NCBI GenBank assembly: GCA_038874135.1
Contig: JAVZCZ010000001.1
Span: 64,001-128,000 of the forward strand
Length of the DNA stretch: 64,000 nucleotides
Direction: 5' to 3'
Source of the DNA: Candidatus Woesearchaeota archaeon
Lineage (GTDB): Archaea > Nanobdellota > Nanobdellia > Woesearchaeales > 0-14-0-80-44-23
Part shown: in pieces, positions 1 to 64,000 of the stretch
Position numbering within the stretch: the stretch's first letter is position 1
How the letters are laid out: each line of letters starts with the position of its first letter
Notes under the pieces: model-generated
The model's input: the letters and a program-made list of their open reading frames with translations, nothing else
The model's database searches: none
What the model was told of the DNA's origin: nothing
Translations under genes and position numbers: made by a program

Positions 1-192
1 CATGTACCCTTTGACTGAGTCAACAAGTTTTGTTAGCTCGTCATGCCTCTGCTGAAGTGCAGCTTCAATGTTGCTCCAAGCCTTCTCTATCTGGTTTTTA
101 AGGCGTACTAGGCTGTTATATGCTGATAAGAACCATATCAGAATAATGATCACGACCAGCACTACTGCTCCAATTATTAATCCGGTTGTCAT
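1..192 (-). CDS. lemA: LemA family protein (5' part; runs off the window)
   Basis: Manual translation MTTGLIIGAVVLVVIIILIWFLSAYNSLVRLKNQIEKAWSNIEAALQQRHDELTKLVDSVKGYM: N-terminal TM plus LemA signature YNxLV...AWSNI...LQxRxD...LVxxVKGY; GGAGG SD upstream. Confidence 0.85.
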   Translation of the reverse strand, partial: MTTGLIIGAVVLVVIIILIWFLSAYNSLVRLKNQIEKAWSNIEAALQQRHDELTKLVDSVKGYM

Positions 193-246
193 TTTTCATC
201 GCCTCCCTTTTTTAATTTTTAAAGTTGCTCAAAAACTTTTTCTTTC

Positions 247-984
247 TTATTCTAAAATCAACTTTGCAGCAATCATGAATATTATGCCTGTGAGGAATAA
301 AGCGAATGCGCTTAAAGATTTTTTTAGTTTTGCTTCCTTATGCAGTTCAGGTATCAGGTCTGATGCTGAGATGTAGAGAAAGCCTCCTGCTGCGAACGGC
401 ATTAGGAAGTTTTTGAATGGGTCTATATTTCTTAGGAAGTAGCCAGTAATTCCTCCAAGCACGCAGGTTATCTGGGAAAGAAATGTTAGAAGGAGAGCTC
501 TTCCCCTTTTCACTTTGCTGTGAATTAAGACTGCAAAGTTTCCAAGCTCCTGTGGAATCTCGTGTGCGAATATCATTAGTGAGGTTATTATTCCTAATGG
601 TATTCCTGCTATGAATGTTACTGCCATTATTAGTCCATCTATGAAGTTGTGCAGCCCGTCTCCCAAGACTATGAGCGAGCTTATTGGATGAACCTTGCAG
701 TGCCCCTCGTGGCAGTGGTGCCATCTCATTATTCTCTCCATTAAAAAGAAGAATATGAAGCCCCCCATAAGTATCAGAACAGCAGCTTCTGCTCCTATTT
801 CATGCAAGGATTCTAAGAATAGGTGAAACAGGCCGCCTGCAAACATTGCTCCTGAAGCAAAGGCAACTAGCCAGAATATCACATTTCTAAATGTTTTTTC
901 TCTAAGCTTCAAAGTTATAACTCCTGACAACCCGAGAAGTCCATCCAGAATTGTTGCCAGCAGTATCCACAGTAGAGTTTTCAT
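247..984 (-). CDS. ZIP family divalent metal transporter
   Basis: Multi-TM; GDGLHNFIDG and HEIPQELG motifs; His-rich loop HHCHEGH. Confidence 0.92.
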   Translation of the reverse strand: MKTLLWILLATILDGLLGLSGVITLKLREKTFRNVIFWLVAFASGAMFAGGLFHLFLESLHEIGAEAAVLILMGGFIFFFLMERIMRWHHCHEGHCKVHPISSLIVLGDGLHNFIDGLIMAVTFIAGIPLGIITSLMIFAHEIPQELGNFAVLIHSKVKRGRALLLTFLSQITCVLGGITGYFLRNIDPFKNFLMPFAAGGFLYISASDLIPELHKEAKLKKSLSAFALFLTGIIFMIAAKLILE

Positions 985-1033
985 GCTGTTTAGCTTAGCA
1001 GTTCTTTATTATAAAACTTTTGTTTTAAGAATT

Positions 1034-2620
1034 TTATTTTTCGGGCTGAATTTGAGTTCTTAGCGTATTTCTAAGCTCTTTCAGCAGGCGCAGTTCTTCA
1101 GTTAGATTTTGAAGCTCTTTCGCAATTTCTTCTGCTTTCTGCACATCTACTGAGCGTTCTTTTAGAATTGTTACCCTTTTTGAAATTATGAGGGCAACTT
1201 CACTTATTCTTCCTTCAACTCCGCGAAGGATTTCTGCAAATGCCCTCTCATACTTCTGTTTTATTTTAAAATACCCCTGCTCTTCAAAACATTCCTTCCA
1301 GCCTGATGGTGCCGATGCATAATCCTTCTGAAAGTTTGAATAGGTGCTGAATAATTCATCTATTAATGCTGCGTCTTCCAAGTTAAGCCCCCTGAGCACT
1401 AGCCTGCCCATTCTGAAAAATTTTCCTGATTCAGCGTGGCTTTTTAGCTCTTTAAGTCTCAAAAGGGCTTTTTCTTTCTCCTTACAAATCACGATTTTTT
1501 CAGTTACTTCAGAGTAGGCTTCTTCTGCCGCTTCCAGCTCTCTCTTTATCCTACTTGTTAGGCTGTAGCTACTTGTGCTTTGAGAAAGAATTTTTTGGTA
1601 TGCATTCAGGATTTTTTCCAGGGAGTTGCTGCAAGATTTTAATCGTGAATATGCAGCTGTGAAGTTTTTTGGGTTTTGCTCTGATTCTTTGAGGCTAGCG
1701 TGTGCTTCACTGCTGATTTCTGAGGTTTTCTTGTTTAATGCTGAAAGGGTTTCATTCCAGAATGTGTTCAGCTCAGTTATTAATTGTTCTTCAAGGGCAG
1801 CTGCTCTTATCCTGCTGTTTGGCATTCGGGTTTTTAGTGCTTCTTCTATTGCCGTGAGTATTTCCTCTTCGGAAGTAGAACTTCTCATGAGCTGAGTTAG
1901 GGCTCTTGCTTTCTCAATTCTGTTTGCATATTCTCTTCTAATTTCATCTACTATTCTTTTTGCTTTTTCGCTGTAGTGCACTTCTAGGAATCTCTTGGCT
2001 GTTGCAGATGCGTTCTCTCCTGCATATTCTGAACTTTGAAGCAGCTTGGCGCTTTGCGGCTCGTTCTGTATCTCGTATTCTACAAGTATTATTCTTTCTA
2101 GGCATTCTGGGCTTTCAGCAGATTTTACCAGGTGCTTCGCGTATTTAAGTAGGGACAGGTATGCGCCTGCTCCGAGCATTGGGCTTTCTGTATATTTAGA
2201 ATACTTCGGACTGGGTAATCTTATAATCCCCGCAGTTTCGCATTTCGTTTCGCCTTTCATACCAGAACAGTCTTCAGAGCCAACTCCTTGCGGCTTGTAA
2301 GCTTTTTCTGTCAAGCTTCTTTGTGAAGCCGATTCTGAAAACTTTTCCGCGCTTCTGTTTATCTCTTCTTGAATGTGTTCTTCCAGCATTGAATTTCTTT
2401 CTTTCTCATACTTTTTTAGAGTGTCCCTCCACATCTCTTCTGCGTCCTGTTTTATTGAATCTATTGATACCAGTCTTATTATTCTGCATAGAGGGTGCTG
2501 GCTGTTGTTTTGCACTATTGAATAAATCCTTTCATATAAAAGCCTCTCTTCTAGTTTTTCATCCTTCCAAGATAATTTTTCACATTTCTTGCGCGAGTCC
2601 TGAAGCATTATCTCTTCCAT
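1034..2620 (-). CDS. hypothetical helical/coiled-coil protein
   Basis: 528-aa E/K/L-rich ORF, last gene of a tightly spaced minus-strand run; no recognisable motif. Confidence 0.6.
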   Translation of the reverse strand: MEEIMLQDSRKKCEKLSWKDEKLEERLLYERIYSIVQNNSQHPLCRIIRLVSIDSIKQDAEEMWRDTLKKYEKERNSMLEEHIQEEINRSAEKFSESASQRSLTEKAYKPQGVGSEDCSGMKGETKCETAGIIRLPSPKYSKYTESPMLGAGAYLSLLKYAKHLVKSAESPECLERIILVEYEIQNEPQSAKLLQSSEYAGENASATAKRFLEVHYSEKAKRIVDEIRREYANRIEKARALTQLMRSSTSEEEILTAIEEALKTRMPNSRIRAAALEEQLITELNTFWNETLSALNKKTSEISSEAHASLKESEQNPKNFTAAYSRLKSCSNSLEKILNAYQKILSQSTSSYSLTSRIKRELEAAEEAYSEVTEKIVICKEKEKALLRLKELKSHAESGKFFRMGRLVLRGLNLEDAALIDELFSTYSNFQKDYASAPSGWKECFEEQGYFKIKQKYERAFAEILRGVEGRISEVALIISKRVTILKERSVDVQKAEEIAKELQNLTEELRLLKELRNTLRTQIQPEK

Positions 2621-2638
2621 ATTATTTCTGAATATTTT

Positions 2639-3421
2639 TCATTTTGATTTCGGTTCTGATGAGTACAGCATCTCCATCTCTTTAGCAATGCTGCTTTCAG
2701 GATACTTATTCTTAAGCTCTCTTATTGCTTCACAGAGCTCCTCTTTCATTCCCGACTTTTTAATTGCTATTGCTCTGAGTTCTGCTATTTCCCGTTTTGG
2801 GTTTAAAGAGAGTAGTGCATTGCACAGCTCTACGGCTTCTTCATAGTCCGACTCTGCCATGAAATACAATACTGCTTCTTCTCCAAGTTTTTCTTCTTCA
2901 GAATATATCAATTCACCTTTAGTTTCTATATATTCTCTGATTCTCTTGGACAATTCCTTTGCTTTTAGGTATGGAGAGCTCACCAGACATTCCAGGTTTG
3001 CAGTTAGGGCAAGCCCGCATATCTCTGCCAGTGCAGCATCCAAGTCTAAGCATGTGGGCGTTTGCATTCCTTCTAGGATTCTCACACCCTCTTCAATTTT
3101 TTCCGCCTTCCCACTTCTCATCATTTCTAATCCACTTTTTATGTTATAATCCCTCTCTAAGATGCATTGTTTTGTGTAATCTGCAAGGTTTCCTTCAGGA
3201 AGCTCACCCCTGTTATAATTCCTCCACTGCACGCTTTCTTCCCCTCTTTCATAATTAGCATTTTCTGAGCACTCTATCCCAGCACTTTCCACTGCGCGGA
3301 TGATTTTTCGCCTAATTCCAGAAATGCGTGGTTGAGTATCTGAACTCGCTTCTCTATCTGGAGTATCCAGCGGTGCTCCTGCAATCTCTTCTAAGCTTCT
3401 TATTATCTTTTGAAGCGCCAT
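2639..3421 (-). CDS. hypothetical protein with C-terminal TPR-like helices
   Basis: DYEEAVELCNALLSLNP and ELKNKYPES resemble TPR repeat ends; 1-nt overlap with the upstream gene. Confidence 0.55.
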   Translation of the reverse strand: MALQKIIRSLEEIAGAPLDTPDREASSDTQPRISGIRRKIIRAVESAGIECSENANYERGEESVQWRNYNRGELPEGNLADYTKQCILERDYNIKSGLEMMRSGKAEKIEEGVRILEGMQTPTCLDLDAALAEICGLALTANLECLVSSPYLKAKELSKRIREYIETKGELIYSEEEKLGEEAVLYFMAESDYEEAVELCNALLSLNPKREIAELRAIAIKKSGMKEELCEAIRELKNKYPESSIAKEMEMLYSSEPKSK

Positions 3422-4224
3422 TATCTACCGCCCTTAATCATTTCCGGAAGCCATAGTTTTATGCTTAAGTACTTCCTATCAGGTGGACTAATCTTTAATT
3501 CCGAGCCGTAAGCTCTAATTATTTCTGCAGCGCTGTTCAGGTACCAGCTCTCTTCTACTAATTCTCTAATTTTCTTTTCATCTGAAACCCTGCTGCACCA
3601 GCCCTCAACTTCTGTGAGCTTTCCTTTCCTCTCTGCAGAGAAAACTATCTTAGAGTTTGGCGCTGCACATTCTTCCAAAAAGTATGCCACCTTTTCAATG
3701 CACCTTCCTATGGACATCGGAGCTTCTACCACTACTGAGTCCAATGCGTAGCCCTCCAGAGCCACCTTTTTGAATGTGCTCTTCTCTACCTTCCTAAAAG
3801 CATCTTTCAGTTTCAACTCTGAAATCTCGTTCATTCCAGAGTAGTTTGAAAGTTCAAGATACACTTTCAACATGGGTTCCAGCAACTCCCTCTTAGTAAT
3901 TTTGCTCTTATCTTCTAAGAATAGCTGCACTTCGCTTACAAGCTCACAGAGCTTCTTCGCATTAAGATGCACCCTGCCTACAAATCTCTTTACCTCCTCA
4001 CTGCAAGAACCAGTTTCAGCATATTCTTCTAGAACTCTGATTCCGTTTTTCAAAAAGTCCATATCCAGCGTTGGAGAATATAAAGAATCTTCAAGTGATG
4101 AGCCTAAAGAATCGCAGATTCTGAGCAGTTCAAAAGCTATTCCGGAAGCCTGCGCCCTTATCGCAGTATCAGTTTCATACCTTCCTTCCAGCAGGTTTTC
4201 CAATCCTAAAAATCTGGAACTCAT
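3421..4224 (-). CDS. hypothetical protein, possible degenerate histidine-kinase-like (HATPase_c) fold
   Basis: C-terminus YLNSAAEIIRAYGSELKISPPDRKYLSIKLWLP parallels the HATPase end (GLxIxxxIVxxHGGxIxVxS...FxIxLP) but has no N/G boxes. Confidence 0.45.
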   Translation of the reverse strand: MSSRFLGLENLLEGRYETDTAIRAQASGIAFELLRICDSLGSSLEDSLYSPTLDMDFLKNGIRVLEEYAETGSCSEEVKRFVGRVHLNAKKLCELVSEVQLFLEDKSKITKRELLEPMLKVYLELSNYSGMNEISELKLKDAFRKVEKSTFKKVALEGYALDSVVVEAPMSIGRCIEKVAYFLEECAAPNSKIVFSAERKGKLTEVEGWCSRVSDEKKIRELVEESWYLNSAAEIIRAYGSELKISPPDRKYLSIKLWLPEMIKGGR

Positions 4225-5867
4225 AACTTCTCACCCCTGCTCTTGAGCAGCGCTATGGCTTCTTCCCTCTTCTCAAGCTCCTCAGCAATCTTCCTCACTT
4301 CAAATTTTCTGGATATCTCTTTCTGCAGAAGTTCTTCCCTGTATTTTCCCTCAATTGCTTCAATCAAGTCAAGCTCGCCTATCTTAGATATGCCCTTTTT
4401 TATTTCCAACTCTAAATCTTTAACTTCAAGGCTTCTCAGCCGTGCGTAGTCAATTGTTGAGCAAGCCTTCTCCTGAAGCATCTTCAACGCCTTAGTGAGC
4501 TCCCTCGGGCTTAGCACTTCTGAGTAATTCATGCAGAGCTCTGCGGCTCTGAAAAATCCCTCGCGGCTAATATTTACATATCCTGCATCTATTCCCTTCC
4601 TAAGCTTTGAAATTAGAAATTCAGCGTATTCTGCCTCTGTCTGAGGTCCTGGCACCTTGAAGGAAGCTTCACCTATCCTTTCCAGCAGTGCCTCGTCAAG
4701 ATCGCTCGGCTTGTTGCTGGCTGAAAGTATTAGATAGTTTCCATAGTATGAAGTGTCTATTCCTTCTATTATCTGCATCAAGTATATTGTCATGCTCCTG
4801 TCAGGTGCATTTACTTCTGATCCAGACCTGCTGACTACTAGCCCGTCTATGTCGTCTATGAACACTACTCCCACGCCTTCCGGGCTCATTGCCTCTCTGG
4901 TTTTTGTTCTTAAGATTTCTTCAGTTTCTCCATACCACTTCTTCTTTATTGAGGAGTCAATTGTAACCCAGCTGAATTTCTTCCCGCTCTGCTCAGATAA
5001 TTGTCTCATGTAGTTTCGCATTGCAGCTGCGAGGCTGGTTTTTCCAGTCCCAGGCCTGGCGTATAGGAATACTGTTCGCGGTATGTAGCTCACTTTTAGT
5101 ATTGGGTTGTTTCTTTCTTTGGGGCTGTAGAGGAATAGCATCTCTGCATATCTCTGCAGTGCGGACTTCGCCTCGCTGTTTCCTATTATGTCCTGGAAGG
5201 TTATCTGTGCTGTGCTCTCACCTTTTTCTGAAGTAAGCATTTCTGGCTCTGCTTTTTTCCCGTTTTTACATCTTGAGAATCCTTTAATCTTAATTCCATC
5301 TAGCGAGAGCACTGCACTGCTTATTGCGGCTTCAAGCCCTGGATATGCACTTTTTTCTTTGAGGATTTTTTCTTCAAGCGATCCGTATAGAATGCTGAGT
5401 ATTCCCTTTATTTGAGTTCCAGTGTTTGCATTGTTTTTTATTGAGTGTATGTAGGATGAGATTATCGTGTCTAGGTATGCTTCAGGGCTAGACGGGCTTC
5501 CTTCTGAGAAGCTTATGAAGGATAGTTCGTGTTTTAGTTCGGGCAAATCAAATTTTAACATTTCCATTCCTTTTGAGATGCCCGCGTATGTTGCAAACAT
5601 GTTGAGGAATGAATATGTGTCTTCGCTTATGCTACTTGCGCTTGAGATTAGGTATCGCGAGGCGCACTCTCTTACAACATAGAATGTGGCAAGGCATTCT
5701 TCAAGAGATTCTGCAGCTTCATATCCATCTCTTGAAGGCATTCCGATGGCTGTTGCGTCTTTCAGAATTATTGTGTTGTAGAAGTCATATTTCTGTTTAA
5801 GCACTTTTTTTATTTCAATCCTCATCTTGTTTAGTGCTGAATAGTCAATTCTTAGAATCTCTTCCAT
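4221..5867 (-). CDS. AAA+ ATPase (classical clade-like, single module)
   Basis: Walker A ARPGTGKT, pore loop KKWYGETE, Walker B VFIDDID, sensor-1 SASN, SRH LDEALLER. Confidence 0.85.
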   Translation of the reverse strand: MEEILRIDYSALNKMRIEIKKVLKQKYDFYNTIILKDATAIGMPSRDGYEAAESLEECLATFYVVRECASRYLISSASSISEDTYSFLNMFATYAGISKGMEMLKFDLPELKHELSFISFSEGSPSSPEAYLDTIISSYIHSIKNNANTGTQIKGILSILYGSLEEKILKEKSAYPGLEAAISSAVLSLDGIKIKGFSRCKNGKKAEPEMLTSEKGESTAQITFQDIIGNSEAKSALQRYAEMLFLYSPKERNNPILKVSYIPRTVFLYARPGTGKTSLAAAMRNYMRQLSEQSGKKFSWVTIDSSIKKKWYGETEEILRTKTREAMSPEGVGVVFIDDIDGLVVSRSGSEVNAPDRSMTIYLMQIIEGIDTSYYGNYLILSASNKPSDLDEALLERIGEASFKVPGPQTEAEYAEFLISKLRKGIDAGYVNISREGFFRAAELCMNYSEVLSPRELTKALKMLQEKACSTIDYARLRSLEVKDLELEIKKGISKIGELDLIEAIEGKYREELLQKEISRKFEVRKIAEELEKREEAIALLKSRGEKL

Positions 5868-5911
5868 GGGAAGCTCCTCCTTTAAAATTTAATAAAAAAA
5901 TTTAAAACAGC

Positions 5912-7021
5912 TCAATTTGTTTTTTCCGTTGAATACTTTCCCGGCTTTTTTCTGATGTCTTGCACTATTGAGTCAATATTGTCTGATGTCTCACTGATGA
6001 GCTGTCCTCCCTCGTCATTTCTTCTCATTATGCTCTGCGCAGTGTTCTCACTGTAAAACTCCGAAGGGGCTGTGGATATGCTCTTCATTATTATGTCCAG
6101 GTTTTGCGATAGCAGGTCTAAACCCTTGTTCATTGCGTTTTGGATTTGATTTGCGTACTTCTGAACTGCCCCTGTGACTTTAACTATCTTTGAGAGCTTG
6201 ACCATTACATCCTTCATCTGTTCAGCTTCTTTTATGTAGTCCTCTGCGCTGCTCTTGAATATTTCAATCCTGCTAAGAGTGCTTTCCGCCTGCTCGTAGA
6301 GCGCGTCTATTACCTGTGCTGTGTTTTCCATGAATACTAAGCGGTGTGAAGCTATTTTAAGCTGCGTATCCAGAGTTCTCCTATCCTGCATCATCTTGTC
6401 TATTTCAACTTCTAACGTATCTCTCAGCCCGTACTCTCCCTGTTTTTCTAATCTGTTGTAGTCCCTCTTGTATTTTTCTATTTCAATATCCAGCTGCCCT
6501 ATTGCCGATTTGTAGTCATCTATGCTTTGGCTTAGTTCTATCTTCAGCTGCTGCTTCTCTTCATAGTAGCTTCTCAGCTCCTCTTTTGTTGCTCTGAACT
6601 CTTTGAGTTTTGATTCAAGCTCATCAACTGCCTCTTTGGAGTTTCTTATTAGCTTGTCTATGTAGAACTCCTTTTCTGTGTACTCCTTGTTTATCAGCTT
6701 GTTCCAGTAAAGGCGAATCATATCTATGAATGTGTTTCTTCCTTCAAATAGCTCTGTCATCTTTTTCTCGTTTTCTTCAATCTTTCGTATTGCTTCATCT
6801 ACATTTCTGTAAGAGCGCGAATACTCATTGCTAAGCCCCTGCACTAGTCCAGTGTAAGATCCTGCTTTTTTTACTCTTTCAAAGAGCTTTTTCTGCTTTC
6901 CTTCTACCAGCTTTTTTACATACTCGGTTTCAAATTCGCTCTTGGCTATTTCTTCTATTTCTCTTTCTTCAACAACCTGCTCGGCTTCAAGATTCTGACC
7001 TGATTCATCTGTCTCGCTCAT
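5912..7021 (-). CDS. coiled-coil protein, possibly distant TelA/KlaA (toxic anion resistance)-like
   Basis: All-helical ~370 aa; IDKLIRNSKEAVDEL, LRSYYEEKQQLKIEL, MENTAQVIDAL and NKGLDLLSQNLDII follow the TelA pattern by eye; start moved to the ATG after GGAGGAG. Confidence 0.45.
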   Translation of the reverse strand: MSETDESGQNLEAEQVVEEREIEEIAKSEFETEYVKKLVEGKQKKLFERVKKAGSYTGLVQGLSNEYSRSYRNVDEAIRKIEENEKKMTELFEGRNTFIDMIRLYWNKLINKEYTEKEFYIDKLIRNSKEAVDELESKLKEFRATKEELRSYYEEKQQLKIELSQSIDDYKSAIGQLDIEIEKYKRDYNRLEKQGEYGLRDTLEVEIDKMMQDRRTLDTQLKIASHRLVFMENTAQVIDALYEQAESTLSRIEIFKSSAEDYIKEAEQMKDVMVKLSKIVKVTGAVQKYANQIQNAMNKGLDLLSQNLDIIMKSISTAPSEFYSENTAQSIMRRNDEGGQLISETSDNIDSIVQDIRKKPGKYSTEKTN

Positions 7022-7490
7022 TTTTCTCTCCTCCGTCTTTTTCATTTTGGGTAATTTTTAGCACCTTTTCCTCTACATACTTATCTTCCTGTTCTGCAAT
7101 TATTTTCGCCTCTTCAGAATTTCTTCTTATCCTTTTAGCAATTCCTTCTCCGTTGTATTCTTGAGAGATGTTCATTCCGTCTGAAATTTCGGTATAGAAT
7201 TCTTCTTGAAAGTTTTGTATTTTCTTCAGGTATCCTTCCAGTTCTTGTACCTGGTTTAGTATCCTGCTTACCTGTTGGGAATATTTTTCGTATCTCCTCC
7301 GCGTATTTTCATCTGCCCTTTGGTATTCATCTTTTATTCGGCTTATTGCGGATTTCAGCTCATTTTCAACTTCGCCTATCTTCTGTTCTATCCCTTGAAC
7401 TTCCTCCTGCATCTGCTTTAGCAGTTTGTCTATTCCTGAAGGTTCCAGCCCTAGTTTTTCCCTAATAAACTTGGAATAGTACCTTGGCAT
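7005..7490 (-). CDS. hypothetical coiled-coil protein
   Basis: 161 aa, heptad-rich, overlaps the next gene. Confidence 0.6.
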   Translation of the reverse strand: MPRYYSKFIREKLGLEPSGIDKLLKQMQEEVQGIEQKIGEVENELKSAISRIKDEYQRADENTRRRYEKYSQQVSRILNQVQELEGYLKKIQNFQEEFYTEISDGMNISQEYNGEGIAKRIRRNSEEAKIIAEQEDKYVEEKVLKITQNEKDGGEKNERDR

Positions 7491-7503
7491 TTTTGCTCAC
7501 TCT

Positions 7504-7980
7504 TTAAGGGCTGTTGAAATATTCTGTTATTCTGTTGTATAAGTCCTTTAACCAGCTCTTTCCTGTTTCAATGCCGTCCTTAACCTTTTCTTTTACATAT
7601 TCTTTGATTATTTCGTCCTGCGTTGTGCCTTTAAATTTTAGGAAGACCTCTTTCTGTTCCTGTGCGCTTAGGTTTTCCGCGATGTCATCTATGCTTCCAA
7701 CTATTAGGTCTTTAGTGCCTTCCCTTATCGGGTACTTCCCGTTGGGGCTTGCAAGATACACTTCAACTAGTCCGCTCTGATTCTTTTCTATGTCAATGCT
7801 CAGCTCGTACGGCTCCTGGTAGAATCCCTGTTCTACCTTGTAATTCTGAGGAAATACCTGTGAACTCGTCTTTCTGAATATGTTGTTGAAGTTCACAGCG
7901 TCCCCCACTGCCATTGTTCCGGCTAGTGCCCCCACTACAGCTATTGTCCCAACAATTTTTCCCAGCATTCCCGCACTCAT
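7504..7980 (-). CDS. hypothetical membrane-anchored/secreted protein
   Basis: N-terminal hydrophobic helix IVGTIAVVGALAGTMAV; GAGGAG SD. Confidence 0.6.
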   Translation of the reverse strand: MSAGMLGKIVGTIAVVGALAGTMAVGDAVNFNNIFRKTSSQVFPQNYKVEQGFYQEPYELSIDIEKNQSGLVEVYLASPNGKYPIREGTKDLIVGSIDDIAENLSAQEQKEVFLKFKGTTQDEIIKEYVKEKVKDGIETGKSWLKDLYNRITEYFNSP

Positions 7981-8110
7981 TTTACTCCTCCTCAGTAATT
8001 TTATTTGTATTGCATTTGCATTAATTTTGGACTTTATTTTTAATAAGGATTTGCCGTTTTAAATGGGAAAGTTTTCATCTTTTCTGAAGGAATTTCGGAA
8101 TAGTTTATTC

Positions 8111-8554
8111 TTATTCAATTGTGAACCCTTCGCTTTTAAGCTGGCATAGGATGTGATACCCTTCAACTTTTAATGCACCCCTTTCTTCTAGTTCATGCTG
8201 AAACTCTTCTACCTGTTTCAGGTTTGCAAAGATCATTTCAGCATAGAAGTCAAACCCGCCTCTTATCCTTTGAAGAGTGTTGATGTGCGGGCTGTGAGCA
8301 AGTAGCTCAGCCATCTCGTTAATTCTTGCCCTGTCAGATTTTATTAGGTATACTATTCTGAGCCAGTACCCAATCTTGGAAAAGTCAATTAGCGATACAT
8401 ACTTCCTTATTATACCATCTTCTTCCAGCTGCTCCAGCCTGCTGAAAACTTTTGTAACTGGAATATCAATATTGCGCGCGATTATTGCTGTGCTCTCCCT
8501 AGCGTTCCTCCTCAGCTGGCTTATTATCCTTCTGTCGTTTATTTTCCTCTTCAT
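8111..8554 (-). CDS. Lrp/AsnC family transcriptional regulator
   Basis: DRRIISQLRRNARES...RLEQLEEDGIIRKYVSLIDFSKIG HTH plus RAM domain (GGFD). Confidence 0.9.
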   Translation of the reverse strand: MKRKINDRRIISQLRRNARESTAIIARNIDIPVTKVFSRLEQLEEDGIIRKYVSLIDFSKIGYWLRIVYLIKSDRARINEMAELLAHSPHINTLQRIRGGFDFYAEMIFANLKQVEEFQHELEERGALKVEGYHILCQLKSEGFTIE

Positions 8555-8581
8555 TTTCGTTCGTCCTCCTCTTTCTTATTT

Positions 8582-9643
8582 TCAACTTCCAAAGATTATC
8601 TTCTTAGCAAGGTCGCACTTCTGATTGTATTCCTCCCAATTTCCACTTGTGTTCTTTATCAGAAGCTTTACATAGTATTTCCCGTAGGGTGTTGTTATGT
8701 CAGTGTATATTGCGCTCCTGTCCTTCACCATATAGAAGTACGCCTTGTTTCCAACTTCTCCGTTTTCAATATTCCCATCCACTAGTGTGTCTAGAGCTTT
8801 CTTCTGTTCATATGTTAGAATGTTTACCGCTCGTAATATTCCGTATAGCCCCGTCCAGTCGGACTTTGCAAATTGTTTCTTATACATCTCCGGCAGGTAT
8901 TGTTTTAGGCTCGGGCTGTCTTCCCTGAATATGGCGTCAAAGTATAAGCTTAATTTTTCTTCAAACCTTTTTCTTTCCTGAGCAGTTGTGCTTTCGTTGT
9001 CATTTTTCAGCTGCGGTGCATTTTCCTGAGTTTTTGTTTGCTGTGCTGCGCTCTGCTGATATACTGCCGCTGGGCTTTTATTATTACTCAGGCTCTGGCT
9101 TTCCTGCGCGGTTGTTTGGGCCAGTTGTGTAGTGGAGATTGTTATTGGCGTTTCTTCCTTCTTCTTTTTGTTTTTTTCATCTTGTGTGTATTTGCTGTTG
9201 AAAAGTTCTGTAGTGTCATAAAAATTTTTTATTATAATGTTTTCATAGAGCCAAAGCATTATGTTTATGCTGCTCTTTCCAGGAAATTGTGAGCCGTCTA
9301 ATTTTTCATTCAGCTCTTTTAAGTATTCAGCTTTGTTCTGCAAATTAGAATCTCTTATTGCTTCGCTGAGAAGTTTTGAGCAAGTTGCATATTCTGAGCT
9401 CATGCTTGCCATAAGATTATTATAGCTTGGCGTATGAGCCCAGATTCCAAAGCATACAAGTGCAGCCGCGGCTGCCTTTCCAATTTTTGATATTACTCTT
9501 TTTGCAGTATTCTTCCTTTTTCTAGAAAGTTTTATCTTCTCTATTATAAGTTGCTGTGCAGACCATTCTGCCTCTCTGTTTAGCACCCTTCTGGAAAGCT
9601 CTTCCGCTTCGCTTATGAGCTCTTCCAATTTTTTTTCTTCCAT
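8582..9643 (-). CDS. hypothetical single-TM protein with T/Q/S-rich linker
   Basis: TM AAAAALVCFGIW near residue 60; low-complexity linker; C-terminal globular part. Confidence 0.6.
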   Translation of the reverse strand: MEEKKLEELISEAEELSRRVLNREAEWSAQQLIIEKIKLSRKRKNTAKRVISKIGKAAAAALVCFGIWAHTPSYNNLMASMSSEYATCSKLLSEAIRDSNLQNKAEYLKELNEKLDGSQFPGKSSINIMLWLYENIIIKNFYDTTELFNSKYTQDEKNKKKKEETPITISTTQLAQTTAQESQSLSNNKSPAAVYQQSAAQQTKTQENAPQLKNDNESTTAQERKRFEEKLSLYFDAIFREDSPSLKQYLPEMYKKQFAKSDWTGLYGILRAVNILTYEQKKALDTLVDGNIENGEVGNKAYFYMVKDRSAIYTDITTPYGKYYVKLLIKNTSGNWEEYNQKCDLAKKIIFGS

Positions 9644-9728
9644 ACACTCTTTTTAGAATTTTTTATTTTTTATAAGAATTAGCAGTCAAAAATTGAAGGA
9701 TTTTCAAAAATTTTATTTTAGAATGTAT

Positions 9729-11354
9729 TTACACTGATTCAAAAAGGCGTATTGCCTTCTCTCCAAGTGTTAGCAGGAATGGTGCCAGCCGAGGACCTCT
9801 CTCCTTGTTTAGCAGAACCAGGTATCCTGCTTTGAAGAACTCTTTTGAGTCAATTCCTACCTCTTTTATCTTAGCATACATCCTCTCTGAAAACTCCTTT
9901 TCGTCAGAATGTCTCTCTTTTAGGAGCTTGGCAACTGCTCTTAATGCTTCCCTCTGCTTCTCAGATAGTTTAATTTCAGGATTTACCTCCTCTTGCAGCT
10001 TAAACCTGCTCTCCTCAGGAGCGTAGTGCTCAACCCAGAAGCGGGCTTTTTCTATCCTGTTCATTATCCTGTCCTCTTCACCCTCATCGTAATGCCCAGT
10101 TTTTTTCAGACTTGTTATTATTGCATCTCTTTCTCTGAACAGCTGGGCTAGTACTGCTGCGTGGGAGAAGCTCATCTTTAGCGGCTTCTCCCTTCTTATC
10201 GCGCTGACTTCATATAACCTTTTTAGGTGTGCTTCATCATTCTTGTTCTCCAGGTGCTGTTCTCCGAAGTATACTGCAGCCGCTCTGTCATACTCATCAT
10301 AAATCTGCGGCAGGTCTTTCCAAGAGAAGCTTCTTGTCTTCATCAGGCGCTTATTGTAGAAGTATCTCAGATGTTCCGGCTCTGCAACCTGAAGCCAGTC
10401 CTTAGGATAAACAACATTTCCCAAAGATGCAGACATCTTCATATTGTCAATCATTAAGTGCTCATAAAATATGGGCTCGGGCATTGGAAAGTCAAATACT
10501 CTCTCCACAATTTCGCCGTTGGTCCAGAATGCGCTCATAGGCACCTGATATTCCTTGCCAGCACCTTCTGTGCAGACACTCCACCTCGCCCATTGGGCCG
10601 CCCACTCGCTCTTCCACATAAGTTTTCCTTTGTCTCTTGACGGATCTGCCCAGCCTTCATGTCCGCACCCCTTTGCCGTTTGGGTTTCAAACTTGTAGTC
10701 CGAGCATTTGTAGTGCACCCTGCCGCCCTTTACTTCTATCACTCTTGTTGTGGATATCTTTCCGCACTTCTCACAAACTGGAACCCAAGGGCTCCATCCG
10801 GACGGTATTGGTGTTGTTCTGTATTTGGACATTATGCTTTTGATGTCTTCAATTTTTTCCATCGCTCTTAATATGTATTGTGAAAAGTTTCCCCTGTCGT
10901 ATTCCTCCTGCATTGAATATATCTCAAGGTCGGAGTGTACAAATTTTCTTATCACTTTGAGGTATTCTGATTTGTGGTGTTCGGCATAACTCTCGTGGCA
11001 ACCCCACGGGTCAGGCACTGAGGTTATGGGCATTCCTATGTACCTTACATACTCTTCAGGCACTCCTGCAGGCACCTTTCTCAGAGGGTCCATATCTTCT
11101 GCTACCCAAATGTATCTTGCCTTTACTCCCAGCTCTTTTAGTGCCATGAACACTGAGTCGCCCCTTATCGTGTCGCTCAGCCTTCCTATGTGCAGAACTC
11201 CTGATATTGAAGCTGAACTTTTCACTACAAATTCTTTTCTTTCAGGAATTTCTCTATCAAGGTAGTAGAACCTTTTTCTTTCAACTATCTTCTTAGCGAG
11301 CTTGTCAGCCCAGAATACTGAATCCTCTTCACCCTGTTTTTCTTCTTCTGCCAT
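9729..11354 (-). CDS. lysS: class I lysyl-tRNA synthetase
   Basis: FWAD, HIGR, DPLRKVP, CxxCG, KMSASLGN, GPRLAPF. Confidence 0.96.
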   Translation of the reverse strand: MAEEEKQGEEDSVFWADKLAKKIVERKRFYYLDREIPERKEFVVKSSASISGVLHIGRLSDTIRGDSVFMALKELGVKARYIWVAEDMDPLRKVPAGVPEEYVRYIGMPITSVPDPWGCHESYAEHHKSEYLKVIRKFVHSDLEIYSMQEEYDRGNFSQYILRAMEKIEDIKSIMSKYRTTPIPSGWSPWVPVCEKCGKISTTRVIEVKGGRVHYKCSDYKFETQTAKGCGHEGWADPSRDKGKLMWKSEWAAQWARWSVCTEGAGKEYQVPMSAFWTNGEIVERVFDFPMPEPIFYEHLMIDNMKMSASLGNVVYPKDWLQVAEPEHLRYFYNKRLMKTRSFSWKDLPQIYDEYDRAAAVYFGEQHLENKNDEAHLKRLYEVSAIRREKPLKMSFSHAAVLAQLFRERDAIITSLKKTGHYDEGEEDRIMNRIEKARFWVEHYAPEESRFKLQEEVNPEIKLSEKQREALRAVAKLLKERHSDEKEFSERMYAKIKEVGIDSKEFFKAGYLVLLNKERGPRLAPFLLTLGEKAIRLFESV

Positions 11355-11414
11355 TTTTCTATTTCACTTTTTAATTGTGTGTCTGTAATTTATAAAAGCT
11401 TATGCTCCCTGACA

Positions 11415-11585
11415 TTATTTGATGAGTCCTTCCATTTTTGCTTGTCTTCTGTATTTGGCATATCTGTCTTCGGGACTATACCTTGCTGGTTTGGGACTTA
11501 TTGTTTTTTCATTGCAGCTTGGGCACTTATCTCTCATAGTGTATTGAGAGCATTTCGGGCACTTGAGAATGTGCTTCATTCTCAT
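11415..11585 (-). CDS. nop10: H/ACA RNP protein Nop10
   Basis: CPKCSQYTMRDKCPSC...PARYSPEDRYAKYRR; follows aIF2alpha. Confidence 0.93.
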   Translation of the reverse strand: MRMKHILKCPKCSQYTMRDKCPSCNEKTISPKPARYSPEDRYAKYRRQAKMEGLIK

Positions 11586-12379
11586 CCTTCCTTTCTTGAG
11601 AATTCCCACTCGCTGTTATGTTCTTCTACAAACTTTGAGATTGCCTCAGTAAATGCGCTTATGACCTTTTCAATCTCCTTATATTCGTGAGAGGTGAATG
11701 CCACATTGTAAGTGCCTGCCCCAGCGTATTTTATTTCAACCTTTACATTTGGATTCTCTTTTTGACAGGCATTCATGCCCCTTTTTATGGCGTCTTTTAT
11801 TATTTCAATCCCATTAGGCTCGTAGCTTGTGAGCTTAAGCTCTCCCTTTATGCTTACAAACTCTGGCTTCATCCTCTGAAGAATTACCTTTGTTATGTGC
11901 TCTGCAACCTGTTTTTCAACTCCAAGCTTTTCCAGCGATTCTGAGCCATTTAGCACCTTTGCGAAGCACGAGTTCAGATCTTCGTACTTAGCGAATACCT
12001 TGCTTGTGACCTCCTCGTAAAGCTGCTTGAAGTCCTTCTTGAGACTGTAAGCCACATTTTCAACTATCTTCTCAGCCAGCTGTTCTTTCTTCATCCACTC
12101 AATCTTTTCCTGCCTTTCCTTGTTGTTAACCCTTCTGAGCGATAAATCCACTATGCCCCTTTCAGGATCTACATGGAGAACCTTGCACACTATCAGCTTG
12201 CCTTCCCTTACATAGTCATTCATGTTCCTTATTCTTCCGGCAGCTATTTCAGATATGTGTATCATACCCTCCCTGTCATACTCGTCCAGCTTAACGAATA
12301 CTGAGTGGAAGAGCACCTTGGTTACAGTGCATATTACTATTTGTCCTTCTTCCGGAAGTCCTTCTTTTCTGTATAGCAT
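11582..12379 (-). CDS. eif2a: translation initiation factor aIF2 alpha
   Basis: PEEGQIVICTV, LDEY, GMIHISEI, DLSLRRV S1 domain. Confidence 0.95.
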   Translation of the reverse strand: MLYRKEGLPEEGQIVICTVTKVLFHSVFVKLDEYDREGMIHISEIAAGRIRNMNDYVREGKLIVCKVLHVDPERGIVDLSLRRVNNKERQEKIEWMKKEQLAEKIVENVAYSLKKDFKQLYEEVTSKVFAKYEDLNSCFAKVLNGSESLEKLGVEKQVAEHITKVILQRMKPEFVSIKGELKLTSYEPNGIEIIKDAIKRGMNACQKENPNVKVEIKYAGAGTYNVAFTSHEYKEIEKVISAFTEAISKFVEEHNSEWEFSRKEG

Positions 12380-12380
12380 T

Positions 12381-12566
12381 TTAGTCCAGAATCTCCAGAA
12401 TTCTTGATTTTATTCTCGTCTTGCCTCCTGTTGGTTGAGCTATCACCTTGCCGCACACTAGGCACTTTATCTCAGTTGTGGCCTTTCCAAAGATTATCTG
12501 TTCGTTCTTGCACTTCGGACATCTTACTTTTACAAACTTTGAAGTAGGCTCTCTTACCGGCTTCAT
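12381..12566 (-). CDS. rps27e: 30S ribosomal protein S27e
   Basis: SKFVKVRCPKCKNEQIIF...CLVCG...PTGGK. Confidence 0.96.
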   Translation of the reverse strand: MKPVREPTSKFVKVRCPKCKNEQIIFGKATTEIKCLVCGKVIAQPTGGKTRIKSRILEILD

Positions 12567-12701
12567 TTTGAAATTCCTCCTTTAAAACAAATCTCTTGCT
12601 GGAATGGTTTTACCTTCTCCTTTTAAATATTTCTAAAATAGTGAGAAGCGGGGACAGTTCTGCAAAAACTTTTAAATATGCTAACACTCTGAAACCTTCT
12701 G

Positions 12702-13979
12702 ATGAAACAGCAGATTGAAAGGGTAAGGGGTACGAGGGACTTCTACCCGGAGGAAAAGAGAATACAAAACTACATCTTTGAGGTGTGGAAGAGTGCCGCC
12801 TTAAAGTTCGGATTTGAGGAGATGGACGGCCCACTTCTGGAGCCTGTTGAGCTCTGGCATGAGAAGTCCGGCTCTGAGATTGAAGAGCAGATGTATGTTC
12901 TCACAGACAGGGGTGGTAGAAGACTGGCAGTCAGGCCTGAGATGACTCCAACTCTTGGAAGGATGGTTGCTCAGCGCTTCAAGGAGCTTACTAAGCCGAT
13001 TAAGTGGTTTTCCATCCAGCGTTTCTGGAGGTATGAGAAGCCGCAGTCTGGAAGGCTCAGGGAGTTCTGGCAGCTTAACATTGACACCTTGGGCACTGAG
13101 AGTATGAAGGCGGATTCTGAGATAATAGCGAGTGCAGTTTGGATAATGCGCTCCTTCGGACTCGCTAAGGATGACTTTGTGGTCAGGATAAATAATAGGC
13201 GTCTTTTATCCTCACTTCTCAGGAATGCTGGCGTAGATGCTGAGAAGGTTAAGGATGCCTGCCGCATTCTGGACAAGAGGGACAAGCTTTCCCCTTCAGA
13301 TTTCAGGCAGATGCTTTCTGATTCTGGGATTTCAAGTTCAGCTGTTCAGAAGATACTCAACTTTGAATCGCTAAAAATTGAGGATATCTCTCAGATGGAT
13401 TTAGACGAGGAGGGAAAAAAAGGGCTTTCAGAATTGAAGGAACTGCTTTCGTACCTTTCAGCTTACGGAATTTCTGAGTATTGCAAGTTTGACCTCACCC
13501 TGGCGAGAGGGCTGGACTACTACACTGGAACCGTGTTTGAAGTGTTTGACACTTCTAAAGAGTTTAGAGCCATTGCTGGCGGAGGCCGTTATGATAACCT
13601 CGTTTCACAATTTGGCGGGGACAAGTGCCCCGGCGTTGGTTATGCTATGGGTGATGTAGTGTTAGAGCTCTTTCTTAGAAGGAAGGGCAAGCTTCCTGAG
13701 CTTAATAGAGAAATTGACTTTTTTGTAGCGTGCACATCTGATTCTCTGTATTTTAAGGCTGTTGAGATTGCTCAGAGGCTTAGGCAGAGAAACTATTCTG
13801 TTGCAGTGGATGTTATGGAGAGAAGCTTGTCCAAGCAGTTGAAGTATGCAAACACTATTGGTGTAAGGCGTCTGCTCATCGTGGGTGAGGACGAGCTCTT
13901 AAAAGGTGCTGTTAAGCTTAAGGATATGAATAGTGGCTCAGAATCCATACTGCCCCTTTCTTCACTTGATTCCATTTAA
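12702..13979 (+). CDS. hisS: histidyl-tRNA synthetase
   Basis: RGTRDF, RPEMT, RYEKPQSGRLREFWQ, RGLDYYTG, GGGRYDNL. Confidence 0.97.
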   Translation: MKQQIERVRGTRDFYPEEKRIQNYIFEVWKSAALKFGFEEMDGPLLEPVELWHEKSGSEIEEQMYVLTDRGGRRLAVRPEMTPTLGRMVAQRFKELTKPIKWFSIQRFWRYEKPQSGRLREFWQLNIDTLGTESMKADSEIIASAVWIMRSFGLAKDDFVVRINNRRLLSSLLRNAGVDAEKVKDACRILDKRDKLSPSDFRQMLSDSGISSSAVQKILNFESLKIEDISQMDLDEEGKKGLSELKELLSYLSAYGISEYCKFDLTLARGLDYYTGTVFEVFDTSKEFRAIAGGGRYDNLVSQFGGDKCPGVGYAMGDVVLELFLRRKGKLPELNREIDFFVACTSDSLYFKAVEIAQRLRQRNYSVAVDVMERSLSKQLKYANTIGVRRLLIVGEDELLKGAVKLKDMNSGSESILPLSSLDSI

Positions 13980-14017
13980 GAAAATTATTTAAATAGCGAA
14001 TTCTATAAAGTATTTCT

Positions 14018-14518
14018 ATGCTTTCATCATTCGTAAAGAAGCTCCTCTTCGCTAGCGAGTTTATGCTGCAGGACGGCAGGAATGAGATGCTTGGCGAGAG
14101 GCAGGCGTTAATCCCTTCTAAGCTGCTTACTCAGCTTCAGGACATATCACCTAAGAAAGCTTACGAAATAAGTAAGAGAATCATGAAGGAAGAGACTGAT
14201 GTTGTTACTCAGAAGATTGGAGAGAGCAAGGCTGAAATGATTACTGCTATGAAGGACTTCTTTGAAACCCTGGGCCTTGGCAATTTGGAAATAGTAGATC
14301 TGGACCTTATAAAGAAGAGAGCCATATTTAGAATTCATGACAGTCCTATAGCTGTGGCGCACATATACTATAAGAAAAAGGAGAACTGTAGTATCACCGC
14401 CGGGGTTATTGCTGGAATGATGTCTTCAATATTTGATACTGACGCAGATGCTATAGAAAAGGAGTGCATGGTAAATGGGAGTGCGTACTGCGAGTTTGTA
14501 ATAAAAACTGAGGAATGA
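14018..14518 (+). CDS. V4R (4-vinyl reductase) domain protein
   Basis: GLGNLEI...SPIA...CxxxAGxxAG...EKECMVNGSAYCEF. Confidence 0.85.
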   Translation: MLSSFVKKLLFASEFMLQDGRNEMLGERQALIPSKLLTQLQDISPKKAYEISKRIMKEETDVVTQKIGESKAEMITAMKDFFETLGLGNLEIVDLDLIKKRAIFRIHDSPIAVAHIYYKKKENCSITAGVIAGMMSSIFDTDADAIEKECMVNGSAYCEFVIKTEE

Positions 14519-14534
14519 AAAAGAGGGATGAAAT

Positions 14535-15290
14535 ATGATGCGCTGTAAAACTGGGATAAAGGGCTTTGACGAGCTGGTAGAGGGCGGATTTCCTAAGGGC
14601 TCTACAATCCTTATAGCAGGAGATCCGGGCACTGGAAAAACCATATTCGGATTGCAATTCATTTATAACGGCGCAGTGAAGTTTAATGAGAAGGGGCTTT
14701 ACCTCTCACTTGAACAAACAGCAGATGCCATCAGGAACCAAGCTCTCCAATTCGGTTGGGACCTCAAAAAGCTTGAGGAGCAGGGCAAGCTTAAAATAGT
14801 CTCAATACCCGTTAGAGATATAAGTTCAACTACTGCCAGGGAAATTTTGGAAATGTGCAGAAATGAGGGAATAAAACGCTTAGTGATTGACTCCCTATCC
14901 ACCCTTGCAATAAACGCTCCCATATACGCAACCCATCAAGAGCTATCAATAAGGGATGTAATTAAGGAAGATGTATTCTTTTCACCCCCAATAATGGGGG
15001 ACATGATTGTTAAACGGTTCATCTACACCTTCATAAATGACCTGCAATCCTTAGAAGAAACCACAACCGTCCTAATCTCGGAATCCACAAGTTACAACTC
15101 ATTCCCTGAAAATGCGCTTGCAGAATTCTTAGCAGACGGCGTTGTTCACATAAGCTTTGAGAGCATGGGCGGCACATACTCTAGAAGCCTGCTGGTAAGA
15201 AAGATGAGGCAGACCAAGAATGATGAGGACCTTCACCCATTAGAAATATCTAAGGAAGGCCTCATTGTTCATAGCCTGGAAGAGAATTAG
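14535..15290 (+). CDS. KaiC-like RecA-superfamily ATPase (single domain)
   Basis: TGIKGFDELVEGGFP, GDPGTGKT, VIDSLS, ADGV, RKMRQT. Confidence 0.9.
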   Translation: MMRCKTGIKGFDELVEGGFPKGSTILIAGDPGTGKTIFGLQFIYNGAVKFNEKGLYLSLEQTADAIRNQALQFGWDLKKLEEQGKLKIVSIPVRDISSTTAREILEMCRNEGIKRLVIDSLSTLAINAPIYATHQELSIRDVIKEDVFFSPPIMGDMIVKRFIYTFINDLQSLEETTTVLISESTSYNSFPENALAEFLADGVVHISFESMGGTYSRSLLVRKMRQTKNDEDLHPLEISKEGLIVHSLEEN

Positions 15291-15316
15291 GCATCTTAGG
15301 AGAGCTCGGGGTAGCT

Positions 15317-16522
15317 ATGAAAAAGCAGTTAATCCAATTAATGAGCAGGATAATTGGCTTCAAAGCAATCTCGTTTGACGGACACCACATAATCCTATTG
15401 AAGGTGCCCATGATTTTTATTCCATACGAAACGCTTGTAAGGTTTCAGGAAGCATTAGTTCAGAAGTTGGGCTTTGAAACCGCATACGCTATAATGTTCG
15501 GCCTTGGAAGAATACAGGGTTATAATGGTACTAGTATATACATAAAAAATTATAATATCCAGCCGGACGCTTCAGACCTGAACTTCTTTCTTGAACAGGC
15601 ACACCTTGTTGGACTTGGCAAAATAACTATTGAAAAAGTTGATATGGAAAGCAGGCACGGTATTCTCATATATCACAACTCGCCTGAAGCTGTTAAGTAT
15701 AAGGATCTTTACGGCTTGCAAAAGAATCCTGTTGACTTATACCAGCTCGGGATGATTTCAGGAGCAGCCCAGGCAGTTCTTCGTGGTAAGGACATAATCG
15801 GGATAGAGAAGCAGTGCCTTGCCAAGGGCGACCCGAACTGCTTTATTGAGCTCAAAGAGCGCGATGTTTGGCTTTCTGAAGGTGAATATTCTAAACAGCT
15901 TCCAGCACAATTGAAAGATGTGGAGCAGCTCAGTAAGATTGAAACACTCTCTTCACTCCTTGAACCGATACAAATTGATGAAGAAGATATATCACCTCTT
16001 ATGCTTCAACTTTCTAAGCTGAAAAAAAATGTTTACACATTCAGCGAACAGGGAATAAACCTTTTAGATATCAACGGCATGATCACCCCTATAGAAATCT
16101 TGAGCCTGCTGGCATATGTGGCTAATAAGCTGAGTGCAGACGATGGAGCCGAGATATTTTATAATACCGGATTTGATGAGGGCAAACTGATTTTTGAAAG
16201 TTTAAACAGGGTACTCCACTTTAAAAGGGACTTCTCATCAGTTAGCATGGCTTTTGAAGCAGTAGGCCTTTTGGGACTTGGAAGTGCTGAACTTCTGCGC
16301 GCTGATATGAAAAGCACAAGTTTTCTGGTTAAGGTTAAAGACAACTATCTTGCTAAGAAGTACTTGAAGTTTTTTGGAATGCAGAAGAAACCATTTGACC
16401 ATTACTTGACTGGAATTCTAGCGGGAATAGCCAGCTCTCTCACAGGCGAGAAGCTTACTGCTTCTGAAGTGAAGTGTGTCGTGCAGGGCGCTCAGGCTTG
16501 CACTTTTGAGATAAAAAAATAA
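15317..16522 (+). CDS. tandem V4R domain protein
   Basis: Two repeats, each with GLG...PxDxYxxGxxxG...ExxCxxxGxxxCxxE. Confidence 0.85.
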   Translation: MKKQLIQLMSRIIGFKAISFDGHHIILLKVPMIFIPYETLVRFQEALVQKLGFETAYAIMFGLGRIQGYNGTSIYIKNYNIQPDASDLNFFLEQAHLVGLGKITIEKVDMESRHGILIYHNSPEAVKYKDLYGLQKNPVDLYQLGMISGAAQAVLRGKDIIGIEKQCLAKGDPNCFIELKERDVWLSEGEYSKQLPAQLKDVEQLSKIETLSSLLEPIQIDEEDISPLMLQLSKLKKNVYTFSEQGINLLDINGMITPIEILSLLAYVANKLSADDGAEIFYNTGFDEGKLIFESLNRVLHFKRDFSSVSMAFEAVGLLGLGSAELLRADMKSTSFLVKVKDNYLAKKYLKFFGMQKKPFDHYLTGILAGIASSLTGEKLTASEVKCVVQGAQACTFEIKK

Positions 16523-16530
16523 GATCTCAA

Positions 16531-17313
16531 CTATTTCTGCGCGACTACCAGATCATCTATTCCTTCTCCAGTTTTTGGATCTCTGTAAAAATCGTTTGAA
16601 AAGTAGAGGATGTTGAACCCGGCATACATTACCCATCTCTTAAATTCTTCTGAAGCGTGCATTGGGTATCTTCCAGAGAGCTGTCCTTTGTGAAAGTTCT
16701 CGTTCTCCCTCTTTGCAGCCCTGTATTTTATGAAGTGGTAAACTGTGGGTAGGATTGCAAATACTCCATATCCGCTCTTTTTGAAGTCCTCATAGGTCCA
16801 CTTAAAAATCTGTTTACTCCAGTTTTCAACTTTTAGTTCTCTTCCTATATCTACTGCAATCATCACTCCGCCAGGCTTGAGCCAATGGTATATGTTCCTT
16901 ATTACTTTCTCAGGTTTGCCGGTGTAATTCAAAACATGGGTTATGTTTATTAGGTCAAAGAATCCTTCCGGGTAGGTGTTTATGTCTGTGCAATCTGCCT
17001 GTTCTAAGCGGATTATTTGTTCAAGGGACTTTGTTTGTACTTTTTTCTTAGTTATTGCTAACATGTCTTCGCTATAGTCAGACGCGTATATCTTTAAGCC
17101 ATCGTTATGTTTGAGAGCTTCATATATTTCAAGTGTAAAATTTCCAGTTCCGCAGCCTATATCTCCAACTATCTTGGCATTCCTAGCGTATAGGGATATT
17201 AAATCTCTGTAAACAGATAGAAGACGCTGATACTCTCTATTGTGCTTAGCAAGTTCGTCGTAAGGGCTGGCTTCGCTGGTGCCAGCATAATTTCTCAAAT
17301 TTACTTTGCTCAT
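16531..17313 (-). CDS. class I SAM-dependent methyltransferase
   Basis: GDIGCGTGNF, SDYSEDML, QADC, LKPGG; start moved to the ATG after GAGGTG. Confidence 0.9.
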   Translation of the reverse strand: MSKVNLRNYAGTSEASPYDELAKHNREYQRLLSVYRDLISLYARNAKIVGDIGCGTGNFTLEIYEALKHNDGLKIYASDYSEDMLAITKKKVQTKSLEQIIRLEQADCTDINTYPEGFFDLINITHVLNYTGKPEKVIRNIYHWLKPGGVMIAVDIGRELKVENWSKQIFKWTYEDFKKSGYGVFAILPTVYHFIKYRAAKRENENFHKGQLSGRYPMHASEEFKRWVMYAGFNILYFSNDFYRDPKTGEGIDDLVVAQK

Positions 17314-17324
17314 TTTTTTCACCT

Positions 17325-18542
17325 CTAATAGTACCTGTCCCAAGGCGTTTTGTACACCGTTATGTACTTGCTTATCTCTGAACTGTTCAGGGGCTTGAGC
17401 AGGACATCTAAAACTGGAATACTCAGCTGGCTATCACTTGCACTCTTTTTTCCCTCTTTTATGTCAAAATACTCACTCATTACTTCGTCAATGTTTAGCT
17501 TCATCCCAACATATTTTCCTGGAAAATCTCCGCTTTCATCTCCTTTGAGAGTTGCGTGTTCAAATGGCTCTCCAACCTGCTTGAAACCAAGCTTCGCATA
17601 AGTCCTTATAAGCTTTGGCAGACAAGTGAGGTAGAGCTCGTTCTGTTTAAACTCGTATTTCGCAGATATGAAAGCTTCTATCAGGAGCGGAATTGCTATT
17701 GGACTTTTGAACTCAATTCCGTTTTCAGCGTTTAAGAATGTGGATAAAATTGCACTCCTATAATCTGGATGCACCATCCACTTTCCAACCCGCAGGGTCA
17801 TCCTGTCGCCAGTGCCGAAGTCAAATCCGTCCAGAGGTCCCTTGTCCATCCAGAGGCGAACTGTTCCAACACATTTGCCCCCCTTCATGGCAACATAGTG
17901 CTTGGAAAGGTTGTTTATTCTTCCGTCAGGAGTGAAGTCTGCTTCATCCCACTTCTCTTTCCGCCTTGCCTGCTCTTCAGTTATAACCCCGTCTCTGAAT
18001 CTTTTTTCAAGCTCAGCGTACACCATGTATACGAGCCCTGCTGCAGCGTGAATGTCATAAGCAGTTTCAGCAGGCCTTATTATTATTTCTGAGCCGTCCT
18101 TATCCTTGACTGAAAATTTTATTCCCTCTTCGCTGTCATATTCTCTTAAAAGTTCTTCAATCTTTCCAATTAAACCTTCCTTATTTTCAATTACCTGCTT
18201 TTTGGGAATATATACATCTGCTCCTGCTTCGTTCAACGCAGTTATAATCTCTTCTGGAGTTGCCTGTCCTGAGAGCAGTATCTTTCTCGCTCTGGGGTGG
18301 GTCTGATCAAATCGGCTTAGAAGCTGGTTGCCGTTTTCAGTGCTGCCCTTTAGCACTTCGTCTATTATGAAGATTGGTATGCTTATTCCTTCCCTATCCA
18401 GGTAGTCGCTTATTTCCACTGCTTCTTCAGATGTTTTGCAGGCTATGCATTCAAAGTATGGGAAGTGATTTCTTATGCTGTTATATAAGAAATCTTCAAG
18501 TATATCCGCTTCATCATCCACCATCAAAATTGCTCCTTTCAT
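17325..18542 (-). CDS. response regulator: receiver domain fused to GNAT acyltransferase of the FeeM (N-acyl amino acid synthase)/LuxI-like group
   Basis: REC: VDDE, IIDEVL, LLSG, IPKK. C-terminal: LVYMVY...EKWDEAD...SKHY...VGTVRL...VHPDYR...YAKLGFKQVG. Confidence 0.75.
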   Translation of the reverse strand: MKGAILMVDDEADILEDFLYNSIRNHFPYFECIACKTSEEAVEISDYLDREGISIPIFIIDEVLKGSTENGNQLLSRFDQTHPRARKILLSGQATPEEIITALNEAGADVYIPKKQVIENKEGLIGKIEELLREYDSEEGIKFSVKDKDGSEIIIRPAETAYDIHAAAGLVYMVYAELEKRFRDGVITEEQARRKEKWDEADFTPDGRINNLSKHYVAMKGGKCVGTVRLWMDKGPLDGFDFGTGDRMTLRVGKWMVHPDYRSAILSTFLNAENGIEFKSPIAIPLLIEAFISAKYEFKQNELYLTCLPKLIRTYAKLGFKQVGEPFEHATLKGDESGDFPGKYVGMKLNIDEVMSEYFDIKEGKKSASDSQLSIPVLDVLLKPLNSSEISKYITVYKTPWDRYY

Positions 18543-18555
18543 TTTTTCACCTGTT

Positions 18556-20454
18556 TTATTTTTTTATTGGAAGTATGACTTCAAAGTAGGTCCTTTGCGG
18601 GTCTGAATAAACGCTTATTCTCCCTCCGTGTTGCTTTTCAACTATTTCTCTGCACATATAAAGTCCAATTCCCCTTCCTTCTTCTTTCTTATTCTTTGTG
18701 CTGTAATACTTGTCAAATATCTTGTCTATATCAGAGGGGGGTATCTGAGGCCCGTCGTTTTCTATCCTTACTGCCAGTTCATTTTCGTTAAGTGAGTACG
18801 CGTCTATGATTATGTTTTTTGCTCCGGCTTCAATTGCATTGTTTATTATGTTTGTCCAAACCTGGTCCAGCGCTCCGGGGTAGCATGTTATCTTAGGAAT
18901 TTGTTTATCTTCATATCTCTTATCTATTACAACTCCACCCAGCTTTACTTCCATTATTAGAACTGTGCTGTTTATTCCAGTTCTTATGTCATAGTTTTCT
19001 GCTTTTCCCCCGTAGGTGTAGTCTCTTATAGCTCCTACTAGGTCTGCTATTCTTTTTGCTGATATTTTCATCGTGGATAGCGAATGTCTTATATCAAATA
19101 GCGAGTAAGCTGATTCAATCACTTCCACGCCGTGCCTTTCTATAAGGCTTAGAAGCTTCTCACTAGTGGCTTCTGGCAGTTGCATCTTGGCATATTTTTC
19201 TATTAAGCTGTCAATTGTTATGCCTCTTTTGCTTAGCACTTCTCTAGCCTTCTGCTTTGCTCTTATCCACTCTATCCCGGTAAGGTTTCTGGATGTTTCG
19301 GCGTGTTTCGCTATTTCCTCTTCTAGTGAAAAATAATCGTTCATCTCTTCCTTGGCAATTCCTCTGCTGAATAGCCTGGCTACATTTCTGCTGTATGCTC
19401 CGTTGGCTTCAATCAGGTGTTCTATTCCTGGAAGTACTCCCAGCATAAGCGTGTTTATCTGATGATTTACCTGCTCTGAGAATTTTGCATATTCTGCCTG
19501 CGCTTTTGTTCTCACTATGATTTCCTGTGCCTCTTTTAACTCCTTTAATGCTGTTTCCAATTCGTTGTTTGTTCTTTTTAATTTTTCATTTATGACCTTC
19601 CACTTGTGTGCGAGGTATGCATTTGACAGAACAGGCTGTATTGTGTTGGCAATTTTTTCTAGTATCTTCATTGATTTTTCTGATATCGGATTGAGATCCC
19701 AATAGTCAAAATCTGATAGGTGTATTACGCCCAATACATATTCTGTTCCTCTTTCGTCCTTTGCGAGAATTGGAACCATTATGCTGCACATCTTTATCCA
19801 AAACTCGTATTCAGCTTCTTTTCCCGTCAGGGGTTTGCATCCGTAATCTTCAACATTGCTTCTCTGAAATTGTCTTATCTTTTGTTCTATGTAGTCATCT
19901 ACACTTTTTATTCTCCCTTCGGATATGTCATACTTGAGAAGTTCTTCCAGCTGTTTCTTATTCCTAGTGAATTGTAATCCTCTTTTCTCCCTTACAATTC
20001 TTAATGTTGGCCCTTTTATCTGGGAGTAGTACACTTCGCCAAATTCAATTATGTTTGTATCTTCCATTTCCGGTTGGGGTTCTAACTTGTCGTTGTGAAA
20101 ACATCTTGTTATCTGCTGGTAGGCTATTGGCTGGCTGTTTAATCTTTCCATGTTTTTAAGTTCTGGCTCCAATTTTTTAGCCCGTTGTATTAGTCCTTCA
20201 AATGTGAAGAGCTCTCCATCTTCTATGTCTCTTATCTCAGCTCCTGTTTCTGGAACTAATCTGAACTCTATCAGTTTTATGTTGTTTATTCCTAAACCTT
20301 CTCCAATATCATAAGCTATCTTACTTATGAGTTCGTTTTTGTCGTATTCTTCAGGCTTGTTTATCAGTACGGCTTTCCCGTATTTCTCTCCAAGCCTTTC
20401 TAATAGTGGTTCTCCTTCTCTTTCAAGTATTAAATCCAGGGTGGAAGCCATCAA
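18556..20454 (-). CDS. cytoplasmic GAF-containing sensor histidine kinase
   Basis: GAF end IMVPI...VLGVIHL...ILEKIAN; H-box NHQINT; N-box QVWTNIINNAIEA; NDGPQIP; FDKYYSTK; GRGIGLY; QHGGRI; no TM helix. Confidence 0.9.
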   Translation of the reverse strand: MMASTLDLILEREGEPLLERLGEKYGKAVLINKPEEYDKNELISKIAYDIGEGLGINNIKLIEFRLVPETGAEIRDIEDGELFTFEGLIQRAKKLEPELKNMERLNSQPIAYQQITRCFHNDKLEPQPEMEDTNIIEFGEVYYSQIKGPTLRIVREKRGLQFTRNKKQLEELLKYDISEGRIKSVDDYIEQKIRQFQRSNVEDYGCKPLTGKEAEYEFWIKMCSIMVPILAKDERGTEYVLGVIHLSDFDYWDLNPISEKSMKILEKIANTIQPVLSNAYLAHKWKVINEKLKRTNNELETALKELKEAQEIIVRTKAQAEYAKFSEQVNHQINTLMLGVLPGIEHLIEANGAYSRNVARLFSRGIAKEEMNDYFSLEEEIAKHAETSRNLTGIEWIRAKQKAREVLSKRGITIDSLIEKYAKMQLPEATSEKLLSLIERHGVEVIESAYSLFDIRHSLSTMKISAKRIADLVGAIRDYTYGGKAENYDIRTGINSTVLIMEVKLGGVVIDKRYEDKQIPKITCYPGALDQVWTNIINNAIEAGAKNIIIDAYSLNENELAVRIENDGPQIPPSDIDKIFDKYYSTKNKKEEGRGIGLYMCREIVEKQHGGRISVYSDPQRTYFEVILPIKK

Positions 20455-20549
20455 AGAAAAGAACCACTTTCAATATTTAAATTTTTCTAAAAAGGTTGTT
20501 ATTGTGCAGTTAAGAAAACTTTATATATTTGCTTATTTTACTCGTGCGT

Positions 20550-21431
20550 ATGGATGATAAAATAGAAGGTAAAATGGCAGAAACAGATATCACTGGAACA
20601 AATGGGCTCGCATATCTTCTTAATAAGCTTCTCTCAGACATTTCAGCTCAGGATTTTGTGAGCTACAAGATTAATCGTAAAATCGTTGAAAATAAGGTTT
20701 ATTCCATACTAAACCAAAAAAATAGCTGTTTGCTTACCTCTAGCACATCTGATAATCCTTTGGATACAGAATATTGTTTATTTCTTGAAAATTACTGCAG
20801 TGAAGCAGGATTAAAACTTGTTAATCAGTATAGGTTCTTCTTAATTAAGCGCCCAAACTCTAAGCTGAACTATGAAATAATTGATTACGAAAATACTAAG
20901 ATAATGTGTCAATATACAGAGATATTTACACTGAAAAATTGTAAGAACGAGGCAGAATTAAAAAAACTGCTCAGTGATTTTAAGAATAGTTTTGATAAAA
21001 TTGTTGAAGCGTGCTGCAAGATAGAAGATGAATTTGAAGATTCTATTAAGATAAAAGTGCCTACAAAAATAAACTCTTTTCTTTCTCATGTTGAGAACAT
21101 CAAGTTTGAACATCAGAAAAATTCCAGCACGCCTATAATTATAAGAGAGATAAGCAATATCTTGTCTGAAATGCTCTATCCTGAGAAGCCATACCTCTCC
21201 GGTTTTGATTTATCCGCTCAGAATGAGGTGTTGTCAAAATATGACGGTTCTTATTTGATGCTCATAGCCAGGATTATCACAGGAGATCTCATACATAATA
21301 GTGGGTTTAAGAGTTTTGAAAATGAAGAAGAACTTAAAGCTCGCGTATCATCCAAAGCAAACGAATTGTATGCGCAGCCGCTAGAAGAAATTATAAATAA
21401 AATAAAATCTTCTTACCAGTTAACATTTTGA
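20550..21431 (+). CDS. hypothetical protein
   Basis: ~290-aa ORF with TTTATATA upstream; no motif recognised. Confidence 0.55.
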   Translation: MDDKIEGKMAETDITGTNGLAYLLNKLLSDISAQDFVSYKINRKIVENKVYSILNQKNSCLLTSSTSDNPLDTEYCLFLENYCSEAGLKLVNQYRFFLIKRPNSKLNYEIIDYENTKIMCQYTEIFTLKNCKNEAELKKLLSDFKNSFDKIVEACCKIEDEFEDSIKIKVPTKINSFLSHVENIKFEHQKNSSTPIIIREISNILSEMLYPEKPYLSGFDLSAQNEVLSKYDGSYLMLIARIITGDLIHNSGFKSFENEEELKARVSSKANELYAQPLEEIINKIKSSYQLTF

Positions 21432-21532
21432 GATGCTGTCTTGGTGTCTTCAACTTCTTCCAGCTCTTCAAAGCTGATTATTGAACCGCACTTTGGGCAC
21501 TTATACTTTCTTACCTTCTTGGGCCTTGGCAT
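21413..21532 (-). CDS. 39-aa CPxCG microprotein (not in ORF track)
   Basis: MPRPKKVRKYKCPKCGSIISFEELEEVEDTKTASQNVNW with GGAGGT SD 7 nt upstream. Confidence 0.5.
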   Translation of the reverse strand: MPRPKKVRKYKCPKCGSIISFEELEEVEDTKTASQNVNW

Positions 21533-21649
21533 CTTTCTTACCTCCATCTGAGTATTTTTTTTGTCTTTTTTTATTATTTTCTGTTTAAAAGCTTTAAAGT
21601 ATTTAAAGATATCGGTATATTAAATAGTATATTAGAATACAAAATATAT

Positions 21650-21940
21650 TTATTTTTCCCTTATTTTTTCATAGATTGTATTAACCACATCTTCCACTGT
21701 TTTTATATTATTCAAAGCTTCATCGCTTACTGTGAACTTCTTTCCATACTTCTTATTTAAGGTTTCTTCCAGGTACATTGCAAAGTCCAGCATTGCAAGC
21801 GAATCCAGATAATCCCGGATAGGCGTTTCTGGCTTTATCTCCACTTTTTTGTTATGCGGCTCGCAAATCCTAATCCCATTTTCCACTATCCTATATATCT
21901 CTTTATATTCCCTCTCTTTGTCACTAGGATTATACTCCAT
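21650..21940 (-). CDS. acyl carrier protein
   Basis: IKPETPIRDYLDSLAMLDFAMYLEE...VSDEALNNIKTVEDVV has the phosphopantetheine DSL motif and ACP helix pattern; overlaps the ligase stop. Confidence 0.82.
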   Translation of the reverse strand: MEYNPSDKEREYKEIYRIVENGIRICEPHNKKVEIKPETPIRDYLDSLAMLDFAMYLEETLNKKYGKKFTVSDEALNNIKTVEDVVNTIYEKIREK

Positions 21941-23903
21941 TTTTTTCACCTCTCTCATATTCTTCAAAGAATTTTTTCCTCTTTACCTTCTTAGTTTCTG
22001 AAAGGCACTCTTGCGCTATTGGCTCTGTGTGGAAAACTACTTCATCTATTGTTTCGTGCTTATGGAACCTTTTGCTCTCAATTATTTTTCTTTTAATTTC
22101 TTCCTCTAAATGAGCATAACCTTTATTAACATTTAGAAAATCCTTATTTAAAAATATGTGTGCCCTCAGCTTATCATTTTTGTAAGTAACGACTGCATTA
22201 TCCACATAGGGCAGGGCTCTCAGCTCATTTTCCAGTACGGCTGGCTCAATCTTTTCACCGTTCCTCAACACAATTGTGTCATCAGCCCTCCCAATTATCT
22301 TTATGAATTCATCTATAGTCTTCATCGCCAAATCTCCAGTTTTAAGGTATCCGTCCTGAGTGAATGCCTTAGCAGTTAGCTCTTCATTCTTGTAATAGCC
22401 TTTCATCACATTTGGGCCCCTTAAGAGCAATCTACCCACACTTCCAGGGCCTACTTCTCTTTCATTTTCATCTACTATTTTGTATTCTATTCCTGGGAGC
22501 ACTTTTCCTACGGTGAATATCTTGTGTCCAATGCTCATGTTCTTGTAATATTTTGGAACTCTTACGGCATCCACAACTATGGTTTCTGTCATTCCGTAGC
22601 CCTCGCTTATTTGTGGAATTGTTGGCCTTCCAGCGCTGAAGAACTCATCTATCTCTTCCGGCAGAGGTCCTGCTCCGCTTATTATTATTCTAAGCTTTTT
22701 TCCAATCTTCTCTTTTAGTGGTTCATAAATCTTTTTTTGAGCCAGCTGATGTATTGGCTTTAATAAGGCTGCTTTTATTTTGGATTTTAGAATTTTAGTA
22801 TTGTCTGGCTCCTCTTCTTCTGAAAAGATTGGCTCTTCATCATTTATGATTCTTATTGCTCTGTCGTATTCAATTGCTCCTTTTATGAGCATTTTGGCAA
22901 TTATTTTTTCCAGCGGGGAAGATTGTTCTATCTTTCTCATAGTTGCTTTGTATAGCAGCACTAGTATGTCGGGCACAAGAGTTATTACTGTGTGTTCTGC
23001 ATTTTTTAAGTCGGAGAGTAGCGTGTTTATGCTTCCATAATATATTGAGCCGCCTACTGCGAGCATTCCATAGTTTACCTGTCTTTCATATGCGTGCCAT
23101 ATTGGTAGAATTGTGAGCAGTCTGTCTTCTTCATTTACTCCGAAAACTTTTCCTAATAGTGCCATGTTGTGCATATAGTTGCTGTGGGTGAGCATTGCGC
23201 CTTTCGGAATTCCAGTTGTACCTGAGCTGTATATTATTGAAGCTAGGTCATCCCCTTTCAATTCAGATATTCTTCTCTCAACTTCTGAGCTTCCCTTCTT
23301 GATAAGCTCAACACCAATGCGCATTAAATCTTTATACGAAATTATATTTCCTATTTCTCCTTCAAAGTCCTTGTCTATGACTATTACCTTTTTTAGGCGG
23401 CTTCCATTTTCTGGAAGGTTTTTTATGTATTCCAGTGTTGGGATTATTGCAACTTCTGCTCCTGAGTGTTCCAGTATGGTTCTTATTAGTTCTGAAGGAG
23501 CGTTTACGCCTCTTGGCACATCTACTGCTCCTGAGTATTGTATTGCTAAGTTTGTTATAAGCCACTCTGGAGAGTTTTCTAATATCATGGCAACCCGGGT
23601 TCCCTTTTCAAGTCCGATATACTTTATCAGTGCTTCTGCAAATGTAGTTACCATCTCGTCAAGTTGGGCGTATGTTATACTTTTTAGAGTTTCATCCTGC
23701 TTGTATATTAGAGCTGTTCTGTCAGAAAACTTCTTTGCTGATTCCCTTATAACTTGTGGTATTGTTGAGTATTGGAATTTAAAAGCAGACTCTTCTTTAA
23801 GTTCTCTTCTGTTCTCTTCTTGGTGTTGAATGGTTTCTTCTTTAATTCTTTGTATTGCAGAATGTCTTGAAATTATACTTTCAAGATTATCTTTTCTTAC
23901 CAC
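21930..23903 (-). CDS. long-chain fatty acid--CoA/ACP ligase (AMP-binding, FadD15/Aas-like)
   Basis: YSSGTTGIPKG, LPIWHAYER, EGYGMTET, GPNVMKGYY, TGDL, GRADD, NGEKIEP. Confidence 0.93.
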   Translation of the reverse strand: MVRKDNLESIISRHSAIQRIKEETIQHQEENRRELKEESAFKFQYSTIPQVIRESAKKFSDRTALIYKQDETLKSITYAQLDEMVTTFAEALIKYIGLEKGTRVAMILENSPEWLITNLAIQYSGAVDVPRGVNAPSELIRTILEHSGAEVAIIPTLEYIKNLPENGSRLKKVIVIDKDFEGEIGNIISYKDLMRIGVELIKKGSSEVERRISELKGDDLASIIYSSGTTGIPKGAMLTHSNYMHNMALLGKVFGVNEEDRLLTILPIWHAYERQVNYGMLAVGGSIYYGSINTLLSDLKNAEHTVITLVPDILVLLYKATMRKIEQSSPLEKIIAKMLIKGAIEYDRAIRIINDEEPIFSEEEEPDNTKILKSKIKAALLKPIHQLAQKKIYEPLKEKIGKKLRIIISGAGPLPEEIDEFFSAGRPTIPQISEGYGMTETIVVDAVRVPKYYKNMSIGHKIFTVGKVLPGIEYKIVDENEREVGPGSVGRLLLRGPNVMKGYYKNEELTAKAFTQDGYLKTGDLAMKTIDEFIKIIGRADDTIVLRNGEKIEPAVLENELRALPYVDNAVVTYKNDKLRAHIFLNKDFLNVNKGYAHLEEEIKRKIIESKRFHKHETIDEVVFHTEPIAQECLSETKKVKRKKFFEEYERGEKNGV

Positions 23904-23972
23904 TTTATCACCGATATTTTTTTACTTAGAAGTAGTGATAATTTTATTTTATTTAAATCTTTTGCTTTTTTA

Positions 23973-25055
23973 CTATTTTCCAACTACAATCTTCTTAGCT
24001 TCTATAATTGCTTGCTTGTGCTTCTCCTGATGCTCCTTAAGCATCTTGTTTAAGAATTCCATGCAGTTCTTCTTGCACTCCCCACAGAGAAGCCTGCCGC
24101 TTCTGCACTCTGAATATGTCTCTTCTAAGAATTTGTCTTCAGGATGGTGAAACTTAAAGATTTCATAGACCTTGCAAACTTCAGGATTGCCACCTTTTTT
24201 TCTTTGCTCCTCAACAGATTCTCTGCCACCTGTGAATGCCTTGGATATCTTCTTCTTTACTTCGTCAGGAGTGTCTTTTAAGAATATTGCAGTTTCAGGG
24301 TCTGAGGAGCTCATTTTGGAGTTTTCTTTAAGCCCTGAAAGGTGTTGAAAATAAAAGAAGGATGGAATCTCAAAATTGTAGTCCAGACGCTTTGCCACAT
24401 CTCTTGTCAGCCGAGCGTGAGGATCCTGGTCTATACCTATACCTGTTACCGAAGGGGCCTTCCCAAAGTATTCTGGAAGCTGCACGTGTAGTATGTCTGC
24501 TATCTGCAGGAAAACAGAAGCGATCTTTCCCAAGTCTGTATGCCCGTATATTGCTTCAAACATATTGTTGGTTATCTTTTTTGAAATCTCATATGAAAGC
24601 TGATAATACTCTTTCGGCATGTTTGACTGGGCGTAAATCTCTTCAGCAGGAATTCCGAGAGCGATTGCATCTGCAGCGTTTCTTATTCCTATCTCCTTAG
24701 CAATCTTCATAGAAGGCACTTTTGGGTCTGGTCTACTTACATATCCGTCAATATCTGCTATACAAAATCTGCTCTTGGCTCCTAATTTTCTAAATTCCAG
24801 ATAGAAGTCTATGTCTGTTTTGTGTCCAAGATGTAAATCCCCCGAGGATGCTATTCCTGTTAGTTGTAAGAATTTTTTTCTCTGTTTTATTGCTTCGGCT
24901 ATCTTCTGAAAGTCACGATGTGCTATTATTATCTTTCTTTTGAACAGATAGTGCTGGCTGATTGAGTAGTCGTTAAATTTTGATAATCCGAATTCTTCAA
25001 ACACATGTTCATAGTTTCTTATTGCGTTTGAGTCCCATGCGTTTATCTGAGTCAT
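23973..25055 (-). CDS. trpS: tryptophanyl-tRNA synthetase (archaeal type)
   Basis: HLGH, GIDQDPH, KMSSS, AFTGGR, CGECKK. Confidence 0.94.
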   Translation of the reverse strand: MTQINAWDSNAIRNYEHVFEEFGLSKFNDYSISQHYLFKRKIIIAHRDFQKIAEAIKQRKKFLQLTGIASSGDLHLGHKTDIDFYLEFRKLGAKSRFCIADIDGYVSRPDPKVPSMKIAKEIGIRNAADAIALGIPAEEIYAQSNMPKEYYQLSYEISKKITNNMFEAIYGHTDLGKIASVFLQIADILHVQLPEYFGKAPSVTGIGIDQDPHARLTRDVAKRLDYNFEIPSFFYFQHLSGLKENSKMSSSDPETAIFLKDTPDEVKKKISKAFTGGRESVEEQRKKGGNPEVCKVYEIFKFHHPEDKFLEETYSECRSGRLLCGECKKNCMEFLNKMLKEHQEKHKQAIIEAKKIVVGK

Positions 25056-25123
25056 GAATATTGAAAATGGCAAGATTGTTTATAAATTTATCTTACTTTG
25101 TTAATTGTTATAGAAAAATAGGT

Positions 25124-25347
25124 GCTGGCGTTCTGGACTCGGTGAAAGAGTTCCTTTGCATGCACCTATCGAACTTAACCGTTGGTGCTGCATCAAGGTT
25201 ATCTCTTTCGCACGTGGAATATCGCTTACCGCGGTGTAGATCGCATACGGCGAGTCAAGGTCCAGTCGCCGTATTAATCGCCGAACACCGGGCAGAGGCT
25301 ACTCCCGCCGCATCCTTTTGCAGGACACCCGAAGTTTCCACGCCAGC
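25124..25347 (-). ncRNA. unidentified structured RNA (~224 nt)
   Basis: GC-rich island in an AT-rich intergenic region; terminal helix GCTGGCG/CGCCAGC; internal helices; BRE-TATA at 25371-25385 about 25 nt upstream on the minus strand; T-rich tail downstream. Confidence 0.6.
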
Positions 25348-25460
25348 GAAATTATTTAAATACTCTCATCTATATAAACTTTTCTTTTTTTTGTTGTCAT
25401 TGAACAGTAACTACAAAATAGAAAGGTTTATATATTAAATCCTCTTTTTTAGATGTAGAG

Positions 25461-26306
25461 ATGATGAATATGAGCGAATACGAGGCTAAGCTTGAAATTG
25501 CTAAGCAAATTTTAGAATCCCTTTGTAATAAAGAATTGTCACATTCAGAACTGGAAGATATGGTGTACGACTTCTTTAGAGTCAGAAAGAGCAGAGAAGA
25601 AAAAAGCGAATTCCTAAACAATTATGACTCCTATAAGCTTATCCCTTATTCTAAATATGGTTTTGCGCGCAACATTGATAAGAAAAAATGCCTATCCAGA
25701 GAAGACAATTATTGGTTAAGATTTTTGTTCAACCACAAATCAGATTTTCACTACAAAATCCCCAAGCAGGGTTCTGATATTGAATTGTATTACAAAGCAT
25801 ACTTTACTTTAAAAGCAGAAAACCCTGAGGAATTCAAGAAAAATTATGAAAGACTTGGAATGGCTCTTCCTGAAATAATTGCCTTCCTATACGCCCTTGG
25901 AATTGTGAATAAGGATGAAATCCAGGCAAAAGTTTCTAACAATCCATACAAGATGTATACAACCAGAGACAACCTTGTTGTGCACTGCCGCAAGCCCGAA
26001 ACAGTTAAACAGGCAATTGCAGGTATAAATCACATCCTTGAAAAATATGGCACAACAATTGAGATTCACCACGGCTTTGACTTTTATAATAATGGTTCTA
26101 AATTTGAGGGAAGCCACACCCAACTGATATCTAGAATAATCTCAAGAAGGCTCTTAATGAATATAGATGATTACACTTTAATATCACCTGAAAATCTTGC
26201 CTCTTTTATACTTTCACAAAACGATGAGCTATCCCGCATGAGCCCACTTAATTTATACGCTCAGCTTAAAATGACTCAAGGTGAAAATTTTGAAGAGATA
26301 CAATAA
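25461..26306 (+). CDS. hypothetical protein
   Basis: 281-aa ORF overlapping the downstream PRTase gene. Confidence 0.6.
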   Translation: MMNMSEYEAKLEIAKQILESLCNKELSHSELEDMVYDFFRVRKSREEKSEFLNNYDSYKLIPYSKYGFARNIDKKKCLSREDNYWLRFLFNHKSDFHYKIPKQGSDIELYYKAYFTLKAENPEEFKKNYERLGMALPEIIAFLYALGIVNKDEIQAKVSNNPYKMYTTRDNLVVHCRKPETVKQAIAGINHILEKYGTTIEIHHGFDFYNNGSKFEGSHTQLISRIISRRLLMNIDDYTLISPENLASFILSQNDELSRMSPLNLYAQLKMTQGENFEEIQ

Positions 26307-27129
26307 ATACCGCGTATGCACTTCGGAATATGGCCTTGCAATTGATGAACTAATTTTGAAAATTGAAAAGAACCAGGATTTTTTCTTTCTCAGGAATGCC
26401 TATCCTGCTGCCCTTCAACTTTATTATGATGGACTGATAGAGAAGAGTGGCTATTCTTGGAATAAGCATGAGAAGGTGCTTAATGAGCTCTACTCCGCCT
26501 TGCAAGGCTTCTTTGGAGCATACTACAACAAGGATCGTATTAGATTTAATTTTTATAAGAGAAATGCTAGGGAAGCATTTCTGGACAATCGCAAGTTAAT
26601 AATTGAGTATTCCAACAAAAATGTTGCTAAGCATAGACACTTAGAGGGAATGCTGGAAGATGTGATACGCTCTTTCAGACTTCTTAAGGACATTTCAAAG
26701 AATTGGAAGTTTGATTCATTAGTGCCTATAGCTTCAGGTGGGTTTGAGCCTGGCTTTGCTGCATACTATATTTACCCTGAAGCAAACTTCTTCTCAGTAA
26801 GGTATTCTAGCTTTTCAAGGGGCGATGAGGATGTTCTAATTCCCTCTGAACAGCCGTTTGGAGAGCTCTCTAAAGCCATATCTCACTCTGATGTCCTGCT
26901 GATTGACGACATAATTTACAAAGGTGACACTTTAAGAAGTGTATATTCCTTTGCTGTGGAGAATGGTGCCAAGCGAGTTTTTTGTTTGGCAGTCAATATG
27001 CAGACAGAAATTTTAAAGAACAGGTTGGTGTTGAAAGAGGCGTCATTTGAAGTAGATAATGCTGTTTTCTCATCCAACAGAGAAACTTGGTTTTTTGAGA
27101 TTGTGGATGATGTTTCACTTAGAATATGA
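26281..27129 (+). CDS. type I phosphoribosyltransferase domain protein
   Basis: VPIASGG and PRPP loop VLLIDDIIYKGDTL. Confidence 0.8.
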   Translation: MKILKRYNKYRVCTSEYGLAIDELILKIEKNQDFFFLRNAYPAALQLYYDGLIEKSGYSWNKHEKVLNELYSALQGFFGAYYNKDRIRFNFYKRNAREAFLDNRKLIIEYSNKNVAKHRHLEGMLEDVIRSFRLLKDISKNWKFDSLVPIASGGFEPGFAAYYIYPEANFFSVRYSSFSRGDEDVLIPSEQPFGELSKAISHSDVLLIDDIIYKGDTLRSVYSFAVENGAKRVFCLAVNMQTEILKNRLVLKEASFEVDNAVFSSNRETWFFEIVDDVSLRI

Positions 27130-27137
27130 ATGGCTTA

Positions 27138-28742
27138 TTAATCATAAGCCTTATTAATTCTGAAACTTATCAAGTAGCAGACAGCGCTTCCAAGCACATA
27201 TGTTATCGGCATAAGCACTAAAAGTTCCCTTGCAAGAATTATGCCAGCTCCAGATATTACAGCCCTGCTGAACCCGTATATTATGAATGCCACTACGATG
27301 GACAGCACGGGAATCATTACTGGAACTATCACTTCGTTCCCTAACGAGTTCAGTTTTTCCCCAAGTTTTATCAACGAAAATGCGAATGCGAAGCCCAAAA
27401 TCGCCATTGAACTAAGCAGGAGGAAGGTGCTTGTAATTTTGTTAAGCAGGAGCGCTGTAATCACTAGAACTATCAGATAATTTGTAGTTATCAGCAGTGC
27501 TATAAAAAACCAGTAGAGCATCGGGTTCATATTCAGCTTATACCTCTTAATCAGAGCGTACAATAGCAACGCCTGGTTAATAAGCCAAAAGGACAGAAGG
27601 ATTATAGCGTCGTAGAATATCGCAGGATTTCCAATTACAGCTCCTTTCATCAGGGATGAGAAAGCCCAGCTGAGCAGCCGAGCTGCTATTGGAATTCCAT
27701 AGAATACAAGCACGCACATGCTTACCAGGTATCCTAAAGCGTAGAATATTGCGTAAGCCAACACAATGTTTCTCTCTCTTAAGCTCTGGTAGTGCTGCCT
27801 GAAGTGGTGATGCTTCTTTCCATGAATGAAACTTTGAAAGAATTGCCTTAATAGGAGCTGCGCCTTCTTGTGCAGATTATTAACTTCGGTAAGGTTTTCA
27901 AAAGCGTAGTAGATATCCGTTTTTAGGAAGAAGTAGAACTGCCATGCTATTCCGAAAGCTTCTAAGAGCACTACAAACTTGAGAAACCTCACAATGCTCT
28001 GACTTAGTGTAATTGCTCCAATTCCAGAGAGGTATAAGATAACTATTGATGCTGAAGCAATCAAAAGGTCAGTGGCAATACCAGCCAGGAATACCCTGTA
28101 TCTCTTCTCTCTCTTTATTGAGTAGACATTTGTTACATCAGTTATTGCCACAAGGTAATACAGCCTATTAGTTATTCCGAAAGATGCTTTGAGGTTGTAC
28201 GAGCGGCAGGCAAGCATATGAGCAAGCTCGTGCAGGAAAACCAGAAGCCAGCCAGTTAAGAATGATATAATAACCACTTTTGACATGCTTTCAGTAAAGA
28301 AGTAGTCAGCCATTTTTGGAAAGTAGGAAGGGTTAGAAATTAGTATTCCCAGAGCAAAAGATATTATAAAAGCGTACACAAGATATGCCTCTTCTGAGAA
28401 TAGCCATCTTACATGCTTGGGCTTTATGAAGCGGAATATCTCAATTATGTTTCTCTTACTTTCAATCTTCAAAGGGTTTCCGTCTATGCTTTTCACGAAT
28501 TCGTGCCTTATTAGGTTCTTTATGAATGAGTCAACATTGATTCTTCCAAGGTGCTCCCTGCTTATTTTCCTTATTTCTGATACGCTGTACCCTCTTTCAA
28601 ACAGCTCTAAGAGTTCATATCCCTTTTCGGGTATTCTGACATAAATCTCAGTTTCAGGATTCCCCACGATCCAGAAGTTTCCCTCCCGCCTCTTCACAAG
28701 CTTAAAAAGTTCAAACCTGCTGTGCTCAGAATACGGCTTCAT
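27138..28742 (-). CDS. M50-like membrane zinc metalloprotease with N-terminal PqqD/RRE-like domain (YydH-like)
   Basis: FLHELAH in a TM segment, TDVTNVY...RYRVFLAG, KTDIYY; N-terminal YELLELFERGYSVSEI...FIKNL winged-helix pattern. Confidence 0.75.
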   Translation of the reverse strand: MKPYSEHSRFELFKLVKRREGNFWIVGNPETEIYVRIPEKGYELLELFERGYSVSEIRKISREHLGRINVDSFIKNLIRHEFVKSIDGNPLKIESKRNIIEIFRFIKPKHVRWLFSEEAYLVYAFIISFALGILISNPSYFPKMADYFFTESMSKVVIISFLTGWLLVFLHELAHMLACRSYNLKASFGITNRLYYLVAITDVTNVYSIKREKRYRVFLAGIATDLLIASASIVILYLSGIGAITLSQSIVRFLKFVVLLEAFGIAWQFYFFLKTDIYYAFENLTEVNNLHKKAQLLLRQFFQSFIHGKKHHHFRQHYQSLRERNIVLAYAIFYALGYLVSMCVLVFYGIPIAARLLSWAFSSLMKGAVIGNPAIFYDAIILLSFWLINQALLLYALIKRYKLNMNPMLYWFFIALLITTNYLIVLVITALLLNKITSTFLLLSSMAILGFAFAFSLIKLGEKLNSLGNEVIVPVMIPVLSIVVAFIIYGFSRAVISGAGIILARELLVLMPITYVLGSAVCYLISFRINKAYD

Positions 28743-29033
28743 CCATCATCCTCTTAAAACTATTACACCTTCTATTTTGAGGTTTATTAATTTTTCTTTT
28801 TCCGCCATTTCTGAATTATTTTTGATGAAACAACATCAGATGAACTAAAATATTGACTTTTTTAACTCTATCTATTTCTCTATTTCAGAATTATTAATAC
28901 TTAGTAATTGGCTTTTCAGTGCAGCGATGCTTAAGGCAAATCAAATTTGCGAGTACCCCGAAAAGTTTTCTATTTTTGTGAAAATTCTTCAATTCCCTCT
29001 TCTAAAATGTTTTAAACAAAGATTACCATGTAA

Positions 29034-29561
29034 ATGAAAAAGGTAGGTAAGAGGTGGTCTGCATTGGAAGCAAAATATCTGGCGATGATTAATGAAGAAA
29101 TTTCAATGCTGGAGTGCGAGCCCGTCTTCAAGGATGTCACACGATTGGTTGAAAAGAATCCCGCGCTCACCCTTGAGGAGCTTATCAGCGAACTTTTGAG
29201 TGACAGGGACCTAGAAAAGGATGAGAAGCATCTTAGGGACTCAATAAGCTCTTACCTTAGCTCAGACAGAGCTTATTCTTCATCCCTGCTTTACTTCCTT
29301 GACCTTTCACAAATTGATATAGGTAGAGGTGCTAAGGGCTCCTACAATTATAGGGAGATCATTATTGATGGGCGCAGGCTCACTTCACTTAGGTTTGGAG
29401 AGCATCGCAGCGTGAGGGCAGTTCCTCTTTTTCAAGATGCAGTTGCTACGCTAAGGAACAGTCAGCTTTCAGAAAAGACGGTTAGGTATAAGGGACTTTA
29501 CATAGTTGTTTCTAGGGCTCAGCAGGGAGGCATGCCCTATGAGGTGATGCGCTTTGAATGA
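29034..29561 (+). CDS. candidate ubiquitin-like modifier precursor
   Basis: Ends LYIVVSRAQQGG-MPYEVMRFE (G165-G166 after a hydrophobic strand); first gene of the E2/JAB/E1 operon. Confidence 0.5.
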   Translation: MKKVGKRWSALEAKYLAMINEEISMLECEPVFKDVTRLVEKNPALTLEELISELLSDRDLEKDEKHLRDSISSYLSSDRAYSSSLLYFLDLSQIDIGRGAKGSYNYREIIIDGRRLTSLRFGEHRSVRAVPLFQDAVATLRNSQLSEKTVRYKGLYIVVSRAQQGGMPYEVMRFE

Positions 29562-30714
29562 AATAGTTGAGAGCCCCCTTGAACGCCTGCTCTCTTCAAG
29601 AGAGTGTGTTTTGACTGAAGGGAATGTTTATTCCCTGCTGCCGCCAGGAGTTGGAAGGCTGCGGGCTGTTATAATGGGGATTAAGCTTTCTGCAGAAAAG
29701 ATTTTTGAAACTGTTGAGCTGGACCGCTTCCTAATTCTTGAAAATCCCGAACGGGCTTATGAGCTTGCTGTGAAAAACATATCTAAAGATTATGAGATGA
29801 GGAGCATCATGCCTGATCCTCTTACTGAGCTGGCTTTTGGGCTTGGTGGAATTTTTACAAACCCCGCATTTTATGGGGCTGCTAGAATTCTAGAAAATGC
29901 TCTGCAAGGCGGCATCAATAAGCTAAATCAGCTGGATCTCGATGAAGTAATATTTCAGATTATAAGCAATTCGTGCCGAAAGGGCTTTTTTTCAGCAGGT
30001 TTAAGCCTGGCTTCAGGAGGTAAGATAATTCCAATTTATCCCTGTGCTGATTTAGAAGCCGATTCTGATATATGGCTGGAGGGGCGCTCATACTCTTTTG
30101 GTAAGAATAGGCTCTGGAAGAATGAGCTAACTCTTCTTCACTGGAATGCTTTTGAAAAATTTCTGCAGGAATTCTCATTTCAGGTTGGGATTAGGAGCTT
30201 TCATACTGGTTTGGAAAATATAAGTGAAGAATTAGCATCAAAGGGATTTGTAGAGAGGCATCCTTTTGGAATATTGAAGGTTTCAGAGATGGGAGAAGAT
30301 AGATACTACGCTTACAAATGGCTTAATTCTGGAAGGCAGTATGTCATCACGGATAGGACGAGCGGGGAGCAGTTTCTCTTTCCTACTGCCAGAATAGCTA
30401 CTCTTGTTAGAGTTTCTTCAGGCCGCCTCCTGGATCCCCTCCCGACTTTTTATGTAGTTGAGAGGTACTCTCACCCATTTGTTAAGGATTTTGGTTCAGG
30501 TTTTCAGATGGCTTGTATTGATGGCTCTTTTGTCTCTTCTGAACTGAGCAGATGCTCAAGTGTTCCGGCTAAATATTCTGCAGCCCTTAACATTGCGGAA
30601 AAAACCATGATTCACGGTTATGAGGCGGGAACTTCAGCCCTGCATCCATATCACCTGCTTGATGTTTCAAATTTTAAGAGTGAGCGGCAGGCGTATTTGG
30701 CAAGCACTGGATGA
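29554..30714 (+). CDS. E2/UBC-like protein with large N-terminal region
   Basis: PTFYVVERYSHPFVKDFGSGFQMACIDG resembles the E2 HPN...C active-site segment (H307, C321). Confidence 0.55.
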   Translation: MNEIVESPLERLLSSRECVLTEGNVYSLLPPGVGRLRAVIMGIKLSAEKIFETVELDRFLILENPERAYELAVKNISKDYEMRSIMPDPLTELAFGLGGIFTNPAFYGAARILENALQGGINKLNQLDLDEVIFQIISNSCRKGFFSAGLSLASGGKIIPIYPCADLEADSDIWLEGRSYSFGKNRLWKNELTLLHWNAFEKFLQEFSFQVGIRSFHTGLENISEELASKGFVERHPFGILKVSEMGEDRYYAYKWLNSGRQYVITDRTSGEQFLFPTARIATLVRVSSGRLLDPLPTFYVVERYSHPFVKDFGSGFQMACIDGSFVSSELSRCSSVPAKYSAALNIAEKTMIHGYEAGTSALHPYHLLDVSNFKSERQAYLASTG

Positions 30715-30734
30715 ATGCTAAGGGGTGGTTTTGA

Positions 30735-32117
30735 ATGGCTGGGAGGAAGGTGAGGAGGACTTTAGAGTTGGCTTCACTTTCTGAATTGTTGGATTCTGAA
30801 TTTTCTAGTATAAGAATAACTGATTATGCTTTAAAGAAGATTCGGCTCTACTCAAGCTTGACTACTCAAATCTTTGGATCTGAGTTGGAGTGTGGCGGCT
30901 TTCTTCTTGGCGAATCCGGCTCCGGAATTGTTGAAGATGCAGCACTTTTTCCCAAGCAGGAGGTGAGCAGGTTTTACTACTTGGGAGACCCTTCTTATCA
31001 GCATCTGATTCTGAGTGAGATTTCAGATTTGTCTGAGCTGAGCATATTGGGATGGTGGCACAGCCACAATTCAATGCCCGCATTTCACTCATATGTGGAT
31101 GAGCAAAATTTTGAAGCCCTTTTTAGGTCAATTTCAAATTACAACCGAAAAAAGATTTTTGAATTTAGGAATCCTGTGGACGGGATTGATTTTGAAGGAG
31201 CCGATTCTCTGCGTATCAGACTTACGGATTCTCGCACTGTTGAGATTTCAGGGCTGATGCCTAACTCTCAAGTATCTGCTTTTGAAGTTGAGGTAGTTTC
31301 TTCAGGATTTGCGTACAGCATAGTTGTTAGCTCTTCAGATGAGAATGGTGCTTATGCAGAGGTGATGTTTGAAGAGCCAGGCACTGGTTCAATATTAAAG
31401 CGTATTGCTCAGATAAGTGTTCTGCAATCGCAACAGCACTTTGATGAGGATGATTCTGCTCTCATTTCCTTATTATCTGAGGAGATAAAGAAAAAGATAA
31501 TTCCAGTAGAGCATGTAAAATCTGACAAGGATTCGGCATCTCCTGATCCTATAGTTGTGGGTAAAATACCGGCTGAAGAGAACGAATATTTGAGTGAGAA
31601 CTGCGTTCGCCCTGAAAACATCTCACTTTTAGGAGTAAGAGCTCTGCCTCCTGCACGAAACCTGGAAGGCTGTGAATGTCTAACTCTGGAGCACTTAAAA
31701 TATGGATATGAAGTTGAGTGTGTTATTCAAAATGCTGAGAATGTTCTTGAAAGTTATTACCGTGCAAGAAGTTCGGGTTCAGCTGAGTTAACATTTGATT
31801 CAGCTTATGAGATGTCTGCTCTTTCTGAACTTGCACGATACTATTCCATTTTAAATCAGGTAATATGCAATGGCGGTAATGAGTTTGAAGATTCCTTGTT
31901 GAAGAAGGCTTATACTCTAAATTTGAGGATGCTTGAGGTGGCTGAGCAGGCACTTTCTTCAATTGAGTTTAGCATAAAGTGCGAGCTCTCTAAAAACCAT
32001 CTTTTTTTATCCCTTTTGGGAATAATTTCACCATCTGTTGAGGAGAAGCTTCGTAGCTATGAGCAGGCGAGAGCTCAGATAATAAAATCCTTTAGGCTGA
32101 CCAGAAATGAATATTAA
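30735..32117 (+). CDS. JAB/MPN+ (JAMM) metalloprotease with C-terminal helical extension
   Basis: ECGGFLLG plus GWWHSHNSMPAFHSYVD = E...HxHx7Sx2D. Confidence 0.88.
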   Translation: MAGRKVRRTLELASLSELLDSEFSSIRITDYALKKIRLYSSLTTQIFGSELECGGFLLGESGSGIVEDAALFPKQEVSRFYYLGDPSYQHLILSEISDLSELSILGWWHSHNSMPAFHSYVDEQNFEALFRSISNYNRKKIFEFRNPVDGIDFEGADSLRIRLTDSRTVEISGLMPNSQVSAFEVEVVSSGFAYSIVVSSSDENGAYAEVMFEEPGTGSILKRIAQISVLQSQQHFDEDDSALISLLSEEIKKKIIPVEHVKSDKDSASPDPIVVGKIPAEENEYLSENCVRPENISLLGVRALPPARNLEGCECLTLEHLKYGYEVECVIQNAENVLESYYRARSSGSAELTFDSAYEMSALSELARYYSILNQVICNGGNEFEDSLLKKAYTLNLRMLEVAEQALSSIEFSIKCELSKNHLFLSLLGIISPSVEEKLRSYEQARAQIIKSFRLTRNEY

Positions 32118-33753
32118 AAAGTTTTTTTCAGGAAGACTAAAAAGCGATGCAGCTTATGATTTGATACAGAAGGAGAATTGTGAGTATTCTCCTAATAGCG
32201 TTCAGCACTTGTCTTTGGAGCAGGCGCTCAGAGATTGCCTTATTGGGATAAAGCAGGATGATAATTTGTCTCTAGTTTTTGACAGACAGGCAAAAATTTC
32301 CGGTTGGAAGCAGGATGCCCTTTTGAAATCCTCAGTTGCCATCTTTGGCTCTTCTCCAGCTTCAAATTATCTCGCGGCAGGGCTTTCTGCGCTTGGAGTT
32401 GGGCGTATATACTTAATTCCCGAATCTGCGAAGGCTCCGTCTTCTCAGGAGTTTCTCTCACGATTGGGGTCAAGGTCTATGCCAAGTGGTGATGGCTTGG
32501 AGTACTGGTTGAACTGCAGGTTTCAGAAGAGTCCCCAGTGCAGGGTTTACCTTCTCCGCTCAGCCAGTGAGCTATTCGCATTTAGCATTCCTGACATTGT
32601 TTTAGATGCGTCTCATAATTTAGAAGCCAAGCTTGACGCTCTGGACTTCTCTGCTTCACTGTCCGTTCCTCTGCTTTCGGTTTCTTTTAATGGTTATTCC
32701 TCTCTTGTTTCAGCAGTGTTTCCTGGAGGCGCTTCTGATTTTTCAGGAAGGGGCTATCCGGGGATTTATTATCTTAAAGAGGCTGATGCTCGCAATTCTA
32801 ATTATTTTAACGGTTTTAATATGGCTGCCTGCGGAGTTGCTTCAGGGATTGTTTTGGATATTGTTAGAAAGTTTCTTATGCCCCTCAGCCAGGATGTTTT
32901 TCCAGAGCTTCCCTTCTATTATTCTTTGATTTCTGGCATCTCATATGGTGAGAGCGCTCTTAAATCTGCTTATGAAGATTTTTGCGGATTAGAAGGCATT
33001 TCGGAAAAGATGGTTGCTTCTCAAAAATTGCGGTGCCTGCTTGTTGGGGCTGGCGCTCTCGGGAACTTTGCAGCTTTGGCCCTTTGCCTTTCAGGAATTA
33101 GTGTGGATATAGCAGACTTTGATTCTGTGGAGCTTACCAATGCTAACAGGCAGATTTTAATCTCTGATAGGGATTCCATAGCTTTTGGAAGGAATAAGGC
33201 TGAGGTTCTTTCAGAACGGCTTAGAGAGTTGGGAGCTGACTGCACATTCATAAGGGGCATTGTTTCAAAAGGTGGTGTTCCTGAGGGTTATGCTCTGATT
33301 GATAAAACCTTTGTTCAGAAGAATGAATATGGTTGCATTTTGGGGTGCGTGGATAATCCCCTGGCGAGGGCGCTGTTAAATGAAATTGCTGTTCATCAGA
33401 GGATTCCTTTTTTTGATTCAGGCACTGAGCCTTTTTCAGGAAGCCTACGCTGTTACATTCCTGATATGAGCCCCTGCTTAGACTGCCAGGTTGGCATTTA
33501 TGAGCTAGCTCGCATCTGGGAGGAGCGCACTTTACAGAGGGATTCGTGTTCCCTCTCAGAAAAGGAGCCGAGTGTTGTAATTTCTAATATGTTGTTAGGC
33601 TCTGCGCTTGGCGGAGAATTGCTGAGGTTCTTGATTTTGCAAGAGTCTTTTCTTCCCCTTCTTTATGATTCCAGCAATCTTCACCCGCTCTTATTTTCAG
33701 GGGTAACTCCCGCTCCTTCAAAGAGCTGTTCATGTACTTCAAAAACAGATTAA
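32107..33753 (+). CDS. E1-like enzyme with tandem ThiF domains (inactive + active)
   Basis: N-domain FDRQ..ISGWKQ..L...VAIFGSSPAS (degenerate loop); C-domain VGAGALG, DFDSVELTNANRQ, NKAE, GCVDN..AR, CLDC, DSC, terminal CSC. Confidence 0.88.
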   Translation: MNIKKFFSGRLKSDAAYDLIQKENCEYSPNSVQHLSLEQALRDCLIGIKQDDNLSLVFDRQAKISGWKQDALLKSSVAIFGSSPASNYLAAGLSALGVGRIYLIPESAKAPSSQEFLSRLGSRSMPSGDGLEYWLNCRFQKSPQCRVYLLRSASELFAFSIPDIVLDASHNLEAKLDALDFSASLSVPLLSVSFNGYSSLVSAVFPGGASDFSGRGYPGIYYLKEADARNSNYFNGFNMAACGVASGIVLDIVRKFLMPLSQDVFPELPFYYSLISGISYGESALKSAYEDFCGLEGISEKMVASQKLRCLLVGAGALGNFAALALCLSGISVDIADFDSVELTNANRQILISDRDSIAFGRNKAEVLSERLRELGADCTFIRGIVSKGGVPEGYALIDKTFVQKNEYGCILGCVDNPLARALLNEIAVHQRIPFFDSGTEPFSGSLRCYIPDMSPCLDCQVGIYELARIWEERTLQRDSCSLSEKEPSVVISNMLLGSALGGELLRFLILQESFLPLLYDSSNLHPLLFSGVTPAPSKSCSCTSKTD

Positions 33754-33809
33754 TAACTATTATTTAGTGATAAAAATAGCAATGTTTATATATTAGTTAT
33801 TACTTTATA

Positions 33810-34430
33810 GTGATTATGAAATTGGCGAGATTGGGGGCATTCATCTTAGTATTCCTTTTAGGCTGGCTCTCCAGCCTAGCATATTCTGAAATATCAACAT
33901 ATAAGCGCCAAGCAGCACTCATAGAAGAGTTTTACGATAAAGAAGCTCCTTACGCTCAATATAAATCAGCAGTTCAGCTGGCAAACCCGAATCGGGACAT
34001 GCTGAGAAGTGTGGCTTCGGAAGTTTCATCAGAAGTGGCTTCCCTATTAAACAAACAGGAGGGGCCAAGAGCGCCTCCAGACAGGATTACTGAAAAGCAG
34101 ATTTATGTCTTTAGAGATAAGGTTATACTTGACATTCCAAATGCTGAGTGGGCTTCCTTTACTCCAACTCATTCGATGGAGCCAGTTCTGAACGAGAACT
34201 CAAACGCAATTGAGGTCAAACCTTCTTCAGAATCCGAAATTCAAGTTGGTGACATAATCGCTTACAGGTCAGAATATGCTGAGGGCACGATAATCCACAG
34301 GGTAATTTCAATAGGCTCGGATGAGAAGGGATGGTTCTGTATTGCTAAGGGAGATAACAATCCCAACCCCGACCCTGGCAAGATAAGATTCAGTCAGATT
34401 GAAAGCGTCGTAGTTGCCATAATATATTAA
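33810..34430 (+). CDS. signal peptidase I-like (S26) protein
   Basis: N-terminal TM; HSMEP, VGDII, IIHRV, KGDNN..PD. Confidence 0.85.
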   Translation: MIMKLARLGAFILVFLLGWLSSLAYSEISTYKRQAALIEEFYDKEAPYAQYKSAVQLANPNRDMLRSVASEVSSEVASLLNKQEGPRAPPDRITEKQIYVFRDKVILDIPNAEWASFTPTHSMEPVLNENSNAIEVKPSSESEIQVGDIIAYRSEYAEGTIIHRVISIGSDEKGWFCIAKGDNNPNPDPGKIRFSQIESVVVAIIY

Positions 34431-34482
34431 TAGTTCAAATTCATACTTTTTAAAAGCAGGACATATATGGAGGATTAACAAG

Positions 34483-35223
34483 ATGGGTGATGAACACTCC
34501 CTGGAAGAGAAAGTGAAGCGTTTTCCAGATGAAACATTAGAATATTATAACGAATTTACCTCTCCCTTAGAGGTTGGAGCTGCTGAACTTATAGAAGAAT
34601 TGCTCAGAACTTCCAGCCTTGGAGGATTTCTAGGCTATTCAGAAAGTCTAATTGATATAAAGAGAATGGACTATGAGGTTTTAAATGCACATGGTGTTTC
34701 TTACCATAAGATAGTTGAAAATTTGGAGAAGATTAAGGAAGTGGCAATGCAGCAGTACTCTCAGAGTTCTCTTAAGCATAAGCGCGGCATAGTTTTTTAT
34801 CTTAACAACAACTATGAATTAGTTAGAGATGAAGCAGCTAAACATAAAAATCAGCTGATTACTTTTTTGAAGAAGATTTTGCTTGGCAAAAGCGCCGGCG
34901 ATAATGAAAAGGCTCATTTCAGAGTCTCAATAAGGAAATTGCAGGATGCATATTGTCCCTGGAGTGTAATTCCGGAGTCTCAGAAAGAGCTGAGTGCATT
35001 AAAATGCAGTTACACACTCTCTCCTAATTATGAAATCTTCATTGAGAACCTGCAAAATGGCAGCTCTTTCAGGTTCAACAACTTGCAGCTTCACATGATA
35101 AGTGAACATAAGTTTTTTGAAGGCAGGTACACTGCAATTGCTCATAACTTTATAGTGCACAACTATTACAGAGTAGAACCTCTGAATATCATCAAGACAC
35201 TTGAACTTGGCAGAAATTATTAA
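34483..35223 (+). CDS. hypothetical protein
   Basis: 246-aa ORF with GGAGG SD; GGFLG, CPW, HMISEHKFFEG, YRVEP look like conserved family motifs; function unknown. Confidence 0.6.
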   Translation: MGDEHSLEEKVKRFPDETLEYYNEFTSPLEVGAAELIEELLRTSSLGGFLGYSESLIDIKRMDYEVLNAHGVSYHKIVENLEKIKEVAMQQYSQSSLKHKRGIVFYLNNNYELVRDEAAKHKNQLITFLKKILLGKSAGDNEKAHFRVSIRKLQDAYCPWSVIPESQKELSALKCSYTLSPNYEIFIENLQNGSSFRFNNLQLHMISEHKFFEGRYTAIAHNFIVHNYYRVEPLNIIKTLELGRNY

Positions 35224-35358
35224 AAATGTCTCTTTTCAAACATTCAGCTGAGTAAGCCCTTACAGTTTAGAAAGTTTTAAAAAGCGCGGCACTATCTTTT
35301 CAAATTCTTAAAACTAGTGTAAAAATTAAGTCAGAGCTTGAGGTGGGGGTGGAGCACT

Positions 35359-35466
35359 GTGTATAAACAATTAGAAGTACTAAGCACTAAGAGAGTTTCA
35401 ATTATAATATCCGCACTCGCATCGGCGCTGGTGTTTATTATAACAGTTGTTGCAGCTCTGAGGTAA
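35359..35466 (+). CDS. 35-aa single-TM microprotein (not in ORF track)
   Basis: GTG start after GAGGTG/GGAG: MYKQLEVLSTKRVSIIISALASALVFIITVVAALR. Confidence 0.4.
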   Translation: MYKQLEVLSTKRVSIIISALASALVFIITVVAALR

Positions 35467-35551
35467 TCCCTAAATTTTTTACTAGTAAATTCGTAAGATT
35501 TTCGCCTTTTAATCAATATATCTTATTAATTTAAATTATTAACAAAAAATT

Positions 35552-35875
35552 ATGGATCTAAAATATGAGTCGCTCTGTAAAATTTCATTAGCCTCATCGC
35601 TTTTAGGCATAGTGCTTCTCTTCCTGATGCTTCAAAATGCTCCCAGCTCAGCTTTTCCGCAGCAGGAAAGCCCTCAGATGAGGTTTAGGTCAAACTTTAC
35701 AGTTACTTCGGTCATCCCTAAGAGGGACTATTTCCTTGTAGGGCTTTATGGCTGCAGTTCTGTGCAAGCTAGATTTTATGGCGAGAAAATAGAACTTCTT
35801 CCCAATCAGAGCATATCTGCTCTGCTGGAGAATAGGGGAAGCTATCTTCTTCTGCTGGGTTGGGAGAAAAATTAG
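35552..35875 (+). CDS. hypothetical membrane-anchored protein
   Basis: N-terminal TM then a short beta-rich domain. Confidence 0.5.
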   Translation: MDLKYESLCKISLASSLLGIVLLFLMLQNAPSSAFPQQESPQMRFRSNFTVTSVIPKRDYFLVGLYGCSSVQARFYGEKIELLPNQSISALLENRGSYLLLLGWEKN

Positions 35876-35891
35876 TGCTCCTAAATTTGGG

Positions 35892-35956
35892 AGTGCCTCA
35901 GCGAGTTCCATCTCATCATCTCTTTCTCAGGCGGGAATAACTTCATCATCGGCACT
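35892..35956 (-). ncRNA. box C/D methylation guide sRNA
   Basis: Minus strand: stem AGTGCC, C ATGATGA, guide AGTTATTCCCGC, D' CTGA, C' ATGATGA, guide GATGGAACTCG, D CTGA, stem GGCACT. Confidence 0.88.
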
Positions 35957-36021
35957 TCAAATATTTGCCTGCTTCATTTCAAAATTTTTTTGACATTTAA
36001 ATTATTTTCTTTCTATCTATT

Positions 36022-36036
36022 CCGAAACACTTTCGG
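36022..36036. promoter_or_regulatory. inverted repeat, possible operator
   Basis: CCGAAA-CAC-TTTCGG between the divergent C/D sRNA and the tctA-like gene. Confidence 0.3.
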
Positions 36037-36083
36037 TTTGAGGGCAGTTGAGCTTATTTATTCATAAATGTATTATACCTTAA

Positions 36084-37280
36084 ATGTTCAATGCTTTTGA
36101 ACAGGTGCTCTTAGGAGTTTTTGGAGGGGTGCTGCTTGGGCTAATCTCCGGCTTAGTTCCAGGAATGCACATAAACCTCTTGGGCTCAACACTTCTCAGC
36201 GCCAGCATTTTTCTTCCCTCTTACTCCATGCTTATTTCTTCTCTAATATTTTCAGCTGCAGCCTCTCAGCTCTTCTCTTCCTTCATCCCATCAATATTCT
36301 TGGGAGCGCCTAGCAGTGAAAACTTTCTAAGCGCACTGCCAGGGCACAAGTTACTGTTAAAGGGCTTCGGCATGAGAGCCCTCTTCATATCTGTTGTGGC
36401 TGCACTTCTCGGAATGTTATGCTCCTTCTTGTTACTTCCAGTTTTTATTTTCTTAGCTCCGCACCTTTACAGAATCATATTGCCAGCAATTCCTTACTCC
36501 CTAATCATCGTTTCACTAAGCATGTTTCTAAAAGAGGAAACCTTGAAGAAGAGGGTTTGGGCAGTAGTGTGCTTTCTGCTTTCAGGCGCAGCCGGGATTG
36601 TTGCTCTTAATTCTCAAATGCGAAACCCCTTAACCCCAATGCTTTCAGGCCTATTCGGTGCTGGAATGCTGATGTTCAGCATTTTCAGCACAAGCAGGAT
36701 TCCCAATCAGCATTCTGAAAATTTCAGAATTTCAGCTTCTTCATTGAAGAATCTTCCATTCTCAGTTTTGTCAGGTGGGCTGGTCTGCTTGTTTCCTGCA
36801 ATGGGACCAGCTCAGGCTGCTGCCATATCTTCTGAACTTTCTAAGGCTGAAGGAGAGGACTATCTTGTCCTATCAGGCGGGATTTCGTCAGCTAATCTTC
36901 TTCTCAGTCTTGGAACCGCTCTTTCTATAGGTAAGGCTAGGAATGGTGGAACTGCGCTTGCAGTTTCTTTTGGGATTTCTGAGAGGGTGGTAGCTGTTTT
37001 GGCTCTTTGCGCTCTTGTTTCAGCAGCTCTTTCAGCATTTATAGTTATGCTCATCTCACCCCTTTTTCTCTCTCTAATTCAAAAGTTCAATTATGGACTG
37101 ATTGCAGCTTTTTCTTTAGCCTCAATATTTTTGATATGCTTTATTTCTTCTGGATTTGTCGGAGTTGTCCTATTTCTTGTCTGCTCTTCAATAGGACTCC
37201 TAGCAAACCTTCTCGGATTGAACAGAAGCTGCCTGATGGGCTGTTTGACTATTCCAATAATTTTTAATTATTTCACTTAA
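36084..37280 (+). CDS. tripartite tricarboxylate transporter TctA-family permease (DUF112-like)
   Basis: GLVPGMHIN, IPSIFLGAP, LPGHKLLLKGFGMRA; multi-TM. Confidence 0.85.
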   Translation: MFNAFEQVLLGVFGGVLLGLISGLVPGMHINLLGSTLLSASIFLPSYSMLISSLIFSAAASQLFSSFIPSIFLGAPSSENFLSALPGHKLLLKGFGMRALFISVVAALLGMLCSFLLLPVFIFLAPHLYRIILPAIPYSLIIVSLSMFLKEETLKKRVWAVVCFLLSGAAGIVALNSQMRNPLTPMLSGLFGAGMLMFSIFSTSRIPNQHSENFRISASSLKNLPFSVLSGGLVCLFPAMGPAQAAAISSELSKAEGEDYLVLSGGISSANLLLSLGTALSIGKARNGGTALAVSFGISERVVAVLALCALVSAALSAFIVMLISPLFLSLIQKFNYGLIAAFSLASIFLICFISSGFVGVVLFLVCSSIGLLANLLGLNRSCLMGCLTIPIIFNYFT

Positions 37281-37364
37281 AATTTTTTTTAACCGTTGAA
37301 GGATTAATAAATTTTTTAAATAGAAAGTGGTTGCCTAATTCAACTTGTTAATAAATTATTAAAA

Positions 37365-37985
37365 ATGGACACGGAATTTGAAGAGCAAAAGTCCTATTCT
37401 TATGACAGGACGGTTCATCTCAGAATGAGCGGATGCAGGAATCTCTATGAGGATTCTCTTGAAGATATAATTAACGCATGTGTATTTCTTTCCAATGCTG
37501 ACGAGCGCGAGAGGATTATTCATAAGTTTTCTCCTCAGGGCGTGAGCTCCTCTTCAATATTGAGCGAGAGCCACCTTAACTTTCACATCTCTCCAGAGGA
37601 GCATGAAAGGTATGTTCAGATTGATATTTCTACCTGTGGAAGGCACACCACGCCTACAAAAATAGTGAGGTTTCTCATGGCATCTTTCATTCCGAGGGAA
37701 GCCAAGCTAAAGTATGAATACCTGGGTTTTGATTATATTGAGGATATCTTTCCAAAGAATGAGAACGATTTTCTAGATGAGATGTTTGAGAAAAGGTACC
37801 ATTTTGATTTTGAAGGAAAGCACCTGGTATACATATGGTCTTATTACAGTGCTAATTTTCCAATGCGCGAATTTGAAAGATATCTAGTGTATGAAGTTTC
37901 AGAATTGAAAAATCTGAACGACCAAAATCTTAGGGAGTTCTACGTTCACTTTAAATTTTTAAGAATGCAACCTATTTATTCTTAA
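37365..37985 (+). CDS. speD: pyruvoyl-dependent S-adenosylmethionine decarboxylase family proenzyme
   Basis: HKFSPQGVS...LSESHL.FH..PE...IDISTCG. Confidence 0.8.
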   Translation: MDTEFEEQKSYSYDRTVHLRMSGCRNLYEDSLEDIINACVFLSNADERERIIHKFSPQGVSSSSILSESHLNFHISPEEHERYVQIDISTCGRHTTPTKIVRFLMASFIPREAKLKYEYLGFDYIEDIFPKNENDFLDEMFEKRYHFDFEGKHLVYIWSYYSANFPMREFERYLVYEVSELKNLNDQNLREFYVHFKFLRMQPIYS

Positions 37986-38000
37986 GCTTTCAATCTTTTT

Positions 38001-39395
38001 TCACTGCGGCATTATTATTCCATAGCCTATTAGCCTATACCTGTCTCCCAAGCGTCTGGAGATTGTTACCCTTGAACCGGCTTCTGCACATACTGGAAGC
38101 TTCAGAGCGCATTCAATAATGTCCTTTCCAAGCTTTACAACCTTACCTACCGTGGCTGCAGAATTCACATTTAGCATTAGAAACTCGTCCATCTTTATCG
38201 GCTCAACCACCAACTCGTCCTTAGCGCCGACTACTCTTTCAAGAAGTTTTATGCTTAGTTTTAAAGAATACCACACTGGAGGCAACTTGCCAGGCATTCC
38301 AACTATTGAACCTGACAGGCTATCTGACTTTACTATTGAAGGATCCATCTCAGTCATTATAGCGGAGGATCCGCCAGGCCTTAGCTCTTGAACCTTCACT
38401 CCGCCAGTCATCAGTCCAAGTATGCGCGTCCTTATCGGTAGCCACTGCACCCTGCCCTCCCTTTCAACTCTTCTTCCAGGCTTTATCTCAATTTCCTGTC
38501 CCACTACAAGTTTTCCCTGCTTTACGCTTCCGCCTAGAACTCCTCCCTGCATGTTTTCAGGTAGAGTGCCCGGCTTGTTTATGTCAAAGGATCTTGCTAC
38601 TAAGAAGAGCGGGTCTTTATTCTCGTCCCTTTTTGGAGTTAGAAATCTTTTTTCTATCGCTTCAAGTATCAGGTCTATGTTTATGTTCTGCTGTGCGGAA
38701 ACTGGTATTATTGGAGCGTTTTCGTATTGTGTGCCTTTTAGGAAGCTTCTTATCTGGTTGTAATTCTCAATTGCTTCCTCTTTTGAAACCAGGTCTATCT
38801 TGTTCTGTATGACTATGATGTCCTTTATTCCGACTATTTGAAGCGCCATCAGGTGTTCCTTTGTCTGCGGCTGCGGGCATGGCTCATTAGCTGCTATGAG
38901 CAGGAGCGCATAGTCCATTATAGTGGCTCCGGAAAGCATTGTTGCCATTAAACTTTCGTGTCCTGGAGCATCTATGAAGCTAACCTTTCTTAGAAAGACG
39001 GTTTCAGAGCTGCAATGTGGGCATTTATCCTTAGTGGTGTAGCAGTCCGGCTCAGGGCATTTTGGACACTTTCTTATCACCATATCAGCATATCCCAGCT
39101 TTATAGTTATGCCTAGCCTTATCTCTTCAGAGTGTGTGTCAGTCCACTTGCCAGTTAGGCGTTCTGTAAGGGTTGTTTTTCCGTGGTCTACATGTCCTAC
39201 AAGTCCTATGTTTATCTCCGGCTGTTCATCTTCTCTCTTTATTTCAATTTTTTCTTCAGATTTTGCGTGGTGAGGCTTCTGCTCTTCTCCAGCTGTTTTT
39301 CTCTTATATGTCCGTTTGGGTTTTTCAGCTGCTTTTACCTCTGAAGAATTCTGCGCTCCTTCCAGGATTGACTCTTCGCTTTTTTTTCTTCCCAT
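38001..39395 (-). CDS. eif2g: translation initiation factor aIF2 gamma
   Basis: GHVDHGKTT, GITIKLGYA, DAPGHE, NKID, RSFDINKPG. Confidence 0.97.
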   Translation of the reverse strand: MGRKKSEESILEGAQNSSEVKAAEKPKRTYKRKTAGEEQKPHHAKSEEKIEIKREDEQPEINIGLVGHVDHGKTTLTERLTGKWTDTHSEEIRLGITIKLGYADMVIRKCPKCPEPDCYTTKDKCPHCSSETVFLRKVSFIDAPGHESLMATMLSGATIMDYALLLIAANEPCPQPQTKEHLMALQIVGIKDIIVIQNKIDLVSKEEAIENYNQIRSFLKGTQYENAPIIPVSAQQNINIDLILEAIEKRFLTPKRDENKDPLFLVARSFDINKPGTLPENMQGGVLGGSVKQGKLVVGQEIEIKPGRRVEREGRVQWLPIRTRILGLMTGGVKVQELRPGGSSAIMTEMDPSIVKSDSLSGSIVGMPGKLPPVWYSLKLSIKLLERVVGAKDELVVEPIKMDEFLMLNVNSAATVGKVVKLGKDIIECALKLPVCAEAGSRVTISRRLGDRYRLIGYGIIMPQ

Positions 39396-39407
39396 TTTTT
39401 ACTTTTT

Positions 39408-39800
39408 TTACTCCGCCTTTTCTTCCTTCTTCTCTTCTGCTAATGGCTTTGTTCCATACTTGAGGATTTTCATATTTATCTGAGAAGTTTTTGAATGTAT
39501 TGTGTTTCCAGCTACTGTCTTTCTGAGCCTCTGCCCCTTAGGCACATTTCTTACTCCTGTGCTTCTGACAGTGTATATCCTCTTCCTGCCCGCCTCGTTT
39601 AGGTCCTTCCTCATTGGAAATCCGCAGTAGTCAGAGCCGCCTGTTATTTCAAATTCGTATCCGGGCATTCCAATGTCTTCTCCAGGAACCTTATCACCTA
39701 TCTTCTTGCCTATCAGTTTTGAGGCTTCAGTTCCTTTTGCCTCGTGCTTGTAGCATTTTCCTGTTTTTGGGTCAGCAATCACGATTTTGAAGTCAGCCAT
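39408..39800 (-). CDS. rps6e: 30S ribosomal protein S6e
   Basis: DPKTGK, IGKKIGD, ITGGSD..GFPMR, RKTVAGN. Confidence 0.95.
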   Translation of the reverse strand: MADFKIVIADPKTGKCYKHEAKGTEASKLIGKKIGDKVPGEDIGMPGYEFEITGGSDYCGFPMRKDLNEAGRKRIYTVRSTGVRNVPKGQRLRKTVAGNTIHSKTSQINMKILKYGTKPLAEEKKEEKAE

Positions 39801-39957
39801 TCTGATTCCTCCCTACTAAATTTTTATTCCAATCAGGATTTGGGTTCTATTTAAATAGTTTACTACTCCGTCTCATTAAAAGCTTTAGCTTAACTTTTTG
39901 TCAAGTTTTTTATACTTGCTAATAAAACCTGAAAAACATTTTGTGGTGAATCCTCAA

Positions 39958-40863
39958 ATGCAGGAGAACTTTTACGAAGAAGAACTTGAAACCTGGCTCA
40001 GAGCGGGAAGAATCGGTGCTGAGGCACGCGAATACGCTAGAACTCTAATTAAGCCAGGCGTTTCCCTCGTTGAGGTAGCGGAAAAGGTTGAGGAGAAGAT
40101 AAGGCAGCTGGGCGGCGTTCCGGCATTTCCAGTGCAGCTCTCTCTTAACAGCTTTGCAGCTCACTACTGTCCCGACATTGAAGATAAAACCTTATTGAAA
40201 GAGGAAGACCTTGTTAAGGTAGATTTAGGAGTCAGTGTTGAAGGGTGCATATCTGACACTGCTTTCACAGCCTATCTTGGGAGTGATGAGAAGATTCTCA
40301 GACTGATAAGTGCTTCGCAGAACGCTTTAAAGAATGCAGCTAAAGAGGTGAAGTTTGGAGCGGAGATTGGTAGGATTGGTAGGATAATTCAGGATAGCAT
40401 AACCTCCTTAGGATTTTCACCTGTTAGAAACCTTTCAGGGCACGGGCTTGGTAAATTTCAGATACACACCAGTCCAACAATACCCAATTTCGCAGTTTCT
40501 TCCAAAAGCCTTTTTTCAGTTCAGGCAGTTGCGATTGAGCCGTTTGCCACTGATGGAGTTGGCATAGTTGAGGATTCGGGAGTGCCGAATGTTTTTGCAT
40601 TAACCAACAAGAAGCCAGTGCGCGACCCAATAACGCGGAAGGTATTATCCTTAATATTGGAATACAACGGCCTCCCATTTGCTAGGCGCTGGTTGGAATA
40701 TAAGTTTTCAAAGGGTGAGGTGAATTTTGCTCTCAGAAACCTCTTAAGGGATGAGATAATAACAGAGTATCCGCCGCTTGCTGAGATTTCAAACGGCATG
40801 GTCAGTCAGGCAGAGCACACTTTTCTGATTCTGAAAGATAAAACGATTATGAGCACAGAGTAG
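39958..40863 (+). CDS. map: type II methionine aminopeptidase
   Basis: PAFP, AAHY, KVDLGV, DTAFT, NLSGHG, AIEPF, QAEHT. Confidence 0.95.
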   Translation: MQENFYEEELETWLRAGRIGAEAREYARTLIKPGVSLVEVAEKVEEKIRQLGGVPAFPVQLSLNSFAAHYCPDIEDKTLLKEEDLVKVDLGVSVEGCISDTAFTAYLGSDEKILRLISASQNALKNAAKEVKFGAEIGRIGRIIQDSITSLGFSPVRNLSGHGLGKFQIHTSPTIPNFAVSSKSLFSVQAVAIEPFATDGVGIVEDSGVPNVFALTNKKPVRDPITRKVLSLILEYNGLPFARRWLEYKFSKGEVNFALRNLLRDEIITEYPPLAEISNGMVSQAEHTFLILKDKTIMSTE

Positions 40864-40864
40864 C

Positions 40865-42796
40865 CTAATTTTCAGACGGCTTTTTTGTGAAGAAATCTTT
40901 AAGCACTTCCTCATAATATGATGTTGATACCAGCTTCCAATCGCGCGGCATGAGCTTCTTATAATTCTCATAGTTATACCGCTCATCAAGGAATACTAAT
41001 GCAGCGTAGTCTGTGCTGCTCCTTATGCACCTTCCTGCACTCTGTATAGCTTTGCTCATGGCAGGTATTGAGTAGCCGTATTCAAAGCCCCTTCCGAACC
41101 TCTCCTGATATAGCTGTATCAGGCTCATGACCTTTAAGTCTGGCGGCCTGAGCGGGAGCCCGATTAGCATTGCACACTTTAAAGTGTTGGGAAGGTCTAT
41201 CCCTTCGGAGAATGAGGCGCCAACCACTGCGCAGAGCACGCCGCTTCTGTCATTCACCAGCTTACTTATAAGCCCTGCCTTCTCCTCCTTAGACATCTTC
41301 TGACTCTCTACATATAGTTTTCTGTCCTGAATTTGCAGCTTTTCCAGCACTGAGCTCATAATTGAGTAGCTTGGAAAGAATAGAACTGCCCTTCCGGGAA
41401 TGAGGCTTAGCACTTGTTTTATGTGGAATGCTATCCTTCTAAACTCAACATCGCTTCTCATCTGAAACCTTGTTGTCGTTTCTGGTATTATCAGAGTGAG
41501 TCTGTTTTTCTGGGGAAAAGGATTACCGTACGCTTTCATGTTAGGATAGTCAAATCCTAGAATGTCTGAATACATCTCAATTGGCTCAAGTGTTGCGCTC
41601 ATTAGCACCATCGCCTGAGCCCCTTCTATTACTTCCTTGGTTAATATTGATGGGTCTGTGCAAAAATATTCCAGACTAAACGGATTCTCTTTGCTGCTCA
41701 GATGGCCTATCATTATGAATTCTTCCCGCTCTCTTGTGCTGTAGCACAGCTTCAGAAAGTCGGAAATTCTGCCCAGGAAGCTCCTCTTCTGTTCTCTTCT
41801 CACTATGTCGGCACTTTCTTCCAGCTCTTTCAGCATTTTTTTCCATTCAAACCTTTCTAAGAACTCAATCAGTTCAGAAGTATCAATTAGCTCTTCTCCA
41901 AACCTGCTAGCTCTTCCACCTTCTATTGCTTCGGACTCCTTACTTATCATGAATTCTATTAAGGCTTTGAGATAATCTGAGCACTTCAGTGAGAATCTCT
42001 TGTTTTCTCTAAGTGCTAGCTGAATAGTTTTTTCGTTTATCTGGCTGGAGAGCATCTCTCTTAGTCGTTCTGGAAGGTTGTGGGCTTCATCTACGATTAT
42101 TATTGAGTCTTTTAACGAAGCTCCAGTTTTTTTGAGGAATGCCTCTCTAATTTCAGGATTGAATATGTGGTTGTAGTCGCATATTATTACATCAGCTTCT
42201 TTGGCTATCCCGCAGGCAATCTCGTATGGGCATAGGATGGCATCTCTGCATATCCTGCACAGCTCCAGGGTAGGCAGGTTTTTCTCTTTCAGGAATTCCA
42301 GCATCTTTGAAGCGTCATTTGTGAAACGCTTTTCTGCTGAGTTTTCCACGGTTTTGGTATAGTAGTGGCACTTTTTGTCTGCTCTGAGGGCTCTGCAGTA
42401 TTCTGAGAAGTCGCTTGGAAGGAAATTTGTTACATCTTCAAACCCGCACAGGAACTTCTTTCCGAATATGTCTGCTAGTATTATTCTGTTTTCAGGATTT
42501 TTTTCGTTTATTTTTCTTATTGTTTCTATAACTATTGTGTGTTGAGTGTGTCTGGAAGTTAGGAAGAATATCTTCATTCGCCTGCCGGAGTTTTTCTGTT
42601 CTTCAACAAATTTTAGGGATGGTGCTAGAACCCCAACTGTTTTTCCTATTCCTGTAGGAGCATGTACGAGTATGTCTTGGCTTCGTTTTATTGATGTGTA
42701 AATGTCTAGGATTAGTTCTTCTTGGAATTCTCTTACTTTTTCATAAGGGAAGAATTTTAGGATTGAGTTTAGGACTTCTTCAGAATATTTTTCCAT
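40865..42796 (-). CDS. xpd: XPD/Rad3-family FeS DNA helicase
   Basis: APTGIGKT, four Cys of the FeS domain, DEAHN, SATL, FPSY, SEGID, QSAGRCIR. Confidence 0.92.
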   Translation of the reverse strand: MEKYSEEVLNSILKFFPYEKVREFQEELILDIYTSIKRSQDILVHAPTGIGKTVGVLAPSLKFVEEQKNSGRRMKIFFLTSRHTQHTIVIETIRKINEKNPENRIILADIFGKKFLCGFEDVTNFLPSDFSEYCRALRADKKCHYYTKTVENSAEKRFTNDASKMLEFLKEKNLPTLELCRICRDAILCPYEIACGIAKEADVIICDYNHIFNPEIREAFLKKTGASLKDSIIIVDEAHNLPERLREMLSSQINEKTIQLALRENKRFSLKCSDYLKALIEFMISKESEAIEGGRASRFGEELIDTSELIEFLERFEWKKMLKELEESADIVRREQKRSFLGRISDFLKLCYSTREREEFIMIGHLSSKENPFSLEYFCTDPSILTKEVIEGAQAMVLMSATLEPIEMYSDILGFDYPNMKAYGNPFPQKNRLTLIIPETTTRFQMRSDVEFRRIAFHIKQVLSLIPGRAVLFFPSYSIMSSVLEKLQIQDRKLYVESQKMSKEEKAGLISKLVNDRSGVLCAVVGASFSEGIDLPNTLKCAMLIGLPLRPPDLKVMSLIQLYQERFGRGFEYGYSIPAMSKAIQSAGRCIRSSTDYAALVFLDERYNYENYKKLMPRDWKLVSTSYYEEVLKDFFTKKPSEN

Positions 42797-42844
42797 GTGT
42801 GAGTGTAATCGTGCAATTTTTTAAAAGCTTATCCAAAAGAGGGA

Positions 42845-43243
42845 TTATTCGTGCACTTCCTTTTTCATCTCAGCTAGCCACTTGTCTGCAATTATTGACA
42901 GCTGTTTTGAAAAGTCGTCAGAAATTCTATAAATCTTCTTGTACAGGTCGTAGTAGATTATGCCCATGCTTTTCATCGGGGTGAGTATCCTGTCGTAAAA
43001 CTGCCTCTTGTTGTATGAGAGCCTTAATTTTTTTCCAATGTAGGGCACTCTGTCAATTTTTGTTTCTAACTTGCCCTCGTGAAGCCTTGTTGCGAAGTCT
43101 GACATCTGGGCTTTAGTCATCTGACCCCCTTTTAGCTTCATTTCTCTTATGAGTGCCTGAGCAACAATTATCTGCTGCTCGGTTGCAAATATTATCTCGT
43201 ATATGTCATCTGGAAGATTAAACTTGTCAAACAAGATTACCAT
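42845..43243 (-). CDS. hypothetical protein (possible winged helix)
   Basis: YNKRQFYDRILTPMKSMGII..D...K.Y; start moved to the ATG after GGGGGTG. Confidence 0.6.
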   Translation of the reverse strand: MVILFDKFNLPDDIYEIIFATEQQIIVAQALIREMKLKGGQMTKAQMSDFATRLHEGKLETKIDRVPYIGKKLRLSYNKRQFYDRILTPMKSMGIIYYDLYKKIYRISDDFSKQLSIIADKWLAEMKKEVHE

Positions 43244-43368
43244 TCCACACCCCCAAAGACTGCTAAGAAACACTAATATATAAATTTTACTCAATATTAT
43301 ATTGATATACCTTTCATTGAACTTTAAGTCCTTTTTTTGATATTAAAACATTTAAATGTATACTAATT

Positions 43369-43503
43369 TTAGTTTTTTCTTCCTCTTAATTTTTTTTCAA
43401 TATTCTCAAAAGATATTCTTATCCTATACATCTCGTAAGCCATCCATAGACAACCCATTGCTATGGGTATCTGCGTAATTAAAATTGAAGTGTAGGTTTC
43501 CAT
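43369..43503 (-). CDS. 44-aa single-TM microprotein (not in ORF track)
   Basis: METYTSILITQIPIAMGCLWMAYEMYRIRISFENIEKKLRGRKN with GGGGGT SD. Confidence 0.5.
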   Translation of the reverse strand: METYTSILITQIPIAMGCLWMAYEMYRIRISFENIEKKLRGRKN

Positions 43504-43519
43504 TCTTATTCTACCCCCA

Positions 43520-43665
43520 TTATTTTTTATTCTTTGATTTTTTGGTTAATCTCCTTTCAATCTTATTGACTGCAAATTTGAGCTTATGCAATGATAACAG
43601 CATAAATGCTGCTATTATGATGTATGGAATATGAGTTATATTATTAGGACTAATGAAGTTCGCAT
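43520..43665 (-). pseudogene. frameshifted paralog of the 44-aa microprotein
   Basis: MRTSLVLII[+2 nt]THIPYIIIAAFMLLSLHKLKFAVNKIERRLTKK aligns in register with the downstream ORF. Confidence 0.4.
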
Positions 43666-43779
43666 AAGCTCTAGTTTAACCCTACCCATTTAAAATTTTT
43701 TTGTTGTTGCCCCCAATTTTTTAAAGTATGCTCTTTCCTAATTGAAACATTTTTATAACACTTAAAAATCCACTCTCTT

Positions 43780-44796
43780 ATGGATTCGGACAGAAAGTTC
43801 AGTATTGAAGATTTTGATTATTATGTGCCGAAGGATCTTATCGCCCAGGAGCCAATCCAGCCTAGAGACAAGGCACGCCTCATGATTCTGCAGGGATTCT
43901 CTATTCAGCACAAGATATTTTCAGACATTCCAAACTATGTAGGTGAGGGCGATGTTTTAGTAATAAATAACACGCGGGTAATACCAGCAAGGTTCTTTGG
44001 CAGAAAGGAAAGCGGTGGAAGGGTTGAGGCACTGCTGGTTAGGAAGCGCTCTGACGGTTCCTGGGAAGCACTAGTCTCAGGTAAGAATATAAAGCCAGGT
44101 TCCAAGCTGCTCTTTGACGACTTTTCAGCTGAGATACTCTCAAAAGAGGGGAACAAGTTTATTCTCAGCTTCAGCTCTGATGCTGAAGATATTCTCCCAA
44201 AGGGTGAGGTTCCACTGCCTCACTACATTAAGAAGCGGATTGAGAATCCTGAAGATTACCAGACGGTTTATTCCAAAAGAGCTGGAGCTATTGCTTCTCC
44301 CACTGCAGGGCTGCACTTCACTCCTCAGCTGATGAAAAACATTGAGGATAAGGGCGCTCGTTTTGTTGAGATAACACTTCATGTTAGCTTAGGCACCTTT
44401 CAGCCAGTTCACGATATTTCTTCTCACAAGATGGACCCTGAATATTATGAAGTTTCTCACGAAGCTGCTGAAATTATAAACTCTGCTTTTCGTAGTGGTA
44501 GAAGAATCTTTGCTGTTGGCACAACAGTGCTTAAAACCTTAGAAACCGTTTCAAGATTAGGAGTTGTATACCCGGGAAGTGGAGAGTCTTCACTATTCAT
44601 TAAGCCAGGGTACAGATTTGAGTCGCCTGTTTCTGCACTTATAACTAATTTTCACACTCCCAGGTCAACATTGATAATGCTGCTGGCAGCGTTTTCTGGT
44701 TATGATGAAGTTATGAATGCTTACAGGGTTGCTGTTTCTGAGCGTTATCGTTTTTTCAGCTTTGGAGACGCAATGCTAGCTTATAAGAAGGGCTAG
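43780..44796 (+). CDS. queA: S-adenosylmethionine:tRNA ribosyltransferase-isomerase
   Basis: FDY..P..LIAQEP, NNTRVIPAR, PLPHYI, YQTVY, ASPTAGLHF, LHVSLGTF, TNFHTPRSTL, YRFFSFGDAM. Confidence 0.97.
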   Translation: MDSDRKFSIEDFDYYVPKDLIAQEPIQPRDKARLMILQGFSIQHKIFSDIPNYVGEGDVLVINNTRVIPARFFGRKESGGRVEALLVRKRSDGSWEALVSGKNIKPGSKLLFDDFSAEILSKEGNKFILSFSSDAEDILPKGEVPLPHYIKKRIENPEDYQTVYSKRAGAIASPTAGLHFTPQLMKNIEDKGARFVEITLHVSLGTFQPVHDISSHKMDPEYYEVSHEAAEIINSAFRSGRRIFAVGTTVLKTLETVSRLGVVYPGSGESSLFIKPGYRFESPVSALITNFHTPRSTLIMLLAAFSGYDEVMNAYRVAVSERYRFFSFGDAMLAYKKG

Positions 44797-45341
44797 CATT
44801 TTCTTATTGAGAACTCGCATCCGCAGTAGTTCTGTCTGTAAATTCCTGAACTCTTGCATTCTCTTACTGAGTATTCAAACCCGCCTCCCTTCTTGAAATC
44901 GCCTGATACGAAGGTGAGTCCAAACTGGGAAGCCACTTCTTCTCCGATCCTGTTTATTATTTCTGCTTTCTTGTTTGAGCCCGATGTTAAGGTTGTTGAT
45001 ATTGCTTTAAATCCATGATTTTTAGCATACTCTGCAGTTCTTCTTAGTCTTTCTTCAAAGCAGAGTAGGCACCTTGCCCCGCCTTCCGGCTGGCTTTGAA
45101 ATTTTGGCGCTTTTGATACGAAAGAGAGCCACTCTTGGTGAGTATATTCCCCCTCTACTAAATTTATTCTTTCTTTTTCGCACGCTAGTTTTGCATTTTC
45201 CTTCCTCTTATCATACTCTTCTTTAGGGTATATGTTTGGGTTGAAGTAGAATGCTGTTATCTCGTAGTTATTTTTGAGATGGTGAAATGCTGCTAACAGG
45301 CATGGAGCGCAGCAGGTATGCAGGAGAAGTTTTTCTCTCAT
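44793..45341 (-). CDS. queH: epoxyqueuosine reductase QueH (DUF208)
   Basis: LLLHTCCAPC, NPNIYP, EGGARCLLC, YRQNYCGC; start corrected to exclude the tRNA. Confidence 0.93.
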   Translation of the reverse strand: MREKLLLHTCCAPCLLAAFHHLKNNYEITAFYFNPNIYPKEEYDKRKENAKLACEKERINLVEGEYTHQEWLSFVSKAPKFQSQPEGGARCLLCFEERLRRTAEYAKNHGFKAISTTLTSGSNKKAEIINRIGEEVASQFGLTFVSGDFKKGGGFEYSVRECKSSGIYRQNYCGCEFSIRKC

Positions 45342-45365
45342 TTTGTTTCTTTTAAAAATTGGACG

Positions 45366-45439
45366 GGCGGTAGCCGGAATTTGAATCCGGTCTAGAGGAT
45401 CCACAGTCCTCTGTGCTGCCAGGTTACACCACTACCGCC
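45366..45439 (-). tRNA. tRNA-His(GTG) with encoded G-1, no CCA
   Basis: Acceptor GCGGTAG/CTACCGC, anticodon arm GAGGA-CTGTGGA-TCCTC, T arm CCGGA-TTCAAAT-TCCGG, C discriminator. Confidence 0.95.
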
Positions 45440-45624
45440 ATATTTTTAGCTAAGATTTTGAGGTTTGTTATTTAAACATTTCGGGGAATCTTATCAAAGT
45501 GCGTTATTAAAATGGGCTGAGCAATTCATTTTTGTGATTTTTTTGTTATTGTGCAATGGTAAAAAATAGAAAGTTTTAAATATTATCTCTCTTTCTGATT
45601 TCTTCAAGTGGGGTGTTACTCAAT

Positions 45625-48363
45625 ATGAATGATTCGCTTGATAATAAGGAGCTGGCTGAACATCTCAACACAAGGTTTTCAGCTCTGGATGCAAATCTCC
45701 GAGAATCCTTTTCTTCAGTAAAGCGCGACATAATCTCTCTCAGGCAGGAATACTCGCAGAATCTTAAACAGGTTATTTCTCAGTTGAATGCAGTTCAAAA
45801 TTCTTATTCAAAAAACGATGAAGAAAGAAAGAATGAGATACTGAAAATCCAGAAACAGATTGATGCACTCTCAGCAAATGAAAGGGCAATATCTGCACTT
45901 GAAAAGAGGCTCTCAGAGCTGGAATCCAAGTTCAGACAGGCTCCGTCCTCTTCTGAAATTTCAAGTATAAAAGAACAACTCAGCGCAGTTGCTAGCAGGA
46001 GTGCTTCTAAGGAGCAGCTGAAAAATGAAATTAACAAACTTTCCGAATTATTAAAACGCGCTACCAGCGTAGAACAGGTTAACCAGCTCAAGCAGCGTAT
46101 TGAAGACTTGGGAAGTCAGCTTGAGAGAATTGAGGCTCAGGAAGCGGCCAAGGCTGCAGAGCTTTCACGCATAAGTAAAAAGATTGCTATTTCTGAGAAG
46201 GAACTTTCGGAGCACAAAAAATTCTTCCTTCCCAAATCCTCTTTTTATGAGGAAGTTGAATACATAGATAAAGAGCTGGATTCAATCTCTTCAAGAGTAG
46301 ACCAGCTGGAGCAGCTTAAAAAGGAATTTTCTTCTTTAGGAGCAGTTCAACGTGCGCTTTCAGCAAGGGTTGCTAGACTTTCCGAAGAGAAGGTTTCAAT
46401 TTCTCAGTTTGAAAAGAGCTCTGCAGGACTTGCATCTCAGATCAGAGCAGTTCAGGAAAGCCAGAAGGAATATTTTAAACAGATTGATTCTAATCTTAAA
46501 GAATCGGAAAAGCGCCTAAATAATAGGATTATGCAAAATGAAGAGGAGTTCTCAGCTGTTGAGGATTCAATAAAGAGAAAAGTTGATTCAATACGAAACT
46601 ATTCTGTAACCAAGAGGGATTTTGAAAGAAAGATTGAGTCAATCTCAAAAACATTTTCAGGAAGGCTTACTGAGCTAAGTAGAAAAGCATCCTCAATTGA
46701 CAGAAGAGTTGCCTCGTTTGAAGAGAAAGTGTATGAACACGAAGAGTTTGCAAATAGGATTTCTCAGTTGGCTTCCCGCTTGGAAGAGATTGAGAAGGCA
46801 CACATTGCTGATACTCAGAGCATCAGCAAGAAGCTGGAGAGCATACAGAACTCAGCAGCTTCAAGGAATGAGCTCTCTTCAAAGCTGGCTGCAATTAACA
46901 ATCGGCTTAGTGAGATTTCCCACTCAGCTGAAGAAGGAGATGAAGCTGTACTTCTGCAATTGAGAAGCTTAAAGGATTCTGCTGTTACTAAGAATATGCT
47001 CTCAGCCAGAACTGCTGAACTGAGGAGTGAGCTTATTAACATAAAAAATAAGCTTGCTGGAATATCCAAAGATGTTGAGAGGTTAGAAGCTATAAAAACA
47101 GACGAGGCAATATTCCGCGATGAATATGCTTACATAGAGAAGAAGATTCTTAACATTGAGAAGCAGCTTTCAGATTTAGATGCTCTTAAGAAGAGTGGGG
47201 CAACTCTCAACAAGGCGCAGGAAGAACTTAAACAAAAGTTAGCATATGCTCAGAGACAATTTGCTACCAAGAAGGACTTTAATGAAGTGTCTTCCTCAGT
47301 AAGGAAGGATCAGCAGATCATTCACAAGGAGCTGGATGAAGTACTCTCTTCACTCAGCAGCACTCACGACGCTTTAGAATCTTTAAGGTCTGAAACAGTG
47401 AACAAGCGCACCTTTGAGATGGAATTAGCTAAGCTTGAACAGCGCCTGAGAAGGAGCTCATCAAACATTAGACAAGTTATGAACGACCTTGCAGAGTTTA
47501 AGATTGCAATTCAGGATGAATATCCAAACAAGGAAATTCTCTCTAAAGAAGTTGCTGCTCTAAAGAGGGCAATCTCTAATGTGGACAGGAAGGCTTCTCA
47601 GACATCCTTGATACCTGAAATACTGGAGAGGATAGAACATCTAGAAAGAATGCTGGAAGAAGAGAAGCGCCGCTCTTCAGAAAAGGTCGGAAGACAGGAG
47701 TTTAATTCCACATTTAACTCTCTAAGAGCCAAATACTACAGCTTGAAAAGGGAGCTAGAGTCTGCTATTTATGAGGCTTCCAAAAAGGAAACCCGCAGCG
47801 AGGTTATTGAAGCTACTGAAAAGCACGCTCCTTCCATGCAGGTGCCTTTCGCTTCAAAAGAAGAGAAACCTAAGAGTGAGGATAAAAAACATCGGAAGAA
47901 TATCTTCACAATAATTGGTAGGATAATTACTGACTTTTTTACCGTTGAGGAGACTGTTCAGGAGAAGCGTCCAGAAAGTGAAGGGCACGGTGTGGCTAAT
48001 AAACTCCTATCGCGGAAGCATAACCCTTCAAAGATTATATACATCCTGATTGCACTTTTAATATTCTTCGCACTGGCAGTTATTCTAATATTTAACTTTG
48101 AGGCAGTTGAGAGGTTTTTCTCTTCCCTGGGAAGTTCAGCTTTTCTGCAAAATGCTTGGAATGCTATTTCAGAAGCGGCTTCTTCCGCGTGGGATTTCAT
48201 TTCGGCATATCTAACCTACATAGTAATCGGGCTTCTGATTGTGCTTGCAGCATTAGCTTTCTCTTCAGAAAAGGTGATATCCTTGCTAAAGAGGTTTTGG
48301 AGTTGGCTTAAGGGACTGTTCAGTAGAAAGAAGAAGGGATCCAACAGGAGAGCTAAGAAGTAG
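45625..48363 (+). CDS. long coiled-coil protein with C-terminal membrane anchors
   Basis: ~720 aa of heptads with recurring xxTKxD/EL-like motifs; two hydrophobic helices near the C-terminus; no Walker motifs. Confidence 0.75.
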   Translation: MNDSLDNKELAEHLNTRFSALDANLRESFSSVKRDIISLRQEYSQNLKQVISQLNAVQNSYSKNDEERKNEILKIQKQIDALSANERAISALEKRLSELESKFRQAPSSSEISSIKEQLSAVASRSASKEQLKNEINKLSELLKRATSVEQVNQLKQRIEDLGSQLERIEAQEAAKAAELSRISKKIAISEKELSEHKKFFLPKSSFYEEVEYIDKELDSISSRVDQLEQLKKEFSSLGAVQRALSARVARLSEEKVSISQFEKSSAGLASQIRAVQESQKEYFKQIDSNLKESEKRLNNRIMQNEEEFSAVEDSIKRKVDSIRNYSVTKRDFERKIESISKTFSGRLTELSRKASSIDRRVASFEEKVYEHEEFANRISQLASRLEEIEKAHIADTQSISKKLESIQNSAASRNELSSKLAAINNRLSEISHSAEEGDEAVLLQLRSLKDSAVTKNMLSARTAELRSELINIKNKLAGISKDVERLEAIKTDEAIFRDEYAYIEKKILNIEKQLSDLDALKKSGATLNKAQEELKQKLAYAQRQFATKKDFNEVSSSVRKDQQIIHKELDEVLSSLSSTHDALESLRSETVNKRTFEMELAKLEQRLRRSSSNIRQVMNDLAEFKIAIQDEYPNKEILSKEVAALKRAISNVDRKASQTSLIPEILERIEHLERMLEEEKRRSSEKVGRQEFNSTFNSLRAKYYSLKRELESAIYEASKKETRSEVIEATEKHAPSMQVPFASKEEKPKSEDKKHRKNIFTIIGRIITDFFTVEETVQEKRPESEGHGVANKLLSRKHNPSKIIYILIALLIFFALAVILIFNFEAVERFFSSLGSSAFLQNAWNAISEAASSAWDFISAYLTYIVIGLLIVLAALAFSSEKVISLLKRFWSWLKGLFSRKKKGSNRRAKK

Positions 48364-48365
48364 AT

Positions 48366-48632
48366 TTATTTTTTCTGTACTATTTTTTTCCTTGAGGAAG
48401 TTCCTGTTTTTATCTCAAAATTTTGTCCACTTATCCTTTTAAGCATTTTCAGCAGACTCTCATTTGCCCTATTGTTTTCAGCAGGCTCTCTTAGCCAGAC
48501 AACCAGCAAACTTTTTTCTTTATCCCACTCTATCATTTCTGTTTTGGCGCTTGGTTTTACCAGAATCTCAAATGTTTTTTCATTCTGTAATTTTTTAAGA
48601 GCCTCTTCTGAGATGCTAATTCTTTTACTCAT
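48366..48632 (-). CDS. DUF167/YggU family protein
   Basis: VKPSAK...PAENNRAN..L...L...GTSSRKK. Confidence 0.85.
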   Translation of the reverse strand: MSKRISISEEALKKLQNEKTFEILVKPSAKTEMIEWDKEKSLLVVWLREPAENNRANESLLKMLKRISGQNFEIKTGTSSRKKIVQKK

Positions 48633-48912
48633 TTTTTGCTTTCTTCGCTTTCTTTGCATCTCTGACTATGGGGTAAGGATCATATGTTCCCCACCAGAAT
48701 TCGCAATCATCGCACCAGTACCCCCAAACTCCCAATTCCCTTACAGACATCAGTGCGCCGCACTTTGGGCACTTCTTCGGTATGAATATTATCTCCTTGC
48801 CCTCGTACTTTTTGTAGTCCTCTTCTAGCATCTGCTTGTATTCTTCCTCTATTTTCTTGTTTATTTTGGCTTTTTCTTTATCTTCTTTCTTTTTGAATAG
48901 ATTGAACACCAT
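48625..48912 (-). CDS. small zinc-ribbon protein
   Basis: CPKCG...CDDC. Confidence 0.6.
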   Translation of the reverse strand: MVFNLFKKKEDKEKAKINKKIEEEYKQMLEEDYKKYEGKEIIFIPKKCPKCGALMSVRELGVWGYWCDDCEFWWGTYDPYPIVRDAKKAKKAKNE

Positions 48913-48922
48913 GCTATTCACC

Positions 48923-49240
48923 TCATTCATAGTCGCGCCAAGTGTGCTTGCACTTTGTACACCTGTAAAACTTTGTTTCAGGCTCGTCACTCGCCCTTGT
49001 TTGCACCGTCCAGAAGTATGCTTCGTTATTTCCGCACTTTGGGCATTTTATGTTAACTTTTGGAAGAGTGTTCTCCTCTGCTGAGGCGTCCACAACTTCA
49101 ATCTTAGAAATCTCGCTCTTCTCCTTTATTTTCATGCTTTCCTGCGACTTTTCAACATATCCGCAGCTCCTGCATTCTAAGACCTTCCTATCACGCTGCT
49201 TCTTTATTACTAACATTGTTCCACATTTTGGACAAAACAT
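48923..49240 (-). CDS. tfs: transcription factor S
   Basis: MFCPKCG...CRSCG...CPKCGN...QTRASDEPET.FY.C.KC. Confidence 0.95.
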   Translation of the reverse strand: MFCPKCGTMLVIKKQRDRKVLECRSCGYVEKSQESMKIKEKSEISKIEVVDASAEENTLPKVNIKCPKCGNNEAYFWTVQTRASDEPETKFYRCTKCKHTWRDYE

Positions 49241-49260
49241 TTTTCTTTCACCTTTCCTTA

Positions 49261-49974
49261 TTATCTTCTTATTAAGTTTAGGAGTGGATTTGCAACATAG
49301 TTAAAAAACCATATCTTAACATACCCCAGTAGAGGTATTCTTAGGATTCCAACTCCCAGTATTTTCTCTTGAGGAATATTTAAATCGTGAATTATTGAAT
49401 CGGGATTGTGGTCTCCCTTTGTTGTGAAGTAGTACTCAGTGCTGTTGGCTTGCTCAGAGATGTTTATACTAACTACCCTGTGTATTATCGGCTCAAAGTT
49501 TCCAGCACTGTACACAACTACATCTCCAACTTTTATCTCAGACGGCTTTTTTCCAAAAAGAATTATAAGATCTCCCTTGTTAAGCCCATTTGCAAATGGA
49601 AAATTGAAGAATTGCTCCTCAGAAATTCCTCTGGCTTCATAAAAGCTCCCGCAGCTTCTCCAAAACAGCTGCCTATCCACCTTATACTGCTGTGTAAAAG
49701 TGGTGTTGCACAGCACATATAATCCGGAGTAATACCTTATGCAGTTGTGGGCAGAATCCACTTCCATGCAGGCTGGGTTTATCTTGTGCTCCATGCTTTC
49801 AGAGATTACTGCAACTATAGGATAATTAGTCCTGAGTAGGAAACCTATGCCCGGATAAAATACAAACTTTATTATGAGAAATGCCAGAACTATGTTTACG
49901 AGCCAGCTCCAGAAGCTGTCCTCCTCCCAGATGAAGTGCCAAACCTTCTTTAAGGTTTTTTTTAACCCTTTCAC
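49261..49974 (-). CDS. archaeal signal peptidase I
   Basis: TM, SESMEH, GDL, IIHRV, KGDHN, RIPLLGY. Confidence 0.88.
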   Translation of the reverse strand: MKGLKKTLKKVWHFIWEEDSFWSWLVNIVLAFLIIKFVFYPGIGFLLRTNYPIVAVISESMEHKINPACMEVDSAHNCIRYYSGLYVLCNTTFTQQYKVDRQLFWRSCGSFYEARGISEEQFFNFPFANGLNKGDLIILFGKKPSEIKVGDVVVYSAGNFEPIIHRVVSINISEQANSTEYYFTTKGDHNPDSIIHDLNIPQEKILGVGILRIPLLGYVKIWFFNYVANPLLNLIRR

Positions 49975-50098
49975 GCGCCTTAGGATTTAGCATTTAAATA
50001 AAAAGTTATCGCTTTTCACCAGTTTCACAAGTGTTTACAGCGCAAAGATTTAAATAAGATTATTAAAACCATCACTTTTCAATCAGGTAAACGGAGGG

Positions 50099-51187
50099 TT
50101 GGGAATGGATATATTCTGGACTGGAAGCGAATTGAGCTGGACGATTCTGCTTGTAGTTTCATTTATAATCTCAGCGTGGCTTGCACTGATTCTTTTTAAG
50201 AAGCTCATGCACAGGTTTGTCTTCAAAGCGCAATCCCCCTATGTTCGCAGGATGGGAATTTTCTTTTTGATAATGATATTTTTATTTGCAGGTAGAATAC
50301 TAATGTATAGACTAAGTCACCTATTCAGCATAAATCTAAATCCTAACTATATCAAAATACTCGACTCGCTTATCGTTGTCATGGCTTTCATTGGCATTTC
50401 CTGCCTGGTTGAAGGCCTGGCTGATCTTCTTGCGAAGAAAATAACTAATACTCTAACAGTTAAAAACTCTGTGATTGAGTCATCTATCAAAACTATAAAA
50501 GGGCTAATACGCCCAATCATAATATTCCTCTGCATAACAGTTGTGCTTAGGATATGGGGAATTGAGATAGGCCCACTGCTTACAGGCTTGGGAATTGCAG
50601 GAATCGCAGTTGGCCTCGCCCTTCAGACAACCTTGGGAGATGTTTTTGCAGGGATGGCAATTGCTTTTGATAGAGAATTTAAGCTTGAGGACACTATTGA
50701 GGTCGGCTCTACATTTGGAGTTGTGCACGAGATAAGCGCTAGGAGCGTTAAGATAAAGACATATGACAATCAGCTGGTTGTACTTACAAACTCGCAGCTC
50801 AATTCACAGCCGATTATAAATCATTCAGCCATAAGCCCGCGCAGGACGAAGATTCAGCTCAGGCTGGAATATGGTACTGACATTGATAAGGTTAAGAAGA
50901 TATGCTACGAAGTTATTGACCGGGTTGCTGCAGAGCTTAAAAAGGAGCACAAGAAGGACATAATCCTGTTTGAGCCGGAATCAAAAAGGCCTTTAGTTTA
51001 TCTCAATGATTTTGGAGAATACGGATTAAATTTTACAGTGTTTGTCTGGTTCCCAAACTTTAATGAGATGTATCTGCCTTCTGAGCGTTTGAGGATTGAG
51101 ATTTATAATGCTCTGAGAAGGGAAGGGATAAGGTTTGCCCGGCCGAACAGGCTTCTGGTGCAGCAGGATGGCAATACTGCACAGTGA
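50099..51187 (+). CDS. MscS family mechanosensitive channel
   Basis: GLGIAGIAVGLALQ..L.D.FAG, G.V.EI..RS..I.TYD. Confidence 0.92.
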   Translation: MGMDIFWTGSELSWTILLVVSFIISAWLALILFKKLMHRFVFKAQSPYVRRMGIFFLIMIFLFAGRILMYRLSHLFSINLNPNYIKILDSLIVVMAFIGISCLVEGLADLLAKKITNTLTVKNSVIESSIKTIKGLIRPIIIFLCITVVLRIWGIEIGPLLTGLGIAGIAVGLALQTTLGDVFAGMAIAFDREFKLEDTIEVGSTFGVVHEISARSVKIKTYDNQLVVLTNSQLNSQPIINHSAISPRRTKIQLRLEYGTDIDKVKKICYEVIDRVAAELKKEHKKDIILFEPESKRPLVYLNDFGEYGLNFTVFVWFPNFNEMYLPSERLRIEIYNALRREGIRFARPNRLLVQQDGNTAQ

Positions 51188-51235
51188 TGTTGTCCCGAGC
51201 CAAGGGTTTTTTTAACAGTTAGCTGGGAGAATGAT

Positions 51236-53482
51236 ATGAAGAAGGTTATAATACATATAGGGGGAATGGGCTCTGAGTACTGTGCTGGAAGGATTGAGCG
51301 CGCACTCCGCAAAGTAAAAGGCGTTTTTTCCGTAAGGGTAAATCTGCATTCCAGTTCAGCTGTTGTGGAATATGATGAGGAAGTAGTCAGTATTCAAAAG
51401 CTTTGCAGGACTATTGAATCTCTGGGTTATGAGGCAGTGGTGCCTTATTTGAATGAGGAAGATGCTCTTGATAAGCTCCCACATGAGGGAAGTAAGAGTA
51501 TCTTTAGAGGTGGTTTGAGGAGTGAATTCTTACTTGTTATGCTGCTGTCTATAGCTGCTGCTCTTTCTAAATTGGTGCTTTCAGCTCCGTTAGACTTCTG
51601 GTTTGTTCTCGCAATTTCAGCTCTCGTTCAAATTGCCGTTTTTAGAAGGATTTTATTAGGAGTTGTGCACGGTATTAAGCAACACCACCTTAACACTAAA
51701 ATTCTTGCGCTTCTCAGCTCTTCGCTTCTTTATGCAGTTGGCACTTACCTAAGAGATGGGTGGCTGCTCGTTTATTCCTCTGTTGTCATTTTAATTTTTG
51801 AGTTTGAGTGGCTACTTACAGCCCGTGTTATTAGGCGAATAAGCGAGACATTTAGAAAGATGCTTATGCTTCATCCCAGAAAGGCGGTTGTTCTTAGGGA
51901 AGGGAAAGAATTTGAAGTTCCAATTTCAGAGCTTCAAACTGGCGAAATAATTTTGGTAAAGCCTCACACGATGGTTCCTGCTGACGCTATAGTTATTGAG
52001 GGAAGCTCCACTGTAGACGAGTCAAATGTTACTGCTGAGGGAATTCCTGTTGAGAAGAAGGTTGGCTTTGAAGTCTTTGCCGGTACCAACAACCAGGAAG
52101 GCACTCTGAAGTGCAGGGTAACTGCTGTTGGGGAATCAACATTGCTAGGCCAGATAACTTCTTCTGTTCAGCATGTTCAGAACAGTCGCGGAATTCTCAT
52201 TGAATCTGCTGAGAGAGCAGGTGTAATCTTAAGTGCCTTTACATTTCTCATCTCGGCAATGCTTTTGCTCACGCCCATTATTCTTCCGAAGTTTATTCCT
52301 GGTAGTAATGTAGTAACTACAGATGCTTTTAGAGCCGTAGCTTCACTGCTGCTTGCTTCCTGCCCTTTCATTTCAGCGATTTCAGTATCTTTAGCAGTTT
52401 CCTGCTCCTTTAATAGAGCTGCAGGTGAAGGAATAATCTTTAAACACGAATCTGCTCTTGAAAAGCTTAGCAGAGCAAACTTTGTAGTGCTGGACAAGAC
52501 GGGCACTCTGACAAAGGGCAAGCCCGAAATAACTGATATCATCCCATTTGTTAAGAGCGACGGCAGATTTGGAAGCAGAAGCGATGAGAAACAGATAATA
52601 GAGTATGCGGCAATTGCAGAAAAGAGCTCTTCTCATGTAATTGCTAATTCAATACTCAGAATGGCTGAAGAGGAGAATATTAGTGTGAGTTCTCCCTATT
52701 TTTATGAGGAGATAGCTGGAGAGGGCATAGTCGCTAAGTATTCACTTAAAACTATTCTATTGGGCAATAGAAAGCTGATGGCGCGACACTCAGTTTCTTT
52801 GGGAGAGGAGCAGGAAGAATTAATAAACCGGCTTGAAGGCGATGGGAAGACAGTTTTGATTCTCGCAGTGGACAAGAAGCCGTTTGGCTTAATAGCCTTC
52901 GCGGATGCCATTCGTGAGAATGCCTTAGAAGTTGTTTCAGAACTTCAGAAGCTGAAGAAGAGAGTGGTAATGCTCACGGGGGACAATAGGAATACTGCAT
53001 TTGCTGTTGGAAAAAAGATTGGCATATATGACATAATTTCAGATGTGCTTCCAAAAGATAAGGCAGAGGAGATTGATAAGCTGAAAGCAGATGGAAGCGT
53101 TGTAGTAATGGTTGGTGACGGTATAAATGATGCTCCGGCGCTCTCAAGGGCTGATGTTGGAATAGCTTTTGGAAGTAAGGTGCGCCCTAATGTCCAAGCT
53201 GGCCAGGTAGTGATACTTAAAAGCGATCTGAAAAAGGTTTTATTCGTTATAAAATTTTCTGATGCAGTAGTAAAATCTTCTAATGCCAAGATAGCTCTTT
53301 CTATAGCATATCACATCTTATTAGCCTTAGGAATTCTTACTGCATATTTGACTTTTGGAGCCGTTTTGAATCCGCTGCTTGCAGCCCTGCTCTGTGCATT
53401 CTATTCTTTGATTATGATGCACTCCTCTTTAGCTTTTCTTTCATATAAATTTAAAAGTGTTGCAAGAGTGAGGAAGAAATGA
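51236..53482 (+). CDS. P1B-type heavy-metal ATPase with atypical motifs
   Basis: HMA-like N-terminus, VDES, DKTGTLT, MLTGD, GDGINDAPAL; but GMGSEYC, TAEG, SCPF, SSHV. Confidence 0.85.
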   Translation: MKKVIIHIGGMGSEYCAGRIERALRKVKGVFSVRVNLHSSSAVVEYDEEVVSIQKLCRTIESLGYEAVVPYLNEEDALDKLPHEGSKSIFRGGLRSEFLLVMLLSIAAALSKLVLSAPLDFWFVLAISALVQIAVFRRILLGVVHGIKQHHLNTKILALLSSSLLYAVGTYLRDGWLLVYSSVVILIFEFEWLLTARVIRRISETFRKMLMLHPRKAVVLREGKEFEVPISELQTGEIILVKPHTMVPADAIVIEGSSTVDESNVTAEGIPVEKKVGFEVFAGTNNQEGTLKCRVTAVGESTLLGQITSSVQHVQNSRGILIESAERAGVILSAFTFLISAMLLLTPIILPKFIPGSNVVTTDAFRAVASLLLASCPFISAISVSLAVSCSFNRAAGEGIIFKHESALEKLSRANFVVLDKTGTLTKGKPEITDIIPFVKSDGRFGSRSDEKQIIEYAAIAEKSSSHVIANSILRMAEEENISVSSPYFYEEIAGEGIVAKYSLKTILLGNRKLMARHSVSLGEEQEELINRLEGDGKTVLILAVDKKPFGLIAFADAIRENALEVVSELQKLKKRVVMLTGDNRNTAFAVGKKIGIYDIISDVLPKDKAEEIDKLKADGSVVVMVGDGINDAPALSRADVGIAFGSKVRPNVQAGQVVILKSDLKKVLFVIKFSDAVVKSSNAKIALSIAYHILLALGILTAYLTFGAVLNPLLAALLCAFYSLIMMHSSLAFLSYKFKSVARVRKK

Positions 53483-54870
53483 AGCCGGAAATCTTCAAGC
53501 AGTACGACATAAGAGGAATCTATCCTTCTGAGATTAATGAGAATGATTCTGCAGTGATTGCTTACGAGACTGCTGAGGTGCTCTCAGCAAGGAACTGCTT
53601 TGTAAGCTTTGATTCAAGAAGGGGCTCAAAGAGCATTGCAAATGCGATAGCCACGACTTTGGCTTCGGCAGGGCTCAGAGTTTGCATTTCAGGACTTGCA
53701 AGTACTCCCGAATTCTATTTTTCAGTTGCTCAGCAGAAGTTTGACATGGGTATCATGGTTACAGCTTCTCACAATCCTAAACAGTATAACGGGCTTAAAA
53801 TTGTTAAGAAGGGAGCAGTGCCTGTAACCTTAGATGAGGAGATGGCTACAGTTAAAGAGAGGTGTCTGGACTATTATGAGCTTCGCCTTCCAACTGGTAA
53901 GGGCGAGATTGAAAATAAGAGTTTCAGAAAGGAGTTTGTTGAATATTCACTTAATTCTGGATATGTTGATGTTTCAAAACTTGCTAAAAGGCTTAAGATT
54001 GTAGTTGACTTATCTTCAGGAGCGATGGGCCCGGCTGCTCTGGAATTTTTTAGAAGGCTTCCTCTGGATGTGATATTTATGAATTCTGAGCCGAATCCGG
54101 ATTTTCCCAGTCACAGCCCGAATCCTATGGAGGAGGGGAGTTGCAATTTGCTCTCTAAGAGGGTTGTTTCTGAAGGTGCCGATCTGGGAATAATATTTGA
54201 TGGAGACGGTGACAGGGTTCTGTTTCTTGACGAATCTGGAAGGATAGTTCGCGGGGATATCATTACTGCGATTGTTGGGGAGGACATCTGCAGTTCTAAG
54301 CCGAGGCAGAAGATTCTTTATGACTTGCGTTCCAGCATTTTTGTGCCTGAAACTATAAGAGCAGCTGGCGGGATTCCCATAATGTGTAGGATTGGACATT
54401 CTTTAATAAAAAGGCAGATGAGGGAAGAAAGGGCGGCTTTTGCAGGTGAGCTTTCGGGACACTATTACTATCCGATGTTTAATTCATACTTTGAAAATTC
54501 CTTAATAACTTGTTTGCAGCTGATTAAGATAGTTTGTGAGAAGGGCAAACTTTCTATTCTTGCAGGTAGGAATAAGTATTTTCAGAGTGGCGAGTTGAAC
54601 TTTGAAGTTGCAGAGAAGGAGCGCATCCTTAAAGAGGTGGAAAGGGTTTTTGAGAAGGAAAAGAAGGGTGAGAGTCACCTGGATGGGCTTTTTATGGAGT
54701 TTGGCTCCTGGCGTTTCAGTTTGAGAGCTTCTAATACTGAGCCGCTGCTCAGGTTAAACATAGAAGCTGACTCGGAAGCGCTCTTAAATGAGAAGAAGGA
54801 AGTTTTGAACAGGATAATTTCTCAGTTTAGCCAGCGTCTGATAGGAGCGAGAAAAAATAGCAATTCTTGA
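53479..54870 (+). CDS. phosphomannomutase/phosphoglucomutase
   Basis: FKQYDIRG, TASHNP, DGDGDR, GELSGH, RASNTEP. Confidence 0.95.
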   Translation: MKPEIFKQYDIRGIYPSEINENDSAVIAYETAEVLSARNCFVSFDSRRGSKSIANAIATTLASAGLRVCISGLASTPEFYFSVAQQKFDMGIMVTASHNPKQYNGLKIVKKGAVPVTLDEEMATVKERCLDYYELRLPTGKGEIENKSFRKEFVEYSLNSGYVDVSKLAKRLKIVVDLSSGAMGPAALEFFRRLPLDVIFMNSEPNPDFPSHSPNPMEEGSCNLLSKRVVSEGADLGIIFDGDGDRVLFLDESGRIVRGDIITAIVGEDICSSKPRQKILYDLRSSIFVPETIRAAGGIPIMCRIGHSLIKRQMREERAAFAGELSGHYYYPMFNSYFENSLITCLQLIKIVCEKGKLSILAGRNKYFQSGELNFEVAEKERILKEVERVFEKEKKGESHLDGLFMEFGSWRFSLRASNTEPLLRLNIEADSEALLNEKKEVLNRIISQFSQRLIGARKNSNS

Positions 54871-54987
54871 CAACTTCTAAAAAGCTAAAATTCTGCATTT
54901 TTAGACGCTAAAAAGCCAAAATAAAAGCGAAAGTTTTTTAAATACTCTGATATGCTTTCTCATTGAAAAAGTGGTGATATAACTTAA

Positions 54988-57006
<2,019 letters not shown>

Positions 57007-57008
57007 TC

Positions 57009-57533
57009 TTATTTTACTATCAGGTATAATAGCTTGACAGGCCCGTAATTATTCCCGTCCGAGTCCTTGACCTGAAGCCTAAAAGAGTAGGTTCCCTGCT
57101 TTGCTCCCGGCTTGGGCAGAATTATAATTGGAATCTGAGTTGCTTCTCCGCTCTGAATCCTAAAAGCCTCACTATTTTTAGGAATGAAAATTATCTTAGT
57201 AGCGTCAGCTCCTGAAGGGGATGATTTGAGTTCTATGTTGACATAAAAATCACTGTCCGTATCTTTAGCATTTAAAATTCTGAGAGTGTATCCAACTGCT
57301 CTTCCAACTGTTGTCTCCTTCTGAACTGTATCAACGCAGACATAATCCTGAGATGGACAAGCCAATTCCTGCATCTTCTGAGAATATTCATCAGCGTAAT
57401 TCGCTAGGATGTCCTCATTAGTCTTTCGTATTCCTCTCAGGATGAACATGCCGCCGGCAAATACAGCTATTGCAAGGATTAAGCCAACAAGGTAGCTTAC
57501 TGAGAACTCTACTCCTTTCCTGGTGAGTGTCAT
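57009..57533 (-). CDS. type IV pilin-like protein (class III signal peptide)
   Basis: MTLTRKG|VEFSVSYLVGLILAIAV then beta-rich Ig-like domain. Confidence 0.7.
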   Translation of the reverse strand: MTLTRKGVEFSVSYLVGLILAIAVFAGGMFILRGIRKTNEDILANYADEYSQKMQELACPSQDYVCVDTVQKETTVGRAVGYTLRILNAKDTDSDFYVNIELKSSPSGADATKIIFIPKNSEAFRIQSGEATQIPIIILPKPGAKQGTYSFRLQVKDSDGNNYGPVKLLYLIVK

Positions 57534-57544
57534 TTCAGCTTAAC

Positions 57545-58075
57545 TCAGTTAACCATTATTGATATGCGGGCTGAGGCATACTTACTACTATCACTACTAT
57601 CAACTGCGTTTATATCACAGTAGTATGCTGATCCCTTTGCTGCATTTTTTATTTTTATGTTTATGGTGTTTGCATCCGACTCTCCTACTTCAAGATTTTT
57701 AGGTGGGAATATTATAATATCAAACGCAGTTTTTGCTTCTACATCTGAAAGTGTATAACATGTCCAAGTTATTTTGAATTGGGTAGTACCGGTAGTATCC
57801 TCTTTATAATTAGTTATTGCATAGTAAACTTGAGTCTGTCTCTTATCTGTAGTGCTTAACTCAAGCTGTGTGGGGGTTACAATGAACTTTTTTCCAGAAG
57901 ATTTAAGTTCATCTAAAAGCTCAGTTTTCTGCTGGTCGCTAATTTGAGTTACTTGGCCTGTTGCTTTGTTTATAGTATTTCTTACAAAATTAAGTCCTAT
58001 TCCGAGTATTGCTATTGCGAATATCAGAATTATTATGGTGTTTACAGAAACCTCAATTGCGCCCCTCTTCTTCAT
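57545..58075 (-). CDS. type IV pilin-like protein (class III signal peptide)
   Basis: MKKRG|AIEVSVNTIIILIFAIAILG; GAGGTG SD. Confidence 0.72.
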   Translation of the reverse strand: MKKRGAIEVSVNTIIILIFAIAILGIGLNFVRNTINKATGQVTQISDQQKTELLDELKSSGKKFIVTPTQLELSTTDKRQTQVYYAITNYKEDTTGTTQFKITWTCYTLSDVEAKTAFDIIIFPPKNLEVGESDANTINIKIKNAAKGSAYYCDINAVDSSDSSKYASARISIMVN

Positions 58076-58245
58076 AGTGACACCTCTCAAACCAATTCTA
58101 ATATACTTTTTGATATACTAAGATATACTTATATTTAAAACTTTTGATTATTCTCAAGGTCTGCTAAAAAATTTTATTATTAATAAGTGGTTAAAAATAA
58201 AAAAGTTTATAAAACCTTTAATCATAATTAAAATAGGGGTGGGCT

Positions 58246-58746
58246 ATGATAAAGATATTTCCAGATGTAAAAGTAGAGCTAAAAAAGCTAGTAACTAAGA
58301 GTCCGTACTTTTCAAAATTGTTATATTCTGAGGAGCGGGACCCAATTAGTTATATTGCACAACTTATGCTGCTCTCAGTTGAATCAAAAAGGATGCTTGT
58401 GGGCGCTACTATTGATGAGTATGTCTCGCGCGCATTGGAAGATGCTCAAAAAGAGGGAATAATCTTTCATTATAATGAGAAAGACTTCCTAGACTTCATG
58501 ATTAAAAATTTTGTCAAACTGAATCTAGTTTACGGGGTAATAGAAGAAGAGTCAAAGCCAAATAGCGTTGAGCGAATAATTGAGGATTACAGCGTATTGC
58601 AGAAGTTCCTCTCTACTGGTTCGGGATGCTATGTTGCTAAAAATGTTAACCGTACAATCTTTGTGCCTTCAGATTTGCTGACTCAAATTGCTTGGGGATT
58701 TAAGTATGATAAGAATTTTCTTAGGAATATGCACGACTCTTTATGA
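58246..58746 (+). CDS. hypothetical protein (paralog of next gene)
   Basis: MIKIFPDVKVELK...LVGATIDEY...FHYNEKDF...IFVPS. Confidence 0.6.
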   Translation: MIKIFPDVKVELKKLVTKSPYFSKLLYSEERDPISYIAQLMLLSVESKRMLVGATIDEYVSRALEDAQKEGIIFHYNEKDFLDFMIKNFVKLNLVYGVIEEESKPNSVERIIEDYSVLQKFLSTGSGCYVAKNVNRTIFVPSDLLTQIAWGFKYDKNFLRNMHDSL

Positions 58747-58754
58747 TTTTATAA

Positions 58755-59249
58755 GTGATCAGCATGGTAATAAAAACATTTCCGGATGTTAAAGTAGAAA
58801 TAAAGCAGTCCCCATTTTCAAATTCTTCTTATCTAAGAATCTTTTTTTCTTTTGAAAAAAGTCCTGCGGGATACATAATTTTAGACGCAGTTGAAAGTAT
58901 TGAAAGGGAGCACAAACTTTTAGGAAAAACCATTGATGAATATTTTAAAAGTGCTGTGGAGAAGAATGCTAAAAATCCTCACTTTTTCTCTTATTCAGAA
59001 CAAGATTTTATAGATGGAGTAATAAATGATCTTATGCCTAAGAGGCTATTTTGTGCAGTGCTATTGAAGGATCAGTATGCAAACGCGCCTGAGTTTATAT
59101 TCACTTCTGAAGCACCATTAATTTCGACTATTTCTGAGGATAAACAATCTCTTGAAAGATTGATATTTACTCCATCCTCTATTTTTACTCAGCAGGTTCT
59201 GGGATTCTCATACGAGCTGATAAACCTGAGAAGGATTGAACCGTACTAA
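58755..59249 (+). CDS. hypothetical protein (paralog of previous gene)
   Basis: VIKTFPDVKVEIK...LLGKTIDEY...FSYSEQDF...IFTPS. Confidence 0.6.
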   Translation: MISMVIKTFPDVKVEIKQSPFSNSSYLRIFFSFEKSPAGYIILDAVESIEREHKLLGKTIDEYFKSAVEKNAKNPHFFSYSEQDFIDGVINDLMPKRLFCAVLLKDQYANAPEFIFTSEAPLISTISEDKQSLERLIFTPSSIFTQQVLGFSYELINLRRIEPY

Positions 59250-59323
59250 TAAGTTGTTGTAACTAATAAGTAACGAAAAATTTATAAATCAGTTAGTTTT
59301 TCTTATATTATGGAGGTGATAAA

Positions 59324-59662
59324 ATGTCTGAAAGCCTAGAAGGCATAGTTAACCGCATAGGAATAAATAAGGTTCCTTCAAATAATATTGCTTCAATTAG
59401 CTACATAAATATGATAATCCATTTTTCCGGCTATGGGCTTAAAAAAGATACTGCCCAAGGCACTTATTATATTTACAACCTTACGACTAGTGCACTAGTA
59501 GGGACACTATATGAGCTAACCAACTCTTCTAAACGAGTTACTGGTTACGATATTGACATCTGGGAGCCTAATCATAAAGAATTAATTGAAGTTCTAAATG
59601 AGGTTTCAGGCGTAAGGAATATAGTAGAATATAACAAGCCACTTAACTTGTTTTTTAATTAA
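59324..59662 (+). CDS. hypothetical protein
   Basis: 112 aa; GGAGGTGA SD and BRE/TATA (GAAAAATTTATAAA) upstream. Confidence 0.6.
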   Translation: MSESLEGIVNRIGINKVPSNNIASISYINMIIHFSGYGLKKDTAQGTYYIYNLTTSALVGTLYELTNSSKRVTGYDIDIWEPNHKELIEVLNEVSGVRNIVEYNKPLNLFFN

Positions 59663-59781
59663 AAATATTTAAATCTTTTAGTTTTTAATTTGTATTCTTT
59701 TGGATAAAAGATAAATATAGGTTCATTCTATTGGTTCATTCTGAATTTTTTATTAACTTAAAAACGAACTAACCATAAACC

Positions 59782-59797
59782 GAAAGCTTTAAATATA
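59782..59797 (+). promoter_or_regulatory. probable rRNA operon promoter (BRE + TATA)
   Basis: GAAAGCTTTAAATATA about 220 nt upstream of 16S, followed by a structured leader. Confidence 0.5.
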
Positions 59798-60011
59798 ACC
59801 TACCTGCTCTTATTTTATTGTAACTGAAATTTTCTCAGTTAACATTTGTCTCCGACTGGAACCGAAAGGTTTCAGTAAGCAAAAGATGTGTGCTTGACAG
59901 GATTGTCAAGTGCGAAGGTGGATATGAGAGACCGAGAAGTGACTTGTGAGAGTGCAAGTCCTATTCTTTTAAGTTGAAGTTATAAGCGAACGTGCTCAAA
60001 AGACCGCATTA

Positions 60012-61479
<1,468 letters not shown>

Positions 61480-61524
61480 TTTTATTTTAATCTCTCATAT
61501 CCGCCTTTATATTCATAGGAGGAT

Positions 61525-61651
61525 GGGCCCGTAGCTCAGTCTGGTAGAGCACCACCCTTGCACGCTTTGTATGAGCAAAGAACGGCGGGGGCCTCGGGTT
61601 CAAAAAAGTCCATCATTAATCTGGTGGGCTGTGGAATTCCCGACGGGTCCA
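61525..61651 (+). tRNA. tRNA-Ala(TGC) with two introns (61563-61582 at 37/38; 61605-61637 at 59/60)
   Basis: Removing both segments gives a 74-nt cloverleaf GGGCCCG...CTTGCAC...TCGGG-TTCAAAT-CCCGA-CGGGTCC-A; BHB-like junctions. Confidence 0.88.
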
Positions 61652-61761
61652 TTCCTTTCAAAATATTCACGCTCACAAGTTGAGTGCAGCTGAGCATTAC
61701 AGGGTAATGCTGAGCGAAGGGTTGATGTTAATGAGACCATGCATAGGAAGCAGAATAGGAT

Positions 61762-64000
61762 GAAGCTGTCAGATGGATGACTCGGCTTAAAACGCCGATG
61801 AAGGATGCGACAAGCAGCATTATGCTCCGGCGAGCCGCATGTGGGCTTTGAACCGGAGGTTTCCGAATGGGAATCCTGCCCCGCGAGGGGCGATCCGAAA
61901 GGATCGGGAACGCAGGGAACTAAAACATTTCAGTACCTGCAGGAAGAGAAATCAATTGAGATGCGGTTAGTAACAGCGAGTGAAAGCCGCTCAGGGCAAA
62001 CTGAATTTCGCTCCGCAAGGTGCGAAAGATGTGGTGTTGTAGGACCGCATGCACGGTTCTTTATCCGGGAATCCAAACTCTCTTGAAACAGAGGGCCTTA
62101 GAGGGTGAAAGCCCCGTAGGAGTAACTGGGTAGAGAATCTGGCGAGTTCCTGAGTACCGCACATCGGATATTGTGCGGGAATCTGGGAGGCATCAACTTC
62201 CAACCCTAAATACGTTTTAAGTCCGATAGAGGAGAAGTACCGCGAGGGAAAGTTGAAAAGAACCCATAACAGGGAGTTAAAAGAGCCTGAAATCTGGCAG
62301 CGACAGCGTGCTAGGGCACTACGGTGTTCTAGCGTTCGTTTTGAATAACGAGCCAGGGAGTATGCTTGAGTGGCGAGGTTAACTGATGAAGGTAGCCGAA
62401 GCGAAAGCGAGTTTCCGCAGCCCGCAAGGGTGAGGGAACGGGTGTGAAAGCGCCTTGAGTCACTTGAGCACGACCCGAAACCGGGTGATCTATGCCAGGG
62501 TAGGGTGAAGCGGGGATAAAACCCCGTGGAGGCCCGAAGAGGTTCTACGTACAAGTGTTCTCGTAACCTTGGTATAGGGGTGAAAAGCCCATCGAACCCG
62601 GTGATAGCTGGTTCCGATCGAATCTGGCCGCAGTCAGGCCTCAGGCGAGACTGCCTAAAAGGTAGAGATACGGATTGGGGATTTAGGTTCCGAAAGGGAT
62701 CGGTCCCTTGTCCAACTCCGAATTTTTAGGCGTCGTAGACCCTGAGAGACGGGGTGTCTGGGTTAAGCTTGACATCCGAGAGGGGAACAACCCAGATTGT
62801 GGTTAAGGTCCCTAAAATTGGCTAAGTGTCAAAGGACGAAGAGTGTCTGTAGCCATAGACAGCTGGGAGGTTGGCTTAGAAGCAGCAACCCTTTAAAAAG
62901 TGCGTAACAGCTTACCAGTCAAGGTTACAGGCCTCCAAAACGGACGGGACTAAGCCAATTACCGATACCACAAGCGATGAAAATCTGCGGTAGATCGGTG
63001 TTCTGCAAGGGCAGAAGCGCTTCCGAGAGGAAACGTGGACCTTGTGGAAATAATAATCCTGGCAAGAGTAGGATCCAAGCAGAGTGAGAATCTCTGCCGC
63101 CGAAAGGGCTAGGTTTCCTTGACAATGCAGTTCAGTCAAGGGTTAGTCGGTCCTAACCGCGCCCCTAGCTGGGAGTCGCGGGACAGGGAAACGGGTTAAT
63201 ATTCCCGTACTGCTCAAGTATGTGCGGCAACGCAGGTTGGATTCCTGACGTTTCGGGCTAGGTTGACATGAACCGTCGTTCATGTTAATCAGAATAGGTC
63301 GGGGGAGTATCATAATGATGAGAACCCGAGCAAGCTGAGACGAGCTGGCGCACGCCAGTTCAGCCGATGCCTGGAACCCGTGAAAAAGGAATCCAAAAAA
63401 ATCTTGAGCAACCGTACCAAGAACCGGCACAGGTGCCCCTGGGTGAGAAGCCCAAGGCGTGATAGGGATAATCCGGGTAAGGGAACTCGGCAAATTGGCC
63501 CCGTACCTTCGGTATAAGGGGTCCCTGCCTTCGTGCTCGTAAGAGTGCGAAAACAGGGCGCAGTGACTAGGGGGGTCTGACTGTTTAACAAAAACACAAC
63601 ATTCCGCTATCCCGAAAGGGGTTGAATGGAATGTGACATCTGCCCAGTACCTGTACTTCAAACTCCGGTCCAACGGAGCTAAGAGCAGGCAAACGGCGGG
63701 GGTAACTATAACTCTCTTAAGGTAGCGAAATACCTTGTCGTTTGAATGACGACGCGCATGAGTGATGTAACAAGATCCTCACTGTCCCTACCTGGAACCT
63801 ACTGAACATCCTGTTCTGGTGTGGAGGCCAGAGTTTCCCAGTGGGAAGTGAAGACCCCGTGAAACTTTACTGTAGCTAGTTGCTGCAATTCGGACTTCTT
63901 TGTAAAGAGTAGATGGGAGTTGCTTGAAGACCTAATCGAGAGATTGGGTTTAGACGAAAGTGTAACACCATCCTAAGAAATCAGAATTGCTAACCCGAAT
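61762..64000 (+). rRNA. rrl: 23S rRNA (partial; runs off the window; 5' end approximate)
   Basis: GGATGACTCGGCT, GAACTAAAACATTTCAGTA, AGTACCGCGAGGGAAAG, GTAACTATAAC.CTCTTAAGGTAGCGAAA, AAGACCCCGTG. Confidence 0.97.

Follow-up and report, generated by a model that had tools for sequence, protein, structure and literature searches.

FeeM-type N-acyl amino acid synthases (NAS) are described as users of acyl-ACP (PMC4897644), and are treated in work of 2011 cited in PMC4897644 and PMC11631085. The catalytic glutamate is Glu95 in FeeM, and the E103A variant of Nas354 is inactive (PMC4897644). Nas343 and Nas354 are metagenome NAS-PilZ fusions (PMC4897644), and the joining of NAS to a signalling domain implies that the making of N-acyl amino acids is controlled post-translationally. 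Other systems that share features with the present locus are the acyl-ACP synthetases (E. coli Aas, Vibrio AasS and cyanobacterial Aas), the OlsB/OlsA(/OlsG) ornithine-lipid pathway, LuxI-type AHL synthases, and the PhcB and Rpf lipid-signal systems. Archaea are reported to lack ornithine lipids (PMC12493201, PMC12971839).

The locus lies in a window of 64,000 nucleotides, which is the whole stretch of DNA analysed. As with FeeM-type NAS, the neighbourhood of the synthase encodes an AMP-forming ligase together with a carrier protein. In contrast to them, the synthase carries an N-terminal receiver fusion and comes with a kinase of its own and with a conserved methyltransferase; the host is archaeal, and the exosortase context is absent. 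In an evenly balanced judgement, we read the region as one accessory module, probably of horizontal origin, whose product is a small lipid, N-acylated and probably methylated, and whose synthase is controlled directly by a two-component system. Most likely it turns a scavenged fatty acid into a methylated N-acyl compound, the synthesis being gated by phosphorylation; possible roles of the product are those of membrane lipid, surfactant and signal.

Gene order, ligase and carrier protein

The gene content given by the first-pass annotation was borne out by the ORF check of the window. All six ORFs are present: a ligase overlapping an ACP gene, a divergent ORF, and, tightly packed in one operon, the kinase, the receiver-GNAT fusion (REC-NAS) and the methyltransferase. 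The region from 16000 to 24500 is spanned by contigs from two hot-spring samples, possibly the source data of the assembly, with 0–1 differences, so there is no sign of the chimeric join that the annotation had considered. The host is a tiny hot-spring archaeon, with a 0.91 Mb genome assembled as a single contig, 99% complete.

The ligase (nt 21930–23903, minus strand; 657 aa) is a long-chain adenylate-forming enzyme, COG1022/ACSL-like, that matches Pfam AMP-binding (272 bits, 1.1e-80) and AMP-binding_C_3, and motifs A3, A5, A8 and A10 are legible in its translation. In NCBIfam it is matched best by long-chain fatty acid ligases, among them the acyl-ACP synthetase module of Aas (E 2.6e-47 for that model region). 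The acyl-carrier-protein-like gene (nt 21650–21967, minus strand) overlaps the ligase stop by 11–38 nt, its true start likely being the ATG at 21940 (MEY...) within the overlap. The carrier protein is the sole PP-binding match in the host genome. The Pfam search proposed earlier returned it at 18.0 bits, below the 20.8 cut-off; NCBIfam ACP models match at E 6e-8, the serine of its DSL motif aligns with that of AcpM, D46-S47-L48 is invariant in five relatives, and one relative clears PP-binding at 26.9 bits. The pairing of an AMP-forming long-chain ligase with ACP resembles that of the acyl-ACP synthetases, although the window proteins are separate whereas Aas is fused. From its sequence the ligase is proposed to be an acyl-ACP synthetase, and it could alternatively act as an acyl-CoA synthetase. 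In the proposed pathway it would adenylate an exogenous long-chain fatty acid and load the co-translated carrier protein, in the manner of Aas-type enzymes. Unlike the Aas systems, however, the archaeon has no detectable PPTase: the search suggested by the annotation found none in the host genome, the negative result covering G000, G001 and G003. This gap in the carrier protein's route to the holo form counts against our preferred explanation.

Between the ligase-ACP pair and the operon lies a divergent ORF of 300 aa (nt 20529–21431, plus strand) in a low-GC stretch (GC 0.34). Pfam, NCBIfam and Atlas searches gave it zero matches, no counterpart was found in loci L038 or L035, and it is probably outside the module. 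The kinase gene (nt 18556–20454, minus strand) is followed after 13 nt by the REC-NAS gene (nt 17325–18542, minus strand), which overlaps by 19 nt with the gene for a class I SAM-dependent methyltransferase (nt 16531–17343, minus strand; Methyltransf_11/31/12/25 at 63–68 bits). The methyltransferase is translationally coupled to REC-NAS.

The FeeM-like domain

Residues 126–405 of REC-NAS (nt 17325–18167, minus strand) comprise a linker, the GNAT domain and, at the C-terminus, a tail that is conserved. The top structural match of the GNAT domain is FeeM 2g0b (Z 16.2, rmsd 3.0, 175 aa), which also ranks first by a second structural aligner (Foldseek E 8e-8). Direct GNAT and FeeM profile matches are weak, and the window protein reaches 16.9 bits on Pfam FeeM, under the 27-bit threshold. 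Its homologues score 29–58 bits, far above their scores on Acetyltransf_1, including sequences found with best E-values of 2e-33 and 7e-21, and they match TIGR03694 weakly. The domain is thus FeeM-like, as the first-pass annotation had supposed, with the profile evidence coming from the homologues and not from the window protein itself. Fold and homology together indicate a member of the FeeM family of N-acyl amino acid synthases, though a divergent one.

A protein acyl- or acetyltransferase has also to be considered. Fusions of a regulatory domain to GNAT that acetylate AMP-forming ligases are established, MtPat being a cNMP-GNAT. By analogy with the Pat/MtPat lysine acetyltransferases, the targets of REC-NAS could be the nearby ligase or other proteins, modified on the kinase's cue, with the methyltransferase acting on protein too. 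A ligase gene is indeed nearby, and the homologue P0013 is a cNMP fusion whose cNMP part matches the NCBIfam Pat model. That match, however, is confined to residues 15–123, within the cNMP domain, and in the fold comparison the GNAT domain of S. lividans PAT ranks 18th (TM 0.51), where FeeM comes first and AHL synthases rank high; with the homologues' preference for Pfam FeeM over Acetyltransf_1, protein acylation is improbable. P0013 rather illustrates how FeeM-type enzymes have repeatedly been placed under signalling domains; REC-FeeM fusions are seen in P0006, P0007, P0012 and L038. Nas343 and Nas354 likewise join a FeeM-like domain to a signalling domain, but theirs is a C-terminal c-di-GMP-binding PilZ, whereas in the window protein a phospho-receiver, served by a cognate kinase, stands at the N-terminus.

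The two Nas enzymes retain the catalytic glutamate. In the window protein Arg251 occupies that column, and arginine is found there in its five closest relatives as well, so the chemistry may differ from that of FeeM or be lost. The domain could then be a catalytically dead, acyl-ACP- or lipid-binding output or sensor, and the operon would regulate by binding and not through a product. A serine-to-glycine change in the same motif throughout the window clade, two clade-specific insertions flanking the beta4-alpha3 loop and the missing PPTase would suit such a role. Nevertheless, K254, H258-P259, Y261-R262, Y315, G319, F320 and G324 are strongly conserved across 26–68% identity, and the coupled methyltransferase is kept in all loci showing that side. 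A general base is not needed by every GNAT enzyme, and we give a dead enzyme little credence. For the FeeM-family synthase that we prefer, the acyl chain would be transferred to an amino acid or another amine, and the methyltransferase would then methylate the product at its carboxyl or amine; acceptor, product and methylation site are all conjecture here.

Proposed two-component control

The kinase (632 aa; HATPase_c 80 bits) consists of a GAF-like N-terminal region, a coiled coil, an H-box with His331, an insertion and HATPase_c. His331 aligns with the histidine of 'FAHEI' in the kinase of G003, a genome of the same family, and of 'IAHGV' in a piece from genome G202. The earlier description as a soluble GAF kinase holds for solubility, no membrane segment being found, whereas GAF was not detected by Pfam and is called by language-model look-up alone, with high confidence. 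The receiver (residues 1–125; nt 18168–18542, minus strand; Response_reg 24.8 bits) has a CheY-like fold, and D9, D10, D61, S91 and K114 are invariant among close homologues. It appears intact by sequence, with Asp61 as the predicted phospho-acceptor. The host genome has no other REC, and the kinase is the only kinase-type HATPase_c match adjoining a REC. The two are the sole two-component pair of the genome, and their pairing is unambiguous since one REC and one adjacent kinase occur in a 99%-complete single-contig assembly.

The phosphorylation gating proposed earlier is consistent with this architecture. The kinase may sense a cytoplasmic ligand through its GAF-like domain and autophosphorylate on His331, and the phosphate would pass to Asp61 and switch the fused acyltransferase domain.

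The suggestion of a quorum-sensing circuit, in which the kinase senses the product as a diffusible autoinducer, fared less well. The fold is related to that of AHL synthases, which rank high in the comparison (RpaI Z 13.8, LasI 13.1, TofI 12.8). The rpf/DSF cluster offers an analogy, with a ligase, a synthase, a kinase and an enzymatic response regulator, and PhcB and Rpf follow the same broad scheme, in which an acyl-derived product is combined with a two-component system. However, the kinase is cytoplasmic, has no extracytoplasmic part, acts upstream of the synthase and has the synthase itself as its only partner; the genome has no other REC or DNA-binding regulator, and transcriptional output is absent. 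Moreover, no Autoind_synth match was found in the window protein by Pfam, the E-x-S-R motif is altered, and no exporter gene is adjacent in the Pfam-annotated neighbourhood. True quorum sensing is very unlikely.

Recurrence and linkage of the two blocks

The REC-NAS family has 11 representatives among 1.84 billion proteins, and was found in 1 of 401 genomes of the host phylum and 1 of 93 of the phylum of G202. The linkage asked about in the first-pass annotation was found in a second, distant genome: ligase, ACP, REC-NAS, methyltransferase and kinase recur on one contig of a bacterial MAG (L038), which argues for a functional module. There, 5.8 kb of one strand carries the C-terminus of a ligase, an ACP, a PlsC acyltransferase, an MNT/HEPN pair, REC-NAS (32% identical), the methyltransferase (30%) and the kinase (39%). 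An orthologous methyltransferase follows REC-NAS in all three loci showing that side, namely the window, L001 (69% identical) and L038 (E 5e-29), while methyltransferase paralogues within the host genome reach E 5e-6 at best.

Just two loci show both blocks, and the blocks could be independent units that are merely close. The ligase-ACP pair would then act in Aas-like fatty-acid salvage or lysolipid re-acylation, and the kinase, REC-NAS and methyltransferase would form a separate regulated acyltransferase using acyl-CoA or another donor. The blocks can occur apart: the 93%-complete genome of the same genus, G001, has ligase-ACP-ACP beside TrpRS (ligase 51% identical, overlap kept), and no NAS, kinase or methyltransferase was found in it. 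In addition, the blocks are separated by the divergent ORF in the window and by the toxin-antitoxin pair in L038, where the ACP is followed by the PlsC gene, whose best NCBIfam match is the Aas acyl-[ACP]-phospholipid O-acyltransferase. Yet REC-NAS is extremely rare, and in both loci with sufficient flank ligase-ACP lies within 3 kb of it on the same strand. The ligase-ACP pairing is itself rare across the order, and in G003 an ACP gene lies 1.3 kb upstream of a kinase whose sensor is of the same type. Two unrelated units are, on this evidence, rather unlikely. A further ligase relative is a fragment in G202 (38% identical).

Within the single module that we favour, the bacterial PlsC gene invites comparison with ornithine-lipid synthesis. 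The GNAT domain belongs to the same branch as OlsB, with weak OlsB matches in L038 and P0013 and Acetyltransf_5 matches, the L038 acyltransferase weakly matches OlsA, and the methyltransferase could have its parallel in the step that N-methylates ornithine lipids (PMC12971839). On the other hand, all these scores are far under cut-offs, no PlsC gene was found in the archaeal genome, and known ornithine-lipid pathways have no receiver fusion. The presence of PlsC suggests that the bacterial counterpart makes a diacyl aminolipid resembling those of OlsB/OlsA, and that the product of the archaeon is mono-acyl.

Convergent to the methyltransferase in the window, a V4R / KaiC-like ATPase / V4R-XylR_N block (nt 14018–16522, plus strand; Pfam) was identified. 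It adjoins the methyltransferase in L001 with order kept and is present in G003 on a contig other than that of the kinase; by its position it is a conserved neighbour and a candidate module member only.

Gene order and assembly of the locus

The window comprises bases 64001–128000 of a single-contig genome of 909,956 bp, 99.4% complete, in which archaeal 16S and 23S rRNA genes are present and whose DNA occurs in hot-spring metagenome runs. Completeness, size, rRNA genes and source fit a genome-reduced DPANN-type archaeon. The minus-strand gene order given in the first-pass annotation was borne out by ORF mapping and HMM scans. The ligase gene (21930–23903, −) matches AMP-binding at 272 bits together with AMP-binding_C_3, and its stop is overlapped by a small carrier-protein gene (21650–21967, −). 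A divergent 300-aa ORF (20529–21431, +) lies between the carrier-protein and kinase genes. The kinase gene (18556–20454, −; HATPase_c, 80 bits) is separated by 13 nt from the gene of a receiver–GNAT fusion (17325–18542, −; here REC-NAS), which in turn overlaps by 19 nt the methyltransferase gene (16531–17343, −) at the end of this operon. Membrane segments are absent from the ligase, carrier, kinase, REC-NAS and methyltransferase proteins. In two samples, which may be the assembly's own source, contigs some 100 kb long span window positions 16000–24500 with 0 and 1 differences; a chimeric join, the artefact that the first-pass annotation had warned of, is therefore unlikely.

The 300-aa ORF is located where GC content is lowest in this part of the window (0.34), and a weak paralogue of it (E 1.7e-4) occurs at a distance of about 4 kb (25461–26306, +). 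No family match was obtained for either, nor did the Atlas offer a usable match to the 300-aa ORF. On the other side of the cluster, a trio of V4R, KaiC-like ATPase and V4R-XylR_N genes (14018–16522, +) is convergent to the methyltransferase gene.

The acyltransferase domain of REC-NAS

An exhaustive HMMER search of 1.84 billion proteins with REC-NAS residues 135–405 as query returned only 11 representatives, and phmmer links the homologues to the window domain at E 7e-21 to 3e-5. The suspicion of a FeeM-type synthase of N-acyl amino acids (NAS) was answered differently for the protein itself and for its family. Against the Pfam model of type I NAS (FeeM, PF21926; gathering threshold 27 bits) the window protein scores 16.9 bits and falls below, but its homologues P0006 (58.1 bits), P0007 (54.0) and P0013 (50.7) pass, as does the counterpart on L038, a bacterial contig (54.2). 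Among the more distant homologues P0006, P0007 and P0012 are further fusions of a receiver with FeeM, and P0013 is a cNMP-binding–FeeM fusion.

In the AlphaFold model of the domain (mean pLDDT 78), the best of 48,161 PDB representatives by VIA-align is FeeM (2g0b_A; Z 16.2, rmsd 3.0 Å, 175 of 188 residues), the second-ranked match having Z 14.2. The LuxI-type AHL synthases rank below FeeM, with RpaI, LasI, TofI and MesI at 12–14. Foldseek likewise places four FeeM chains at the top (E 8e-8), and the Pat-type GNAT domain of S. lividans PAT comes 18th with TM 0.51, well below FeeM. Homologues that pass PF21926, and FeeM heading the lists of two structural aligners, place the domain in the FeeM/NAS branch, as a divergent member and not a generic acetyltransferase. 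In sequence searches against PDB the domain profile gave marginal matches only (FeeM at 13.7 bits, over a stretch of 49 residues), FeeM was not recovered with the L038 domain as single query, and NCBIfam has no match for the window domain. An autoinducer synthase of the LuxI type, which the first-pass annotation also named, is not supported. Autoind_synth (PF00765) does not match the window protein at E≤0.01 and reaches P0006 only at E 0.033, and the window motif reads R-V-G-K rather than E-x-S-R.

That motif marks a departure at a probable catalytic position. In canonical relatives a Glu of an E-x-S-K/R motif lies in strand β4, and the family alignment shows it, within a REASK-type motif, in P0006, P0007, P0012, P0014, P0009 and L038. 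In the same column the window protein (R251, motif LRVGKW) and its five closest relatives (P0002–P0005 and P0008) carry Arg. From its profile position (about 84–85 of 158) and its location in β4, the replaced residue would correspond to FeeM Glu95, whose equivalent in Nas354, Glu103, is required for activity (PMC4897644). Two insertions around the β4–α3 loop further set the window clade apart.

NAS enzymes accompanied by ACP and ligases are already known, as is one published NAS–PilZ fusion. In the searchable literature we found no NAS that is fused to a receiver and accompanied by its cognate kinase and a conserved methyltransferase, and no description of NAS as an output type of response regulators. 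The physiological role and regulation of bacterial NAS are still unclear (PMC4897644), and the combination of receiver-fused NAS, dedicated kinase and conserved methyltransferase offers a concrete, testable handle on both.

The two-component pair and the carrier protein

The receiver of REC-NAS has a CheY-like fold in which the acidic pair D9 and D10, the phospho-acceptor position D61, S91 and K114 are invariant, with a Pfam score of 24.8, under the cut-off of 30.2. It is the one receiver found by a Pfam search of the whole genome. The same genome gives three HATPase_c matches, and the window kinase alone adjoins a receiver; thus the kinase and REC-NAS are the only two-component pair of this genome, and its output is enzymatic. 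The two other matches (window 55201–55509, equal to contig positions 119201–119509, +; and contig positions 892598–892858, −) fall within ORFs 672 and 600 aa long, which presumably encode GHKL ATPases of a different sort. HisKA was not detected in the window kinase; its His331 aligns with the H-box His of a kinase from a same-family genome (G003), where a weak HisKA match occurs, and with that of a homologous piece from G202, the bacterial MAG to which L038 belongs. The kinase had been described as a soluble GAF histidine kinase. A soluble histidine kinase with no membrane segment it is, but Pfam GAF gave no match even at E≤1, and GAF is suggested only by a language-model look-up, which returned GAF clusters at 0.95 with 162–166 shared features. 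The sensing or quorum-sensing half of the earlier proposal found no support: the kinase is cytoplasmic and acts on the synthase, and no further regulator that could receive a signal is present in the genome.

The translated ligase shows its adenylation motifs (SSGTTGIPKG, EGYGMTE, GRADD and a C-terminal KVKRKK). Its small neighbour had been called an ACP. The window protein scores 18.0 bits on Pfam PP-binding (PF00550), below the cut-off of 20.8, but it matches several NCBIfam ACP models (best E 6e-8, all below their cut-offs) and the serine of its DSL motif aligns to the attachment serine of AcpM. Asp-Ser-Leu is invariant in five carrier-protein relatives, among them two copies in a same-genus genome (G001), one in G003 and one in L038; one of the G001 paralogues (26.9 bits) and the L038 ACP (42 bits) pass PF00550. 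A weak ACP match in an unpublished genome (G123) is left out of the evidence. No second carrier protein was found in the window genome. The ACP gene lies 3.1 kb from REC-NAS in the window and 1.9 kb from it in L038; a predicted complex of NAS domain and ACP scored 0.32, against 0.30 for the control.

Activation of the carrier poses a difficulty. The genome search for a phosphopantetheinyl transferase (PPTase) proposed in the first-pass annotation came back empty: PF01648 has no match in the 99.4% complete, single-contig genome, and jackhmmer seeded with the AcpS proteins of G202 and of G100, a same-order DPANN genome, found nothing at E≤10. PF01648 is present in G100 and G202 and has no match in G001 or G003. 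ACP is rare in archaea (PMC3533463), and the archaeal occurrence of a carrier protein and a receiver-fused NAS in a genome with no recognisable PPTase is unusual.

Distribution, linkage and a possible pathway

A check of other Woesearchaeota was suggested with the original reading; searches of 60 relatives and of 400 other genomes of the phylum did not find REC-NAS. Close copies (57–69% identity) are confined to metagenomes. The metagenome scan yielded one true relative, the contig L001, the remaining matches being in the receiver domain only; a first scan of genome contigs with a single protein as query found nothing, and a search of plasmid proteins gave marginal Vibrio matches only. L001 keeps the window order of REC-NAS (69% identity), methyltransferase and a convergent V4R/KaiC/V4R block (1379–3549). 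In G003 (L063, contig C56) this trio is convergent to a different, 403-aa methyltransferase-domain protein.

The single match among GTDB species genomes was L038; this contig, 5.8 kb long, belongs to a MAG with the title 'uncultured bacterium', in a phylum where REC-NAS was found in one of 93 genomes. The genes of L038 lie on one strand and begin with a ligase fragment, with a weak AMP-binding_C_3 match, whose full length aligns to the final 72 residues of the ligase from G001 (E 4e-8). The ACP, a PlsC-type acyltransferase and an MNT/HEPN pair follow, and then a REC-FeeM fusion that is 32% identical to the window protein and keeps the canonical Glu, a methyltransferase (30% identity at E 5e-29, a much closer match than the paralogues within the window genome) and the catalytic part of a kinase (39% identical). 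At the edge of another G202 contig stands the N-terminal portion of a ligase with 38% identity. The ligase C-terminus, ACP, REC-NAS, methyltransferase and kinase are thus found together a second time, which answers the objection, foreseen in the first-pass annotation, that the ligase–ACP and kinase/REC-NAS/methyltransferase blocks might never be linked elsewhere. The L038 kinase (4968–5822) starts at the equivalent of window-kinase residue ~405, with neither sensor nor H-box, and a separate 182-aa ORF of G202 (L060, contig C15, 377–925) has a GAF-like end, a coiled coil and an H-box; the kinase is either truly split or only seems so through a frameshift or a fault of assembly.

A partial case comes from G003, where part of an ACP gene is found 1.3 kb upstream of a kinase that shares the sensor type. 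Two receiver proteins follow, and no output domain is visible before the contig stops. The first of the two (L037, contig C122, 3093–4310) is a single-domain receiver; the second carries, fused to its receiver, an unidentified region that the end of the contig truncates and whose visible part is not NAS-like. Against linkage counts G001, of the same genus and 93% complete, in which neither NAS nor kinase was found and the order is TrpRS, ligase (51% identical), ACP, ACP and toxin–antitoxin genes. The window genome has no homologue of the 156-aa ORF that precedes the ligase in G001, and the flanks fetched for more distant ligase homologues of the order contain no ACP. Because each half is so rare, we read the two halves as co-occurring far beyond chance, on a small sample of two loci with both and one partial, and the whole as a rare, mobile module whose halves are able to travel apart. 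Toxin–antitoxin-type genes (MNT nucleotidyltransferase with PIN or HEPN) adjoin ligase–ACP in both G001 (L035, 4879–6042) and L038 (2105–3158), which suggests a variable genomic neighbourhood.

Architecture, kinase–receiver pairing, the family to which each part belongs and the recurring gene set are established at the level of sequence; the chemistry might proceed as follows. Scavenged fatty acid would be loaded by the ligase, acting as an acyl-ACP synthetase; the NAS domain would be switched by phosphorylation of D61, an amino compound would be N-acylated by that domain, and the methyltransferase would modify the product. The set on L038, which includes PlsC, resembles an aminolipid route of the OlsB/OlsA/OlsG type, its matches to OlsB, OlsA and the exosortase-associated acyltransferase all being weak and below cut-offs. 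The archaeal genome differs from the OlsB/OlsA pathway in having no PlsC-type gene (PF01553) and no NCBIfam match for its NAS domain, and the archaeal version would stop at a mono-acyl product. With such chemistry a DPANN cell would be devoting its only two-component system to lipids and not to transcription. A fuller picture can be drawn, and we hold it to be quite improbable as a whole: a genome-reduced DPANN cell without its own fatty-acid synthesis gates, post-translationally and through a single two-component system, the conversion of fatty acid from a host or neighbour into a methylated N-acyl amino compound, either an aminolipid of the archaeon or a methyl ester similar to AHLs acting on host or neighbours, with the module shared with bacteria by transfer and the carrier activated by an unrecognised PPTase. 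Aminolipids are reported to be absent from archaea (PMC12493201).

A weakly related ACP-like gene occurs in G100 (L036, contig C1, 403000–422000) inside a sugar-modification cluster with SDR, NeuB, MbnB/TglH-like, GNAT, methyltransferase, DegT and class-III aminotransferase and B12-radical SAM genes; an AcpS-type PPTase lies about 11 kb from it.

Follow-up and report, generated by a model that had tools for sequence, protein, structure and literature searches.

Described Systems of Ubiquitin-like Conjugation in Prokaryotes

To our knowledge, E2-dependent conjugation of ubiquitin-like proteins (Ubls) in prokaryotes comprises so far the CBASS Cap2, Bil and Bub systems, together with eukaryote-like operons in a few archaea. 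The known bacterial E2-dependent families are all linked to phage defence. BilABCD, for instance, tags phage tail proteins and thereby blocks assembly. The Bil genes are arranged in the order Ubl-E2-JAB-E1 (Chambers et al., PMC10557695), and their Types I and II correspond to operon types 6d and 6c of Iyer et al. 2006. A zinc-binding layout composed of CxxC and a C-terminal CxC has been described for Type II BilD, and the Bil E2 proteins of Type II contain CEHH, whereas in those of Type I the classical His is missing and a His follows the Cys (PMC10557695).

Other systems are built differently. Bub (6E/DUF6527) operates through Ser/Tyr oxyesters without a catalytic Cys, and its genes are fused and encode a serine protease of the DUF6527 type (Ye et al., PMC11601596). 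The ubiquitin operons of Caldiarchaeum subterraneum and Asgard archaea (PMC3082918, PMC5654768) encode a ubiquitin-family Ubl, an E1, a UQ_con E2 with an HPx...C motif, an Rpn11-like JAB and a RING E3. The haloarchaeal SAMP/UbaA/HvJAMM1 system employs no E2, and its single-domain MoeB-type UbaA acts as a homodimer on SAMPs of the ThiS/MoaD family. In the Pup-Mpa/ARC system of Actinomycetota, a small disordered tag is ligated by the glutamine-synthetase-like PafA, with no E1, E2 or JAB, and a dedicated OB-domain AAA+ protein acts with the tag.

Organization of the Operon

The locus considered here lies in a 64,000-nucleotide stretch of DNA (the window) from a hot-spring DPANN archaeon. Its genome of 0.91 Mb and its nearest relatives, labelled Woesearchaeota or Nanoarchaeota, agree with the DPANN placement made in the initial annotation. 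Four co-oriented ORFs, closely spaced or overlapping, occupy nt 29034-33753 of the + strand (4.7 kb). They encode a Ubl precursor (P0001, 29034-29561, 175 aa), an E2-like protein (P0002, 29554-30714, 386 aa), which has a TTG start and overlaps the Ubl gene by 8 bp, a JAB/JAMM metallopeptidase (P0003, 30735-32117, 460 aa) and an E1 (P0004, 32107-33753, 548 aa), whose gene overlaps that of the JAB by 11 bp. All features described below are on the same strand. The AT-rich intergenic region upstream (28743-29033, 291 bp) is common to a divergent M50 peptidase gene. Within it, a TATA-like sequence occupies 29001-29017, which places it 17-33 nt ahead of the Ubl ATG. This region is probably the operon promoter, giving a short leader or none. 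The four co-oriented genes behind one AT-rich region were thus recovered as first annotated.

The order Ubl-E2-JAB-E1 equals that of Bil (PMC10557695), as had been recognized initially. Since the same four families occur in the same order in dozens of other genomes, the cassette is not a product of chance. The operon contains no E3 gene, which is a further likeness to Bil, and neither a RING protein nor a match to the UQ_con or ubiquitin-family models is found in it; the absence of these three also separates it from the Caldiarchaeum and Asgard operons, with which it shares the presence of an archaeal Ubl, E1, E2 and Rpn11-like JAB and the HPx...C motif of the E2. The earlier description of the system as E3-less consequently stands for the operon, and for the operon only.

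The Ubl Precursor, the JAB Peptidase and the E1

The Ubl precursor ends in ...VVSRAQQGG followed by the nine residues MPYEVMRFE, in accordance with the strand-GG-plus-tail ending noticed earlier. The glycine pair G165-G166 (nt 29526-29531) stands shortly after the last strand of the predicted structure (residues 147-161), and the tail (nt 29532-29558) is presumably removed. In Bil, too, the Ubl is synthesized with extra C-terminal residues, which the JAB presumably cuts off. The protein is modelled as an elaborated beta-grasp with insertions, for which Foldseek found no PDB match below E 1e-3, and neither Pfam nor PADLOC models match it. Its homologues end in Q(Q/E)GG in DPANN and in KPQEGG in bacteria, with tails of 0-10 residues, and the bacterial Ubl sometimes ends exactly at GG. 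The pair is missing in a few homologues (two G003 copies and L018/L019). Of the two features on which the initial proposal depended, the beta-grasp fold is predicted by the model, and the GG is conserved in archaeal as well as bacterial homologues. The start of the protein is uncertain by about 10 codons, as homologues begin near residue 11.

The JAB domain of P0003 (residues ~21-142; Pfam Prok-JAB, 1.4e-5) carries an exact JAMM motif, E52...H109-x-H111-x7-S119-x2-D122, as reported before, in which E52 is encoded by nt 30888-30890 and HxHx7Sx2D by nt 31059-31100. These residues are kept in at least 44 of the 47 homologues. By sequence, its best match in the PDB is 6fjv, an Rpn11-like protein of Caldiarchaeum (E 0.009), and the C-terminal extension of ~320 aa is kept only in the closest relative.

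P0004 is composed of two ThiF-type halves (ThiF 1.9e-38, in two stretches), namely an inactive adenylation domain (residues ~58-300, nt 32278-33006) and an active one (residues 306-534, nt 33022-33708), of which the second is complete. The active half contains G314xG316xxG319, D337, N347-R348-Q349, K364 and D416, while the zinc site is formed by C457xxC460 and C541xC543. The candidate catalytic cysteine, C481 (nt 33547-33549), is located on the loop following CxxC. The adenylation residues, CxxC, the C-terminal CxC and C481 are all invariant across eight divergent homologues, so that the tandem ThiF domains, zinc cysteines and candidate catalytic Cys of the initial annotation are all accounted for. 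The arrangement of an inactive and an active domain, with a CxxC + CxC zinc site and a Cys between, resembles that of the Bil E1; however, the stretch that holds the catalytic Cys is much shorter here, with 21 residues after CxxC against ~74 in E. aridi BilD. The best PDB sequence matches are the eukaryotic UBA3 and UBA1 (5e-11).

The predicted complex between this E1 and Ubl(1-166) scores 0.72, whereas the highest of three controls scored 0.00; among the 80 solved complexes 58 attain this mark, and among the 110 mismatched pairs 2 do. At least 94% of the contacts agree between runs, and partner pLDDT is at least 77. In the model, Ubl residues 160-166 contact E1 residues 314-319, 414-418 and 438-446, by the GxGxxG loop and D416. 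The score may reflect resemblance to E1:Ubl structures that have already been solved.

P0004 is the sole ThiF-family gene in the 0.91-Mb, 99%-complete genome, and no ThiS/MoaD protein (PF02597) was matched anywhere in it. Together with a single PP-loop protein (ATP_bind_3) similar in size to NcsA/TtuA, this would suit a sulfur carrier of the UbaA/SAMP2 or Uba4/Urm1 kind, in which the only E1 would thiocarboxylate the Ubl for tRNA 2-thiolation or cofactor synthesis, with conjugation as a secondary activity at most; archaeal SAMPs are known to be dual-function (PMC2948915). Nevertheless, such a role appears very improbable. The E1 has no rhodanese domain, no sulfur-transfer gene adjoins the operon, the Ubl requires C-terminal processing, and the cassette is missing in ~88% of the related genomes searched. 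Moreover, the operon encodes a JAB as well as an E2-like protein with an invariant Cys, and biosynthetic ThiS/MoaD operons contain neither (Iyer et al. 2006). The E2-like gene, the pseudo-dimeric E1 and the missing PF02597 match likewise distinguish the locus from the haloarchaeal SAMP system.

The E2-like Protein

In P0002, an N-terminal domain whose fold is not assigned (residues 1-221) precedes a UBC-like domain (residues 222-386, nt 30217-30711), recognized by fold-level matches and motif. The HPN-like H307-P308-F309 (nt 30472-30480) is followed by the putative catalytic C321 (nt 30514-30516), which sits 14 residues after H307, so the HPF...C site reported initially is present. Among 65 sequences, the His is conserved in 59, the Pro in 64, the Phe in 55, and the Cys, within (I)C, in all; no His or Glu is conserved after it. 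This sets the protein apart from the Bil E2 proteins, as here His-Pro comes before the Cys and no conserved His follows, and the invariant cysteines, separate genes and lack of a DUF6527 match in or beside the operon set the whole system apart from Bub.

The assignment has to be weighed against the possibility that P0002, rather than being an E2, is another cysteine enzyme or an adaptor, such as a peptidase, an E3-like protein or a substrate protein, with the E1 conjugating the Ubl directly as in sampylation. Sequence models speak in that direction: UQ_con and Prok-E2_A-E gave zero matches at E <= 5 among 17 members, no Pfam or PADLOC model matches the family, and its profile retrieved nothing relevant from PDB sequences. 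A UQ_con search across 301 genomes of the phylum was silent as well, but this carries little weight, since the control genomes gave no match either. Leads in the ESM Atlas are weak, all below 0.9, with one at 0.81 to a cluster that is 11% Prok-E2_D, and the Atlas model of the protein is poor (pLDDT 0.33). Foldseek with the P0002 model found nothing below E 1e-3 in the PDB. On the other hand, at the level of fold, residues 222-386 match UBC/UEV/UFC1 proteins only, covering nearly the whole of these, in agreement with the UBC fold expected within 29554-30714. In addition, the invariant residues form HPx...(I)C, placed among the predicted strands and helices in the same order as in E2 enzymes, and the gene occupies the E2 slot of a Bil-ordered operon. 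On this evidence, a non-E2 identity is improbable.

Relationship to Bil

Beyond the residues around the Cys, the cassette departs from Bil in several respects. The models of BilA, BilB and BilC find no match, and that of BilD only a weak one (E 1.2e-3), which scores below generic Cap2-type E1 models. The E2 is extended by an N-terminal domain of 220 aa, and the JAB has three times and the Ubl twice the length of its Bil counterpart. The cassette belongs to an archaeon, its relatives show linkage to AAA+ genes, and no defence island surrounds it. The enlarged Ubl, E2 and JAB proteins were initially described as matching no recognized type. By sequence, the cassette is best read as Bil-like in layout but belonging to a separate family. 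The gene family spans DPANN archaea and some bacteria, and no description of it was found in the literature searched. A separate family would broaden the picture of how Ubl conjugation evolved, and for what reason.

Distribution and Genomic Context

The cassette is carried by 48 of 401 genomes of the phylum (~12%, about one in eight) and is absent from the remaining ~88%; it also occurs in one bacterial clade. Because only about 12% of the phylum's genomes carry it, the cassette is not a core proteostasis pathway. Among DPANN loci, the E1 is found at 31, the E2-like protein at 29 (in 46 copies), the JAB at 28 and the Ubl at 21. Its chromosomal position differs between lineages. Whole-genome and E1-anchored searches were needed to reveal the family: a word-indexed protein search gave a single relative for the Ubl and another for the E2-like protein, and a full HMMER scan with a two-sequence profile found only eight.

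E2-like paralogues number up to six per locus and have variable N-terminal domains. Such diversification of paralogues is typical of conflict systems. With the patchy occurrence, the chromosomal position varying by lineage, and the gene order and E1 layout of BilABCD, it points towards an antiviral role, in which the E2-like protein would bind a virion or mobile-element protein and the Ubl tag would block assembly. Other observations weigh against this reading. PADLOC matched neither the Ubl nor the E2-like protein in 17 members, and the generic E1 models outscored BilD. The flanks of the cassette in the window and in ten DPANN loci hold housekeeping genes (TrpRS/TyrRS-type synthetase, M50/S26 peptidases, eIF2-gamma, RtcB, Hsp70, MetRS, FttA and Lhr) and no defence genes, and viral contigs scanned with E1 and E2 patterns, at low sensitivity, yielded no relative. 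A recurrent AAA+ partner is also a non-Bil feature. The antiviral or host-interaction role hinted at initially therefore found no backing, and Bil-type tagging, although second in rank, is considered unlikely.

The AAA+ partners are of two kinds. A PAN/Mpa-type AAA protein with an OB domain (Prot_ATP_ID_OB_C match) is encoded immediately 5' of the Ubl at seven DPANN loci, and a Clp-type AAA_2 protein is present at three DPANN and about 33 bacterial loci. The pairing of a small tag with a dedicated OB-domain AAA+ at those seven loci recalls Pup-Mpa/ARC in logic only, and the window itself has no linked AAA+. As the cassette is present here in its minimal form of four genes, this association was not visible to the initial annotation.

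Proposed Mechanism

From the gene order, motifs, distribution, fold likeness and predicted docking we infer the steps of a cycle and its targets. The operon quite probably encodes a self-contained Ubl conjugation system with an E1-E2 thioester relay, in which the JAB serves for maturation and tag removal; the E2-dependent tagging first suggested agrees with the presence of all four components, their motifs and their wide co-occurrence. Keeping four genes (4.7 kb) is costly for a 0.9-Mb genome that has retained only one E1, and this argues for a real function.

In such a cycle, the JAB would trim the nine-residue Ubl tail, exposing G166. The active half of the pseudo-dimeric E1 would then bind the Ubl, with its QQGG tail in the ATP site, and adenylate it. 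The Ubl would move as a thioester onto C481, on the loop past the CxxC zinc knuckle, and be handed to C321 of the UBC-like domain. The N-terminal domain of the E2-like protein would probably select targets without an E3, so that the Ubl is joined to target lysines, and the JAB could also undo the mark.

As regards the fate of the tagged protein, recognition by an unfoldase, that is, tagging followed by unfolding or degradation, is the most likely single outcome by analogy, though a tentative one. It is favoured because related cassettes very often share an operon with an AAA+ unfoldase of the proteasomal-ATPase or Clp type. The present genome has no cassette-linked AAA+ gene, and a Clp-type AAA+ was not found with the L035 query; it encodes both the alpha and the beta subunit of the proteasome together with one Cdc48-like and one PAN-like ATPase, and these generic ATPases with the proteasome would provide the unfolding step.

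A broader form of the tag-and-unfold reading, which taken as a whole is rather doubtful, would regard the cassette as the minimal form of a prokaryotic pathway of this type not described before, with a new E2 family that retains the classical HPx...Cys site, and functionally analogous to the ubiquitin-proteasome system. Jointly with this, the pathway would have originated or persisted in DPANN, would have crossed a single time between archaea and bacteria, and would be independent of the Asgard/Caldiarchaeum lineage of eukaryote-like systems. The cassette offers a small, tractable system in which to ask whether tagging followed by unfolding predates eukaryotes. Among sequencing runs, the locus was present in no RNA run and in three hot-spring DNA runs, all from one study.

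Operon Structure and Genomic Setting

The source genome is archaeal and consists of a single contig of 909,956 bp with a completeness score of 99.4%; the window spans its bases 64001-128000. The operon lies on the forward strand at 29034-33753 and encodes a ubiquitin-like protein (Ubl) precursor (P0001, 175 aa, 29034-29561), an E2-like protein (P0002, 386 aa, 29554-30714), a JAB/JAMM peptidase (P0003, 460 aa, 30735-32117) and an E1 (P0004, 548 aa, 32107-33753). The initial annotation described four co-oriented, overlapping or closely spaced genes behind an AT-rich region. This is borne out by the ORF coordinates, with overlaps of 8 and 11 bp and one gap of 20 bp, and by an AT-rich spacer of 291 bp 5' of the P0001 gene, shared with a divergent M50 peptidase gene. 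As read in the sequence, the spacer contains a TATA-like stretch 17-33 nt 5' of the first ATG, and the E1 stop is followed by a T-rich run and a new TTTATATA element ahead of the next gene. Because of this spacing and these flanking elements, the four genes look like one transcription unit.

The two genes 3' of E1 (33810-35223) encode a 206-aa protein weakly matching S26 signal peptidases and a 246-aa protein without a family; they keep this position only in a same-genus relative (L024:8580-10050) and are not in the cassette at other loci. An archaeal 16S-23S rRNA operon occupies 60012-64000, and its G+C content (0.51-0.53 vs about 0.41 in the remaining window) fits a thermophile and the hot-spring origin of the runs containing the locus.

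Components of the Proposed Conjugation System

No model in Pfam or PADLOC matches P0001 or P0002. P0001 is doubled in size by inserts, and in its model the last strand leads into QQGG and nine disordered residues, in agreement with the strand-GG and short tail first proposed. DPANN homologues end in Q(Q/E)GG, bacterial homologues in KPQEGG. The tails beyond GG vary in sequence and length (0 to about 10 residues), with three bacterial Ubl proteins ending exactly at GG, as would be expected were GG the functional end and the tail discarded. Two tandem Ubl paralogues without GG, ending in ...SENPWERQ and ...NPIAGCPD..., occur in a same-family genome (G003; L011:4612-5624), and Ubl homologues at loci L018 and L019 have no clear GG either.

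The HPF...C site attributed to P0002 is upheld by conservation. C321 is present in 65/65 homologous domains from archaea and bacteria, P308 in 64, H307 in 59 and F309 in 55, and Ile directly precedes the cysteine in 55 of the 65. Judged at sequence level, this HP(F)-x(n)-IC motif is the classical E2 signature. For P0002, the AlphaFold model has a mean pLDDT of 77, and most 10-residue blocks of its C-terminal domain reach 84-95; this domain comprises, in order, a helix, an antiparallel meander, the HPF loop, the cysteine and three helices. A Foldseek search of the PDB with this model gave no significant match (none below E 1e-3).

The Prok-JAB domain of P0003 contains an exact E52...H109xH111x7S119xxD122 motif, kept in 44 or more of 47 homologues, so the JAMM assignment stands. 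The long extension after this domain is shared with the nearest relative only. A second, weaker Prok-JAB match lies elsewhere in the genome (G000:C1:424917-425063, within a 248-aa ORF).

P0004 matches Pfam ThiF at 1.9e-38 in two stretches. Among eight homologues (26-43% identity), invariant residues include G314, G316, G319, D337, N347-R348-Q349, K364, D416, C457, C460 and S480-C481, and a C-terminal CxC (C541, C543) is conserved in most. The tandem ThiF domains, zinc-binding cysteines and candidate catalytic cysteine of the initial annotation are thus recovered. Residues 58-300, the N-terminal half, retain the fold signature but lack the nucleotide loop, the same single-chain inactive-plus-active layout as in UBA1 and BilD. 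The zinc site of Type II BilD, CxxC plus a C-terminal CxC (Chambers et al., PMC10557695), has exactly the layout of P0004. Among solved structures, UBA3 and UBA1 are the top sequence matches, with bacterial ThiF and MoeB ranking lower.

A predicted complex of E1 with Ubl(1-166) scored 0.72 (best of three controls, 0.00), a mark attained by 58/80 solved complexes and 2/110 mismatched pairs; since solved structures are well stocked with E1:Ubl complexes, this pass shows likeness to them, not proof of binding. Runs agreed in at least 94% of contacts, with partner pLDDT of at least 77, and Ubl 160-166 is placed against E1 314-319 (GxGxxG), 414-418 (D416) and 438-446.

We consider it quite probable that the operon is a working system in which Ubl would be handed through an E1-E2 relay and the JAB peptidase would both mature Ubl and remove the tag, with targets probably chosen by the N-terminal domain of the E2-like protein itself.

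Distribution

Within the host's taxonomic order, all four genes have homologues that are arranged as in the operon; one related locus reads Ubl-E2-E1-JAB. Anchoring a scan on E1 recovered 80 loci from 185,579 species genomes. DPANN records account for about 31 of them, with titles naming Woese-, Pace-, Nano- or Aenigmatarchaeota; several bear the doubted title 'uncultured Methanosarcinales'. The MAG records so titled (L025, L036, L039, L041, L042, L048, L051, L053) have the DPANN-type cassette, and their E1s group with Woesearchaeota E1s. L025, L036 and L048 are contigs of genomes G002, G015 and G011, assigned to the host's own family or order, and the titles look like mislabels. The neighbourhood survey across DPANN and bacteria supports co-occurrence of the four genes, with E1 in 31 DPANN loci, E2-like genes in 29 (46 copies, up to 6 per locus), JAB in 28 and Ubl in 21. 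Across the phylum, the E2-like profile matched 48/401 high-quality genomes, representing 43 of 281 genera.

Most other loci are bacterial (Thermodesulfobacteriota, Acidobacteriota, Methylomirabilota, Binatota, Acidithiobacillales) with a cassette-type E1. In a quick, unrooted tree, 41 bacterial E1s form one strongly supported clade, which midpoint rooting places among the archaeal sequences. The pattern is consistent with one inter-domain transfer, whose direction needs a root.

Several DPANN genomes carry 2-6 E2-like paralogues per locus (L043, L034, L030, L032, L028; L016:2780-6325), some of about 280 aa and mostly UBC-like domain, others with an added N-terminal domain, which recalls E2 multiplication in eukaryotes. 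Single in-frame stops (TAA or TGA) within E2-like matches of four related genomes (G025:C1:7007-7696, G180:C9:8141-8839, G309:C31:5951-6439, G344:C110:6596-7333) could reflect gene decay, gene splitting or sequencing errors.

Associated Genes and Possible Function

In seven DPANN loci, the gene directly upstream of Ubl encodes an AAA+ ATPase that weakly matches a proteasomal-ATPase OB domain (L030:4079-5560, L034:2381-3862, L032:483-1991, L041:2198-3670, L031:1702-3246, L037:58-1647, L026:11-631). In three others (L035, L050, L053) this place is taken by a Clp-type ATPase (AAA_2 plus a ClpB D2-small domain). About 33 bacterial loci have an ATPase of this Clp type, usually with the E2-like gene on one side and the JAB gene on the other. 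Because an unfoldase partner recurs in this way, the leading idea, by analogy, is that tagging would result in unfolding and possibly degradation. In the host genome the cassette is reduced to the minimal four genes; the related ATPases there are limited to one Cdc48-like and one PAN-like protein, and proteasome alpha and beta subunits are encoded.

The bacterial sister cassette (L052-L103, e.g., L058:3085-8224) comprises five genes, for Ubl (ending in KPQEGG), an E2-like protein of about 390 aa, an AAA+ protein (AAA_2 plus ClpB D2-small), JAB and a two-domain E1 of 412 aa. Its JAB (about 267 aa) has no Pfam match, and its Ubl and E2 have no PADLOC match. A Ser/Thr protein kinase family adjoins the cassette in five DPANN loci (L038:9315-10970, L039:9302-10783, L030:1323-2951, L041:8375-10204, L050:8429-9298).

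Antiviral tagging of the Bil type ranks second to tag-and-unfold. No defence island is suggested by the flanks, in the window or at related loci: the former are housekeeping genes (Trp/Tyr-type tRNA synthetase, phosphoribosyltransferase, M50 and S26 peptidases, TctA, AdoMet decarboxylase, eIF2-gamma), as are the latter, which vary by locus (RtcB, Hsp70, MetRS, FttA, Lhr, Hel308, pyruvate kinase). Low-sensitivity E1 and E2 pattern scans found no copies on viral contigs. What keeps a sulfur-carrier role as a distant third is that P0004, the genome's single ThiF-family member, is its sole E1, that no ThiS/MoaD gene was found in the genome, and that one NcsA-sized PP-loop protein is encoded.

Relation to Known Systems

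A full-text literature search of incomplete coverage returned no account of a DPANN system of this kind, nor of a bacterial form with an AAA+ gene. Membership of Bub was rejected (the cysteines are invariant here and DUF6527 is absent), as were sampylation (E2 present, no ThiS/MoaD) and the Caldiarchaeum/Asgard type (no UQ_con, no ubiquitin-family Ubl, no RING in the operon). Gene order, E1 architecture, a presumably pre-processed Ubl and the lack of an E3 gene in the operon are shared with Bil, but Bil HMMs find no match beyond a weak one to BilD and the E2 signature differs, being more classical, and Bil membership was rejected on these two grounds. Extra domains and a different host domain also set the operon apart from Bil.
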